A stretch of 61,061 nt of DNA, filler included. It is 8 parts of 8 records of this genome, joined end to end, with 100 filler letters (N's around TTAATTAATTAA, not from the genome) between each part and the next. Parts side by side here need not be neighbours in the genome. Positions count along the whole stretch, not along the records: positions 50,151 to 55,445 come from SRR31147125_22140; 7 more parts are not named here. The stretch is one strand, 5' to 3'. Under the pieces are notes generated by a model. It saw nothing but the letters and a program-made list of their open reading frames with translations, had not been told where the DNA came from and made no database searches. Made by a program: the position numbers and the translations under genes. Numbering within the stretch: position 1 is the first letter of the stretch; each line of letters opens with the position of its first letter. Below, in pieces: positions 1-61,061 of this stretch.

Positions 1-388
1 TTTTTAGAGAAAGAACAGTCTTTTCAGAAAATTGGTCGAGCCACAAAACAAGGATATCTTTATCCCCTGCTGCAGTTGATGAAACAACTTCAATTTCATT
101 GTAATGCTCATCTTCTCCATACTCAAAAAAGTAAGGTTTGGAGCGTAAAATATTTCCGTTGGTAATTATAATTTCCGGCTTCAATAACGACTCAAATCTT
201 TCTACTGAATGAAACTCGAGTCGAATAATAATTTGCCCATCCTTGGTTTTGGCATCTCGCAAATTAGTTGGCTGATTATAAATGTATGCTGGATAATCTT
301 CGTGGTCATTGTTTAACTTCGCTACGCTTGGCAAAATTAACGGAGAAGCTCCTAATCCTATATTTTTAATGAATTTCCTACGCTCCAC
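1..388 (-). CDS. partial exported protein with Tat-like leader (runs off window start)
   Basis: Manual translation from GTG at 388 gives MERRKFIKNIGLGASPLILP..., open to the window edge; co-oriented with the PUL. Confidence 0.6.
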   Translation of the reverse strand, partial: MERRKFIKNIGLGASPLILPSVAKLNNDHEDYPAYIYNQPTNLRDAKTKDGQIIIRLEFHSVERFESLLKPEIIITNGNILRSKPYFFEYGEDEHYNEIEVVSSTAAGDKDILVLWLDQFSEKTVLSLK

Positions 389-416
389 AGCTTATAACTT
401 TGGTTGTTTAAATTGT

Positions 417-1259
417 CTATTTTTTCAGATGTTCTCCTAAAAAATGCAAGAGTTTACTTACCGAACGTTCGTAATAAAGTCCTAATTTGTGAGGAGTATT
501 GGGTACAACCATAATTCTGGAATCAATGCTTTCATGTTTAAGTTTCTCTGCAAAATTTTTAAATGCATCGGGTCGATCATTATCCCCATTTGCTAGAAAA
601 AAACCATAATCATTTGCCTTCCAAATTGAAACAGCTTTTTCAAGTTCTGCTTCTAGTTGATCCTTTTTAAATCGAAGACCACCACCCATACTCCCTGCAG
701 CACAAAATAGTTCTGGATGCATAACGGATAAATAAACAGAGCCTGAACCACCCATCGAAAATCCTGCTAATGCACGTGATTGAGCTTTAGCAATTGTTCG
801 ATAATCATTATCAATTTTTGGAATGAGCTCATCAATAATCATTCTCTCTACTTCATTACGATACCCACTCATTCCTCCATTTGGAAAAACACAAATTACC
901 TTAGGAAGTAATTCTTGATCAATTGCTTTTAATACCCAACTTGAAAAACCTGCAGCATCTTTTGCTTCATTTCCGCCTGCACCATGAAGAAAATAGATTA
1001 CCGGATATTGCGTATCAGTTTCTTCAGAATATCCAGGGGGAGTCCAAACTGAATAGCCAACTTCATGCCCCATAGCAGAGCTATTCATTATATTGTGCGA
1101 CAATCCATCCATTTCTTTTATGTCTGGGTTGACCCACTTAACTTCCTTTTTTAACCTTTCCATTCTTTGCTGGAAAGTTTCTTTCTTATCCTGCGCATAA
1201 GTTTCAACACAGAATAAAACCAGAATAATTGATAAGATTGCTATTTGTACTTTCATCAA
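417..1259 (-). CDS. secreted alpha/beta hydrolase-fold esterase (CE1/Fes-like)
   Basis: YPVIYFLHG and GFSMGG nucleophile elbow; signal peptide. Confidence 0.85.
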   Translation of the reverse strand: MMKVQIAILSIILVLFCVETYAQDKKETFQQRMERLKKEVKWVNPDIKEMDGLSHNIMNSSAMGHEVGYSVWTPPGYSEETDTQYPVIYFLHGAGGNEAKDAAGFSSWVLKAIDQELLPKVICVFPNGGMSGYRNEVERMIIDELIPKIDNDYRTIAKAQSRALAGFSMGGSGSVYLSVMHPELFCAAGSMGGGLRFKKDQLEAELEKAVSIWKANDYGFFLANGDNDRPDAFKNFAEKLKHESIDSRIMVVPNTPHKLGLYYERSVSKLLHFLGEHLKK

Positions 1260-1304
1260 ATTAGTTTTTAATTAGTTCTATTATTTTGATCTATGCGATT
1301 TCAA

Positions 1305-2794
1305 TTAGTCTATTGCTGATATTGGATGAAAATTAAAAACGGACGATGGAATGCGAGATTTTTTCATCAATAATATTAACTCCTTTACAATCTCTGGATT
1401 TTCCATTGCAACATTCATATTTTCCCCAACGTCTGTATCAAGATTATACAGTTCTGTAGTAATTTTATCTGCAGATAATACATTGTATCTGACCAATTTC
1501 CAATTGTCTTTTCGCAAAGCTAGTCGACCTCCCATTTCATGAAACTCCCAATAAAGGTGGCTATGTTCGTTTTGATTTTGCTCTCCCATTAATGTTGGAA
1601 GAAAGGAAATTCCATCAAGATTATCAGGTGTTTTAAAGTCAACTATATCTGCAATTGTGGGCAAAATATCCCAGAAGGCAGAGATATGATTTGATGATGT
1701 TCCTGACCTAATTCTATCTGGCCATTTAACAATCATAGGGACACGAATTCCTCCTTCATACAAATCTCGTTTATATCCTTTTAAGGAACCATTACTATCA
1801 AAATAATCAGGATCAGCACCACCTTCAATATGTGGTCCATTATCAGAAGAAAATATAACAATTGTATTATCTGAAATTCCTAGTTGTTCCAACTTATCCA
1901 TTAATTCACCTACCTGGTCATCTAATAAATTTATCATGCCAGCAAACGCTGCATGCGATTCGGCTTGTGGGGCATATTCACCAGTTCTGAAACCGTTCCC
2001 ACCTTCTCCTCCATCATATTTTGCTTCCGGAAGAAATTTTTCGTGATATTTTTCGTGATATTTTTTGGGGCAACTAACTCTGCATGTGGAATTAAAGAAG
2101 GATAGAACATAAAAAAACTGGTATCCATATTTTCTTCTAAAAAACGTAATGCTTTTTGATGTATCAGATCAGGACCATATTCACCACAAGCTTTTCCTGA
2201 ATTTGCATCCAAAATGATTTTAACTTGATTATGCCACAAATGCCAAGGATAGTAATGATGAGCAAATCGTTGGCAGTTATAACCAAAAAACTGATCAAAC
2301 CCTTGCGTATTGGGATCTCCCTCAGAACCAGGAAAACCGAGTCCCCATTTACCAAAACAACCAGTAGCATAGCCTGCATCTTTAAGCATTTCTGCCAGCG
2401 TAATACTTTCTGCTGGCAGAGGCCATTGACCTTCTGGTTCTAACTCTTTATTCCCTCGAATTGGTGTATGCCCAGTAGTTAATCCAGTTAATAATGACGA
2501 ACGAGAAGGAGCACAAACAGTACTGCCAGAATAGTGTTGCATAAAGCGAATACCTTCGCTAGATAACTTATCGATATTGGGAGTCTCAAAATGTTCTTGA
2601 CCATAGCAACTCAAATCACCGTACCCTAAATCATCAGCTAAAATTAAAATGATATTAGGTTTTTGAGAACCAGTTTTTCTCAACACTTGTTTTTTACCGA
2701 CACTGCATGAAGCAATAAATAACACAAGCATCATTAATGAAATAATCGTTTGATTTATTTTCATTTTACAATCATTAATAAAAGAAGAATGCAA
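1305..2794 (-). CDS. arylsulfatase (S1, Cys-type), lipoprotein; split by a 1-nt frameshift at the T6 run 2061-2066
   Basis: KPNIILILADDLG, CAPSR, GKWGLG, SDNG and LYEGGIRVP motifs span the two ORFs; adding one A restores ...KYHEKFLPEAKY...AAFAGMINLL. Confidence 0.9.
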
Positions 2795-2828
2795 TTAATT
2801 CTGTTGAATTAGATTCGGAATAGAAATA

Positions 2829-2869
2829 AATTATACTTCGCCACTCCAAATTAAGGGCGAAGTATAATT
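2829..2869 (-). terminator. 14-bp inverted repeat downstream of susD (terminator or mRNA-stabilising hairpin)
   Basis: AATTATACTTCGCC...GGCGAAGTATAATT. Confidence 0.55.
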
Positions 2870-2903
2870 CGATTCTTAAACCAAGCAACTATAATATCAT
2901 AAG

Positions 2904-4463
2904 CTATTCCGAAGATGCCGCAGCCCAAACTGCTTTTTGCACCAAAGAAGGATTACGATCTAAAGCGGTTTGAGGATATGGCAACTTATAATGCTTTTCA
3001 GGTACAAAACCATTTTTCTCATTGTCATTATTATCAGTATCAAATGTTTTAATCGCTGCAAACGCCTGTTCTGCAGTACGTGTACGCATTAAATCAAACC
3101 AACGATGGCACTCCAGAAACAATTCCCAACGCCTTTCGGTTAAAATAACATCTCTTGTAATTTCACCAGAAGTCATTGCAGCAATACCTGCTCTACTACG
3201 TACTTCGTTAAAAGAAGCTACTCCATCGGCACTAAGGCTACCATCAGCCAATAAGTCTGCTTCTGCATGAATTAGCAGAAGTTCAGCATATCTTAATACT
3301 TTTGAATCTAAATCAGAAACTCCAACTACACGGTCGTTTGATTCTGCCCACCAAAATTTCTTAGGTCCTCCACTGTCAAGCCTCGCATCTACTCTGGCTG
3401 TTGTACTTTGGTATGTGCCTTTTGTTACACCAGTAATTGTTATAACATCATCACCATCAAAAAATACTGAAAATCTTTTTCGTGGATCATTGTCGTCCCA
3501 TTGCGTTTGTACTGATTCAAATGTATGCATCCATCCAAATCCCCAGATATTTAAGCCCCTATTCAGTCGTGGGTTCAAAGCCATAGGGTACATTGATGCG
3601 ACATAGCCATTACTCCAACCTCCTGAGCTATAATGCTGAACTGCAAAAATATCTTCAGTACTGTTTTGAGCATTCAAGGACCATAAACTCTTCAGGTTAT
3701 CCTCAGGAGTTTTTGTTTGATCGTTTACTAAGGCAAATTTCCCTGAGCTAATTACCTCTTTGGCCTTTAGTTCTGCATTAGCATACCAACTTGAATTATT
3801 TAACTCGTCTGCACCAAAAAGATAAACTTTCGCTAACATTGCTGTAGCTGCTTTTTTAACAATTCGACCTGCCTCTGATTGTGTTTCTGGCAACAGCTCT
3901 TCAGCTAATTTAAGATCATTTATTATCTGAGCATACACATCTTCAGCTGAAGATGCAGCAACACTAAAGCCAGCAGGATCTGTAGAAGGTTCGGTTAGAA
4001 TAGGTACTTCCCCATACATAAGAGTTAGTAAAAAATATTCATAGCCTCTTAAAAAATGAACCTGACCGAGGTAGTTGTTTAAATCAACAGATGAGATACC
4101 TTCAATTTCTGGAGCTTTTTGAATTACTAAATTCGTACGATTTATTGCTCGATATAAATATGAATAGAAATTTTTCACTAGATTATTAGTTGGATCAAAT
4201 TCAAAAGAGTCCCACATATTATATGGAGCATCGGCAATACCATAAGCATTATCTGAAAGTGCTTCGAGTCCCCACATTTCGGTACCCCAAATATGGTTGC
4301 CATTCGTTAACCCACCATATGCGGCCACAACGGCAAGTTGAACATCACGTTCTGTTTTAAAGAAATCATCTCCGGTAGGACCGGTAGGATCCACTTGCTC
4401 CAGATTGTCTGCACATCCGAAGAGCAGGACAATCATTAGTATGCTATATATTAGATTTTTCAT
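2904..4463 (-). CDS. susD: RagB/SusD family nutrient-uptake outer membrane lipoprotein
   Basis: LLFGC lipobox, LRYAELLL, ERRWELFLECHRWFDL, RNPSLVQ; immediately follows susC. Confidence 0.93.
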   Translation of the reverse strand: MKNLIYSILMIVLLFGCADNLEQVDPTGPTGDDFFKTERDVQLAVVAAYGGLTNGNHIWGTEMWGLEALSDNAYGIADAPYNMWDSFEFDPTNNLVKNFYSYLYRAINRTNLVIQKAPEIEGISSVDLNNYLGQVHFLRGYEYFLLTLMYGEVPILTEPSTDPAGFSVAASSAEDVYAQIINDLKLAEELLPETQSEAGRIVKKAATAMLAKVYLFGADELNNSSWYANAELKAKEVISSGKFALVNDQTKTPEDNLKSLWSLNAQNSTEDIFAVQHYSSGGWSNGYVASMYPMALNPRLNRGLNIWGFGWMHTFESVQTQWDDNDPRKRFSVFFDGDDVITITGVTKGTYQSTTARVDARLDSGGPKKFWWAESNDRVVGVSDLDSKVLRYAELLLIHAEADLLADGSLSADGVASFNEVRSRAGIAAMTSGEITRDVILTERRWELFLECHRWFDLMRTRTAEQAFAAIKTFDTDNNDNEKNGFVPEKHYKLPYPQTALDRNPSLVQKAVWAAASSE

Positions 4464-4485
4464 AATTTATGTAATTAAGGAATTG

Positions 4486-7400
4486 TTAAAAGCTTACTTT
4501 TACACCTAAAGTATATTGTTTAGTCAATGGATATTGCCCTCTATCAATACCTGCAGTTTCATTGTCTCCAGCAGTTCTCAAACCAATTTCAGGATCATAT
4601 CCGGTATAATCAGTTAACGTAAAAAGGTTGGTAGCTGTAGCATATAACTGGCAGCTAGCTACACCAATTTTAGACACAACTGTATGAGGCAAATCATAAG
4701 CAAGTCGCAAGTTTTTTAACCTCACATACGAAGCATCCTCCACACGGTATTTTGAGATTCGCCCATTGCCATCGCCAACCAAACGTGGTTCTATATTGCT
4801 TGATCCTTCGCCATCCCATGCATCTAACAGCTCTTTACGTGGATATATCGATTTTAATGAATTGTATACATCAACCCCGTGTACTCCTTGAAAAAATACA
4901 GAAAGAGTAACTCCTTTATATGCTAAAGTATTTGTAAGCCCCCAGGTAAAATCGGGAATTGTACTCCCAATAATCTTACGATCATTTTCGGCGTCTACTT
5001 GTCCATCACCATTCAGATCTTTGAAACGAAAATCACCAGGTGCTGTAAACGAACGTCCGGTAATTTCATCTCGAGCCTGAGTATCATAAATAGGCATGTT
5101 ATTATCATCAAAGCCAGTTACTTTTTGGTTTTGATAGGCATGGGCATAAACTTCATCCCAGTTCTGAAAAATACCATCTGTTTCATATCCATAAATAGCA
5201 CCAATCTCATAACCTACACGAGATATGTTTACTCCAGCATTAAAACGATCAGCATTTTCTGGTAGTTTAATTATTTCATTTTTCACAGTACCAAAAACAA
5301 AGTCTGTTGTCCATGTTAATGGCCCTTGAAGGTTAACAGTACTTATAGAAAGATCAAGTCCCTTATTATTTACCTCACCAAGGTTTCCATTCGGATTTGA
5401 CTCATTCCCCAATTCTAATGCAGGAGCGAATGGTAAGAATAAATCAGAAGTGGTTTTATCATAAAAGTCTGCAATAACATTTACCTTACCTCCAAATAAT
5501 CCAATATCAAGAGCAACGTTTGTCATTTTTATTTCTTCCCAACGAAGAAATGTATTTGCTAGTCTTTCAATCGTTGCTCCAACAATTTCACCACCATTAA
5601 ATGAATAGTTAAACTCATTATATCCATTATCTCCTTGTCCCACACTTGAAGCGTATTGATAATTAGGTACATTATCGCTACCACTTATTCCATATCCTGC
5701 TCTTAGCTTAAGATTGCTTAACCATGATAATTCAGGCATAAAGTCCTCTTCCGAAATACGCCATGCTCCTGATACTGCAGGAAATGTTCCCCATCTCTTA
5801 TCTGAACCAAATTTTGATGAACCATCTCGACGAACGGTTGCTGTTAACAGGTATTTCCCTTTGTAATCATAAATAAACCTTCCAAAAAATGAATTAACAC
5901 CAGTTTCTACCTGACCATTTCCGACAGAAGCAGTAAACTCAGGTAGTAAAAGGATTACATTACCATCAGCATCTGTAATTTCCCGTTGAAGATGTGGACG
6001 GTTAAAGAACCAATAGTCCGTATTCTCGAAAGCACCGTCAGTTGCAGAAAATGATGTTCCCAAATAATTTTGAGACTGATACCCAGCTAGTGCCGTAATT
6101 TTATGATCTGTTAAAAACGTTTTGTTATACGTTAACGTATTTTCAATAAACCATGTTCTACCTTCATTTTGATTAAAAATTAAGCGAGTAGCTTCTGGAA
6201 GAACAAGCATAGTTCCTTCAATATCGTTAGATGTTTCGTGTCGTTCCCTTTTCGAATAACTAAAATCAATGGAAGCCATCGTGTGAAAAATTAAACCATC
6301 CATAATTTCAAAATCGATGTAGGCTGAAGACCACACTCTATTGGCAGAAGTTAAATCTGTATTTTCTTTGGCATCCCAGATCGTATGCATATTTTCTTTA
6401 TCCAACAAATTTTCAGCATCCGAATCATGACTGTTCGAGCCTGCATATGTACCATCTGCATTGTAAATAGGCTTGTATACATATGTCCTTAAAGCCCTGT
6501 TTATATAGTCATTTGCGTTATCATTAGGATTAACATTACCCTTTCTGTTAGATACGCTTCTGGAAATTAATAAGGTATTTCCAAACTTAATTTTTTTACC
6601 AATTTTATGATCTGAGTTAAAACGAAGTGTAAACCGTTCCATATCAGAACCTAAAACAACACCAGTTTGGTCAAAGTAAGAAAGAGAAGAGAAATAGTTT
6701 GATTTTTCGCTGCCTCCACTTACTGATAGGTTATGCGATTGAATCTTTCCATTTCTGGTCATTTCACCAATCCAATCATAGGTAGGAATATCTTCACCAG
6801 CCAAAATTCGATTAATAAAAGGTTGTCCCTGATATTCTGTGAATCCTTCTGCCTTTTGAATATCATCATAATATTGCGCCCATTCCGGACCACTTAATTG
6901 ATTATATTTACTTCCATCAAGATCATTTACTGAAGTATAAGCCTCGTAAGTGATGCTCATTTTTTCCTTTGATCCTCTTTTGGTAGTAACAATTACAACA
7001 CCATTACCTGCACGAGCACCATATATGGCAGTGGCAGATGCATCTTTTAAAATATCAATACTTTCAATATCATTAGGGTTTATCATTGAAAGCGGACTAA
7101 CGTCAGATTGACTTCCTCCTTTAACATTACCCAGAATAATTCCATCAATCACATATAATGGTTCGTTATTATTCAGAGTACCAACACCACGAACTCTAAT
7201 GGTAGCACCTGCTCCCGGAACTCCAGAACCTGTAATAACTTGTACCCCTGCTGCTCTACCCGATAAGGATTGCTCCAAACTTGGGACAGGAATCCGAGAT
7301 AATACATCTCCTTTCACTGAAGAAACAGCACCTGTAATATCTTTTCTTTTCTGTGTTCCATATCCAATTGCAACCACTTCTTCTAGCCCAATAGTCTCCT

Positions 7401-8016
7401 CTGCTAAAGACACATCAATATTGGATCTTCCTGACACTGGTATTTCCATTGCCTTCATCCCAACAAAAGAAAATACAAGTATTCCATCTGAAGGAACATT
7501 TGATATAGAATAACCGCCATCAACATTTGTAATTGTTCCATGGGTTGTTCCTTTAATCACAACTGTAACCCCAGGCAAGGGAGAACCTGAAGAATCAGTA
7601 ACCATACCTGAAATTGTTACGGATTGTGCATTGTACTTAGATTCCAAAACCGTTGACAATACGATTGTTCTGTCAACAAGTTGAAATGAAACATTTGTAT
7701 TTTCAAATAAATCACTAAGAATATCATTAACTTTTGCCTCCCTATAATCCACATCTACTCTTCGTTCCAAGTCAATAACATCGCGATTATAAACAAAATT
7801 AAAGTCACTGTTATCCTCAATACCAGCAAGGACTTGCTCAACAGTTGCATTATCCATCGTAATTGTTAATCTTGCTAATTGCGAATAGCTTTCTGAGGCC
7901 ATGAGATTCAAAAACCCCACCAATAAAAGTAATAGTGTTAGTTTCATTTTAAGTCCAGTTTTTTGCTCAAAGCCAATAATCAAGCTACGAGCATAGCACA
8001 TTCGTTTTTTTTTCAT
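4486..8016 (-). CDS. susC: SusC/RagA TonB-dependent transporter with N-terminal signalling (STN) extension
   Basis: EEVVAIGYG, PLYVIDG, DIESIDILKDASATAIYGARAGNGV, C-terminal Phe. Confidence 0.96.
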   Translation of the reverse strand: MKKKRMCYARSLIIGFEQKTGLKMKLTLLLLLVGFLNLMASESYSQLARLTITMDNATVEQVLAGIEDNSDFNFVYNRDVIDLERRVDVDYREAKVNDILSDLFENTNVSFQLVDRTIVLSTVLESKYNAQSVTISGMVTDSSGSPLPGVTVVIKGTTHGTITNVDGGYSISNVPSDGILVFSFVGMKAMEIPVSGRSNIDVSLAEETIGLEEVVAIGYGTQKRKDITGAVSSVKGDVLSRIPVPSLEQSLSGRAAGVQVITGSGVPGAGATIRVRGVGTLNNNEPLYVIDGIILGNVKGGSQSDVSPLSMINPNDIESIDILKDASATAIYGARAGNGVVIVTTKRGSKEKMSITYEAYTSVNDLDGSKYNQLSGPEWAQYYDDIQKAEGFTEYQGQPFINRILAGEDIPTYDWIGEMTRNGKIQSHNLSVSGGSEKSNYFSSLSYFDQTGVVLGSDMERFTLRFNSDHKIGKKIKFGNTLLISRSVSNRKGNVNPNDNANDYINRALRTYVYKPIYNADGTYAGSNSHDSDAENLLDKENMHTIWDAKENTDLTSANRVWSSAYIDFEIMDGLIFHTMASIDFSYSKRERHETSNDIEGTMLVLPEATRLIFNQNEGRTWFIENTLTYNKTFLTDHKITALAGYQSQNYLGTSFSATDGAFENTDYWFFNRPHLQREITDADGNVILLLPEFTASVGNGQVETGVNSFFGRFIYDYKGKYLLTATVRRDGSSKFGSDKRWGTFPAVSGAWRISEEDFMPELSWLSNLKLRAGYGISGSDNVPNYQYASSVGQGDNGYNEFNYSFNGGEIVGATIERLANTFLRWEEIKMTNVALDIGLFGGKVNVIADFYDKTTSDLFLPFAPALELGNESNPNGNLGEVNNKGLDLSISTVNLQGPLTWTTDFVFGTVKNEIIKLPENADRFNAGVNISRVGYEIGAIYGYETDGIFQNWDEVYAHAYQNQKVTGFDDNNMPIYDTQARDEITGRSFTAPGDFRFKDLNGDGQVDAENDRKIIGSTIPDFTWGLTNTLAYKGVTLSVFFQGVHGVDVYNSLKSIYPRKELLDAWDGEGSSNIEPRLVGDGNGRISKYRVEDASYVRLKNLRLAYDLPHTVVSKIGVASCQLYATATNLFTLTDYTGYDPEIGLRTAGDNETAGIDRGQYPLTKQYTLGVKVSF

Positions 8017-8064
8017 AATTTTAAATGTTTAATTAATAGTAAGGTTTTATACCTTTTTAAACAG

Positions 8065-8099
8065 ATGCAGGGAAGAGGGCAATCTTTCCTGCATTTTTT
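8065..8099 (+). terminator. intrinsic terminator oriented antisense to susC
   Basis: Stem ATGCAGGGAAGA/TCTTTCCTGCAT followed by a T-run on the + strand. Confidence 0.6.
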
Positions 8100-8145
8100 G
8101 TTTTATATCATCATTGTATTTCTTTTAAGTTATCTCTTGAAATAA

Positions 8146-9225
8146 TTATCTTTCTTTTGAAAATGTATTATCATCGTTTTGAATAATCTTAATTGATTTC
8201 CACTTAATTGGAAGTGAAACAGCAAATATTTCCATAATCCGATCAATGTTTTGATCTTCAAAAGTTGCATCAAAACGATATTCCATTAACGTTCTATCAT
8301 TCAATACAAATTCCACATTATGCAGCCGTTCTAATCGTCTCAATATTTCTTTGAATTGAGTATTCTTGAATACATACTTCCCATTTACCCATCCAGTAAA
8401 AGCTTCAGCATTTCGTGCTTTATCAATTACAATAGCATTTTCTTTTCTATATACTCTTCCAACTTCTCCAGGACTCATTTTGTATTCACCATTTACCGGA
8501 TTGCCCTTTTTATTCAGCTTTACAATTGATATTTTACCTTCAAGCAAAAATGTTTCTATGTCAGGATCATCATCATAAGCTCTAATATTAAAAGTTGTAC
8601 CGTAAACCTTTACCTGAACTCCTGAAGTAGTTACCAGCAAAGGCTTATTTTCGTTTTTAGTTACTTTGAATAACCCCTCTCCCGTTAATTTCACCTCTCT
8701 ATATTCTTGTTTACTAAGAATTGGATATTGGATTGAGCTACCAGAATTTAGCCATACTTCGGAACCATCAGGCAATACTGCTTTCATTTTTCCTCCAATA
8801 GGGGCAGATACGGTATTATACATTTCTGACAATTGATCAATTTCCTCATTATTAGAAAATTCCAACTTATGAATTCTATCAACAAACCAAATTGAGGCAA
8901 TCAACAACGGAATAAATAATATTGCTGCTACTTTGCTAAACCAGCTAATAATTTTTCTGTTTTGTAGTTTTGGTTGGAGAGGAAGTTTGTGTGTTTCTAT
9001 ACCAAGTTTCCCCCATAAATAATTCAATTCCTCTTCGGAAAAGTCTAATTCTTTAAAGCTTACTCCATCTATAACCGTTCTCGCTTTAATAAATTCATCT
9101 TTACTAATGGAATATTGCTCAATAAATGCATTCTTCTGCTTACTATCAAACGAATCAAAATGAATAAGTCCATTTTGAAATTCTTCATTAGCAAAAAGCT
9201 CATAAAACTCTTTTCTATCCATCAT
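8146..9225 (-). CDS. FecR family anti-sigma factor
   Basis: TM helix, LPDGSEVWLNSGS, VKVYGTTFNI; lies between the ECF sigma gene and susC. Confidence 0.92.
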   Translation of the reverse strand: MMDRKEFYELFANEEFQNGLIHFDSFDSKQKNAFIEQYSISKDEFIKARTVIDGVSFKELDFSEEELNYLWGKLGIETHKLPLQPKLQNRKIISWFSKVAAILFIPLLIASIWFVDRIHKLEFSNNEEIDQLSEMYNTVSAPIGGKMKAVLPDGSEVWLNSGSSIQYPILSKQEYREVKLTGEGLFKVTKNENKPLLVTTSGVQVKVYGTTFNIRAYDDDPDIETFLLEGKISIVKLNKKGNPVNGEYKMSPGEVGRVYRKENAIVIDKARNAEAFTGWVNGKYVFKNTQFKEILRRLERLHNVEFVLNDRTLMEYRFDATFEDQNIDRIMEIFAVSLPIKWKSIKIIQNDDNTFSKER

Positions 9226-9246
9226 ATTCTAAATAAAATTCCCTAA

Positions 9247-9927
9247 CTATTTATTAAGAGTATGTAATAGAAAAATAGTACTGCAAAAAATTGATTTATT
9301 TTTTTGAAATAGTAAAAAAAGATTAAACAACATGAGATCAATGTCATTGAAATCATTCTTTGAATTGTCTGCAATGCCTACTGATAGCTTTTGAAGAATT
9401 TTAGGCATGTTGTTTTTAATTGATTGTTCCTTAATATTAATCACATTGGATATTTCCTTATAAGTTAACTGGTGATAAAACCGAAGGAAGATAATTTCTC
9501 GTTGATTTGCGGGTAACGAATTCAAATTACGAATCAGCTTTTCTCTTACTTTAGCTGATATAGATTCTTTATCAATAAATTCATCGGGTTCAAAAACTAA
9601 AGCTTTTATATCTCCTTCTGAGATATCATTAATTGGCTTTGTCTTAAGTTCATGATTCTTAGAAAGAAAAAGTCTCCTTCGCAAGGAAACAAATAAATAG
9701 GCCTTCAAGTTAGATACATCACTAAGCCCATGTCTATTTTGCCAAATATTTATAAAAAGATCTTGTATATGATCTCTAACAAAATCGGGAAAGGGAATCA
9801 GTTTTATACCATAACTATACAATTTTGGATAATAAAACTTAAAGATTTGTGAAAATGCCTTATGATCGTCTGACTTCATTCTTTTCCACAAAAAATCTTC
9901 ATCTATTTTATCAGCTTTTCCCTGCAT
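9247..9927 (-). CDS. ECF RNA polymerase sigma-70 factor
   Basis: AFSQIFKFYYPKL, IQDLFINIW, LPANQREIIFLRFYHQLTYKEIS. Confidence 0.9.
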   Translation of the reverse strand: MQGKADKIDEDFLWKRMKSDDHKAFSQIFKFYYPKLYSYGIKLIPFPDFVRDHIQDLFINIWQNRHGLSDVSNLKAYLFVSLRRRLFLSKNHELKTKPINDISEGDIKALVFEPDEFIDKESISAKVREKLIRNLNSLPANQREIIFLRFYHQLTYKEISNVINIKEQSIKNNMPKILQKLSVGIADNSKNDFNDIDLMLFNLFLLFQKNKSIFCSTIFLLHTLNK

Positions 9928-10263
9928 GTATTTTGATCTTCCCTTCTTTTAGATAATCAGAAATTGAACTTTTAAAATAAAAATAGACTTTAAATCTACT
10001 ATTCTAATTTAAATATAAAGATGAATGTATCAAATAATTATATAAAAGATTGATTTTACAAAAGAAAAAAACGCTCATTACTAACGCCCAACAAAGAGAA
10101 CATATGACCTCTGAAAATTCATTTCATTAAATCTTAATATGACTTCACACAATAGTCAACTATGATAAACAAATGATCAATACATGAAATAAAATAGAGA
10201 TTTTTTATAGCCTCTGCCCCACTAATAACAGCAAAAAAAAGCGCTTAAGTTTAATTACTTAGG

Positions 10264-10363
10264 NNNNNNNNNNNNNNNNNNNNNNNNNNNNNNNNNNNNN
10301 NNNNNNNTTAATTAATTAANNNNNNNNNNNNNNNNNNNNNNNNNNNNNNNNNNNNNNNNNNNN
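10264..10363. other. artificial contig linker
   Basis: 100 bp of Ns around TTAATTAATTAA (stops in all six frames). Confidence 0.99.
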
Positions 10364-10399
10364 TGAGCCGCATGCTCTAACCAACTGAGCTACATCGCC
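10364..10399 (-). tRNA. 5' half of a tRNA, most likely tRNA-Met(CAT), truncated by the contig end
   Basis: Reverse complement GGCGATGTAGCTCAGTTGGTTAGAGCATGCGGCTCA gives acceptor arm, D arm and anticodon arm up to CA. Confidence 0.8.
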
Positions 10400-10453
10400 A
10401 AAAAACCCGATCTTTATATATTTTTATTTTAGTGCTGTCAATAGTTATTTTTA

Positions 10454-12787
10454 CTATTTCTTAGGAAGTCGATCAAAATCGATTACAGTCATATTAAATG
10501 TGGCCAGGTTGTCCGGCAGATCGGCAAAGACAAGTAAAAATGGAATGTTTTTACTCGGGCCTACTAAAAAATCGGGGCTGTTTCGGGGGGTTGTCAATCT
10601 TGTAGTGAGCGTTTTTATATCCATTGTTTTAAGCTGGTCATCTGGGATCTTTTTACCACATAGAACCGAGAGCGTTTTTATCTTCTTTTTCTCATTATCA
10701 AGAAGGGTGCATTTTAGTTTGATGTTTTTGCAAACCACTTCAGATTGGTTGAAGACCGCGCCTCGAATAACAAACAGGGTACCGGCAGATTCATGTTCGA
10801 TGAATTTGGAGACAATGGTTTTTTTGATGGGCGTCAGCCTAACCGGTGGTGGGGGCGGCTTGGGAATGTATTGATCTATGAACGGGATTTTGAGATCTGA
10901 AATATAGGGGATCTCCACACCGGTCATGATGGCTCCCACATATCCTGCAATGGCGACCACCAATAGAAAAAGAGTCATTACAACTATTTTGCCAAGGGCA
11001 AAGGATTTTTTGGGCTTTTCCTGATCTTTTTCAAAAAGAAGATGAGGTCGTTCTCCGGACAGGGTTGAGGACTCTTCCTCAGCCGAGTGACTGGCAGATG
11101 CTACTGCGGCAAGCTCCTCAATCTCTTTACTTTCTTTAATGATATCCGGCTCAATATCCCCTTCGTCATCAAAATCTTCATATTCCGATGTCCGAAACTC
11201 ATCTTTCAAGCCCTCTTCAGCCGGGGAGATAATTTCTTCGCGATCCGGTGTTTTGGAGAGTTCTTCATCCATTGAAAAATCAAGATCCATGGCCGTTGGG
11301 CTTTCGAGATGCAATTGGTCTTGACCATTTGAATCATCGGTATCAGGTGGCAGAGGCAACACATCCTCCATGGATGAAAAGTCGAGATCTAAATCGGTGT
11401 CGTCTTCCAATTCAAATTCAAGGGTGTCTTCTTCGCCGTGATCGTCATCATCGGTTGGTTCGTCATCAAATGAGAAATCGAGATCTATATCATCATCCGA
11501 AGTGTCTGCGTCTACTGAAAAATCAAGATCCAACTCATCGCTTTCCATACCATCTTCGTCCATGGAAAAATCTAAATCAAGATCATCGTCATCAGGTAAG
11601 GAAATCTCTGAAGAAGAGACTGCATCACCGGCGTCATCGGAAAAGTCAAGATCTAATTCCGCCCCCTCTTCAATGTCAAAAGAAGAATCCAATGGCGGCG
11701 CATCCGACGGCGTTGTGGGTGCGTCATCTTCCAGTGAAAAGTCGAGGTCAAGATCCAGGTTGAGGTCATCTTGGTCGTCGTCGGATGATACGAGGGGTGA
11801 TGGCGTTGCATCCGGTTCAGGTGCAGCATCATCATCCAGAGAAAAATCGAGATCCAGCTCAATCCCTTCGGTTCCAGAAGGGAGAGCTTGAGGGGTGTCG
11901 GATACTTGATCTAACGAGAGGTCTGACGGACTGTCGTCATCGTCCAAAGAAAAATCAAAGTCTAGTTCCAGTTCCGGCGCGGCACTCGATGTCGGTTCCG
12001 GTGTATCCAATGATATGTTTTGATCGGCTAGGGAGACGTCTTCATCCAGGGAAAGATCAAGCTCCGGTACCGGAGAGGCAGCTGAATCTTCAGCCTTTGG
12101 CGTTGAATCGAGTATGCCAATTTCATCTGAGGTTCCTTCCAAATCGCCGGACATGTCCTGGTCTTCATCCAGTGAGCCGGCCATGTCCAGCTCCAATGAG
12201 AGAGCCTCGTCAGATACTTGAGTCGTTTCAATCTCTGCAGGCTTTTCTTTCGATTCCAGCTCATCTTCCAGCGAAAATGTCATGTCTGCCGAATCAGAAG
12301 CATCTTGAGAAGACTTATCTTCACTCTTGAACTTTTCTCCAAGTTCATCTTCAAGATTCATTTCATTGCCAAGGGTGTCAACAGAAAGATGGGGATCCGA
12401 TTTTTCAGTCGGGGCTTCGGTAAGATCAGACGACGTATCACCAATAGTGGGGTCATCGGAAGCCGTTTTTTCAATCGTGATTTCATTTGCTTCTATGGTA
12501 AGGGAAGAGTCGTCAATGGTAATTTCTTCTTCAAACTCAAGGGCGGGCTCGGAAGCAGATGGAGCGCTTTGCGCCGGGGGGAAAGATTCCGGGGGCGAGG
12601 CAATTGAAGGCTTTTCCGAAATAGCTGTTGGGGTAGGTACGGCAGTTTCCATTGAAGGTGTGTCAGTGGGAGGAGAAGCTATAAAAATATGCTTGCAAAT
12701 GGTGCAACGGACTTTAGATCCATCCGGTTTTAAAATGGATTCATCCAGGTTAAACTTTGTTGAGCACGCTTCACAGGTGATAATCAT
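10454..12787 (-). CDS. zinc-ribbon (MJ0042-type) protein with long acidic linker, TM helix and DUF3426-like C-terminal domain
   Basis: MIITCEAC...KVRCTIC at the N-terminus, repeated LDLDFS acidic motifs, one TM helix, LFVIRG C-terminal domain. Confidence 0.8.
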   Translation of the reverse strand: MIITCEACSTKFNLDESILKPDGSKVRCTICKHIFIASPPTDTPSMETAVPTPTAISEKPSIASPPESFPPAQSAPSASEPALEFEEEITIDDSSLTIEANEITIEKTASDDPTIGDTSSDLTEAPTEKSDPHLSVDTLGNEMNLEDELGEKFKSEDKSSQDASDSADMTFSLEDELESKEKPAEIETTQVSDEALSLELDMAGSLDEDQDMSGDLEGTSDEIGILDSTPKAEDSAASPVPELDLSLDEDVSLADQNISLDTPEPTSSAAPELELDFDFSLDDDDSPSDLSLDQVSDTPQALPSGTEGIELDLDFSLDDDAAPEPDATPSPLVSSDDDQDDLNLDLDLDFSLEDDAPTTPSDAPPLDSSFDIEEGAELDLDFSDDAGDAVSSSEISLPDDDDLDLDFSMDEDGMESDELDLDFSVDADTSDDDIDLDFSFDDEPTDDDDHGEEDTLEFELEDDTDLDLDFSSMEDVLPLPPDTDDSNGQDQLHLESPTAMDLDFSMDEELSKTPDREEIISPAEEGLKDEFRTSEYEDFDDEGDIEPDIIKESKEIEELAAVASASHSAEEESSTLSGERPHLLFEKDQEKPKKSFALGKIVVMTLFLLVVAIAGYVGAIMTGVEIPYISDLKIPFIDQYIPKPPPPPVRLTPIKKTIVSKFIEHESAGTLFVIRGAVFNQSEVVCKNIKLKCTLLDNEKKKIKTLSVLCGKKIPDDQLKTMDIKTLTTRLTTPRNSPDFLVGPSKNIPFLLVFADLPDNLATFNMTVIDFDRLPKK

Positions 12788-12948
12788 AATCCTCCCCTCG
12801 TCATATGCAATTCAATCGAAAACCGATTGTGCCCGGTGCCGGAAGTTCGACCTCAATCAAGATGTTTCATGTTTGCACTTAAATTGTATGGGGAAACGTT
12901 CTTGAAAAGTGTAAACAGCCTTACGGCTGAATGAAGGAAGTCGATATG

Positions 12949-13464
12949 TTATAATTTCAGATCATAGATGGCAGGCAGATTTCTATATTTTTCATTATAA
13001 TCAAGACCATACCCTACAATGAACCCTTTTTCAATGGTAAAACATGCATAATTCACTTCAACGGCGAGCGCTCTGCGCTCTTCCTTGTTGATCAATGTGC
13101 AGAGCTTGATGGATGCCGGATTGAATGAAGAGAAAAAATCCATCAAAGCCATGAGTGTTCGGCCGGTGTCCACAATGTCTTCCACCAATAACAGATCTTT
13201 GCCTTCAAGGTCGAGGTCCGGTTTTTTGGTGAATTCGATGATCCCGGATGCTTCCGTTCCTGTGTAACTGGAGGTGCCGACAAAATCGATTTCATGATCA
13301 ATGGAAATTGCCCTCGAAAGATCGGAAAGGAAAATAAAGGATCCTTTGAGTATGCCGACAAGAACAAGATCCTTGTTGGCATAGGCTTGTGAAATGTCAC
13401 CCCCCATTTTTTGGACGCTTTTTTGGATCTCCTTCTGGGAGATCATGGGAATCAGTTGTGCCAT
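12949..13464 (-). CDS. hpt: hypoxanthine phosphoribosyltransferase
   Basis: VGILKGS, LLVEDIVDTGRT, FIVGYGLDY. Confidence 0.95.
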   Translation of the reverse strand: MAQLIPMISQKEIQKSVQKMGGDISQAYANKDLVLVGILKGSFIFLSDLSRAISIDHEIDFVGTSSYTGTEASGIIEFTKKPDLDLEGKDLLLVEDIVDTGRTLMALMDFFSSFNPASIKLCTLINKEERRALAVEVNYACFTIEKGFIVGYGLDYNEKYRNLPAIYDLKL

Positions 13465-13471
13465 ATTGGTT

Positions 13472-14421
13472 TTATAGTCCTGTTTCAGCTAATTTTTCAA
13501 CAAGTATTTTTTGTTGATCTGTCAATGTTGAAGTATAATTTACGTGGATTGTTACAAATAAATTGCCACATCCATTGCCGTTCATAAAAGGAATGCCATG
13601 ACCGGAGAGACGTAGTTTCCCTTTGTGTTTTGTTCCCGGTGGAATGTTGACGGTGACGGTTTTACCCACCGGGGTGGTTAAATCAATTTTGGTTCCAAGT
13701 AACGCTTCGGTCAATTGGATCTGTTTAATGGTGGTGATGTCATTGCCGTCTATGGTGAATTCCGAAGAGGGCATGGGTCTCGATTTTATATATAGATTGC
13801 CCCTTGGGCCACCATATGGGCTGGGCTCCCCTTTACCCGCCAGCCGAATTTTTTTCCGGCCACCATCCCTTTGGGAATGTTGACGGTCAGTGTTTCCCTT
13901 TTACCACTGTGGGTCAATGTGACGGTTTTTTTTGAACCGTTGATGATCTCATCCAAGGTCAGGCTTATTTCGTGTTCCAGATCATTGCCTTGCATTTGCC
14001 GGGCTCGTGGGCCGCCGCCCATGCCCCCCATGTGACCAAATGGATTCCCCCCCATGCTCCCACCGGAAAAGGAATTGCCGGAAAACCCTCGCCCAAATGA
14101 GGCGCTGTTACCACCGAAGCTTTGACCGAATCCGAACTCTTTTAAAATGTCACCGATGTCAAAGTTCCGGAATATATCTTCCTGGGAATATCGTTGTTGA
14201 AAATCGGCAGAGCCATAGGTGTCGTATTGATGACGTTTTTCCTTGTCGCTGAGAACGGCATACGCCTCACTGATTTCCTTGAATTTGGCCTCAGCTGCCG
14301 GATTATCCTTGTTTCGATCGGGATGGTACTTCAGGGCCAGTTTATGATAGGCTTTTTTTATTTCTGCGGTAGTGGCTGTTTTAGCCACGCCTAGGGTGTT
14401 ATAGTAGTCTGTTCCTGCCAT
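13472..14421 (-). CDS. DnaJ-class chaperone without zinc finger (CbpA-like); frameshift at the T7 run 13849-13855
   Basis: J-domain with HPD, G/F region; adding one A gives [10 protein letters not shown]...GNLYI joining the 13472-13774 ORF; start MAGTDYY. Confidence 0.88.
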
Positions 14422-14561
14422 TTTGATGTATCCTTTTTTGAATGTCTCAACATACTGCAGTCGCAACTGATTTCTTTTGGGTTTGATAAAAAAATAAACG
14501 GATTATTTCGAGTGTCAAGACAAACGGAGGGTTGCATATTCATCGGACATGGACGGAGCGC

Positions 14562-16457
14562 CTAATCCGAGGCTTTTTCCGAGGCTTTTCGACTTTGTGC
14601 GGAGATGCCTACCATGATGATGGATAGGGCTGCCGGAGTCATTCCGTCAATTCGGGAGGCTTGTCCAAGGGATTCGGGCCTGACGGAGATCAGCTTTTCC
14701 CGAAGTTCGTTGGAAAGACCATGCAGTGTGGCAAAGTCGATATCTTTCGGGATTTTGATTTTTTCCATGTCCTTGAATTTTTTGATCTCATTGAGTTGAC
14801 GGGCGATATAGCCCTCATATTTCAGCCCGATCTCTACTTGCTGTTTGATCCTGGAAGAGACCGGTTCTGGCGGGGGGGCCAATGTTTCCACAGTACTGTA
14901 GTCAATTCCCGCTCTTTTGATCAGTTGATCCAGTTTCACTCCTGTTGAGATGGACGTGCTACCAACGCATTCCAGATGAGCATTGACATCCGCAGACGGT
15001 TTGATGATCACCGCTCTGATGCGTTGAATTTCCGAATCTGCGCTGTTTTTTAATGTTTGCGTTCGTTGTAAGGTCTCTTCGTTCACCAGGTCATATTCAT
15101 AGGCTTTTTCAACCAGTCGCAGATCGGCATTGTCTTCCCTGAGCATCAATCGATACTCCGCCCGTGATGTGAACATGCGATAGGGCTCTTCCGTTCCCCG
15201 GGTGACGAGATCATCCACCATGACCCCTATGTAAGCTTCTGAGCGATCCAATATAAACGGTGGACGACGTTGCACCTTGCAGGCGGCATTGATTCCGGCC
15301 CAAAGACCTTGTGCCGCAGCTTCTTCATAGCCGGATGTACCGTTGATTTGACCGGCCATAAATAATCCGGAAATTTTGCGGGTTTCAAGCGTGGGACTCA
15401 GCTGTTGCGGATTGAGGAAATCGTATTCGATGGCGTAGGCCGGTCGAATAATTTCCGCTGCTTCAAGCCCTTCCACCATGCGCACCAATTCCGTCTGAAT
15501 TTCCCACGGCAGGCTGTTCCCCAGACCACTGGCGTAGATTTCTTCGGTTTCAAGTCCTTCATGTTCCAGGATCACCTGGTGACTCTCTCGATCGGGAAAT
15601 TTGACGATTTTATCTTCAAAAGATGGGCAGTAGCGAGCGGAACGACCGTGAATATGTCCGCCGTAAAGTGCAGAGAATTTCAAGTTGTCTCTGACAAATT
15701 GATGGAGTTTGGCATTGGTATTCCCCATATAGCTGGGCAGCATAGGGTTGACGAGAGTGGTGGTATCATATGAGAAGGGGGTGGGGGCGAGATCCGGGGG
15801 CCTTGAGCTGAACTTGGAGAAATCAATGGAGTCTTTGTGAAGCCTCGGCGGCGTACCGGTTTTCATTCTGCCGATTTCAAATCCGAACCGCTGCAGGGAG
15901 TCGGATAACGCGATAGATGCAAATTCTCCGGCGCGTCCCGCCTCAAATGATCGATTTCCAATATGGACAGCGCCTTTGAGAAAGGTACCGGTGGCAAGAA
16001 TGACGGTATTTGCTTCAAACCCGAAGCCGGTTTTCTCAATCACACCTTTGATTTGGTCGTTTTCAACAATGATGTCTTCCACCATGGTCTGTTTGATATC
16101 AAGTCCCTCACATGTTTCTAATGTATGCTTGACGACTTGATGATAGCGGGCTTTGTCGTTTTGTGTACGGGTGGACTGAACCGCCGGGCCTTTCCGGGTG
16201 TTGAGGGTATGGTATTGAATGGCGGATGCATCCGATGCTTTGGCCATGATTCCGCCTAAGGCATCGACCTCCTTGACCAGTTGCCCTTTTGCCATTCCTC
16301 CGATGGAGGGGCTGCAAGGCATCGCTGCGGTTTTGTCCAGATCGATGGTAAGAAGCAGTGCGGAGCAGCCCATTCGAACAGCGGCAAGAGCAGCTTCGCA
16401 CCCGGCGTGACCAGCTCCCACAACGATCACATCATATTTTTTTTTGTAGAATTTCAT
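14562..16457 (-). CDS. mnmG: tRNA uridine-5-carboxymethylaminomethyl(34) synthesis enzyme MnmG
   Basis: GAGHAGCEAA, KTGTPPR, RYCPS, GQINGTSGYEEAAAQG. Confidence 0.97.
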   Translation of the reverse strand: MKFYKKKYDVIVVGAGHAGCEAALAAVRMGCSALLLTIDLDKTAAMPCSPSIGGMAKGQLVKEVDALGGIMAKASDASAIQYHTLNTRKGPAVQSTRTQNDKARYHQVVKHTLETCEGLDIKQTMVEDIIVENDQIKGVIEKTGFGFEANTVILATGTFLKGAVHIGNRSFEAGRAGEFASIALSDSLQRFGFEIGRMKTGTPPRLHKDSIDFSKFSSRPPDLAPTPFSYDTTTLVNPMLPSYMGNTNAKLHQFVRDNLKFSALYGGHIHGRSARYCPSFEDKIVKFPDRESHQVILEHEGLETEEIYASGLGNSLPWEIQTELVRMVEGLEAAEIIRPAYAIEYDFLNPQQLSPTLETRKISGLFMAGQINGTSGYEEAAAQGLWAGINAACKVQRRPPFILDRSEAYIGVMVDDLVTRGTEEPYRMFTSRAEYRLMLREDNADLRLVEKAYEYDLVNEETLQRTQTLKNSADSEIQRIRAVIIKPSADVNAHLECVGSTSISTGVKLDQLIKRAGIDYSTVETLAPPPEPVSSRIKQQVEIGLKYEGYIARQLNEIKKFKDMEKIKIPKDIDFATLHGLSNELREKLISVRPESLGQASRIDGMTPAALSIIMVGISAQSRKASEKASD

Positions 16458-16522
16458 GGGGGATTACTATATATCTGCTTTACTTTTTGGTCAAGAAGCG
16501 CTTTTTGAGTGGATAACAAAGA

Positions 16523-17437
16523 ATGAGAAATTTAAACCGATATACTCACTATAATGCCTACTTAAGATCGCTCTACGGAGAGCGAGTGCAAAAAATTATT
16601 GTTGATACCGGCCTTGGGTGCCCCAATCGCGACGGAAGCATTTCAAGGGGAGGGTGCATCTATTGCAATAGTCGAGGTTCCGGCTCGGGGATGTGGGAAA
16701 AAGGGCTCTCCATTATCGAACAAATAGATCGTGGCCGGATTGCCATGACCAGGCGGTATAAGGCAAGAAAATTTTTGATTTATTTTCAATCCTACACCAA
16801 TACGTACACCTCGTGTGAGCATATGAAAGCCATGTATGATGAGGCTCTGTTTGCCGACGGGGTGGTGGGGATGGCCGTGGGTACCCGTCCGGATTGTGTC
16901 GATCCGGAAAAAATCGAATTGCTGGCGTCCTATACCCCCGATTATTTGGTTTGGCTGGAGTACGGCATTCAATCCTGTCACGATACGACCCTTGAGCGGA
17001 TCAACAGAGGGCATGATTTTGCATGTTTTGTCCATGCGGTCGAGATGGCGCGTTACACCGATATCAACATCTGTGCCCATATCATTTTAGGCCTTCCCGG
17101 TGAGAGTCGGGAGATGATGATTGAAACGGCTCGTAAAATGGGGGATTTGGGAATCAATGGGGTCAAGTTGCATCTTCTTTACGTCGTCAAAGGCACTGTC
17201 CTTGAAAAAATGTATAATCGGGGGGAGTATACGTGTCTGTCGCTCAATGAATATGTCGAGTGGGTCTGTGATTTTATTGAGCATCTGCCTGAGAATGTCA
17301 TCATTCAACGGATTACCGGCGATCCGCACCCGGATGAGTTGGTCTCTCCCCAATGGGCGTTGGAGCGAAACCTTGCATACAATATGATCCAGAAACGTCT
17401 TGAAGAGAGAGATGTATTTCAGGGGCAGAAATATTGA
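16523..17437 (+). CDS. TIGR01212/YhcC-type radical SAM protein
   Basis: CPNRDGS..GGCIYC, YFQSYTNTY, GTRPDC. Confidence 0.9.
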   Translation: MRNLNRYTHYNAYLRSLYGERVQKIIVDTGLGCPNRDGSISRGGCIYCNSRGSGSGMWEKGLSIIEQIDRGRIAMTRRYKARKFLIYFQSYTNTYTSCEHMKAMYDEALFADGVVGMAVGTRPDCVDPEKIELLASYTPDYLVWLEYGIQSCHDTTLERINRGHDFACFVHAVEMARYTDINICAHIILGLPGESREMMIETARKMGDLGINGVKLHLLYVVKGTVLEKMYNRGEYTCLSLNEYVEWVCDFIEHLPENVIIQRITGDPHPDELVSPQWALERNLAYNMIQKRLEERDVFQGQKY

Positions 17438-17671
17438 TGCACGCTGTTCAAAGCGACCCTTCGCTGTCCGTTTTTGAGTCGGGTTTCGATGAAAAAAACT
17501 ACCGGTGTAACTCTACAACGCAACTTGAGATCAACGTCCTATATGGTGTGGAGGGCTATGTCTAATTACCTCCAAATATTGGGATGTGATTTGTAAGCCC
17601 CCTTCAAGTAGGCATAAACCCGATAAGTGATGCTGTAGGGGGACGCGTTGGGACGTTCTATTTTTTTTGTG

Positions 17672-18912
17672 TCAAATCGGCTTGTCACGGCCGTTATGGA
17701 CGGGGAAAGCTTTTGAAAAATAGTCGGATAGCTGTCCGTTTTCATTTCTGACCACGATGAGGGCATCAACATGGGGGAGCGTATCGATCAGCGCGATTCC
17801 TTTTTGGGGACCCATGACCATCAACCCCGTGGCAAGACCGTCGGCAAAGGTGCAGTTGGGTGCAATGACGGATGTGCTGACCACGCCGTTTCTCACCGGA
17901 TAGCCGGTCTTAGGATCAATGATATGGGAGTAGGTCTTACCGTCAATCTCAATGAAATTACGGTAATCCCCACTTGTTGCCAAGCCTTTTCCTTCAAGGG
18001 GAAAGGCCATATAGACGGCATTGGGATTGCCCCCTTTATCCGGCCGGTTGATTCCCACCATCCATGATGAACCGGCACTCTCCACACGCCCTGTTTTCTT
18101 TGTTCCTTCGGCAACGACCTCTCCTCCGATTTCAACGAGAAAATTTTCATAGCCGTTGTTTTTCAGCATGGTTGCAATGGCATCAACGCCAAACCCTTTG
18201 GCAATGGATCCCAGATCGAGTGTAATGGCGTCAATTTTTTTATCAGGGTATGGGGCGTGGTGTTTGATGGGGAAATCATGACTTTGTTAAATCCGATTTG
18301 AGAGAGAAGTCTTGTGACGGTTTCCTCGGAAGGGAGCGTCGTTCGCTGACGTTTGGTGCCGAACCCCCATAAGTCAATGAGCGGCTTTAAGGTCGCGTCC
18401 CAAGTGCCTTCCGTCATTTCATAAAGTTGTTGACCTATTCGCATTACTTGGTGGAAATCGGAAGAGATGACAAACGCCAATGGCTGATTTTTTTCGTTCA
18501 ACGCTTTACTGTTATTGAAACGGGTGATTTCACTTGTTTTTGAGTAGATGGACATACTTTGATTGATCGTTTTGAGTGTCTCATCAATATCTTTTTTCAA
18601 CCGCTGCTTTGTCTTGATATGGGATGGCGAGTGTACGCCGGTATGATTGTCCAAAGGCATGCAGACTTTAATATGGTACGTCGTTCCCATGGTCTTTCCG
18701 GAAAAGCGTTCAATCTGAAAATGTGACGTTTTTTTTGACGTCTCAGATGCAGCGGCCAAAAGGGGCATGATCAAGAAAGAAGAAAGAACAATCAAAATTA
18801 GCGGTTTGAATCTGAAAAGGGATTTGAATTCAGATTCAAATTTTGACTTTTGAGTTTTTTCAAAGCCTTTTATATTGAATTGGGACGACAAACGACATAC
18901 CATAGTTTCCAC
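17672..18912 (-). CDS. apbE: FAD:protein FMN transferase ApbE (RnfF); frameshift at the T7 run 18235-18241
   Basis: TMGTTY, restored DLGSIAKG, EIGGE, ATSGDY, HIIDP, ADGLAT; lies downstream of rnf. Confidence 0.9.
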
Positions 18913-18935
18913 CTTATCATTGAGTTTTTGAAATT

Positions 18936-18973
18936 AAAAAAAGGGGCATGAAAATAATTCTCATGCCCCTTTT
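18936..18973 (-). terminator. intrinsic (bidirectional-type) terminator after rnfB
   Basis: A-run, GGGGCATGA...TCATGCCCC, T-run. Confidence 0.8.
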
Positions 18974-19043
18974 CTATCTATTTCCCGTTTTTCCGGTCGT
19001 GACGACAATTGACCGCATAAAGCACTGCTGAAATTTGTTAATA

Positions 19044-21119
19044 TTAGGCAGTCGCTTTGTCCGGGTTATAACATGTCCTGCAGCAGTTCAAGCATCGGTC
19101 TGCTTCACCCAATGCCTGATCTTCAGGGAGTACCAGGTCCACTTCAATCATGGAATCAATACGCTCACTCACCGGCAATTCCGGCATCTCAGCCCGTTTG
19201 ATGGGCGTTACACCCGGCACGGTGGCGAAAACGGACTCTTCGATCTTTTTACCCTGGAGAGATTTTTCAACCGGAGTCACTTTTTCTCCCTTAAGGAACA
19301 GATCGATGGATCTGGCTGCCCGACGTCCGGCACCAATGGCATCCACAACCAGCGCAGGGCCGGTGGCGGAATCTCCACCCGTAAAAATATAGGGAACGGA
19401 GGTGGACTGTAGGGTCGTCGGATCGTTATCAATGGTACTCCAGCGCGTCAAGGCCAGCTCGGAGATTCTTCTGGAGGTCTCTTCCTTGAAGCTGGCATCC
19501 GGGGACTGTCCAATTGCTGTTACAATGGTATCTACTTCCAACATGGTCTCGGAGCCTTCAATGGGAACTGGACGTCTTCTGCCGCTGGCATCGGGCTCTC
19601 CCAGCTCCATCTTCAGGTATTCCAGATGGGTGACATGGCCATCTTCGTTACTGACAACCTTGGAAGGGGCTGCCAGAAAGACGAACTCAATGCCTTCGTG
19701 CTCTGTAGCGACGATTTCCACTTCGTTGGCGGGCATCTCTTTACGAGTCCTTCGGTAGACCAGGTACACTTTTTCAACACCGAGCCTCAGCATGGTTCGA
19801 GCGCAGTCCACGGCCGTGTTACCTCCTCCGACTACACACGCTTTGTTGCCGAGAGGGATTTTCTCACCCAACGCGGTTCTGGAGAGAAAGTTGATGCCTT
19901 TGTAGCATCCTTTCATGTCGTCACCGGGGATGCCCAGCTCGTAGTCTTTCCAGGCACCGATTCCCATGAATATCGATTCATATCCGGCAGTGATAAGGGA
20001 ACCCAAACCAAAGTCGCTTCCGAACCGAGTGTTGGTTCGAACATCGATACCCAATCGGGTGATCCCTTCAATTTCCCAATCCAACACTTTTTTGGGTAGA
20101 CGGTACTCGGGGATACCATAGCGGATGATCCCGCCCAGTTTGGGCATGGCATCGAAAATGGTCACCTGATATCCGACACGTCGCAAAAAGTAAGCGCAGC
20201 TGAGGCCGGCAGGTCCCCCACCGATGACCGCCACTTTTTTGCCGTTATCCGGTGCACAGGTGATGGGAACTCTGCTGCCGGAGTTCATCTCATAATCGGC
20301 TGCAAATCGTTTGAGCTGGTTGATGGAGACCGGTTCATCCGCCAGTCCGCGACGACAGTCATCTTCACAAGGATGCGGGCATACCCGGCCACAGGAGAGC
20401 AGCAAGGGATTTCTCATGCGGATGGTCTGAACCGCTGCACGATAATCCCCACGTTTAATCTCGCTGATGTATTTGGGAATATTGATTTCCGCAGGGCATC
20501 TCTGGGCACAAGGGGCCAGAGCATCGTCTTCAGCGTTGAAGTCGAGAAGACGTTCAGACATGGTTTTAACTTTGAGAATATCTTTCGGGCATGCCGTTTG
20601 GCAGGCACCGCAGCCGACGCACAGATTCTCGTCGACAACGGGGAATCCCTCTTTGCCCATTTTGATGGCGCCAAAGTTACACGCCTTGATACAATCTCCA
20701 AGTCCCAAACATCCCACACCGCACTCACGCTGCCCACCATATACGGCTGTCATGGCCTTACAGGAATTCACTCCCTGGTAGTGGTATTTTGTTACGGCGC
20801 GTTTGCCGCCGTCGCAAGTGTTGTCGGCCAGTCTGGGCTCAGCTGTTCCGGGATCAAGCCCCATTACTTCTGCCACCCCTGCAATGCCTTCCGGGCTTGA
20901 AATTACACAGACACTGGGGGGTGCTTCTCCATTGACAACTGCTTGGGCTGCAGAACTACAACCGGCATAACCGCAACCACCGCAGTTAGCACCGGCCAGA
21001 TTGTTTTCCACCTCGGCGATGCGGGGATCTTCATATACATAAAAAATTTTGGATGCATAACTGAGAACAAGGCCGCACACGCCGCCGATTCCCAGCATAA
21101 AGAGTAGTGCTTCCGTCAT
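19044..21119 (-). CDS. rnfB: RnfB fused to a GltD/NfnL-like FAD/NAD(P)H oxidoreductase
   Basis: TM helix plus NCGGCGYAGC and ferredoxin motifs, then CGRVCPHPCE, GGGPAG, GGGNTAVD and EADRCLNC. Confidence 0.9.
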   Translation of the reverse strand: MTEALLFMLGIGGVCGLVLSYASKIFYVYEDPRIAEVENNLAGANCGGCGYAGCSSAAQAVVNGEAPPSVCVISSPEGIAGVAEVMGLDPGTAEPRLADNTCDGGKRAVTKYHYQGVNSCKAMTAVYGGQRECGVGCLGLGDCIKACNFGAIKMGKEGFPVVDENLCVGCGACQTACPKDILKVKTMSERLLDFNAEDDALAPCAQRCPAEINIPKYISEIKRGDYRAAVQTIRMRNPLLLSCGRVCPHPCEDDCRRGLADEPVSINQLKRFAADYEMNSGSRVPITCAPDNGKKVAVIGGGPAGLSCAYFLRRVGYQVTIFDAMPKLGGIIRYGIPEYRLPKKVLDWEIEGITRLGIDVRTNTRFGSDFGLGSLITAGYESIFMGIGAWKDYELGIPGDDMKGCYKGINFLSRTALGEKIPLGNKACVVGGGNTAVDCARTMLRLGVEKVYLVYRRTRKEMPANEVEIVATEHEGIEFVFLAAPSKVVSNEDGHVTHLEYLKMELGEPDASGRRRPVPIEGSETMLEVDTIVTAIGQSPDASFKEETSRRISELALTRWSTIDNDPTTLQSTSVPYIFTGGDSATGPALVVDAIGAGRRAARSIDLFLKGEKVTPVEKSLQGKKIEESVFATVPGVTPIKRAEMPELPVSERIDSMIEVDLVLPEDQALGEADRCLNCCRTCYNPDKATA

Positions 21120-21278
21120 GATAACCTCATATTCGATTTAGTTGTGACGGTGTCAGGAAAGGCTTTTCTCAGATCAATAGAGCATGCCCTTACCGTTTCC
21201 CATGCCATGGCAAAAAAAGGTGTCCCGCATCTAAAATGAGCGAGAGTGAGCCGCATTGATCTGGAAAAGCGCAATCGC

Positions 21279-21854
21279 TTAAACCATCCCTTTGAATGCA
21301 AAAAACGACAGTGCAATCATTCCAGCGGTGACAAGACCGATGGAGGTGTCCTGAAGCGGTTTGGGGACTCTGGCAATGTTGATTCTCTCCCGGATACCGG
21401 CAAACAGAATCAATGCAAGCCCAAAACCAAGGGCATAACTGAATGAGGCAATCAGAGCCTGCATAAAGGTATACTCTTCATTGATATTGATTAAACAGAC
21501 ACCCATTACCGCACAGTTAGTTGTAATGAGGGGAAGGAAAATACCCAACCCGGCATACAGGGTGGGAATACTCTTTTTCAAAAACATCTCCACAAATTGA
21601 ACCAATGAGGCGATGACAAGGATAAACGCAACGGTTCTGAGAAACTCTATGTCCAGAGTTTTCAGAAGGTAAGTATCGGTAATCCATGTGATGATGCCGG
21701 CCATCACCAATACAAAGATAACGGCCATGGACATACCGGTCGCGGTTTCCATTTTCTTGGAGGTTCCCAGAAAGGGGCACTGCCCCAGAAACTGTGCAAG
21801 GAGAATATTGTTCACAAAGATGCAGCTGATGGCAAGAACGAAATAGTCACCCAT
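21279..21854 (-). CDS. rnfA: Rnf electron transport complex subunit A
   Basis: FLGQCPFLG, LPLITTNCAV. Confidence 0.94.
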   Translation of the reverse strand: MGDYFVLAISCIFVNNILLAQFLGQCPFLGTSKKMETATGMSMAVIFVLVMAGIITWITDTYLLKTLDIEFLRTVAFILVIASLVQFVEMFLKKSIPTLYAGLGIFLPLITTNCAVMGVCLININEEYTFMQALIASFSYALGFGLALILFAGIRERINIARVPKPLQDTSIGLVTAGMIALSFFAFKGMV

Positions 21855-21867
21855 TTATATGTCTCCT

Positions 21868-22461
21868 TTATTTCTTACCTATGAGGTTCATTACACACAA
21901 CATCAACCCAAGGCAGACAAAGGCGCCGGGCGCTTCAACCATAAAGGTGAACGGCTCGAATTCCGGACCGAAAACCGGGGCGCCGTAAAAGGTACCGTTA
22001 CCCAGAATCTCACGAACGCCACTGATGGCAGCAAGAGAGAGGGTAAAACCGATGCCCATGCCAAGTCCGTCTGCAATGGCCATATGTGGTGGATTTTTAC
22101 TGGCAAATGCTTCCGAGCGTCCCAGAACGATACAGTTAACAACGATCAATGGGATGAAAATACCCAGCTTCAGAAAAAGAGGATAAGCAAATGCCTGCAT
22201 CATCAGCTCAACCACCGTTACAAAGGTCGCGATGATGACGATAAAACAGGCGATCCTTACCTTTGCAGGGATGACGTTTCTCAAAAGGGATACCAGAAGG
22301 TTGGAGCAGACCAGTACGAATGTGGTCGCAATCCCCATTCCAATGCCGTTTTCAACGGCTTTTGTTACAGCCAAGGTGGGACAAAGACCCAGAACCAACC
22401 GAAACGGTGGAACCTCTGCCCAAAGTCCCTTGGTAAACTCTTTTACTATGGATTGTGCCAT
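21868..22461 (-). CDS. rnfE: Rnf electron transport complex subunit E
   Basis: LGLCPTLAVT, IPLIVVNC. Confidence 0.94.
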   Translation of the reverse strand: MAQSIVKEFTKGLWAEVPPFRLVLGLCPTLAVTKAVENGIGMGIATTFVLVCSNLLVSLLRNVIPAKVRIACFIVIIATFVTVVELMMQAFAYPLFLKLGIFIPLIVVNCIVLGRSEAFASKNPPHMAIADGLGMGIGFTLSLAAISGVREILGNGTFYGAPVFGPEFEPFTFMVEAPGAFVCLGLMLCVMNLIGKK

Positions 22462-22473
22462 AACTTAAGTCTC

Positions 22474-23058
22474 CTAATTGGCCATCTGTTTTTGAATCTC
22501 GGGTTTCAATCGGGTGTAGATCTCCTGAGCTTTCTGAGCCGCCAGACAGACACCCACAGATGTGATGGTCGCACCGGACATGGCATCGATTTCTCCGCCG
22601 CTTTTCTTGGTACCCAGATTTTTATCCAGGCTCATTCCGGCAAATTGAGCACCGAATGATGGATCATCTTTGGCTCTGGAACCCAATCCCGGAGTCTCAC
22701 TATGGGTGGTGACGGCAACGCCGATGATTTTGTCGGCAGTCACATCGATTCCCACCATCAGGCCGATATCACCCCCAAATCCTTTGCCTTTTGTTTCAAA
22801 GGTAATGGCTTTGGGAGTGCCATCATATTTACCCACAAAAAAGGTCAACTCCTCCTCTTTATCCATGATTTTGAAACGATCCTGGAGAGGGTCGTTGGAC
22901 ACATCACTGAGGATTTTTTTGATGGCCGGTGCTTTCTGGAACTTGAGAATCTGATTTTCAATTTTATCCTTTGTGCCGGTTCTGACTGCTGCCAGCATGC
23001 CTCCTGAAAAGGCGCTCAGTATCGTCAGAACGACAACCATGCTAATCATTTCACGCAT
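22474..23058 (-). CDS. rnfG: Rnf electron transport complex subunit G
   Basis: ETPGLG and the FMN attachment motif SGATITS. Confidence 0.94.
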   Translation of the reverse strand: MREMISMVVVLTILSAFSGGMLAAVRTGTKDKIENQILKFQKAPAIKKILSDVSNDPLQDRFKIMDKEEELTFFVGKYDGTPKAITFETKGKGFGGDIGLMVGIDVTADKIIGVAVTTHSETPGLGSRAKDDPSFGAQFAGMSLDKNLGTKKSGGEIDAMSGATITSVGVCLAAQKAQEIYTRLKPEIQKQMAN

Positions 23059-23074
23059 TGTTCACACCCTTTCC

Positions 23075-23174
23075 NNNNNNNNNNNNNNNNNNNNNNNNNN
23101 NNNNNNNNNNNNNNNNNNTTAATTAATTAANNNNNNNNNNNNNNNNNNNNNNNNNNNNNNNNNNNNNNNNNNNN
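23075..23174. other. artificial contig linker
   Basis: Ns plus TTAATTAATTAA. Confidence 0.99.
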
Positions 23175-23324
23175 ATGGTGTGGATCCTGTTTTCAACTCC
23201 GGTTGGGGCAAATGCCCTGAATCATTTTACACCCAGGGAGAATTCCCGGAGCGATCAGAAACCTTATTCAAAATTAAATATTCCAAATCTAATAAGAAAC
23301 GGGGCATAATCAATTTCTAAAAAA

Positions 23325-23570
23325 GCAATGACACAGTCATTGCACACCAAAAATTGGGACCTTTTAGGGATAATTTCTGTTGTATGTAGTAAATCTATAT
23401 TTGTGTCAACAAACAGCAACAATGGGCTTTAGCCCATTGCACAGGCTAATATTTAGATCGTTTATTTATTTTAACTACAAACATTCCGGATTAAGGATAA
23501 TATATGTTTTTAGACCAAATTTAATCTGTCTGAAGAACACTGGCAATGACACAGTCGTTGCACTCCAAAA
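23325..23570. repeat. cluster of REP-like palindromes
   Basis: GCAATGACACAGTC(A/G)TTGCAC(A/T)CCAAAA at 23325 and 23543; CAATGGGCTTTAGCCCATTG at 23420. Confidence 0.6.
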
Positions 23571-23587
23571 ACTTTTATTATTTGTTT

Positions 23588-24693
23588 TTAGTCGGCAGCA
23601 CATAATCCATCTACATAATCCCAATGAATTTTATTTTGTGGCAGCCAGGCACATTTCTTTTTACCAGCCATATTATATGAAATTTTTACAGCTCCATCAC
23701 CTTCTACTCGATAAAATTTTAGCAGTACAAAATGAACATTTTTAGCCAAATTTCCAATAATACCCTGTCTATTTTGGTTTGCTGCTGACCTGGCATCATA
23801 ATAAATATCCAACTTTTTTTTGTCGTTAGTGGCCAGGGATCTTGTAAATCAATAAATAATTCAGGTATTTCATAAAACTCCTGATTACTCGTGTCATATA
23901 TATATTCCTGATTATGAAAACTGGTTCCGTGAAGATCTTTACGAATACGGGCTGTAACTAGGACTTTAACATCATTCAATTTATGTACATCATATTCATA
24001 AGCCGGTATTGTAAACAATTGTTTAAATGTTCCGGTTTTATCAAAACCATAAAATAAAAGGACATGATCATCACTTGGCCCATACAGATGGGCCTGAAAT
24101 AAAGTTAACGAACTATCCTCATTCATAAAATTAACTATTTCAAATTGCCCGGAATTCAGTGCCCTTCTTTCTTCCTCTAAATCGAATAAATTTTTGGCTG
24201 AGGCAATCACATATTCAGGCGGCACAGATTCACAATTTACGATCCATTGTTTTGGTTGATCAAGATAAAGGAGTAATCCTCTGTTCCTACTGTGATTTTC
24301 GGACATAAACCTCGAATCTAAAGTAATATAAACAAGAGCACCGTTATGAAAGATCGTACTGTAAATGATTTCATAAAGATCTTCTTTATAACTTTTCTCA
24401 TTTTTGAGCAAAAAGGCGACATTCTTTTTTTCAATATCACTTAGGTTAAGTTCTTTTTCCTGTTGTTTATGGTACCACGATTGTTTGTCAAAGTAGAGAT
24501 CCAGATCTTTATCCTCAAATGGGTAACCATGTCTGGCATATATTTCATTTCGTGCATATCTCAGATATGCTTTTGATTTATTGTGAATATCCGTTTGTGT
24601 TAACAATTTTTGAGATGATTCCGGAAATAAAAAGTCATTGGCATAGATATGATTTATAGAAATAATTAATAAAAACAAGACTACCTTTTTCAT
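23588..24693 (-). CDS. secreted YARHG-domain protein; frameshift at the T8 run 23814-23821
   Basis: RNEIYARHGYPF and signal peptide; one extra A joins the 23588-23812 ORF. Confidence 0.8.
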
Positions 24694-24745
24694 TGATTCC
24701 CCTTTGAATTAATTCTGCAACCTTTAGTAGAAGAAGGTTTTTTGA

Positions 24746-24862
24746 TTACTCATCCCTGGATTTCTTTTTCCGTTTTTCAAAAATAAACAAAAGAACCAGG
24801 ATGATTACCAGAAGAAATACAATACCAACACCTTGTAAAAAATGGATAAAAAACTCGACCAT
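24746..24862 (-). CDS. 38-aa single-pass membrane small protein (not in the ORF track)
   Basis: AAAGGA RBS, then MVEFFIHFLQGVGIVFLLVIILVLLFIFEKRKKKSRDE. Confidence 0.55.
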   Translation of the reverse strand: MVEFFIHFLQGVGIVFLLVIILVLLFIFEKRKKKSRDE

Positions 24863-24888
24863 GGTGTTCCTTTCGGAAAAAGTTGAAC

Positions 24889-27090
24889 TCAGTGCGCCAG
24901 CTTGTTATATTTTTTCCACATCTTGCGCGATACATCAAGATAAGATCCTGTCGTCTCAGTTGGATAATTTTCTGATAGCTCTGTCCAGGCCTTTTCCATT
25001 TCGAATAATTTTTCATTAACGGCTTTTTCATCAAATGGCCTGTTATTCTGCAAGGACAATTTCATTTCATGGATAAAATATTCCCAGCGCGGCAGATAAT
25101 AACTGTTAAGCATACCGGACCAGTTTCGCCGTGAATAATCCCGTAGATTTTTACTGGTTCCCCACACCGTTAAAATCCGTCTGGCATTCCATTCCAGTTT
25201 GGCTTTTTCTTTTTCATTTGCACCCCATTGTTTGGCATTTTGCAGCCATGGTCCTAACAGAAACTGGTTGTGTGTAGCAGCCAGGTCATCCAGGTCACGA
25301 ATGACCTGGAGAAAAACGTCGGAAATGTGATTCAGGCGTTGCAGCTCTTTATTTTTAAAAGCATCAATCATTTTTTTATGCAGGACCGTGGTATAATTAG
25401 CCAAAACCTGAATGCCCACACTCACCAGATCATAGGCATAGGTGTCCTTATTTTGTAGCTTATCAGCCGAATCTAACAACAGTTCCCACGCTTCCACTAC
25501 TTTTGCCGTGTTATAGGTGGGTCCTGTTCCCGGATTCATTCTTGGATAGCGGTTGGCACTTAAAAAAACGCCGTACGTCAAGGAATCACTGTAAACCGAC
25601 TCTAGTAATTTTTCCCATGCCAGTGTCACATTTTTTTCTGACATGCCATAACGTGCTTTTGCATAGGTATCAAGCCATGATTTCACATCCACAGGTTTGG
25701 AATGCCAGGTTTGTTCAGTTAAAAACTCATAAGCAACCGGATTGCCTTCGAATCCTTCATTGACAAAACCGATGCCGGTTAGATTTTGACTATTCTGGTC
25801 GCTTCGTGCCGCATTAAGACGGGAGTTAACTTTGTTCAGCGGGCCATGCATATCCACATTGGCGCCGAATGTCTGAATGTTACACCACATCCATGGTTTG
25901 CCATAAAAAGCTTCTGTCTCTTTCCACATTTCTACCTGTTCGCAGAAAAGGTCCAGCAGGATAATGTGTTCATTCGGAACGGCAGTGAGAAAGGCCTTTA
26001 ACCTCTCCGGTGTCCAGAATTGTCTTTTGTTCATGAAAGCCCATCCCTGCAGGATCCAGACAGCATCCGGATCCGCGCCGGTCATGCCATGCAGAATGGA
26101 TTTTGCCATGGCATCCAGGTAAACCGGATCACCATCGGGCGGCTGCATTTCAATAAAGGTATCAGCAGCATATAGATGATCTGTTCCATATAGCTTTGTT
26201 TGCTCTTCAATAAACAGATGTCCGATTTTTTGGAATAGCGGATCCATTGGATCCAAGACCCAGGTTTCCCAGTCGATCCAATGTATATTTTGCACCTTGC
26301 TATTGGGAAATTTCTTCTTTATAGCCGGTGGAATATGCCCGGTAAAACCCTGCAGGACAGGTGTCATACCTAATTCCCGTTCACGCGCCAGGATTTTTTT
26401 CTGTAATTCTAAATGAGTATCAATCCAGTTCTCCGGTAAGGGTCCTCCCCAACCATCCAGGCAGCCCATCCAGCCAAACGGCAGATAAGGCGGGCCGGCA
26501 AAAAAATCATTCAGGTCATTTAATCCCAGTTCTTTGCCTACATTGCGCCAGACAGCTTCCTGGCCGGTAACAGATAATGGCATATTGATACCATTCAGAG
26601 CCATCCAGTCAATCAGTTTTTCCCATTGAGGCCAGTCGTACCAGACCATTGAGTAACCAAAAGAGCAATAATTCAGCATATACCGATATTTATCCTGACT
26701 CACCTGTCTGATTTTTTGTTTCACTTTTGGTAATTTTTTGGGCAGGTCCAATTGAGTACCAAACAAGGAGATATCACAAAACGCGACATATTTCAGGTAC
26801 CAATTCAATCCGGATGCCATGGAGACAGGATTATTACCTCGAATGAGAATACGATTGTCTTTACTTTCAATCTCAAACACATCGTAACCGGAATTCTGCG
26901 GGATTTTTTCAAAGATAAATTTTTCAGTAAAATCAGGCAATAAGCGTTGCACCAAGTCATTTGCGGCGCGAATATCGGCAGAACCTTTGCTTTCAGGTGC
27001 TCTTGTTTCGGTATTACCCTGACAGCCGTACAAAATCACAACCAGCAGGATCTGCAGTATTATGCAAGCTAAAGACTTTTTCATGGTCAC
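24889..27090 (-). CDS. alpha-N-acetylglucosaminidase (GH89), probable lipoprotein
   Basis: LNWYLKY, NYCSFGYSM, IDWMALNGIN, ADTFIEM, DYSRRNWSGM. Confidence 0.93.
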   Translation of the reverse strand: MTMKKSLACIILQILLVVILYGCQGNTETRAPESKGSADIRAANDLVQRLLPDFTEKFIFEKIPQNSGYDVFEIESKDNRILIRGNNPVSMASGLNWYLKYVAFCDISLFGTQLDLPKKLPKVKQKIRQVSQDKYRYMLNYCSFGYSMVWYDWPQWEKLIDWMALNGINMPLSVTGQEAVWRNVGKELGLNDLNDFFAGPPYLPFGWMGCLDGWGGPLPENWIDTHLELQKKILARERELGMTPVLQGFTGHIPPAIKKKFPNSKVQNIHWIDWETWVLDPMDPLFQKIGHLFIEEQTKLYGTDHLYAADTFIEMQPPDGDPVYLDAMAKSILHGMTGADPDAVWILQGWAFMNKRQFWTPERLKAFLTAVPNEHIILLDLFCEQVEMWKETEAFYGKPWMWCNIQTFGANVDMHGPLNKVNSRLNAARSDQNSQNLTGIGFVNEGFEGNPVAYEFLTEQTWHSKPVDVKSWLDTYAKARYGMSEKNVTLAWEKLLESVYSDSLTYGVFLSANRYPRMNPGTGPTYNTAKVVEAWELLLDSADKLQNKDTYAYDLVSVGIQVLANYTTVLHKKMIDAFKNKELQRLNHISDVFLQVIRDLDDLAATHNQFLLGPWLQNAKQWGANEKEKAKLEWNARRILTVWGTSKNLRDYSRRNWSGMLNSYYLPRWEYFIHEMKLSLQNNRPFDEKAVNEKLFEMEKAWTELSENYPTETTGSYLDVSRKMWKKYNKLAH

Positions 27091-27252
27091 TTCTCCACTT
27101 AAACCTGAATTCGTGGTTTTATATTTGCTCTGTTTTCTTTACCCTTAATAGGCTTCCATTACACCTGATAATATTATTAAAAATCACAAGTGTTTAAACG
27201 ATATAGTTAATTAAAGCACTACTTCAAGTGATTGTTGTATTAAATTATAATA

Positions 27253-27891
27253 TTATCTATTAACAGCTTTTCCATAAACTTCAATCCAGTCAAGTCTTGA
27301 ACAGGCTGCACTGGAACCTCCTCGCATGAGATCGGTAAAACCGATCTCATCTATCCTGGTCAGATCCGGATCGTTTACACGCCTCCCTTCAGTAATAGTT
27401 TTGATATTCAGATTATACCACTTTATATCTGCGATATTAAATTCCCGGATTCGCCAGTCGGATGATGTCTCATCATATTGATCTCCAATGATCCAGGTCC
27501 CATCAGCCAGTTTAAGGATAATATAGAGACGCCTTAATCCTGCCTGTTTGCTTCGCCATATAATCTTGGCCTGGCCAGTGAGATCAACAAAAAAGTTTTT
27601 GTGTTTCAATGATACAGCCCAGTTACCAGTACATTGTCCGGACCAGACGTAATACGGATCATCTGCCGGTTTATCGTGATGACTCTTTTTAATGTTGTCC
27701 TTTCCAGGACCATGCAGGTTTAATACAAGATCTTCATTGGCCACATGCTCCTGCGTGATGGGTGTCGCTGCCGGGATTTCCTTCCAGTCCTCTCTGAAAA
27801 ACAGAGACGGCCGATCCTGAGCCATGCCAGGGTATGAAAACAACATTATTAAATATAAAAACAATAGTTTATTGCCAGTTCGTATTGTCAT
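27253..27891 (-). CDS. secreted hypothetical protein (carbohydrate-binding-like)
   Basis: Signal peptide; Trp-rich beta-type sequence; in an operon with glycan enzymes. Confidence 0.65.
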   Translation of the reverse strand: MTIRTGNKLLFLYLIMLFSYPGMAQDRPSLFFREDWKEIPAATPITQEHVANEDLVLNLHGPGKDNIKKSHHDKPADDPYYVWSGQCTGNWAVSLKHKNFFVDLTGQAKIIWRSKQAGLRRLYIILKLADGTWIIGDQYDETSSDWRIREFNIADIKWYNLNIKTITEGRRVNDPDLTRIDEIGFTDLMRGGSSAACSRLDWIEVYGKAVNR

Positions 27892-27927
27892 TTTCTAAAA
27901 CCTCTAATGGATTGGTTGTTTATCGTA

Positions 27928-29154
27928 TCATTCATCTCCATTTACAGCAATATGAACAATTCGACAGGTTGTACCCACACTTTTTGAATTTTTCTCAGCA
28001 CTTATTCGTACCTGCAATGTATGTGGTTCATATGTCAATTCCGTTACCAGCATATAGAGCCATGGAATATGAAGTTGCCGGCTCCATTGGGTAAACATAT
28101 CCAGCTTTTCCCATGGTTTTCCATCAATACTGAATTCGATTATACCGGCATCCGGTCCTGCTGCCACAAACAAACCAACAGCACTTCCGCTAAAATTGAC
28201 AGAAAAAGAATCTCCGGGTTTTTGACCAATCAACATGGGTACATTGACAAAACCAGGCCGGATTCTTCCACCAACAGTATTCTTCCAATTTGGATCAAGA
28301 TAAAATCCTTTTTTATCTGTTACTTTGGCTATATCCAGGAGAAAACCATTTTCATAACTATAATCGTCAAATTTATCTGGTAACGTATAAGGTTGAACCT
28401 GTGCTGTTTTACTTTTCGTTTTTCCCCATGCAGCACCAAACAAACGATTTATAGTGCTGGCATACAGTTTATGACCAAAAGGAGCCGGATGCAGGTTCTT
28501 GAAATCCTTTTCCCAGGTAAATTCACCCTGATTTATTCGTTCTGTCACTTCCAAAGCCAGATTTAGGGATGGAATATTATAATGCGCGGCAATTTTTTCA
28601 TGGTTTTGGATAACATCCGGTGTTTCGCCCTTGTTGTAACATTCCATTTTGCCCGGATCCACAAAGTGCATCATAATAATATCGATGGCTGGATTTATTT
28701 TCCTGGCATGACGGACGATACCCTCCATTCCACGTATTTGTTCTATATCCGTTCTTCCATTAGTATCGTCATTTACGGCTGCTTCTTCAAACAGCAGATC
28801 CACTTTACCGTGAGAGAAAACGTCGCTTTGCAGGCGAAATGCGCCTGGCGTCAGACCAGTGGATGGAATACCAGCATCGATAAAATCGAATTCTGTATTC
28901 GGAAATCTCTTTCTCAGGCTGTCACAGACCATATCACGCCAGCCTTTCATGTGGGTAATGGAGCCACCCAGGAACACCACCCTGCCTTTACCTGTGTTAT
29001 CAAAAACGAGTTGAGCATTTTGTAGTCCATCACGGAGAATAAAATAATCTTTTCTTTTTAGACTACAATAGGACAAAAGAATAGTGAGCAAAAGAGCGGC
29101 CAACATGACTATATATAAAGATCGTTTAAATTTTTCAACTGAATTCCAGCACAT
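27928..29154 (-). CDS. SGNH/GDSL family hydrolase
   Basis: FLGGSIT, EAAVND, LHPAPFGH. Confidence 0.88.
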   Translation of the reverse strand: MCWNSVEKFKRSLYIVMLAALLLTILLSYCSLKRKDYFILRDGLQNAQLVFDNTGKGRVVFLGGSITHMKGWRDMVCDSLRKRFPNTEFDFIDAGIPSTGLTPGAFRLQSDVFSHGKVDLLFEEAAVNDDTNGRTDIEQIRGMEGIVRHARKINPAIDIIMMHFVDPGKMECYNKGETPDVIQNHEKIAAHYNIPSLNLALEVTERINQGEFTWEKDFKNLHPAPFGHKLYASTINRLFGAAWGKTKSKTAQVQPYTLPDKFDDYSYENGFLLDIAKVTDKKGFYLDPNWKNTVGGRIRPGFVNVPMLIGQKPGDSFSVNFSGSAVGLFVAAGPDAGIIEFSIDGKPWEKLDMFTQWSRQLHIPWLYMLVTELTYEPHTLQVRISAEKNSKSVGTTCRIVHIAVNGDE

Positions 29155-29165
29155 AATCTTTTAAC

Positions 29166-30434
29166 CTATTTGAGAGTTAGGTTTACTTTTTCAAATACAA
29201 TTTCACTGGACACGGTTGCGTCACGTTCATCGGTGACTGTTAAAAACCAGATAGTTGTTTCCGGAGGTGGTTTTTGAGCGAGAATTCGGTTTTTTTCTAT
29301 TACTGCCTTTTTGGTGATCCATTCACGTTTGCTAATCGAATCGATTCCGGTTGTATAATGGAGCTCAGAAGCTATTAGCTGTGTCTTTGTCACCACATCG
29401 GCACGAATCTCATTATTTTCAATTCCTGGTTTTTTGATTTTAGGTAAAGCTGTGCCATCACGCAGATATTCATCAACAAATAACCCAATTTCTTTGGGTT
29501 TCCACCCTGCTCTATGTCCATGCGGCATATTAACCGTGATCTTGTAATTACGCGGAGATGTGACCAGATCATATGTTTTGGCGTAACTATCCAGAAAATA
29601 AGCAAAATCATTGGTTCCATTAACAAAGAAAATTGGCAAGGCAGCAGAACCGATATATTGAGACGGATCAAATAAGGCGACCCATTTTTGACGCTGTTCC
29701 GGCTTCATTTTAGCAAATCGCCTCAGCCAGTAACTGTTTTCATGCAGAAAACCACAGCCATATACAGGAACAGCAGCTTTGAACCTGTTATCAAGACCAG
29801 CTACAATAGAGGTTAAATACCCGCCCCAGCTGATACCTGTGATGGCTATGTTATCGGGATCCACCTCTTTAAAACTGCGTAAAAGTGAATGAGCACGAAT
29901 AACATTAGCAACAGCATGATATGGCCATTGTTCAGTAAGAGCCGAGTCAATGTTACCAAATTTCACATCATCACTCTGATTCGGTCCGCCCCGTTCAAGA
30001 CGCTCTTCATTTTCTCCGCATCCTGCCAAATCCATAGCAAGTGCAGCATATCCACGTTTTGCCCACAATTCAACCCATTCTTTAAAAGCGTGTCCGCCTC
30101 CACCGTGTACGAGAATTACCCCGGGGTACATTTTCTCATTTAATGTATCACTAGCCATGCTGCCTGGTGTGGCATAATAAGCAAAAACCTCTGTTGGTTT
30201 ATTTTGAAAGATTTCTCCTTCATAGACAAAAGATTTTATCGGACTTTGCCGGTCTAACCACCTGACTTGTGGCGCTTTGCTTAACGCCTCCAGATTCCAT
30301 GGTGTGCTCAATGGTAAGGTTTTTGCCGGTTGAATAACAGCATGTCGTTTTGAGGCAATGTCTTTATCTTTGTTGCAATTCAAAAAGGCGAAAACAAAAA
30401 GTAAACATAGTATAGATAACCAGGGGCGATTCAT
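29166..30434 (-). CDS. alpha/beta hydrolase (acetylxylan esterase-like), lipoprotein
   Basis: LVHGGGG, GISWGG, NGTND, HGH. Confidence 0.82.
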   Translation of the reverse strand: MNRPWLSILCLLFVFAFLNCNKDKDIASKRHAVIQPAKTLPLSTPWNLEALSKAPQVRWLDRQSPIKSFVYEGEIFQNKPTEVFAYYATPGSMASDTLNEKMYPGVILVHGGGGHAFKEWVELWAKRGYAALAMDLAGCGENEERLERGGPNQSDDVKFGNIDSALTEQWPYHAVANVIRAHSLLRSFKEVDPDNIAITGISWGGYLTSIVAGLDNRFKAAVPVYGCGFLHENSYWLRRFAKMKPEQRQKWVALFDPSQYIGSAALPIFFVNGTNDFAYFLDSYAKTYDLVTSPRNYKITVNMPHGHRAGWKPKEIGLFVDEYLRDGTALPKIKKPGIENNEIRADVVTKTQLIASELHYTTGIDSISKREWITKKAVIEKNRILAQKPPPETTIWFLTVTDERDATVSSEIVFEKVNLTLK

Positions 30435-30682
30435 TTATTACACCTTTTCATTAAAAAAGAATAAGTTATATTTATTCAAAGGGAAAAATAATTTTACATG
30501 CACAAGAAGGAATAAGATATAACATGAACGTTTTTTTAAACATGTTTTACTTTTTAACAAATTGGAGATATGGAATAAAGATCCACTGAAACGAAAAAGT
30601 TTGATTAACTCTATAAATTATAGATAAATCAAAAGTATTATGCAAGGAAATAAAAGAGGAATTTTACTAAAGTATAAAAAAA

Positions 30683-30782
30683 NNNNNNNNNNNNNNNNNN
30701 NNNNNNNNNNNNNNNNNNNNNNNNNNTTAATTAATTAANNNNNNNNNNNNNNNNNNNNNNNNNNNNNNNNNNNNNNNNNNNN
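30683..30782. other. artificial contig linker
   Basis: Ns plus TTAATTAATTAA. Confidence 0.99.
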
Positions 30783-31085
30783 GCCATTCACCTCAATCTT
30801 TTCAAACATAGGGAATGTTACCCCATAGTTTAGCTTGCAAAAGCTTTCAATATCTTCGTTACTTGCTGGGTCTTGGTTTTTAAACTGATTACATGGAAAT
30901 CCAAGTACTACTACGTCTTTTTCCTTATAATTTTGATATAACTTTTCAAGCCCCTCAAATTGAGGAGTAAACCCACATTTACTTGCTGTATTAACGATCA
31001 ACAGCACCTTTCCACTATAGGATGATAATGCAACATCTTCACCCTTCATATTTACTGCGCTAATCTTTTCTTTATATAAACTCAT
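30783..31085 (-). CDS. glutathione peroxidase (Cys-type), 3' truncated
   Basis: [20 protein letters not shown]. Confidence 0.93.
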
Positions 31086-31147
31086 AATTATTCTCCTTAA
31101 TTAACTTTTTCTTTAAATTTATGATACTAGAAATTTCTGGATTTGTA

Positions 31148-31162
31148 TGTAACTATGTTACA
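31148..31162. promoter_or_regulatory. palindromic operator upstream of the peroxidase gene
   Basis: TGTAAC-TAT-GTTACA; candidate -10 TATCAT on the minus strand at 31121-31126. Confidence 0.5.
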
Positions 31163-31272
31163 GTTTGATTGTTTTTAAAATAGACTTAATTAGTAAAAAC
31201 ATTGAGAGAATAAACATGATATAATAAACTTGAAAAAATAAAATATGGAACACAAATTATTGGAGGAAGTTT

Positions 31273-32106
31273 ATGAGAATTGCAAGAGGGCTCTTATATG
31301 TAATTAAGGAATATGAGCGAGGAATAATAGAGACATTTGGGAAGTATTCTGGTTATAGAACTCCAGGATTGCAGTTGCAAATTCCCTTTGTGCAAGTATC
31401 TAGAATACGCGATACAAGAGAACATACAATGGATATAATTCCTCAGGAAGTTATAACTAAAGACAATGTTGAAATATGTGTTGATGGTATTATGTGGGTA
31501 AAGCCTTACCCAAAAGAGGATGCTATTAAATCCACATTTTACAATATTGACAATTGGAAGGCCGCGGTTATAGAGCTTGCACAGACAAACTTAAGACAGG
31601 AGTTTGGACATCTTACATTGGATGAGAGTTTGATAGCTAGAGAAAAAATATCTGACAATTTGCAAATGTCTTTAGATGAACTGACCGATAGCTGGGGCTT
31701 AAAGGTTACAAAAGTTGAAATAAAACTGATAGACCCGCCAGAAGATATTAAAATAGCTATGCATAAGCAAAAAACCGCTGAACAGGAAAGGCGTGCTATG
31801 AAGCTTTTAGCTACAGGAAGATACGAAGCGGCAGAACAGGACAAGCTTGCATCGATTCAACTTGCTGAGGGTAGAAAAGAAGCAGAGATTAAGGTTGCTG
31901 AAGGTAAGGCTAAAGCTATAGAGCTTGTTAACAATGCAGCTAGTACATACTTTAAAGGCAATGCAAAGGACTTGAAAAAATGGGAAGTTACAGAGAATTC
32001 ATTAAAGAGCAATTCGAAAGTAATAATAACTCAAGAAGGTCTATCGCCTAATCTTTTGATAGGGGATTTACCTATCACGGATAAAAAGCAAACGGATAAA
32101 GAATAA
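31273..32106 (+). CDS. SPFH/Band 7 (paraslipin/QmcA-like) protein
   Basis: QEVITKDNV, QTNLR, WGLKVTKVEIK, AEQERRA coiled coil; GGAGG RBS. Confidence 0.9.
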   Translation: MRIARGLLYVIKEYERGIIETFGKYSGYRTPGLQLQIPFVQVSRIRDTREHTMDIIPQEVITKDNVEICVDGIMWVKPYPKEDAIKSTFYNIDNWKAAVIELAQTNLRQEFGHLTLDESLIAREKISDNLQMSLDELTDSWGLKVTKVEIKLIDPPEDIKIAMHKQKTAEQERRAMKLLATGRYEAAEQDKLASIQLAEGRKEAEIKVAEGKAKAIELVNNAASTYFKGNAKDLKKWEVTENSLKSNSKVIITQEGLSPNLLIGDLPITDKKQTDKE

Positions 32107-32128
32107 TATATAAATTATTAGTTTACAT

Positions 32129-32162
32129 AAAAAAGCTGATACACTACTGCATCAGCTTTTTT
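32129..32162. terminator. bidirectional terminator between convergent SPFH and eno
   Basis: A6-GCTGAT...ATCAGC-T6. Confidence 0.8.
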
Positions 32163-32173
32163 CAATCAAAGTC

Positions 32174-33527
<1,354 letters not shown>

Positions 33528-33794
33528 TTATATTTTTACTTTATCATAAATACATGCTAAAAACAGTAAAAACAATTATAATATTATAGTTAATTTATAT
33601 TTAATACGTTTATAGAAAATAGTATAAGTAATTTTAAGTTTTAAATATTTTAAAAGTGCAAAATTTGTGATAATATATAAAAGGCTGAATACGACTATAG
33701 TAATCTTATACTTAATAAAATAAATAGATGTTGAGATATAGAATATTGCTAGAGCATAAATGAAAGTTTTGTATTAGTTATATGGGGGAATAAT

Positions 33795-36221
33795 ATGAAG
33801 CTATTCACAAGAACAGCATTACTTACATTTGTATTTATACTTCTTTCACTTGTTTTTTTTGGTTCTGCATATGCAGTTGAAAGAAACAACGATCCTACCT
33901 TTGATATTATTACCAATATTGAACTTACCGATAGAAGCGACCAACCACTGAATGGTACTGATTATCCTAAAGACACTGAAATTAAATTAACTTATCATTT
34001 TGAAATTCCTGGTGGAGCAATTGATATTGATGACGCTCCTGATATTGCTGACCATTTTACTTTAGAAGTCCCATCAGAAGTTGAGGTTCCTGCAATTAAC
34101 GGTATGGATATATATTTAGATGGTAGTTCTGTTGTAGTTGCTACTCTAGATTCTATTCCTGCAAGCAATCAACTTGTATTAACTTTTACACCAGATGCAT
34201 TTACTCCTAGCGGTATTGTAGGGAACTTTTGGTTTTACAGTAATTTTGATGAGAATAATGTCGGCATGACCGAGCCAGTTGAAATTTCTTTTGATATAGG
34301 GCAGGTTTTACCTGGTAATGATATTACCTATAATATAGATTTTGAACAGCCGCCACTTCAATCCAGCAAACAGAGTTCTAGCTATGATCCTGTAACAAAA
34401 CGTATAACATGGCAGATTGATGTAAACGAGAGTGGCTTAGTTGTAGATGACTTTGGTATTATTGATTCCTTGCCAGATGAAATAGACTTTGTAGATGGAA
34501 CGCTTGAAATTGATGGTGGAACTTATGTTGTAAATCCTGCAGATTATAGTTATGACGATACAGGATCACCCAAAATACTTACATATAATTTTCCGGCGCA
34601 AGTAACGCAGGCGCACACGATAACATATCAAACCACAGTATCTGATGCGGCACTTAATGCTGCTCAAGGCAATCAATTGGTTATATCAAATTCAGCTGAC
34701 ATGACAGTGAACGGTTTTCCTATGGATATGAATGAAACGCCAGCTTTGATCCCAATTAATGTAATGGAAAAAAGCGTTGCTACTGGTGGTAGTACAAGGG
34801 AAACTGATTGGACGATAGATGTAAATCAATCTTTGTTAAATATAAACGGTGCAAGCGTTACGGATACTATTCCTTTAGATGTAGAGGTGCTTACTAATAC
34901 AATTATGGTTGATGGTGTTCAAATTTTTTCTGGTACAGGCGTGGATGAATATCAGCTTACTGGTGTTCCAAGTACTGGTGAAACCCTAACCATTAATTTG
35001 GGTGATATTACTGGCGCAAAACAAATTACTTATACAACGAGAATGACTGATGCGATATATTATACACAAGGTAGTGAAGTGCTTACGAACTCAGCAGTTT
35101 TAAGCCCAGATCCAACTTTTCCTAATCACCAAGATTCTGCAACAATTACGCCAAATACCCAAGTGCTACGAAAAACAGGACCTCTTATGATCGTGCAACT
35201 GGTAGGCTTTCTTGGGTTATATATGTAAACCCACATGAAATGGGGCTTACAAATGTTGTTGTTACCGATACTATACCAACGGATCAAACGTTTGAATCTG
35301 GCACATTTTATGTGACTGATGGGGATGACGTTGCTTTTGATGTAGGTAATACGGGTCTTAGTTTTGTAGGCGGAAACGATTTTTTCACTTACACTTTTCC
35401 AGCTTCAATTACTGATGATTATATCATACGATACGAAACACAAGTGGTTGATTCTGATGTATACCAAGGAAATCATCCAAACGTAACATTTGATAACGAC
35501 GTTACTATGTCGTATGGTGAAGGAACTGATGCTGTCACAAATGCATCGCAAACGGTTACAAGTGAAATTATTGAAAAAAATGATGATGGATACGATTATA
35601 CTACAAGATATATGTCTTGGGTTATCCAAATAAACGAAAACCAAAATGATCTTACAGGTGTGGTGGTTAATGACGCAATGAGCGCGGATCAGGATTTTGT
35701 TGCTGGTAGTTTTAAAATCTACAGAGGCGATGAAACAACTGGTGTAGATGTAACAGGAGACGCAGGTGTTGGTGCTTTTGTGCTTGATGCAATTAACGAC
35801 GAATTCGAATATACATTTGTAGGAACTATAAATGAAACATATACCATTACGTTTCAAACGGAGTTTGTAGACTTAACTCAGTTGGAACAAAATGCAACTA
35901 TATCCATAAACAATGAAGCAATCATAGATCATACTGGGATTAGCCCGCCAGATACTTCGCAAACGAGTGGAGATATTGTGTCGGAGGTTATCAGTAAATC
36001 TGATAATTATACCACTGGGCAAAACTATATTAATTGGGAGATTGTTGTAAACCGAAATGAAATTGAATTGACTGATGTTGTTGTGACAGATGTACTTCCT
36101 TTAGGTTTAGAGCTTGAAACTACATCAATAGAGCTTTGGAACTTAGATCTTCAAGCCGACAACAGCGTAGTAGAGACAACAGAAGTAGTGCTTACTGCAA
36201 GCGATATAGCTTATGACTTAG
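33795..36221 (+). CDS. large secreted/surface protein with repeated Cna/collagen-binding Ig-like domains; frameshift near 35180; 3' truncated
   Basis: Signal peptide; repeats of K..YD...I.W.I.VN and V.D.LP; the shifted frame reads TSYDRATGRLSWVIYVN into the second ORF. Confidence 0.8.
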
Positions 36222-36321
36222 NNNNNNNNNNNNNNNNNNNNNNNNNNNNNNNNNNNNNNNNNNNNTTAATTAATTAANNNNNNNNNNNNNNNNNNNNNNN
36301 NNNNNNNNNNNNNNNNNNNNN
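36222..36321. other. artificial contig linker
   Basis: Ns plus TTAATTAATTAA. Confidence 0.99.
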
Positions 36322-36422
36322 TTTTTTTCGTCTTTTATTTTGTTAACAAGCACCTTTGCATGATTGTTTTGGCATATTATCTCTCTAACTGGATGCTCCA
36401 GGTATAATATTTTTCTATACAT
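36322..36422 (-). CDS. 5' fragment of the gene after fliG (FliH by synteny)
   Basis: ATG overlaps the fliG stop; MYRKILYLEHPVREII... is open to the contig end. Confidence 0.45.
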
Positions 36423-37425
36423 ATACTTCTTTTTCTCCGATGGTGGGCATCGCTATATCACCAGATTCTGATAACTGTTTGATTTGCATCGATATTTGCA
36501 GCTGTTTTTCTTCCACATCACGCAAACGAACTTTGCCAAGATATTCCACTTCTTCTTCTAACATTGTTCGGGCTCTGTCAGACATATTTCTGAAAATGCG
36601 TTCCTTGAGTTCTGGATTTGCCACTTTCAGGGCTATCGCTAACTCTTTCAGATCCACGTCACGCAAAACTCGCTGAATATCTTTATCTTCTAATCGAAGA
36701 ATCATTTCGAACGTGAACATTCGCTTTTCCACTTCAGCAGCTAATTCAGGATCTTCTTTTGCCAATACCCCCATCATACTTTTTTCTACAGCTTGCCCCA
36801 CATGGTTCAAAATGCCCGCTGTTTTATCTACGCCAATAATTTCTTCGTGTTGAATCCGCAAGTCAAGCATTGATGATAAAACATGTTCCACATCATTCAC
36901 CAGACTCGCATCAATCCGTTCCATTTTGGCCAACCGCGTAATGACTTTAGCCCGGAGATCAGGTATCAACTGAGAAAAGATATTACCTGCCTGTTCTTGT
37001 TCCAATTGCGATAAGATAAATGCGACCGTTTGTGGATTTTCATCATTTAAAACATTTATAAATTGATCACGGTGTAATTGGCATATTCCGTCAAGATCAT
37101 GCATTCTGGATGAACGGCGGACTCTTTCTATAATTTTCATTGCATGGGATGTATCAAGGGCCTCAACAAGAACTTGTTTCGCATATTCAATTCCACCAAC
37201 AGCCATATACTTTTTGGCCATAACCATATCGCCAAACTCAGCGGCGATAGCTTCAATTTCTTCAGCAGGTATGTTTTCCAGCGATGTCATTTCCCTTGTC
37301 AGAATTTCTATTTCCCGATCACTCAGCTCGCGGAAAATCTGGGCAGCCACAGTCGTACCCAGGCCAATTAGAAAAATGGCGGCTTTTCGAATTCCTTTAT
37401 TCGTTTTTATAGCTGCAGGCGCCAA
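36415..37425 (-). CDS. fliG: flagellar motor switch protein FliG
   Basis: KAAIFL, GGIEYAK, ENPQTVAFIL, MFTFE, NMSDRA. Confidence 0.95.
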   Translation of the reverse strand: MAPAAIKTNKGIRKAAIFLIGLGTTVAAQIFRELSDREIEILTREMTSLENIPAEEIEAIAAEFGDMVMAKKYMAVGGIEYAKQVLVEALDTSHAMKIIERVRRSSRMHDLDGICQLHRDQFINVLNDENPQTVAFILSQLEQEQAGNIFSQLIPDLRAKVITRLAKMERIDASLVNDVEHVLSSMLDLRIQHEEIIGVDKTAGILNHVGQAVEKSMMGVLAKEDPELAAEVEKRMFTFEMILRLEDKDIQRVLRDVDLKELAIALKVANPELKERIFRNMSDRARTMLEEEVEYLGKVRLRDVEEKQLQISMQIKQLSESGDIAMPTIGEKEVYV

Positions 37426-38991
37426 TTAATCCTCCAACATCCAGGATTTGATCAATTGAGCAGCACTTGTTGGATTAGTTTGCACAAAATCTTTAACTTC
37501 TTCATTTACTGGGTCAATTTGTCCTGATTCATTTTCCGATACCTCAGATAAGCTAATGCCAGGGATATTTTTATCAATAACATCATTCCCCTGAGCACCA
37601 CTAATATACTTTTGAGAGTCCGCATTTAATTGAGTGCTCATGTTCAACAAGCTTTGTTTCGCTTTCTTGAGTTTTGATCGCACAACAAAAAAACCTCCAA
37701 TTAAAAGTAACACCAATAATATTTTTTGGATTAGAGGAGCATATTTTTCCCACAAAGTTGGTTTGACATCAGTAAAATCATATGCTGCCCAGGGATTTTC
37801 AAAAGGTACACACTGTATATCTATCTGGTCATTTCGCTCTGTATTAATACCAACTGCATTTCGAACCATTAACGAGAATCTGGCTAATTCTTCATCACTT
37901 CGTGGGATAAACTCTTCAACAGTTTCACCAGACTCATTTTCTGTCTCTTCATATTTGCCGTTTACAAGTACTGAAACAGACAAGCGTTCGATGCTCCCAA
38001 TATCATTTACAACGCGCTCGATAGACTTGGGTAACTGATAATTTGTTATCCTGTGTTCTGATATATTTTCACCACCACGTGCAGAATCCTGGAATGTTTG
38101 ACTTTCTTCTTCCTCACTTAAAACAGCAGCCAGTTCCTGATCGTACATTTCACTTGTTTTTTCAATTTGGCGAAAATCTAATTCTGCACTTAGTCTGACG
38201 ATCGAATGCCCCGGCCCCAAAACCTGATCCAACATAGATTGTGCTTTATCTTGCAGGTAAGACTCAACTTTCATCTGAAGTTCAAGTTGACCATTATTGA
38301 GTCCTGCCAGGGTGTCGGAACGTTTTTGCAAAGATAATATTTTTCCATGATTGTCGACAATGGTGACATTATCCTCTGTGAGTCCTTCTACACTGCCGGC
38401 TACGAGAAGTGTCATGCCTGTAATCTGCTGTTCACTCAGCTTAATACCACTTTGCAAAGACAGAAATATTGAAGCAGTAGGTTCTTTTTGATCTTCTTTA
38501 AATAATCGCTGTTTTGGAAATACAATATGCACTCTTGCCTTGTGCACCTCAGGCATCGTTTGAATTGTACGAACTAACTCACCCTCCAGAGCGCGACGAT
38601 AATTGACTTGTTGAACAAACTCGGATATGCCAATATCCTTTTGATCGAAAATTTCGTATCCTAATCCTGTATTTAAAGTCAGGTTCTTGGAAGCCAATTT
38701 CATTCGATACTCGTAAACATTTTTACGGGGTACCAAAATGCTACGACCATCCTGTACAATTTTATATGGAATATTATCATTTTTCAGCTCTTCAATGACA
38801 GCCTGGGCACCAGCAGGTTCGAGATCGGCTACAAGTGTTGCATATTCCGGTTGAGTTGCCCATCTTAACACAGCGGCTGTGCCTATGATGGTTAGGATGA
38901 ATACCATCAGCATTGTCATCCTTTGCGCTGGAGACAATCTATCAAATGGAGTACCAAGTTTTTGTCTGATTTTTTCTAAAATATCTGCCAT
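37426..38991 (-). CDS. fliF: flagellar MS-ring protein FliF
   Basis: GYEIFD, RALEGEL, ARVHIV, PTASI; two TM helices. Confidence 0.95.
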   Translation of the reverse strand: MADILEKIRQKLGTPFDRLSPAQRMTMLMVFILTIIGTAAVLRWATQPEYATLVADLEPAGAQAVIEELKNDNIPYKIVQDGRSILVPRKNVYEYRMKLASKNLTLNTGLGYEIFDQKDIGISEFVQQVNYRRALEGELVRTIQTMPEVHKARVHIVFPKQRLFKEDQKEPTASIFLSLQSGIKLSEQQITGMTLLVAGSVEGLTEDNVTIVDNHGKILSLQKRSDTLAGLNNGQLELQMKVESYLQDKAQSMLDQVLGPGHSIVRLSAELDFRQIEKTSEMYDQELAAVLSEEEESQTFQDSARGGENISEHRITNYQLPKSIERVVNDIGSIERLSVSVLVNGKYEETENESGETVEEFIPRSDEELARFSLMVRNAVGINTERNDQIDIQCVPFENPWAAYDFTDVKPTLWEKYAPLIQKILLVLLLIGGFFVVRSKLKKAKQSLLNMSTQLNADSQKYISGAQGNDVIDKNIPGISLSEVSENESGQIDPVNEEVKDFVQTNPTSAAQLIKSWMLED

Positions 38992-39049
38992 GTACCTTTA
39001 ATATTTCCTGTTTAAATTCAGTTTGCTTTTACTCCGGTTTTTACCTCTA

Positions 39050-39346
39050 TTACATCTGCATCCTGGTCACTTCTCTAAAGGCCTCAACAAGTTTATTTCT
39101 TACTTCCAGAACTAATTCTAAACCTACTCCTGCTTTTTCCGATGCGATCATAACATCATGTACATCTTCAATTTCTCCGCTTGCAAACTGTTCAGCTATT
39201 TCACCAGCGTTTAATTGAGTATCATTAATCTCATTTAAAATCTTTCCAACTCGATCTGAAAATGATGTTATGTCATTCTTTTCAACATTTGAATTGGGCT
39301 TTTGTGGTGTAATCGGTAAATTAGATATGGAGGATATTGTACTCAT
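39050..39346 (-). CDS. fliE: flagellar hook-basal body protein FliE
   Basis: DVHDVMIA, VRNKLVEAFRE..RMQM. Confidence 0.93.
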   Translation of the reverse strand: MSTISSISNLPITPQKPNSNVEKNDITSFSDRVGKILNEINDTQLNAGEIAEQFASGEIEDVHDVMIASEKAGVGLELVLEVRNKLVEAFREVTRMQM

Positions 39347-39362
39347 TAGCTTTTTCCATTTA

Positions 39363-39719
39363 TTATGAGGATAAATCTAATTTTTTACCAACAACTAAAT
39401 TGTTCTGCGTAAGTGCTTGTGCCTGATAGGCAGAAACACCCCACGATGTATTATTATTATTGAATAGTTGATGTATCATGGCTTGTTCTTCAACACTAAG
39501 GACATCTGAAAGTGATTCCGGCATTTTCTTTTCTGACTCTTTAACTCCAGCACTTGATGAAATGTCGACATTATCTTCCTGAATTCGCTGTACATTATTA
39601 TTCGCTGTATTCTGTACAGGAGTTGAATTTTCAGATGAATTATTTATGTCCTTACGGGGAGTTATATCCATCTTGTTCTGAAGATTAAAAAGAGAATAAG
39701 TTGGAGAATCAATTTTCAT
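39363..39719 (-). CDS. hypothetical protein within the flagellar operon
   Basis: ORF between flgC and fliE; C-terminal GKKLDL. Confidence 0.65.
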   Translation of the reverse strand: MKIDSPTYSLFNLQNKMDITPRKDINNSSENSTPVQNTANNNVQRIQEDNVDISSSAGVKESEKKMPESLSDVLSVEEQAMIHQLFNNNNTSWGVSAYQAQALTQNNLVVGKKLDLSS

Positions 39720-39900
39720 ATTTTTCCCTTGTTCTAAAAGTGATACAAAACATTACTTTTAATCCGACAAAAATTTTCAGAGTTAATTATGACTTTTCTA
39801 AAAGATTTTTCTGTATGAAAAGTATGCTTAATCCGGCAAAACAGGATTAATATTATAATGCGGCTTCTAATTCAGCACAAAATTCCATATCAGGTTCATA

Positions 39901-40401
39901 CTATATTTCAAGGGCTTTATTAAACATGTCTTTTGCTGAATTAATAACGGTTGCATTGGCTTCATATGCACGTGCGGCGGACATTAACTCGACCATTTCA
40001 CCAATAGGATCAATATCAGCAACTTTAAGGTATCCCTCATCATTGGACATGGGATGATCCGGTGCATAAATAAGCTTTGTTTGTTGTGAGGCATTTTCAA
40101 CAATCGCTGCGTTAACTCCAGAGTCTCCTCCGCCAAGATTTTTCCTATTAGAAAGATTTGAAAAGTGTTGCGATGATGTTTTGCTTAATGTTAATTTTTG
40201 CCTGTTTACAAGAGATTGAAATCCGTTATTATTGTCAACAACGGTAAATCTTATATCCTTCGCCCGATACGGTTCTCCAGTCTGTTCATCAACACTTTCT
40301 GAATTCGCAATATTTTGAGCCCTAACTTCCAGATTTTTCCTTTGTGCACTCAATCCTGAACCACTGATATTAAATACACCAAATATTTTACCAATTGACA
40401 T
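39901..40401 (-). CDS. flgC: flagellar basal-body rod protein FlgC
   Basis: SGLSAQR, NIANSE, YAPDHP, RAYEAN. Confidence 0.95.
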   Translation of the reverse strand: MSIGKIFGVFNISGSGLSAQRKNLEVRAQNIANSESVDEQTGEPYRAKDIRFTVVDNNNGFQSLVNRQKLTLSKTSSQHFSNLSNRKNLGGGDSGVNAAIVENASQQTKLIYAPDHPMSNDEGYLKVADIDPIGEMVELMSAARAYEANATVINSAKDMFNKALEI

Positions 40402-40414
40402 AATTTAATCCACC

Positions 40415-40816
40415 CTAGTTCTTGCCACGTATGGCTGAATGAAGTGATCTAAATTTTGCTGCCATAATTCTCGAGTTAGCTGAATAATACAATTGATTTT
40501 CAGCAGATTTGACCATTTCTTTATCCACATCCACATTATTTTCGCCACTGTATAGCTCCCGACTCTGATCTTCTGTATAATAAAGTTTTGATGAGCCCTG
40601 ACTAATATTTAAATGTCTACTATCTGATTGGAGCAGCTGCATGTTATCTCCACTTTTATCATTCAGGACTTTTTCAAAATCGACATCCTTTGTCTGGTAA
40701 TTGGGAGTTTCAACATTGGCAATATTTTCCGCAATGGCTCTCTGTCTGGCTGCAGCGCCATCCAAACATTTATTAAAAAATGGAATGTTTATTTTATCAA
40801 AAATTTTCTCAAACAA
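40415..40816 (-). CDS. flgB: flagellar basal-body rod protein FlgB (likely TTG start at 40816 after an AGAGGA RBS)
   Basis: NIANVETPNY, NNVDVDKEM. Confidence 0.93.
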   Translation of the reverse strand: MFEKIFDKINIPFFNKCLDGAAARQRAIAENIANVETPNYQTKDVDFEKVLNDKSGDNMQLLQSDSRHLNISQGSSKLYYTEDQSRELYSGENNVDVDKEMVKSAENQLYYSANSRIMAAKFRSLHSAIRGKN

Positions 40817-40860
40817 AATAAATTCCTCTTTAGAATACATAGTTTTCTCGTATTCTTAAA

Positions 40861-40876
40861 AGCAAGGCCCGTGCCA
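40861..40876 (-). promoter_or_regulatory. sigma-54 -24/-12 promoter of flgB
   Basis: Minus strand TGGCAC-GGGCC-TTGCT matches the consensus; a bEBP gene is adjacent. Confidence 0.85.
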
Positions 40877-40983
40877 TATTTCATGACACGGGCCTTTAAA
40901 AAGACTATTGTTTTATATATGCTTAGATGAGATAGATTTTCTGGTTTTTCAGGTAGGTCCTTAAAGAAGGGAAAAATTTACGT

Positions 40984-42342
40984 CTAGTGGGAATTTTCTT
41001 CCCTCACCATCTCCCCATATTCGCGAAGTTTATTTCGTAACGTTTTTACTGTTATTCCCAGTGCTTCAGCAGTCTTTGTTTTATTGTAACTATTCCTTTT
41101 CAATGATTTTATAATCAATTGTTTTTCGGCTTCATAAATGGTTACATCTTCTTCAGCAGTGAACAAGTATTCAAATAGATCTCGATACTCATCAACAAAA
41201 TAAAGATCTTCGCCTCGAATTAATTCTCCGGGAGTTGTGACAACGGCTTTTTCGATCGTATTTTGCAATTCCCTGACATTGCCGGGCCAATCATAGTCAC
41301 AGAGTCTTTCAATGGCAGAATCCGTAAGCTTTTTATTGACATTATTCTCCTCACAGTACAAATGTAAAAAATGTTCTGCCAGCGGTTGAATATCATCTTT
41401 TCGATTTCTGAGTGACGAAACATTAATCTTGACCACATTAAGTCGAAAATATAAATCTTTACGGAACTTACCATCTTTAACTTCTGCTTTGAGGTCTCTG
41501 TTGGTCGTTGCTATCACGCGTACATCGACGTTAATACTGTTACCACTACCGAGACGTTCAAATCTTTTATTTTGTAACACCCGTAATAATTTTGCCTGCA
41601 GATGTAAGCTCATTTCTCCAATTTCATCGAGGAGCAGAGTGCCACCATCGGCTAATTCAAATCGACCTTTTGTTCGGGCATGTGCACCTGTAAAAGCTCC
41701 TTTTTCAAACCCAAAGAGTTCGCTCTCTACCAGTGTATCCGGTAAAGCAGCACAATTAACTTTTACAAATGGTTTATCAACACGATTACTCGCCTGTTGA
41801 AGGGCATCAGCAACAACCTCTTTTCCAACTCCTGTTTCGCCTTCTACAAGCACTGTGGTTTTAGATGGTGCAACCATCTTTATCAGTTTTCGGATTCTGG
41901 CAAGGCACTCACTATTACCGAGTAAAGTAGATTCTAAAACATCGTGGCCATTTGTTTCTTCATTTTTTCCATATTTGAATCCTGTAACTCTATTGACAAT
42001 TTCTAATATTTCTTCAGCAGAAAAGGGTTTGGTAATATAGTCCAACGCACCTTTCCTCATTGCCTCTACGGCATTATCAATGGATCCAAAAGCTGTGCCA
42101 ATAACAACATTTGTATTGGGCTTCTTTCTTTTAATATATTCCAACACCTTAATACCACTTACCTGTGGTATTTTCAAATCGGTAAAAACAAGATCGTAAT
42201 CGTATTTTTCGACCGCAGCCAGGGCAGCTCTACCATCTCCAACAGAGGTAATGGAACAATTTGTTTTCTGAATTGCGGTTTCGATAAATCGTCTTACAAC
42301 CGGGTCATCTTCAACGACCAGAATATTTCCGTTCCGCACCAT
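40984..42342 (-). CDS. sigma-54-dependent response regulator (NtrC family, FlrC/FlgR-like)
   Basis: Receiver domain, GETGVGKE, GAFTGA, WPGNVREL, Fis HTH. Confidence 0.93.
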   Translation of the reverse strand: MVRNGNILVVEDDPVVRRFIETAIQKTNCSITSVGDGRAALAAVEKYDYDLVFTDLKIPQVSGIKVLEYIKRKKPNTNVVIGTAFGSIDNAVEAMRKGALDYITKPFSAEEILEIVNRVTGFKYGKNEETNGHDVLESTLLGNSECLARIRKLIKMVAPSKTTVLVEGETGVGKEVVADALQQASNRVDKPFVKVNCAALPDTLVESELFGFEKGAFTGAHARTKGRFELADGGTLLLDEIGEMSLHLQAKLLRVLQNKRFERLGSGNSINVDVRVIATTNRDLKAEVKDGKFRKDLYFRLNVVKINVSSLRNRKDDIQPLAEHFLHLYCEENNVNKKLTDSAIERLCDYDWPGNVRELQNTIEKAVVTTPGELIRGEDLYFVDEYRDLFEYLFTAEEDVTIYEAEKQLIIKSLKRNSYNKTKTAEALGITVKTLRNKLREYGEMVREENSH

Positions 42343-43059
42343 CCACTCCTCCTCTACAAATCGGTAAATCAATTACTACCTTCGTCCCTATGGATTTTTG
42401 ACTATCGATACTTATCATACCTTGATGAAAATTCACATAATTTCTAGCGATGATCAGTCCTAATCCACGCCCCTTATGTTTGGTCGTAAAAAAAGGTGTA
42501 AATAATTTATTTAATATTTTGGTCTCCATCCCCATCCCCGTATCTTGAATAATAATAGATGCCATTTCCGGAAATTTTTTTGTTTTATGTTTTTCTCCAC
42601 TGAAATTAAAATATTTCCCTTTCTTTTTGTCGCGTCAATAGCGTTTTCAAGTACTGTTGTTATAACTTGTTGTAACAAAACAATATCAGCCGACACCTGT
42701 AAACCTGGCTCTAATGGACCAAATTTACATTTTGAAATTTTATCACGCAAGTAATAGTCTACCACCTGTTCAATAAATGGCCCAATATCTACTTTAATAA
42801 AACAGGGATTAATTGGTCTGGACAATAAGTAAAGATCTTCTATAAATCCATCAATTTTAGCGATACAATCATCAATAACTTTTAATTCAACTTTATCGCT
42901 ATTAATATTTATTTCCTCTTTTAACATTGAAACAGATCCGGCGATCCCGGTCAATGGGTTCCTAATTTCATCAGCAATAGACTTGGCCATCTGTGACAAC
43001 AATCCAAAATCATTAAAATTATCAGGGGATGTTAAAGGCATACTAAAATCGCACTCCAT
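42311..43059 (-). CDS. sensor-less HisKA/HATPase kinase-like protein with H-box His replaced by Asp; frameshift at the T7 run 42575-42581
   Basis: IADEIRNPL, ENAIDA, DTGMG, PFFTTK, GRGLGL. Confidence 0.82.
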
Positions 43060-43105
43060 TCAAATCACATTCTCTCTCAACATATCATTATTGTGTGTAT
43101 AATTT

Positions 43106-43414
43106 CTAACTATTTTCATTTATTTTATCATAACAAAGGTCTAATTGAATAACCTCTCCACAGACACATTTAATAGATACGCCGGTTACCAGTCCACCCT
43201 CTTTGATATATTCAATCTCAGGACCACTTGAATTGGATTCCTCATTCACGACGATTGTATCTTTTGGCGTTTCAACTTTTTCAGTTTCACGTAACTCGAC
43301 TGATGAAGATTTAATAATTCCAGCATTGTCATATCTCAAATTGTTCCCGGATTGTCTTTTAATCCAGGAAGGATATGCTTCAAATTTCTTTTTTGGATTC
43401 TTGGGTTCCATCAC
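43106..43414 (-). CDS. hypothetical protein with C-terminal CxCG motif
   Basis: ...VTGVSIKCVCGEVIQL; first gene of the kinase/bEBP unit. Confidence 0.6.
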   Translation of the reverse strand: MMEPKNPKKKFEAYPSWIKRQSGNNLRYDNAGIIKSSSVELRETEKVETPKDTIVVNEESNSSGPEIEYIKEGGLVTGVSIKCVCGEVIQLDLCYDKINENS

Positions 43415-43969
43415 AAGTTTACTTTAATGGGTTAACTATATTTACCAGTTATGATTATATACCGTTAATCACAGGAAATAGCGTAAAAATATTTTAATAA
43501 ATATAAAAGACGTTTGATTAATCTAATGATGTGCCGAAGTAAGATGCGGGACTTTTAGTAGCAGGTAATAATTCAAAAAATAAAAATAACAATAACTTTC
43601 GGCTTGGGAAGATAAACATTAAAACGTGATTAAAATAATCCCTTTACAAAGGCAAGTAAAAAAACGAATCAAAAAAAATAATATAGCACTCATTTTGCTA
43701 TATCTTCCTCAAGATGTGCCTTTCAAGGCCATTTAATTATTCTTTTTTTAATCGCTCTATGTTCTCCCTACTTTCCTCCCTTGTGTTATGATACTAAAAA
43801 CAACTTTTTAAATCAAGCTTTTTAATGAAAAAATAATAAATTAAACGCATTATTTTACCCTATATTTTTACAAATATGAAAATATAACAGAATTATTTAT
43901 TGTTTAATCAAGGTAACTTTCACTCAAAAAGAATTAACAAAGAACTTTTAAAACCTGAGGAAGGATAAT

Positions 43970-44653
43970 ATGGATAAAATTTGGTATTTAAAGCGTATCA
44001 ACATTTTTGCAGGTCTGAGTGAATCAGAAATGATATGGCTTGATAAAATTTCAGAAATGCGAAAATATGCACGAAATCAACCCATCTTTATGCCCGGTAC
44101 TCCCTCGGATAAAATTTATTTATTGAAACGTGGAAAAGTAAAAATTAAAGATCTTTCATCTGACGGCAAGGAATTTATTTTAGATATTCTGGATTCCGGA
44201 GAAATATTTGGAGAATTCGCCTTTATAGATGAAAAAATTTCAAATACTATGGCTGAAGCGCTCGAAGACGTGTATATTTGTGAGGTGAAACGAAAAGATT
44301 TTGAGGATTTGCTAAAAAGAAACCCTGAAATGTCATTGCGGATCACAAAACTTCTTGGATTACGGCGAAAAGAACTGGAATCGAGATTATCTGATCTGAT
44401 ATTCAGGGATGTTCATTCACGACTGGCACAACTTATCATTGACCTTGGAGAAAAATATGGCAATCATCATGACAGAGGTAAGATTATCAGACTCAGACTA
44501 ACACACTATGATATCGCCTCCCTTATTGGATCAACAAGAGAAACAACAACAATCTGCTTAAACGATTTCAAACGACAAGGCTATATTGACATCATTAGTA
44601 AAAAAATCATTATTTTAGACCACAAAGGTTTAAAAAATAGTATCCGCTTTTAA
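43970..44653 (+). CDS. Crp/Fnr family transcriptional regulator
   Basis: GEIFGE cNMP-binding fold; HTH IASLIGSTRETT. Confidence 0.92.
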   Translation: MDKIWYLKRINIFAGLSESEMIWLDKISEMRKYARNQPIFMPGTPSDKIYLLKRGKVKIKDLSSDGKEFILDILDSGEIFGEFAFIDEKISNTMAEALEDVYICEVKRKDFEDLLKRNPEMSLRITKLLGLRRKELESRLSDLIFRDVHSRLAQLIIDLGEKYGNHHDRGKIIRLRLTHYDIASLIGSTRETTTICLNDFKRQGYIDIISKKIIILDHKGLKNSIRF

Positions 44654-44758
44654 TCAAATATAATAGAACTGCCTATGGCTTGGATCATGAAACAAATTCC
44701 TATTTATAGTTGTTAAAAGCCTAAACAATAGTATGTGAAATTGCTTAAGGTTGATTGA

Positions 44759-44910
44759 ATGGTGAGGAAAAAGTATTTCTTTTTTCTGTTATATCTGCTC
44801 TTTTTTTGCATAACCCGTTGTTCGGATCATATTACATCAGAATGCTCTGATTCATTAACGAACCTACCAGATAATTTAGTCACTGCTGAATTTAGCATTA
44901 TTCAACAAAA
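44759..44910 (+). CDS. 5' fragment of a probable lipoprotein
   Basis: Hydrophobic leader ending in Cys; truncated by the linker. Confidence 0.45.
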
Positions 44911-45010
44911 NNNNNNNNNNNNNNNNNNNNNNNNNNNNNNNNNNNNNNNNNNNNTTAATTAATTAANNNNNNNNNNNNNNNNNNNNNNNNNNNNNNNNNN
45001 NNNNNNNNNN
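44911..45010. other. artificial contig linker
   Basis: Ns plus TTAATTAATTAA. Confidence 0.99.
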
Positions 45011-45093
45011 GGGAGCCTTGGCCGGATTCAACGAAGGCGTTGAAGAGAGCGTGCTTACGGTTGAGTAAGGTCGCAGTTCTGAGTTAGTCAATA

Positions 45094-45297
45094 TTACGGT
45101 TTCTGATTTTGGGCGTCGTCGCCGGATTCGGTTGCGGCGCCCTCCAACCCCTGCTTTACCGTTTCATCAACGGCCGCATAGATAGTCTTGAAGGTCTCCG
45201 CGAAATTACTGGGAGACAATCTTCCCATCTCGATAAATTTTACTGCAATCTCCTTGCTTGCCCGCAGGACTTGGGCCTGGACCGATTCTTTCGCCAT
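45094..45297 (-). CDS. small hypothetical protein (KEIAVKFIEMGRLSP motif)
   Basis: 67-aa amphipathic helical ORF divergent from queF. Confidence 0.65.
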   Translation of the reverse strand: MAKESVQAQVLRASKEIAVKFIEMGRLSPSNFAETFKTIYAAVDETVKQGLEGAATESGDDAQNQKP

Positions 45298-45474
45298 CGT
45301 CTGTCTCGCTTTTTATATGTAATAATTCTGGTTTGTTAACAGCTGGTAGCGCTGATGTCAAGTTTTGCCTTGGATGGGAAACGATCTTCGTTTGACACGG
45401 CGTCATTAATTCTCTATGTTCTTTTGATTTAAGCATATATCGGCCCATAGGGGCTTCTTGGGAAGTTAGATACC

Positions 45475-45882
45475 ATGACAGATCAAACCCGGCACAATGT
45501 GCCTTATGCCATTGAGAAGGTCTCTTCGGTTCGCACGGACCTGCTTGAACCGATTGATTATGCCTACAAGGGGCAACGGCAGATAGCGGTCACCATTCAC
45601 CAACCGGAGTTTACTGGTTTGCCCGATGACCGGTCTGCCCGATTTCGGGACGATCACCATCAAATATTGCCCATCCGACAAGATTATCGAGCTCAAATCC
45701 TTAAAATTTTATCTGCTGCAGTACCGCAATGTCGGGATTTTTTACGAGCACGTGGTCAACCGCATCCTGGACGACCTGGTGGCTGCCCTGGCCCCCCGGT
45801 GGATGGAGGTTCAAGGTAACTTCTCCGCTCGAGGGGAATTACCACGGATGTTGTCGTTCGGTTTCCCGCGGAAGATAAATGA
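45475..45882 (+). CDS. queF: preQ1 synthase QueF (type I); two frameshifts (near 45615 and 45835)
   Basis: [28 protein letters not shown], restored RGGITT. Confidence 0.88.
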
Positions 45883-46829
45883 ACGGTAATTGGAGATTTC
45901 AGAGAATGCGCAAACCTCTCGTTGTGTTGTTTTGCTTTGTGATGACGTGCACTTTTCTCGGTGCCTGTGCCAAGGACCGCTACCAGCGAATCGAAGAGCG
46001 CGCTACTTTTTACAGTACCGATGGGGGTGGTCGTCCCTATCTGAAGCAGGCAGCCTTCATACCGCAGCAGGGGCTGGCTACGCAGTTCGGTAGCCGGATC
46101 GAAGCGATTTTTCTGCAAAGTTTAATCGATAACATACACACAGAGGCCGAGCATCTGGTGTTGGTCACCCCCCTGGATGAAGGGTTTCCGCCACTTTTAA
46201 AAGGCGGCGACCTCTCCTTATCGGGACAGGTGACAAGAATAGCCGAAAAGGCGAGCATGCTCGGCTATCACTACCTTGTCCAGGCCGGTGTATGGCATGC
46301 CGAACCGATCAAAGAGAAGAAGGGATTCTGGTTTTTCCGTAAAGAGCGCGGCTACGTCAACCTTGTGGTTGCACTCGATATTTATGACACATTCACAGGC
46401 GCCAAGATCGTCAGTCGGGTGATCGATGATAACGTCAGAATTCCCTTTGAGGAATACGAGGGGCTGATGGCCGGACTGCAGGGTGCCGTGGCTGAGGTCG
46501 ACGAAGCTGCCGCCGACTATGGTGAGGATTTAGGCGATTTAGCTGCAGACACCATGACGGAAGAAAGATGGATGGCCTTGGTCATCGCCGTAGAAGACGG
46601 GCAAGTGGTCCTGTCCGCTGGTCGTGCCGCCGGTCTCAGGGAGGGAGACCGCTTGGTCCTCTTCGAAGGCCGGCGTATTGTGAATGGCCTGAGTGGAGAA
46701 AACTATATTGCTCCTGGCTACAAGCTGAGTGACATCCGTATCGTCAGTGCTGAGGAGACCAGTGCCAGGGCCGTGATGGATCAACCCGCTGACATCAAAC
46801 CCGGCGACATCGCTTTGCCTGCCCAGTAG
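45879..46829 (+). CDS. lipoprotein with CsgG/FlgT-like architecture (probable start 45906)
   Basis: FLGAC lipobox; C-terminal [11 protein letters not shown] beta domain. Confidence 0.6.
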
Positions 46830-47022
46830 AACTGATTTCAAAAGCGTCCATATTCATCTCATTCAACCGCATTTCTTTCGATAAAAACTTCCGTGCAAAC
46901 TGGCGTTGTGATATGAAATGAAACATAGTCTTGATATGTTCCATCCAGCTGCTTGATTGGCCCGAATGCTCAACTGAGATGATCGCCACCTTTCACTGCA
47001 ATCGCCAATGTAAGGAGTCGTT

Positions 47023-48423
47023 ATGCCCCAGGAAAAACCCCGCACATTCGGGGAGTTGAAGCGCAAGATCTCCAGCCTGCCCGACATCCGTCAGGAGATG
47101 AGAAGTAACCTGATTCGTAAACTAAAAGAGAAGGTGCCACTCTTTTCCGATATGATCGGCTATAAAGAGACCGTCATGCCCTCCCTGATAAATGCCATTC
47201 TTTGCGGCCACAACATCATTTTCCTCGGAGAACGGGGACAGGGTAAAAGCCGAATGATTCGGCATATGATCGATCTGCTGGACGACGAGATGCCTGCCAT
47301 CGAAGGGTGCCCCATCAACGACGACCCCTTCCAGCCCATCTGCAGTGCCTGTCGACAGCGCAAGGCCGAGATGGGCGACGAACTGCCGATTGCTTATATT
47401 TCCAAGGAGCGGCGGCTGGTCGAGAAGCTGGCTACATCGGATGTGAGCACGGCCGATCTGATCGGAGAGGTGGACCCGATCAAGATCGCCCAGGGCAGAA
47501 CCCTCGACGACGAGGCGGCCATCCATTTCGGTCTCGTACCCAGGGCGCACCGCGGCATCTTCGCCATCAACGAACTGCCCGATCTGGCCGAGAAGATCCA
47601 GGTCGCCTTCTTCAATATCATGGAGGAGAGCGACTTTCAGATTAAAGGCTTCCCGGTCCGCCTTCCCCTGGATATTTTTATCGTGGCAACCGCCAACCCG
47701 GAGGATTACACCAACAGGGGGCGGATCATCACACCATTGAAAGACCGTTTCGACGCCCAGATCAGAACCCACTACCCCTTGCGGCAGCAGCACGAGATAG
47801 CGATCATGGAGCAGGAGGCGCGTGGGGTGCCCATCGATGGCATCGAGGCCAGGGTGCCCGATTTCATCAAGTCTATCCTGGCGGAGATGACCTTTCAGGC
47901 CCGCAGCAGTTCCGAGATAAACCAGCACTCGGGGGTCAGCTGCCGGGTCTCCATCCGCAGTTACGAGGCGATTCTCGGCAGCGCCATACGCCGCTGCCTG
48001 GAACTGGGTGAAACCGTGGCCGTGCCCAGAATCACCGATATCGAGATGACCTATCCCGCCATCGCCGGCAAACTGGAGCTCGAGTATCAGGTGGAGGAGA
48101 ACAACGGCAACGATATCATCGATAACCTGGCCCACCGGGCGATCAAGCACGTGTTCGACACCCATTTTCAGATCGAGGGGCTTGCCGATATTATCGCTGC
48201 TTTCGAAAAGGGGATGAGCGTGGAGATCTCCCGTTTTCAGCCCTCCGAAGCTTACCTGGACGGTTTGAAGTTCATTCCGGGCATGGAGGCGGCCGTCGAG
48301 CGCCTTGCCGATCTCAAGGATGCCCCCCAGGTTGCCGCTGCATTGGAGTTTGTGCTCGAAGGGCTGCATCTTTCCAATAAACTCAACCGTGAAGCCAATG
48401 AAAGCGGAGTGCTTTACAAATGA
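47023..48423 (+). CDS. AAA+ ATPase, magnesium chelatase ChlI/MoxR-like
   Basis: GERGQGKS, FAINELPDL, TANPEDYTNRG, DRF. Confidence 0.9.
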   Translation: MPQEKPRTFGELKRKISSLPDIRQEMRSNLIRKLKEKVPLFSDMIGYKETVMPSLINAILCGHNIIFLGERGQGKSRMIRHMIDLLDDEMPAIEGCPINDDPFQPICSACRQRKAEMGDELPIAYISKERRLVEKLATSDVSTADLIGEVDPIKIAQGRTLDDEAAIHFGLVPRAHRGIFAINELPDLAEKIQVAFFNIMEESDFQIKGFPVRLPLDIFIVATANPEDYTNRGRIITPLKDRFDAQIRTHYPLRQQHEIAIMEQEARGVPIDGIEARVPDFIKSILAEMTFQARSSSEINQHSGVSCRVSIRSYEAILGSAIRRCLELGETVAVPRITDIEMTYPAIAGKLELEYQVEENNGNDIIDNLAHRAIKHVFDTHFQIEGLADIIAAFEKGMSVEISRFQPSEAYLDGLKFIPGMEAAVERLADLKDAPQVAAALEFVLEGLHLSNKLNREANESGVLYK

Positions 48424-50008
48424 AGCTTTTCCGATACAGCCGCTGGGACGGCACCCAGCAGCCGTTCAGCACGAAGAAAAAGGAGATCATCGACCACTTC
48501 ATGGAGAATATCATGAAGGGCATGTCTCCCAATACCTCCATCGCCCAGATGCTCTGGGAGGGATTCCCGCTGGCCGGCATGGACCTCAGGGTGATGGGCC
48601 TGGAGGAGATGATCGAGGAGATTCAATCCCAGAAGGAGGATCTCTTCTCCCAATACAGCCTTGAAAAGATTTTCGACAAGCCGATGGACGATATCAGGTT
48701 TCTGCTTGAAGACGAGGCGATGTCGAGAAAGCAGGTCGGCGAAGTTCCGCCGCCGACGTATGATGAACTGCCTCCGGGTCTCCTGAAGAAGATCCGATCC
48801 CTGAAGAAGTTCGACTTCATCAACGAAGAGAGCCGACAACTGTTCGATGCGTGGCAGAAAAGAGAACAGGATATCCTCGACCTCTACGATTTCTACAGTG
48901 AATATGCCGACCGGTTTATCGGAGAGGAGTTTCTTGATTTCGAGCAGGCCCTCGAACTCATGCGGCAGTTCAAGGCCTTGGATCAGCTCCAAAGGCAGTT
49001 GTTGAGGGGTGAGTTCGAGCAGATCGATCAGGAGCAGCTGGAGCAGATTTTGGGCAATGATGCCAAAACGTCGTTCAATATCCTTCTGCAGTTGCCCAAT
49101 ATGGTATCGGAAGAGAAGCTGGTGCAAGCCGGCGACTGGGGTTTTGAGATGACCCCCAGGGGGTTGCGGGCTTTGGGGGAGGCCGCTTTCGGCAAACTGT
49201 TCAACCATATCAAAAAGGATCGTCAGGGAGAGAATCCCGGGAACGCCCCCCAGTCGGGGGAGCTGCTGCCCGACTCCTCACGTCCCTATCGCTATGGTGA
49301 CCGTTTCGACCTCGATCTGACCCAGACCATCTTAAAATCGATTCCCCGGGGGCGGGGAGCGGATGGTGGCCTTGTACTGGATTCGGAAGCATTTTACGTT
49401 CGCGAACGAGAGGAGATGGTGACCACCACCACTGCGGTGCTGCTCGATCTCTCCTGGTCCATGTCGCGGGATGGGCGTTTCGAGGCGGCCAAGAAGGTGG
49501 CCCTGGCCCTGGATCACTATATCCGTTCGCGATTTCCAAAGGATAAGGTGCACACTATCGGGTTCTCCACGGAAGCGGTGGAGCTCAAGGAAGAGAGCTC
49601 GCCATGGCCGTGTGGGATGCCAATCGCCCGTTTACCAATCTGCAGGGGGCGCTTCAACTGGCGATGCAACTGATCAAGCGCAGCGGCAACCGCAACAACC
49701 GGGTCCTCGTCATCACCGACGGCCAGCCGACCGCCTACTACATCGATGGAGAGCTGCATGTCGAGTTCCCCGAAACCATGAACGGCATCAGCCGCAACGC
49801 CTGCATGGCAACCCTGGCCGAAGTGAAGCGGGTCACCGCCCAGGGGATGAATATCGAAACCTTCATGCTCGACGACAGCCCCGTACTGTTGGAGTTCACC
49901 CGCGAGATGGCCCGCATCAACAAGGGAAGGGCGGTGCTGTGTCGACCGGGAAAACTGGGTGAGCTGATCCTTGTCGAAGAGATCAAGCGAAGAGGAGGGA
50001 AGATATAG
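48420..50008 (+). CDS. vWA domain protein partnering the AAA+; frameshift near 49590
   Basis: FRYSRWDGTQ, MIDAS DLSWSM, TNLQGAL, ITDGQPTA. Confidence 0.88.
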
Positions 50009-50050
50009 GAGGTCAACTTTCGGGTAGGGGTATAAGCCGGCGAGAGCGGC

Positions 50051-50150
50051 NNNNNNNNNNNNNNNNNNNNNNNNNNNNNNNNNNNNNNNNNNNNTTAATT
50101 AATTAANNNNNNNNNNNNNNNNNNNNNNNNNNNNNNNNNNNNNNNNNNNN
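50051..50150. other. artificial contig linker
   Basis: Ns plus TTAATTAATTAA. Confidence 0.99.
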
Positions 50151-50227
50151 AAATTATGCAAACTCAAATTCAGTATCTTAATTATATAAATTTTAATTAG
50201 TGATATTATCTTTATAATATAAAGCAG

Positions 50228-52077
50228 GTGTTAAGGTTGTTTAAAACTTTTTTTAAAATAGAAAATTTAACATACAATAATGAAAGTTTAAATTCGTTGA
50301 AGAATATATCTTTTGATATGAAGCAGGGTGAAGTTTTGGCTTTGATAGGAGATTTTGACTATAATGTGGATAATTTCCTAAATAGTTTTGAAGATAAGAA
50401 GAGTGGTAAAGGAAAAGTAATTTACAAAGATCAAGTTAACAATCTATCAGAATCAATAGCTGAGGGTGATTTTTCTATTTTGTTTCAGAAATCTACATTA
50501 ATAGAAAAATTAAGTGTATATGAAAATCTTCATCTGCGAAAATATCCCAAAAGAAGATTTTTACCAATTATAAATTGGAAAAAAATAATTGATAAATCTG
50601 AACGGTGGTTCAAAAACTATAATATCGACATTGATGTTAGGAAATCTGTAAAAGATTTAAGTAATAGCGAAAAAAAAATGCTTAGATTAATAAAAACATT
50701 TATTATGGAACCAGATATGACTATTCTACACAACCCCACTGATGAGCTAAACTCTCTAATGATAGAAAAATTATATAATATTATATCTAACTACAAATCC
50801 AAGGGGAAAAGTATCCTATATATGACAAATAAATGGGAGGAAGCTCTAAAAGTAGCAGATAGAATGTTAGTTATATACGAAGGACGAATAGTAGGGCAAT
50901 TAACATCTGAGGAAGCCAAAAAAATCCCAAAAAATTGATATATATGCTTGAGAATAATAAAACATCACTAAGAGGTTTAGACGATGAAACGAGATTAATA
51001 CTAAGCTCAGTAATGAAAGCAGCTGAATATATTAGCTCAAATTATGAACTAAATGATGTACTGTTATTATTAGCCAAACAAGCTGTTGAAGTAATGAATG
51101 CTAACGGATGTATTATAAATCTGATTGATGAAGATACAGAAAGTATAATTGAGAAAGTTGAGTATAAAAAAGAGTTATCACTATCAGCTAACCTGAAAAA
51201 AGATGTAGTTATGAAAATTGCAAAAAAAGAGAATTTTTTTTATGCAAATAAACATGAAAAAGACTTCTTTGAACTATTTGATGAGATTAACGATGTTAGA
51301 ACTGTTATCATCTCTCCAATATTTATTAGATCACACATTACAGGGGTTATACAGCTGATATACGATAATTACTATATCTATTCAGAGGAGGAGCAGCTAT
51401 TTCTAAACGCATTCTCCAAGCAAGCGGCAATAGCTATAGAGGATACTAAACTAATGGGGAGATCTGCTTTGTTACAGGAGAGTCACCATAGGATAAAAAA
51501 TAGTTTGCAATCAGTTATTAATTTGATAAATATGCAAAAGAGAGAGGCGCTTAAAAATCCATCATTTGATATAGCGAATTCTCTAGAAAATGTTATCTCA
51601 AGGGTAAAAAGTATTGCGTCAGTTCATGATTTGTTATCCAAAGAGAAATTAGGTAGAGGAATAATCAATTTGAATGATATAGTTAAAATAATTCTAGAAA
51701 ATTTATTGATATTTGATAAAAAAATTAAGATAGATAGTGAAATTGAGAATATAATGATTCCTTATAATAAGGCTAGTTCAATAGCGTTAATTATTAATGA
51801 ATTAATTAGTAACTGCTATAAACATGCATTTATTAATCAAGAATCTGGCGAGATATTTATTAAATGTGCTAGAGATTCAAATGAGATAAAACTTAGTGTG
51901 GTGGATAACGGAATAGGTATTTGTGAAGAAAAAATAAGAAAGAGTACAAGCTTAGGAATATCCATAGTTAACTCAATTGTGTTTTATGAATTTAAGGGAA
52001 AAATCTCTTATGAAAAGCTAGATAAGGGAACAAAAGTAAAAATAGTCATTCCAATGGATAAATTCTTCAGAGAGTAA
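50228..52077 (+). CDS. degenerate sugar-ABC ATPase domain plus GAF plus HisKA_2/HATPase histidine kinase (probably one ~616-aa gene broken at A-runs 50918-50934; otherwise two genes overlapping by 4 nt)
   Basis: RbsA-like N-terminus with Walker motifs lost; GAF (VIISPIF...AAIAIE); ESHHRIKN, NELISNCYKHAF, DNGIG, SLG. Confidence 0.8.
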
Positions 52078-52093
52078 TTTTTTTGAATTTAAC

Positions 52094-52122
52094 TTGACAA
52101 AGAAATTTTTACATATTATACT
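52094..52122 (+). promoter_or_regulatory. sigma-70 promoter for the ANTAR regulator and downstream rbs genes
   Basis: TTGACA-17 nt-TATACT. Confidence 0.8.
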
Positions 52123-52182
52123 TGAGGTGAAAATGGTTCAAAATAGAATAAAATGTTTCTAAAGAGGATAGGAAGGTTGTAT

Positions 52183-52764
52183 ATGGGTTCGCTGAGAATA
52201 TTGCTGGCGGAAGATGAGTTTTTATGTTTGATAGGGATAAAGAATAATCTGGAGGATTTAGGTCACGAGATTATTGGAGAAGCATCTGATGGTTTAGAGC
52301 TGATAAAGATGGCAAAGGAGAGGAAGCCGGATTTGATATTAACTGATGTTAATATGCCTTCGCTTAGCGGAATAGAGGCTATTAGAAAGATAAATGAAAC
52401 TCAAACTATTCCTACAATAGTTATAAGTGGCTATCATGAAGATAGGCTGGTAAAAGAGGCTTCGCATCTGGGAGTATATAACTATCTGGTAAAACCTGTA
52501 GATATGAAGGATTTGAAAATAGCTATTGAAGTATCATTAGCTAGGCACAAAGATTTCATTAATATCGAAAAAGAACTGGAAGAGACCAAAGAAACATTGG
52601 AAAAAAGAAAAGTTTTGGAGAAAGCAAAAGGAATTCTGATGGAGCATCAGAAGCTCTCTGAAAATGAAGCTTTTAAGAAATTACAAAAAATGAGTAAAGA
52701 TAAAAATAAAAAAATGATATTAGTAGCGAATGAGATTATAAATGCTTATGAGCTGCTTAAATAA
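52183..52764 (+). CDS. ANTAR-domain response regulator (EutV/PdtaR-like)
   Basis: Receiver (LAEDE, DVNMP, YLVKP) plus RKVLEKAKGILM...EAFKKLQKMS ANTAR signature; RBS favours ATG 52183. Confidence 0.93.
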   Translation: MGSLRILLAEDEFLCLIGIKNNLEDLGHEIIGEASDGLELIKMAKERKPDLILTDVNMPSLSGIEAIRKINETQTIPTIVISGYHEDRLVKEASHLGVYNYLVKPVDMKDLKIAIEVSLARHKDFINIEKELEETKETLEKRKVLEKAKGILMEHQKLSENEAFKKLQKMSKDKNKKMILVANEIINAYELLK

Positions 52765-52780
52765 AACTGAATATTTGACT

Positions 52781-52879
52781 CTGTATTAATGGCTGATACG
52801 GCGTGATAAGGTAATGGTGCCTTGTGTTATAAAGTGATGAAAAAATTATTTTCATTATTTTATTGCGCAAGGTTTTTTT
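52781..52879 (+). promoter_or_regulatory. ANTAR dual-hairpin antitermination leader overlapping an intrinsic terminator
   Basis: P1 CTGTATT-AATGGCT-GATACGG; P2 ATAAGGT-AATGGT-GCCTTGT; terminator stem 52819-52873 plus T-tract. Confidence 0.82.
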
Positions 52880-52941
52880 ATTTTCATTGAAATATAGGAA
52901 AGAGCTAAACTTTTAAAATTAAAAATATCAGAGGTGAATGT

Positions 52942-53856
52942 ATGAAAAAAATCATGGTTTTGGGAAGTTTAAATATGGATTTAGTAACGAGAGTTAAAGC
53001 AACTCCAAAGGTAGGAGAAACAATTCACGGTGAAGGATTTGAGAAGATTCCTGGTGGAAAGGGAGCTAATCAAGCAGCGGCAATAGGAAGAATAGGTGGA
53101 CTGATATCTATGCTTGGTAAGGTTGGAGACGATGCTTTCGGTGAGGAATTAATAAAAAGTCTAAATGGGAGTAGCGTTGATTGTAGTTACGTCTCAAAAG
53201 ATAAGGCACCCACTGGGACAGCCTTAATTATGGTAAACGAGAGCGGAGATAACTCAATAGTTGTTATAGCTGGAGCAAATTTTAGCTTGAAAGCAGAGGA
53301 TATTCATGAAGAGATGTTTGACGATGTTAGTTATCTATTAGCTCAACTGGAAACACCTACTGATACTATAGAGCAAGCTTTTAAAATAGCGAAAAATAAA
53401 GGTGTTTATACAGTTCTCAATCCTGCTCCAGCAAAGGTATTGAGCGATGAACTACTTAGAAATACAGATTTATTAGTACCAAATGAGACGGAATTTGAGA
53501 CTTTAACTGGATACAGCACTAAATCAGAAGATGAATTTGAGAAGGGAATAAAATTCCTATTTAATAAAAATATGAAAGCTGTGTTAGTAACTCTAGGTGA
53601 AAAGGGAGCCAGATATATTGATAGAGACGGAGCTGACATAAGTGTGTCAGCATACAAAGTCGACGCAGTAGATACAACAGCAGCAGGAGATAGCTTCATA
53701 GGTGGATTTCTAACTACTCTTAGTGGAGGTTCCTCTGTAAAAGAAGCAATGGAAACAGCGGCGAAAGTAGCAGCAATAACAGTAAGTAGATTTGGAGCAC
53801 AAAGCTCTCTACCAACTAAAGATGAATTAGAAAGTTTCGAAGGGGTGAAAAGATAA
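52942..53856 (+). CDS. rbsK: ribokinase
   Basis: GSLNMD, PGGKGANQA, NPAPA, PNETE, DTTAAGDSF. Confidence 0.96.
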   Translation: MKKIMVLGSLNMDLVTRVKATPKVGETIHGEGFEKIPGGKGANQAAAIGRIGGLISMLGKVGDDAFGEELIKSLNGSSVDCSYVSKDKAPTGTALIMVNESGDNSIVVIAGANFSLKAEDIHEEMFDDVSYLLAQLETPTDTIEQAFKIAKNKGVYTVLNPAPAKVLSDELLRNTDLLVPNETEFETLTGYSTKSEDEFEKGIKFLFNKNMKAVLVTLGEKGARYIDRDGADISVSAYKVDAVDTTAAGDSFIGGFLTTLSGGSSVKEAMETAAKVAAITVSRFGAQSSLPTKDELESFEGVKR

Positions 53857-54251
53857 TGAAAAAAGGATACCTGTTAAATGCTGAAATTATTGAAGTTATT
53901 AGCAAAATGGGACATACAGATGAGATAGTAATAGGAGATTGTGGCTTACCTGTCCCTGATAATGTAAAGAGGATTGACTTAGCTCTAATCCAGGGGGTTC
54001 CATCATTTATAGATGTACTTGAGATATTATTAAAAACATACGAATGCGAAGAGTACTACTTGGCAGATGAGATAAAAGAGGGGAATCCGGCAGTTGAGGA
54101 GGAAGTAAAAAAACTACTTGCCGGCAAAAAAGAAAACTATATAAGCCATGAGGACTTAAAAGAGAGAAGTAAAAATGCGAAGGCTGTAATCCGTACAGGG
54201 GAGTGTACCCCCTATGCAAATATCATATTGAAATCAGGTGTTATTTTTTAA
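53856..54251 (+). CDS. rbsD: D-ribose pyranase
   Basis: MGHTD..IGDCGLP, RTGECTPYANIIL. Confidence 0.96.
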   Translation: MKKGYLLNAEIIEVISKMGHTDEIVIGDCGLPVPDNVKRIDLALIQGVPSFIDVLEILLKTYECEEYYLADEIKEGNPAVEEEVKKLLAGKKENYISHEDLKERSKNAKAVIRTGECTPYANIILKSGVIF

Positions 54252-54269
54252 TAGAGAGGAAAAACGATT

Positions 54270-55445
54270 ATGAAATGCAAGATTCTTGAAATGAAGAATG
54301 TAACAAAACTTTTTCCTGGTGTAAAGGCTCTAGACGGTGTTCATCTAAATGTATATGACGGTGAGATAATGGCTCTCTTAGGTGAAAACGGAGCAGGGAA
54401 ATCAACACTAATGAAGATTTTATCAGGAGTGTATAAAAAAACTGACGGAACGATCATCTACAAAGGTGAAGAACTAGAGGTACATGGTACCAAAAGTGCT
54501 CAAGATGCAGGGATAACTATTATCCATCAAGAGTTAAACTTAATAGATGAACTGTCAGTTGGTGAGAATATATTTCTTGGTCGAGAGCCAAAAAAAGCGG
54601 GAAAAGTTATTGATTGGAAAAAACTATTTAACATGGCACAGGAATTATTAGACACGTTAAATCTAGAGATGAGCCCAAAGGAGAAGATAAAAAATCTATC
54701 AATTGGACATAAACAGATGGTTGAGATAGCAAAGGCACTTTCATTAGATGCAGAATTGATAATTATGGATGAACCTACAGATGCACTAACAGATCAAGAA
54801 ACAGAGAGTTTATTTAAAGTTATCCAGAAATTAAAATCCGCAGGTAAAAGCATAGTTTATATATCGCATAGGTTAAAGGAGATATTTGAGATATGTGACG
54901 ATGTAACGATCCTTCGTGATGGACAGTTCATTGCGGAAAAATCAGTAAAAGACATAAATGAGGATGAGCTAATAGAGATGATGGTTGGGCGTAAACTAGA
55001 AGAGCAGTTCCCATACCAAAAAGATCTTATTGGTGAGAGTGTATTAAGTGTAAAAGAGATATCCAACGAATATATAAGCAATGTATCATTTGAGCTAAAA
55101 AAAGGTGAGATACTGGGAGTAGCTGGGCTAATGGGAGCAGGTAGAACCGAGTTAGCGAAATCAATATTTGGGAACTATAAGATTAAATCAGGTAAGGTAG
55201 AGATAAACGGAAAAATACTTAAACTTCATTCAGAAAAATCAGCGTTAGATGCAGGTATCAGTTATGTATCTGAGGATAGGAAAAAAGATGGGCTGGTACT
55301 GGGAATGAGTGTGAAGGAAAATATATCACTTACAGCTCTAAAAGAGCTAACGAAAAACAGCATAATTAATAGAAATATGGAGAAAGAAGTGGCTGAGGAT
55401 TACGTTAGCAAACTTCTAATAAAAACACCATCAATTAATCAAAAA
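54270..55445 (+). CDS. rbsA: ribose ABC transporter ATP-binding protein, 3' truncated
   Basis: GENGAGKST, MDEPTDAL, ISHR, GLMGAGRTE, SEDRK. Confidence 0.94.
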
Positions 55446-55545
55446 NNNNNNNNNNNNNNNNNNNNNNNNNNNNNNNNNNNNNNNNNNNNTTAATTAATTA
55501 ANNNNNNNNNNNNNNNNNNNNNNNNNNNNNNNNNNNNNNNNNNNN
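55446..55545. other. artificial contig linker
   Basis: Ns plus TTAATTAATTAA. Confidence 0.99.
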
Positions 55546-55546
55546 T

Positions 55547-55573
55547 TGCGTCCCAAATACAATTTGGGACGCA
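55547..55573. repeat. REP-like palindrome
   Basis: TGCGTCCCAAAT-ACA-ATTTGGGACGCA. Confidence 0.5.
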
Positions 55574-55642
55574 GAGTAAACGGACACTACAGGATCTGTG
55601 CATCTGTGTAATATATTCATTTTACAAACTATGGAGTTTAAA

Positions 55643-57112
55643 ATGAGCATTCCCCGTCGTTTATTTCTCAAACAAATCGGATTATCCTCTCTTGCTCTTT
55701 CCTTAGGTGCCTGTCAGGTTAAAAAAACACAAAAACCGAATATAATCTTTATCATGGCGGATGATCTGGGATACGGTCATGTGGGGTGTTACGGTCAAAA
55801 GATCATAAAGACACCCCATATCGACAAACTGGCACAGGAGGGCAGGAAATTCACCCAGGCCTATTCCGGCTGCTGTGTGTGTGCGCCGGCCAGATCCACT
55901 TTGATGACCGGGTTACACGCAGGTCATACCAGTGTGCGCGGTAATGGTGGTGGCGTGTCGCTGCAACCTGAAGATGTGACAGTAGCACAGATCCTTAAAA
56001 AAGCAGGGTATACAACCGGTTTGTTTGGCAAATGGGGACTTGGAGAAGCTGGCACCGTCGGTGTGCCCAATAAAAAAGGATTCGATGAATTTTTCGGCTA
56101 TTTGCATCAGTTGCACGCCCAGTTTTATTATCCCGAGTTTCTGTGGCATAATGAGGAAAAATTTAAGATTCCTGAAAATGCCAACATGGCCAATAAGGTC
56201 TATTCCCATGATCTGATAATGGATCGGGCACTGGATTTTGTGCGCGACAACAAAAACAATCCTTTTTTTCTCTATTTGCCAGTGGCTATTCCTCACCATG
56301 AGTTTGTTGCGCCTGAAGAGACATTGAAAATGTACAGTGGTAAATTTAAAGAGAATCCCATTCCCCATTGGCGCGATGGTTATGCCCTGCCAAAAGAACC
56401 CAAAGCCACCATGGCTGCCATGATTACGCATATGGACAAAGGTGTCGGAAAGCTCATGGAATTGCTCAAAAAGCTTAATCTGGATAACAATACTATTGTG
56501 ATATTCACTTCCGACAATGGACCTGCTGATGGCCCTCTTGAAAATGTCGAATTCTTTGACGCCAACGGGCCTCTCCGTGGCGCGAAAAGGTATTTATATG
56601 AAGGTGGTCTGCGTGTGCCGTTTATCGTGCGCTGGCCCGGTAAAGTAAAACAGGCCAGTGTTTGTCATAACTTGACCTATTTTCCGGATATGATGCCCAC
56701 TTTTCTGGAACTGGCCGGGGCTCAGCATCTGATCCCAAAAAACATCGATGGGCTGTCCATTGTTCCCAGCATCCTGCAAAAGGGTGAACAGCAAGAACAT
56801 GATTATCTTTACTGGGAAGATTCCGATTATGAACGCACTGCTTCTTATGGTCTTAAACCCGGAAGCCTGCAACAGGCTGTGCGACTAGGGGATTGGAAGG
56901 CCGTCAAAAATAGCCCGGATGCGGATATCGAGTTGTACAACCTATTGGAAGATCTGGGTGAAGAAAACAATGTGGCCGCGCAACACCCGGATGTTGTGAC
57001 GAAAATAAAAGAGATCATGGCAGCCTCTCATAAAGACGCTCCACCCCAGGTGGACATGACCGCGGAAAAGGCGAGGAGGTTGTATGTGCCGGGATTTACC
57101 AGCAGGCAGTAG
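55643..57112 (+). CDS. arylsulfatase (S1, Cys-type) with Tat-like lipoprotein leader
   Basis: MSIPRRLFLK...LGAC, MADDLG, CAPAR, GKWGLG, SDNG, LYEGGLRVP. Confidence 0.93.
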   Translation: MSIPRRLFLKQIGLSSLALSLGACQVKKTQKPNIIFIMADDLGYGHVGCYGQKIIKTPHIDKLAQEGRKFTQAYSGCCVCAPARSTLMTGLHAGHTSVRGNGGGVSLQPEDVTVAQILKKAGYTTGLFGKWGLGEAGTVGVPNKKGFDEFFGYLHQLHAQFYYPEFLWHNEEKFKIPENANMANKVYSHDLIMDRALDFVRDNKNNPFFLYLPVAIPHHEFVAPEETLKMYSGKFKENPIPHWRDGYALPKEPKATMAAMITHMDKGVGKLMELLKKLNLDNNTIVIFTSDNGPADGPLENVEFFDANGPLRGAKRYLYEGGLRVPFIVRWPGKVKQASVCHNLTYFPDMMPTFLELAGAQHLIPKNIDGLSIVPSILQKGEQQEHDYLYWEDSDYERTASYGLKPGSLQQAVRLGDWKAVKNSPDADIELYNLLEDLGEENNVAAQHPDVVTKIKEIMAASHKDAPPQVDMTAEKARRLYVPGFTSRQ

Positions 57113-57132
57113 GCAGTGGGCAGTTGGCAGTG
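57105..57132 (+). repeat. heptamer tandem repeat (GGCAGTN)x4
   Basis: GGCAGTA GGCAGTG GGCAGTT GGCAGTG spanning the stop codon. Confidence 0.75.
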
Positions 57133-57266
57133 GCTGGATTGGACTTCCGAAGGTTTTAAAAGACACAAGGCTTTTAAAAATATTGATACCGTTATTTTCC
57201 TGATGGCTATAAACAATTAGGACCTTCGGAAGGTTTTTGAACTGAAAGGGCGTTACGGTTTTCCTT

Positions 57267-57325
57267 AAAAAACAAAAGGCTCCCGGGTAGTCCCGAAGCC
57301 TTTTGCCGATTGGGTAGTCCCAATC
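57267..57325 (-). ncRNA. candidate small RNA / twin hairpin ending in a terminator
   Basis: Two hairpins capped by identical GGGACTACCC; the second is followed by a T-tract on the minus strand. Confidence 0.4.
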
Positions 57326-58078
57326 CAAAATACTTTACTAAAATTGTCTCATATAATGAACGAATGCAAGTAAAAAATGTTCCAAAAGAGTTTTCTTTTT
57401 GCATCTGAAATTCAAAAGGGGTTCACATGAGCGGGGAATTTTCGAAAGACTGATTGGTTCAGGAAGAAAAAGCATACTATTTTCGCAATGGCCATGGTTG
57501 TAAGCCGATTTATGTTCTTCTTAGCAACATTTCTGGTCAAAAAGGGCTACCTAATAAGATAGTGATCATGCCTGAAATTTAGAAAAATAAATGAAAAGTT
57601 GCAATCCGGACGGGTGCACGGTCACTGTTGGCGGCCAGTAAAATGTTGATGAGTGGAGATAAAAAGGTTTGAAAATAGTTTTCACATTGGAATTTATATG
57701 AAATAAGAATTTTTAAATTCTCCTATTTGATTCCAAGGGGATTTATCACCTTTTGTTTCAATTCCCCCATAAAACAGAAACGCCCCGGCAAAACCGAGGC
57801 GTCAGGCTAACGATACTATCATTAGCGCTGTTAATAACAAAAAGTTAAAAAATGTCATTAACATGTCAATGATATTATTACAATGGAATATCAATATATC
57901 CGATTTTTGGTCTTTCCTAAATTTATTGTTTAAAAATAAAAACTCCCCAATAATGATCCTTGCGAATAACCGCTGAATTGATTATCTTTGCACAATTTCA
58001 AAATAAAATAATAATGTCATACAGTTCATCGACTTTTAAGAAAAAAATATTTTAACAGGTGTGAGGTGGCGCAGGATT

Positions 58079-58845
58079 ATGAAAAGAGTCAGAAATATAC
58101 AAAAGCATTCATATGAAAGCCGAATAGAGAGTAAAAAAAGAAAACAAAAGAACCACGATTCGACAAGATCCTGTGGCGCATTAATGGCCTGATATTTTTG
58201 GGATTGGCCGTTATGGCGGCTTTGGTTTTGGGTTATTTTAGTTATAATATCCTCAAAGAAAAACTCAGTCAGCGACATGTGGGCAATGTTGTGAATGTCA
58301 ATTCGGAGACACAAAAGAAAGAATTGATTCATCTGGGATCTTTTAACCGTATTCAGGACAGAGAGTATTTTATTTGTCCGCTATATGGGGAACAGAGCTA
58401 TAACCGCTCCTATTATAAAAAGTCCGCTTCCTCTATAAGAAATTATCTTTTTTATCATTCCGGCACCAGTCAGAGTCACTGGTTACTGCCGTCAAACGAT
58501 TGGCTGATCTCGGAGAAAAGAGAGATCAATGAAAGTCCGGCCAAAGAATCCCACACACCGGTAAACGCTTTTGTTTATCAGATCATAGAACGAGACAGCA
58601 ATGGTGACGGTCTTCTCAATCGTGATGACCGGGTATCGGTATATATCAGTGACTATAAGGGCCAGGATCTTAAACGAGTGTTACCTGACGCGAATGACAT
58701 TTTCGGTGTGGAACAGGTTGATGCCAGATCGATTGTTATTTTTTACAGTAAAGGGGATAAGAGTTTTGCGCATACGATCGATTATCGGTCCGGCACTATT
58801 TTGAATCATGTGGATTTGCCGGTAGCAGTTGGCAGTTTGCAGTAG
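58079..58845 (+). CDS. membrane-anchored hypothetical protein with EF-hand-like DxNGDG motif; probable frameshift in A-run 58133-58139
   Basis: Frame upstream of the listed ORF reads FDKILWRINGLIF; DSNGDGLLNRDD; AGGA RBS before ATG 58079. Confidence 0.65.
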
Positions 58846-58914
58846 GCAGCGGGCAAATACCAGTCAGCAGTAGGCGGTTGGCAGTAAGCAGTGGACAGTT
58901 GGCAGTGGACAAAT
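58824..58914 (+). repeat. degenerate heptamer tandem repeat (GGCAGTN), 13 units
   Basis: Strict 7-nt phase from AGCAGTT to GACAAAT, spanning the stop codon. Confidence 0.75.
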
Positions 58915-59073
58915 TCATGGGATCGTTATTTTATCAGAGGTAATCTATTGGTCAGATTAGGAAACCGCTGACAGAGATGAGTTTAGTATGGAATAGTTGC
59001 TGAAAATCCCGGGGAAAAAATAACTTGAATATTGAAAAATTCCTTGATTTTTATAAGTAATGTATTGAAATTA

Positions 59074-59108
59074 TATACGAACGTATAAAAATGTTATACG
59101 AATGTATG
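59074..59108 (+). promoter_or_regulatory. tandem palindromic operator upstream of MNT-HEPN
   Basis: TATACGAACGTATA and TATACGAATGTATG, 21 bp apart. Confidence 0.55.
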
Positions 59109-59129
59109 TATAATTAATACGGTGTTGCT

Positions 59130-59759
59130 ATGCTCAAAAATTTGTTCACGTCGCAGGTTCGTATCGAGTTGTTGAATATTTTGTTTTTATTTCAAGATGA
59201 AGAGTTTTATCTCCGGCAGTTAGCGCAAAAGATAAAGAGTTCGCCACGATCTGTAAATCTGGAATTACGTAATTTGGAATCTATAAATCTGGTTTCTAAA
59301 AGAGTTTCCGGTAAGCAGCATTATTACAGAATAAATCAGCAACATCCGCTGTTTTGTGATTTGAGGAATATTTTTCTCAAAACCACGGGGCTAACATATG
59401 TAATAGCAGATTTTTTCACATCTATATCAGAAAACCTTGATTTCGTTTTCGTATACGGTTCCATGGCTGATGGTACTTTTCATTCAAACAGTGATGTAGA
59501 TTTAATGATTATAGGAAATATTACATCGCGGCAGATCGCTTCTAATATTACAGAACTTTGTCAAAAACTGGGCAGAGAAGTGAATTACTCTGTATTCCCG
59601 TTAACTGAAGCAAATACAAGGATAAAAAACAAAGATCATTTTTTCCTGTCTCTGTTGAAAAGTAAGAAAATATTCATTATAGGGGGTGAATATGAGTTTG
59701 GAAGATCGGTTGAAGAATGGCTGGCTGAAGACTCACCAGACAAGTCAAAGCGAAATTAA
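59130..59759 (+). CDS. winged-HTH plus minimal nucleotidyltransferase (MNT antitoxin-like)
   Basis: N-terminal wHTH; VYGSMA...SDVDLMII. Confidence 0.88.
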   Translation: MLKNLFTSQVRIELLNILFLFQDEEFYLRQLAQKIKSSPRSVNLELRNLESINLVSKRVSGKQHYYRINQQHPLFCDLRNIFLKTTGLTYVIADFFTSISENLDFVFVYGSMADGTFHSNSDVDLMIIGNITSRQIASNITELCQKLGREVNYSVFPLTEANTRIKNKDHFFLSLLKSKKIFIIGGEYEFGRSVEEWLAEDSPDKSKRN

Positions 59760-60144
59760 AAAGTTATTGAATATCATCGAGAGGGATTTAGCGGATTGTC
59801 AGTTTGATTCGGTGTCAGAGGATTGGCGATTTGCCATGGCCTATAATGCAGCCCGCCAGTGCTGTACTGTTGCATTATTCTGTCGAGGTTATAGAGTATT
59901 AAGGGGACAAAGCGAGCACTTTCGCGTCATCGCAAGTTTGACTCTCACTATGGGTGAATCTTTTAAAGAAACTCGGGATTATCTACAGGTATGCCGTAAT
60001 AAAAGAAATATCAGTGACTATGATGCTGCTGGCGCTATTTCTGGTGCTGAAGTCAGGGAATTGATTGAGACGACGCAGTCACTATATCAGGATTTGAAAA
60101 TATGGTTAAGCGAAAAATTTCCGGAATATCTTTACGCTGGATAA
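59692..60144 (+). CDS. HEPN domain protein
   Basis: AYNAAR, RNKRNISDY; overlaps the MNT gene. Confidence 0.82.
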   Translation: MSLEDRLKNGWLKTHQTSQSEIKKLLNIIERDLADCQFDSVSEDWRFAMAYNAARQCCTVALFCRGYRVLRGQSEHFRVIASLTLTMGESFKETRDYLQVCRNKRNISDYDAAGAISGAEVRELIETTQSLYQDLKIWLSEKFPEYLYAG

Positions 60145-60182
60145 AACCTGTTTTTCATTTAATAATTGGATATAACTGGTAA

Positions 60183-60239
60183 ATTAGTCAACCAAATTTA
60201 GTTGACAAAGCCCATGTCAATTAAATTTGGTTGACTAAT
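60183..60239. repeat. 25-bp inverted repeat with internally palindromic arms
   Basis: ATTAGTCAACCAAATTTAGTTGACA / TGTCAATTAAATTTGGTTGACTAAT, 1 mismatch, 7-nt loop. Confidence 0.8.
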
Positions 60240-60545
60240 AGTTTGTACAAACATCAATATACTTTATAAATTTCGATCTTGGGGTAAACAAATAACAATA
60301 AATAAGTATTGTAAAATGTAATAACATGCTAAATATGTTGTATCATTTTAATCATTCTCATATTTCCATGATAAATATATCGGCCAGAAAATTGGTATCG
60401 CAATGCTGTAGATTAAAAATTTTCCACTTGTTTTCCAGGGTACAACACTTATATTCTATAAAAGTAACCTTTCACTTCTTTTCCCTTAAATATACAACGT
60501 TCAAATACTAACCTCTTGTTCATCTACATAAGGAGTTACATCGAC

Positions 60546-61061
60546 ATGCGCCATGCCTATAATATGAAATACATCTGGGCCATATCCTTAACCGCTGCTA
60601 TGGGGGGATTGTTATTTGGTTATGACTGGGTTGTCATTGGCGGTGCCAAGGCGTTTTATGAAGAGTTTTTCCATCTGACCACATCTTTTCAGATCGGCTG
60701 GGCTATGAGTAGTGCCCTGATCGGCTGTCTGTTCGGTTCAGTCCTGTCCGGTGGATTCAGTGACCGTTTTGGTCGAAAACGCTTGCTTATCTTTGCAGGA
60801 TTACTTTTTACTGTCTCGGCTATTGGCACGGCTTTGTCTAATACATTTGATGTTTTTATCCTTTTTCGTCTGCTCGGTGGCGTGGGTATCGGTCTGGCTT
60901 CCAACCTGTCGCCCATGTACATTGCCGAGGTATCGCCGGCAGCCATGCGCGGTCGGTTCGTCTCCATCAACCAGCTCACCATTGTGATCGGAATATTAGC
61001 AGCACAGATTGTCAACTGGCTCATCGCCCGTCCTGTACCGGAGGGAGCCACCAGTGAGTTC
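60546..61061 (+). CDS. sugar porter family MFS transporter (XylE-like), runs off window end
   Basis: AAGGAG RBS; GGLLFGYD, SDRFGRK, PMYIAEVSP, RGRFVSINQL. Confidence 0.92.
   Translation, partial: MRHAYNMKYIWAISLTAAMGGLLFGYDWVVIGGAKAFYEEFFHLTTSFQIGWAMSSALIGCLFGSVLSGGFSDRFGRKRLLIFAGLLFTVSAIGTALSNTFDVFILFRLLGGVGIGLASNLSPMYIAEVSPAAMRGRFVSINQLTIVIGILAAQIVNWLIARPVPEGATSEF

Follow-up and report, generated by a model that had tools for sequence, protein, structure and literature searches.

A degenerate ABC nucleotide-binding domain fused to a soluble histidine kinase beside an ANTAR regulator and a ribose operon

The window is a stretch of 61,061 nucleotides in which contigs are concatenated through artificial N44-TTAATTAATTAA-N44 linkers. 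Everything described here lies on one contig of 5,295 bases (50151-55445; Table 1), having a GC content of 32.5%, compared with 54.5% and 40.7% for the neighbouring contigs. It is bounded by linkers, and there is thus no genomic context outside it. The rbsA gene ends at the contig end, leaving the first nucleotide-binding domain (NBD1) intact and NBD2 partial, and Pfam finds two ABC_tran stretches in it. Because of this truncation, the match to NF008030 scores below the cut-off of 745 bits. The likely true start of the kinase is TTG 50237, which follows AGGTG, as judged by eye against the N-terminus of the homolog P0010, and that of the regulator is ATG 52183 (MGSLRILLAEDE), from comparison with the related locus L002. 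A promoter-like site upstream of the regulator gene, TTGACA-17-TATACT, agrees with 11 of 12 consensus positions. Such sites occur at the level found in shuffled sequence, hence this site is weak evidence.

Table 1. Features of the contig at 50151-55445, in window coordinates
Feature	Coordinates	Strand	Basis
Kinase gene, 5' part: degenerate ABC nucleotide-binding domain (pseudo-NBD)	50228..50938	+	Pfam ABC_tran
Kinase gene, 3' part: GAF + HisKA_2 + HATPase_c	50935..52077	+	Pfam
A7 homopolymer, A8 in true gene	50918..50924	+	Logan contig run X1; L001; homolog linker
Promoter-like site	52094..52122	+	Consensus match only
REC-ANTAR response regulator	52153..52764	+	Pfam; PDB
Leader hairpin 1, loop AAUGGCU	52781..52800	+	RNAfold; covariance model
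Leader hairpin 2, AAGGU-AAUGGU-GCCUU	52806..52825	+	RNAfold; covariance model
Intrinsic terminator	52819..52879	+	MFE vs shuffles
rbsK, ribokinase	52942..53856	+	TIGR02152, 347 bits; cut-off 299.65
rbsD, D-ribose pyranase	53856..54251	+	NF008761, 177 bits; cut-off 93
rbsA, ribose ABC ATPase, 5' part	54270..55445	+	NCBIfam RbsA NF008030, 558.8 bits

The open reading frames at 50228 and 50935 are a single gene once a lost A is restored. In the window a TGA at 50936-50938 overlaps a TTG start, and the gene is split in two because one base has been lost from a run of eight A residues. A Logan contig from X1, the probable source run, which is an independent assembly (depth 25.9), has one added A behind 50917 and no other difference, no substitution included, over the 5,295 bases. 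The closest genomic relative, L001, also has A8 at the corresponding homopolymer, and the linker of the homologs runs across the fusion point (EEAKKNP..L). The first-pass annotation had suggested that a single extra A would join the two frames. This proved true, and the A belongs in the first of the A-runs.

The fused product is a soluble histidine kinase of about 613-616 residues, composed of the pseudo-NBD, a linker, GAF, HisKA_2 and HATPase_c in that order. Of the 120 best homologs of the kinase, 116 have the same architecture, for which a search had been suggested, on one polypeptide (590-660 residues); the remaining four come from short contigs, none longer than 3.7 kb. The product of the 3' part is 76% identical to P0010, itself a fused protein of 614 residues, and matches a blue-light histidine kinase in the PDB (4r39/4r3a, E 5e-11). 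The dimerization and phospho-acceptor motif of HisKA_2 is ESHHRIKN. No transmembrane segment was found in the kinase, in agreement with the first reading, the highest Kyte-Doolittle mean over 19 residues being 1.6-1.8 and located in the GAF domain.

The regulator matches Response_reg (2.8e-25) and ANTAR (1e-18) of Pfam and is similar over its full length to the PDB entries 1s8n (1.5e-35) and 6wsh (EutV, 1.5e-33). The former, a "putative antiterminator", is presumably Rv1626/PdtaR. Between the regulator gene and rbsK there is a conserved, covarying two-hairpin element overlapping a terminator (52781-52879), at the place given to an ANTAR leader in the first pass. The 3' arm of hairpin 2 doubles as the 5' arm of the terminator, which consists of a long stem (52819-52872) followed by U7 (52873-52879). 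Its folding energy is -38.1 kcal/mol (z = -7.19), a stability reached by none of 200 shuffles. A covariance model of the two hairpins was matched 38 times at E <= 2e-4 in a total of 1.12 Mb, with 12 matches outside the seed and a single one in the window (52768-52825, 50.2 bits). At E <= 1 it gave none in 16 loci (L063-L078), all of which are without a member of the fused-kinase cluster. The locus matches directly follow the regulator gene in 35 of 37 cases and directly precede a binding-protein gene in 27 of 37. Compensatory changes occur in 9 of the 10 pairs, and pairing holds in 88.2% of cells, compared with 72.2% in shuffles, none of 500 reaching the observed value. In 35 of 38 first and 37 of 38 second hairpins the loop has 7 nucleotides, its second being A and its fourth G, whereas the textbook, EutV-type target loop is a hexaloop with A at position 1 and G at position 4.

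The catalytic signatures are retained in both the kinase core and the regulator, and hairpin 2 competes with a strong terminator; the locus is therefore read as a switch in which a two-component system controls rbsKDA(CB) by antitermination. Once phosphorylated, the regulator would bind the predicted leader hairpins, blocking the terminator, and transcription would then enter the ribose genes. The circuit and the fused architecture, as described, are very probably correct.

The pseudo-NBD is matched over the whole ABC_tran model (E 3.8e-10, 41 bits). Alignment to NBD1 of the neighbouring RbsA reproduced the motif losses noted earlier: GENGAGKST of Walker A becomes GDFDYNVDN, IMDEPT of Walker B becomes ILHNPT, and ISHR of the H-loop becomes MTNK, while the Q-loop/helical stretch is kept (LSV.EN, I.WKK). 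When counted over the 116 fused homologs, the catalytic motifs are not intact in the family either. The Walker A pattern is retained in 7 proteins. The Walker B Asp position holds H in 66, Q in 30, Y in 13, N in 5 and L in 1; the second Gly of the signature is E in 110, K in 4 and S in 2; and the H-loop His position is K in 98, N in 6, M in 5, Q in 4 and S in 1, followed by Trp in all 116. The Q-loop glutamine is retained in only 77. The canonical P-loop belongs to a Halanaerobiales subclade (7/116; 4/59 in another set) and most members have lost it, apparently on several occasions. The family has an invariant motif of its own, T-K/N-x-W-E-E-ALK-x-ADR. Presumably no member still hydrolyses ATP and most no longer bind it, although the NBD fold signature is kept. 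Divergence is greatest in the pseudo-NBD, whose mean pairwise identity is 39.7%, compared with 54.8% for GAF, 65.5% for DHp and 49.0% for CA. The best-conserved segments of the pseudo-NBD are the counterparts of the Walker B/D-loop and of the H-loop region, which in real NBDs face the partner NBD.

The best NCBIfam matches of the pseudo-NBD, all far under the cut-offs, are the N-terminal halves of AlsA, AraG, MglA, XylG and RbsA, and phmmer likewise finds N-terminal halves of two-NBD sugar ATPases (a class named "CUT2" in TCDB). NBD1 of these ATPases aligns end to end with the N-terminal 235 residues of the kinase, and the fusion point falls at their inter-NBD linker. The kinase differs from them in that Walker A, the Walker B Asp, the signature and the H-loop are replaced and in that GAF and the kinase domains stand in the place of NBD2. 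In a tree with 38 NBD1 and 37 NBD2 sequences of neighbouring sugar ABC ATPases, 59 of 59 pseudo-NBDs fall into one clade (support 100) apart from both halves. A decaying copy of rbsA is therefore ruled out. The ancestor of the pseudo-NBD appears to be the NBD1 of a sugar ABC ATPase with two NBDs, the GAF-kinase module having replaced NBD2.

Sixty-one fused kinases were found in 59 related genomic loci. A REC-ANTAR regulator adjoins 57 of them, and a two-NBD sugar ABC ATPase or BPD_transp_2 permease lies within six genes of 50, which bears out the conserved neighbourhood that had been anticipated. Where misses were looked at, a contig end or an inserted transposase accounts for them. The gene order in L002 is HK-RR-rbsK-rbsD-rbsA-rbsC-rbsB. 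Control of a ribose operon, as first proposed, is very probable for this contig, where rbsKD and rbsA follow; the system is not ribose-specific, as the operons beside most relatives encode a Zn-dehydrogenase, an FGGY kinase and a class II aldolase. Each of five genomes has one fused kinase (two in one genome) among many two-NBD ATPases. Full-text literature searches found no paper on a fusion of an ABC domain with a GAF/HisKA_2 kinase. The system is a real, widespread and uncharacterized variant of ANTAR two-component control, a design recurring beside sugar transporters in many bacteria, and the pseudo-NBD is rather likely to be a new type of input domain in such control.

Within the kinase, the pseudo-NBD is probably the specificity or input domain. 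Its divergence, even though the linked operons differ, was counted towards this role, as were the presence of one fused kinase per genome among many two-NBD ATPases and the lack of a transmembrane segment. In the leading explanation, the kinase dimer would present two pseudo-NBDs, and these would dock at an NBD site of the cognate transporter, for which the permease dimer's coupling helices are the likeliest candidate. A ligand-loaded binding protein outside would be read as an altered spacing of the pseudo-NBDs, which would be relayed via GAF to the kinase. Docking on the permease is putative, a possibility with more doubt than confidence attached. Conserved synteny is equally expected from regulation alone, the Q-loop glutamine is often missing, and the operon's own complete ATPase should fill both permease sites, no additional "sensor" permease having been found. 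In a mirror-tree analysis, correlation with the permease or the ATPase was no stronger for the pseudo-NBD than for the kinase core (for example, partial r for the permease, given the regulator, 0.35 and 0.33, respectively). The leading explanation as a whole, antitermination together with transporter reading, is held tentatively, at slightly less than an even chance; the deviation of the loops from the hexaloop and the frameshift in the window copy were set against it.

The pseudo-NBD, GAF or both might instead be a purely cytoplasmic sensor of an imported sugar, sugar phosphate or nucleotide, the NBD fold being reused as a pocket that makes no contact with the transporter. Ligand regulation is known in soluble HisKA_2 kinases that have a GAF domain and an ANTAR partner, and is described for PdtaS (PMC12132213). 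The Halanaerobiales P-loop could still bind nucleotide, the mirror-tree gives no special coupling to the transporter, and ligand pockets are often the most variable domain, as is the pseudo-NBD. This reading is nevertheless rather unlikely: the P-loop is gone in most members, one transporter class is associated though the catabolic genes differ, GAF varies little between operons that serve different sugars, and the best-conserved pseudo-NBD segments are the partner-facing ones. Less probable still is that the pseudo-NBD pairs with the genuine ATPase, RbsA or an equivalent protein, and not with the permease, reporting on the ATPase cycle or competing with one half of the enzyme. An origin in the NBD1 of this ATPase class would fit. 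With the kinase core controlled for, the partial correlation to NBD1 of the ATPase is 0.24 (p 0.016), but the kinase core has an identical value. Moreover, the signature that would complete the partner's ATP site mostly has Glu for its second Gly, and both ATPase halves are already covalently paired. That there are two separate genes, a functionless ABC-like frame left by a decaying rbsA duplicate with a genuine frameshift and an ordinary PdtaS-like kinase, is suggested by the overlapping TGA and TTG of the window sequence. It is highly improbable in view of A8 in the independent assembly and in L001, the fusion in nearly all homologs, the one ancient clade set apart from the ATPases nearby, an identity of only 25% to NBD1 of the contig's own RbsA, and the invariant residues specific to the family.

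The EutW/EutV system of Enterococcus faecalis, which serves ethanolamine utilization, likewise consists of a HisKA_2-type kinase and a REC-ANTAR regulator. Phosphorylated EutV is described as binding paired small hairpins, the second of which overlaps an intrinsic terminator (PMC3369931, PMC8934654). EutW differs in having no ABC-like or GAF domain and in sensing ethanolamine, and the targets are eut genes. Transporter-coupled signalling is found in BceS-BceAB, PhoR-PhoU-PstB and MalK-MalT. Ks-Amt5 is described as a transporter-kinase fusion (PMC5764959). These four share the idea of a kinase or regulator reading the state of a transporter, not free ligand, but they bind a working transporter via other surfaces or have a whole membrane transporter domain fused. 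Here, by contrast, a soluble kinase carries a dead copy of the ATPase subunit as a fused domain, whose contact with the transporter is putative. In AmiC/AmiR and NasS/NasT an ANTAR regulator is likewise under a cytoplasmic protein derived from a part of an ABC transporter. AmiC and NasS have the binding-protein fold; the co-opted part is thus the substrate-binding protein, which binds ligand directly, and there is neither kinase nor NBD. AmiC is described as repressing AmiR (PMC12591593). PdtaS/PdtaR of Mycobacterium tuberculosis likewise consists of a soluble HisKA_2 kinase that contains GAF and a REC-ANTAR protein as its partner. PdtaS has GAF and PAS domains without an NBD-like domain, and the pair is not known to be linked with operons for sugar ABC transporters. 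One of the fused-kinase homologs carries the NCBI name PdtaS.

The genes described here appear to form a widespread, apparently unstudied variant of ANTAR two-component antitermination in which a dead transporter-ATPase domain would serve as the input. They fill one whole contig, 50151-55445 (5,295 bases, 32.5% GC), which is flanked in the window by stretches of 54.5% and 40.7% GC. The window is made up of eight stretches joined by N44-TTAATTAATTAA-N44 linkers (10264-10363, 23075-23174, 30683-30782, 36222-36321, 44911-45010, 50051-50150 and 55446-55545). The GC content of its contigs spans 32.5% to 54.5%, suggesting a mixed or loosely binned assembly. Stretches lying side by side are not genomic neighbours, and the genomic context was restricted to contig 50151-55445, on which every gene is on the + strand.

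Features of contig 50151-55445 and the evidence for each
Feature	Coordinates	Strand	Evidence
ABC_tran ORF	50228-50938	+	Pfam PF00005, whole-model match, weak (41 bits)
GAF + HisKA_2 + HATPase_c	50935-52077	+	Pfam
REC + ANTAR	52153-52764	+	Pfam
Leader hairpin 1	52781-52800	+	RNAfold of 52776-52885
Leader hairpin 2	52806-52825	+	RNAfold, seen when nascent part alone folded
Terminator stem, then U7	52819-52872	+	RNAfold, full sequence, -38.1 kcal/mol
Ribokinase (RbsK)	52942-53856	+	TIGR02152, 347 bits vs cut-off 299.65
D-ribose pyranase (RbsD)	53856-54251	+	177 bits vs cut-off 93
RbsA, first 392 residues	54270-55445	+	best NCBIfam match RbsA, 558.8 bits

The rbs operon is recognized by RbsK and RbsD equivalogs over their curated cut-offs together with an RbsA fragment, which scores below the NCBIfam cut-off because the contig end cuts the gene. 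RbsC and RbsB fall beyond the contig end. In L002, a syntenic locus of a Fusobacteriales MAG, the gene order of the window is followed by RbsC and RbsB, both over cut-off. The longest-ORF calls have probably placed two starts too early: relatives point to TTG 50237 for the kinase (called at 50228) and to ATG 52183 for the regulator (called at 52153).

The ORFs at 50228 (ORF1) and 50935 are very probably one gene rather than two, because the lengths of relatives, their linker, a second assembly and the closest genomic relative agree. When the kinase ORF is searched against the database, 116 of the 120 best relatives are proteins of 590-660 residues with the ABC-like domain first, and the other four lie on contigs of at most 3.7 kb and start mid-way. 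The linker of the relatives, ..EEAKKNP..L.., is obtained in the window with A8 instead of A7 at 50918-50924. The Logan assembly of X1, the probable source run, holds a 5,296-base contig that covers the whole stretch without substitutions at a depth of 25.9, with exactly one A inserted behind 50917; a second assembler produced it, probably from the same reads, and it does not count as an independent sample. L001, a Fusobacteriaceae MAG locus and the closest genomic relative, has A8 at the same place. Of three further runs, the Logan contigs of X2 and X3 contain just short, diverged fragments of the stretch, and those of X4 contain none. The split in the window is most simply a homopolymer miscall, the alternative being that A7 may be a real minor variant. 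The first-pass annotation had proposed that one extra A fuses the two ORFs and that homologs with the architecture ABC_tran+GAF+HisKA_2+HATPase_c on a single polypeptide should be sought; both expectations are borne out. The restored product has ~616 residues, or ~613 from the likelier TTG start, within the family range.

ORF1 matches PF00005 ABC_tran with E 3.8e-10 over model positions 1-136 of 137. Alignment to RbsA NBD1 and to 116 full-length relatives reproduces the motif losses, and the retained Q-loop stretch, that had been read from the window by eye. ORF1 reads GDFDYNVDN at Walker A, ILHNPT (without the catalytic Glu) at Walker B, LSNSEKK in place of LSGGQ at the signature and MTNK at the H-loop. 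The stretch following the Q-loop (LSV.EN, P, I.W.K) is retained. The identity to the window's own RbsA NBD1 is 25% over 220 residues. The domain, a pseudo-NBD, lacks every catalytic motif of an ABC ATPase, yet it matches the NBD sequence signature. No stretch in either ORF is hydrophobic enough for a transmembrane segment, as had been noted for this soluble kinase.

Intact Walker motifs in homologs had been named beforehand as the mark of a mere decaying rbsA copy. The Walker A pattern GxxGxGK[ST] is left in 7 of the 116 relatives, and at the Walker B Asp position H stands in 66, Q in 30, Y in 13, N in 5 and L in 1. The catalytic Glu of Walker B, lost in the window, is retained in 93 of 116 relatives. 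The signature has Glu for its second Gly in 110 of 116, and the H-loop has Lys for its His in 98 of 116. A Trp immediately after the H-loop His position is present in 116 of 116, inside the family-specific T-K-Q-W-E-E-ALK-x-ADR. ATP hydrolysis is predicted to be gone in every member, because even in those that keep a P-loop (GETGAGKTT) the H-loop His, the signature and the Walker B Asp are missing. The ability to bind ATP was probably lost on several occasions. In the locus set, the P-loop keepers (4 of 59) together make up a single nested subclade of Halanaerobiales. This P-loop-keeping set (proteins P0024, P0049, P0065, P0068, P0074, P0109 and P0122; loci L007, L011, L013 and L027) provides a natural contrast for whether nucleotide binding still counts.

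In an exhaustive phmmer search of 1.84 billion representatives with ORF1, the fused kinases rank first, followed by two-NBD proteins of ~500 residues aligned mostly in their first half. A word-indexed search with ORF1 alone gave 9 matches, only distant ordinary ATPases; in such searching the fused relatives surfaced only with the kinase-ORF query. The best NCBIfam models for ORF1 are AlsA, AraG, MglA, XylG and RbsA, matched in their N-terminal halves only; the scores of 85-103 bits fall far below the cut-offs of about 700-800. An NBD-kinase fusion is not covered by any NCBIfam model.

In a tree of 134 NBDs (FastTree, midpoint root, several long branches flagged), a branch with support 100 sets 59 of 59 pseudo-NBDs apart from the 38 NBD1 and 37 NBD2 domains of the adjacent ATPases. 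Because the pseudo-NBDs form this separate clade, a recent decaying copy of the adjacent rbsA is ruled out as their origin. The pseudo-NBD also evolves faster than a working NBD: between the window and L002 its identity is 44%, compared with 76% in RbsA NBD1.

A search with residues 1-400 of P0010, a fused 614-residue homolog, found no other close output architecture. Language-model look-alikes of P0010 (Atlas) include ABC_tran+HisKA_3+HATPase_c proteins of Chloroflexota (score 0.86) and ABC_tran+GAF(+GAF) proteins of 406-527 residues (scores 0.80-0.82). They are no more than leads, and none of them came up in the search with residues 1-400.

The kinase ORF contains HisKA_2 (PF07568, 8.5e-13) and HATPase_c (PF02518, 3e-12). 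Its H-box, ESHHRIKN, is invariant in 43 homologs, and the N and G boxes can be seen in the translation by eye. The protein is accordingly classed, by prediction, as a HisKA_2/HWE-type sensor histidine kinase. The regulator matches PF00072 (2.8e-25) and ANTAR PF03861 (1e-18), has the receiver pocket residues LLAEDE, TDVNMP and LVKP by eye, and matches EutV and 1s8n over its full length, features that predict a REC-ANTAR response regulator. The pair belongs to the HisKA_2/REC-ANTAR class, in which EutW/EutV and PdtaS/PdtaR are the closest studied pairs.

The leader element lies directly 3' of the regulator stop codon in the window and in L002; rbs transcription must therefore start upstream in these two cases. 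The candidate promoter-like site 52094-52122 perhaps drives it. It matches the consensus but is a weak candidate, since a promoter scan gave as many sites as expected from shuffled sequence. Most other loci have room, by eye, for a promoter of the leader's own. The terminator has a z of -7.19, with 0 of 200 shuffles as stable. Hairpin 2 and the terminator are predicted to be mutually exclusive, because GCCUUGU is common to the 3' arm of the former and the 5' arm of the latter. The same two hairpins are visible in the leaders of relatives. An Rfam search of the contig gave no meaningful match and no family for the dual-hairpin element.

A strict hairpin scan (exact hexaloops, stems >=4) found the pair in 1 of 41 leaders, and a covariance model seeded from 26 leaders was used instead. 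Run over 1.12 Mb, it gave 38 matches at E <= 2e-4; 12 were absent from the seed, and the whole 61-kb window contributed a single one. The other 37 fall in the loci, 35 of them just 3' of the regulator gene and 27 just 5' of a binding-protein gene. L063-L078, 16 loci without a member of the fused-kinase cluster, gave 0 matches at E <= 1. Paired cells amount to 88.2%, compared with 72.2% after shuffling (0 of 500 reach it), in an alignment fitted to the model and so leaning towards its structure; sliding the partners lowers the value to 35-52%. Compensatory changes are found at 9 of 10 pairs of helix 1 and at 2 of 5 pairs of helix 2, a weak support, where the GG/CC core is invariant. The ANTAR motif, as described in PMC3369931 and PMC8934654, consists of two hexaloops with A1 and G4, the second hairpin overlapping the terminator. 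The hairpin 2 loop of the window, AAUGGU, fits this motif. Loops across the 38 elements are mostly of 7 nt, with A-N-G-R in all 38 first loops and in 36 of the 38 second loops; they share the G at position 4 with the published motif but have the A at position 2, not 1.

Some loci carry additional elements. In about a dozen, the main match to the leader model is preceded at 70-80 nt by a second, weaker match (for example L017:8991-9044, L005:3973-4027, L035:12648-12692, L004:12667-12718, L039:1744-1800 and L019:8802-8843), which may represent tandem hairpin pairs. In three Tissierellaceae leaders (L034:10788-11038, L038:7108-7285 and L041:8617-8821) a promoter-like TATAAT is closely followed by the palindrome TGAAAACATTTTC, which to the eye looks like a catabolite-responsive (cre) site; a search for cre-like patterns stayed at chance level and gave no site in the window leader.

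A scan of one genome per species found 435 stretches with a relative, and the best 80 of these (78 loci) were analysed by calling and clustering their ORFs and naming the clusters by Pfam. In these best 80 of 435 stretches, the kinase cluster has 61 members in 59 loci. A REC-ANTAR gene is immediately beside 57 of the 61 kinases, a two-NBD ATPase or BPD_transp_2 permease lies at most 6 genes away from 50, and binding-protein, ATPase and permease clusters occur together near 30. Of the exceptions examined (L021, L044, L050, L052 and L061), L021, L044 and L052 end at a contig edge and L061 has a transposase insertion. The commonest gene order is kinase, regulator, Peripla_BP_4 binding protein, ATPase, permease, Zn-dehydrogenase, FGGY kinase and class II aldolase; in Bacillaceae loci the kinase gene is divergent from the remaining genes. 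The neighbourhoods are conserved and their catabolic genes vary; the design is therefore tied to one transporter class and not to ribose. The first-pass annotation described a real feature and read it correctly in its motifs, fusion and neighbourhood (ANTAR regulator plus sugar ABC operon).

The family comprises 291 database proteins at E <= 0.001, with members known from Bacillota, Fusobacteriota and Thermotogota and, among cultured genera, from Halalkalibacter, Clostridium, Halanaerobium and Gracilibacillus. Five whole genomes searched have one full-length fused copy each among many two-NBD ATPases, with two in tandem in one of them. In the L002 genome no gene exceeds the cut-off of the E. 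coli-type RbsR equivalog; several LacI-family genes are present, none adjoining rbs, from which nothing firm is drawn.

Judging from the parts found and from how EutW/EutV-type systems are known to work, the kinase very probably phosphorylates the REC-ANTAR protein, which would then bind the leader hairpins and prevent the terminator from forming, giving antitermination. The assignment of the sugar-sensing part of the kinase is less certain. Mean pairwise identity is 39.7% for the pseudo-NBD, 54.8% for GAF, 65.5% for DHp and 49.0% for the catalytic domain. A role of the pseudo-NBD as the specificity-determining input fits these values, because it is the most divergent domain while the GAF domain stays similar across operons for different sugars. 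The pseudo-NBD has retained its fold over hundreds of millions of years, stripped of its chemistry. That a chemistry-free fold, N-terminal in a dimeric kinase, is always encoded beside the same class of transporter suggests that it contacts a transporter of that class.

The favoured reading, a tentative one, is that the pseudo-NBD docks on the coupling helices of the permease. The kinase dimer may, just as tentatively, replace the ATPase on the permease dimer of a sugar ABC transporter, making binding protein, permease and kinase a transmembrane receptor. Two dead NBDs would sit on the coupling helices, the ligand-loaded binding protein outside would close or open the pseudo-NBD pair inside, and this motion, not ATP, would switch the kinase and hence ANTAR antitermination. 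Direct sensing of a small molecule by the kinase, against which the similarity of the GAF domain across operons for different sugars speaks, is a somewhat less likely rival, and pairing of the pseudo-NBD with the real ATPase is improbable. Mirror-tree and partial Mantel comparisons over 33 loci showed the pseudo-NBD and the kinase core behaving alike.

In the full-text literature within reach, which leaves out subscription journals and supplementary tables, neither an NBD-kinase fusion nor ANTAR control of sugar ABC operons in Firmicutes/Fusobacteria is described. The accessible parts of PMC3369931, PMC8934654 and a 2025 review likewise contain neither the fusion nor ANTAR-run sugar ABC operons; the supplementary lists of PMC3369931 and of later ANTAR surveys, outside reach, may already include these leaders. 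Sugar and polyol ABC operons would join the short list of pathways under ANTAR antitermination. The receptor arrangement, if true, would be a third signalling use of ABC components, after substrate-binding-protein-like sensors and working-transporter co-sensors.

Soluble kinases need a means of learning what is outside the cell. A dead ATPase domain that plugs a kinase into a transporter, if this is its role, would be a simple and evolvable solution, and would account for a protein family now filed in public databases under the wrong label 'ribose transport ATP-binding protein' or left with a generic histidine-kinase name. Because cultured members exist, the idea can be tested directly, and the natural series from P-loop-retaining to P-loop-less pseudo-NBDs bears on what a dead NBD still does. 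Public names of fused proteins include 'histidine kinase dimerization/phosphoacceptor domain-containing protein', 'ATP-binding cassette domain-containing protein' and 'PdtaS'. The wrong names 'ribose transport system ATP-binding protein' and 'ribose import ATP-binding protein RbsA' arise because of the dead NBD; P0013, P0018, P0020, P0072, P0074, P0088, P0280 and P0281 are among the records so named.

Two Petrotogaceae/Thermotogaceae loci, L028 (~7900-12830) and L032 (~400-5870), have two kinase-regulator pairs in tandem, with a hairpin-terminator element after the first regulator, ahead of the second kinase, and another after the second regulator. These pairs could form a cascade. L028 has a further covariance match of 53.2 bits at L028:21521-21584, ~10 kb from the kinase genes and after an unrelated 368-residue ORF, and its regulator may have a second target operon.
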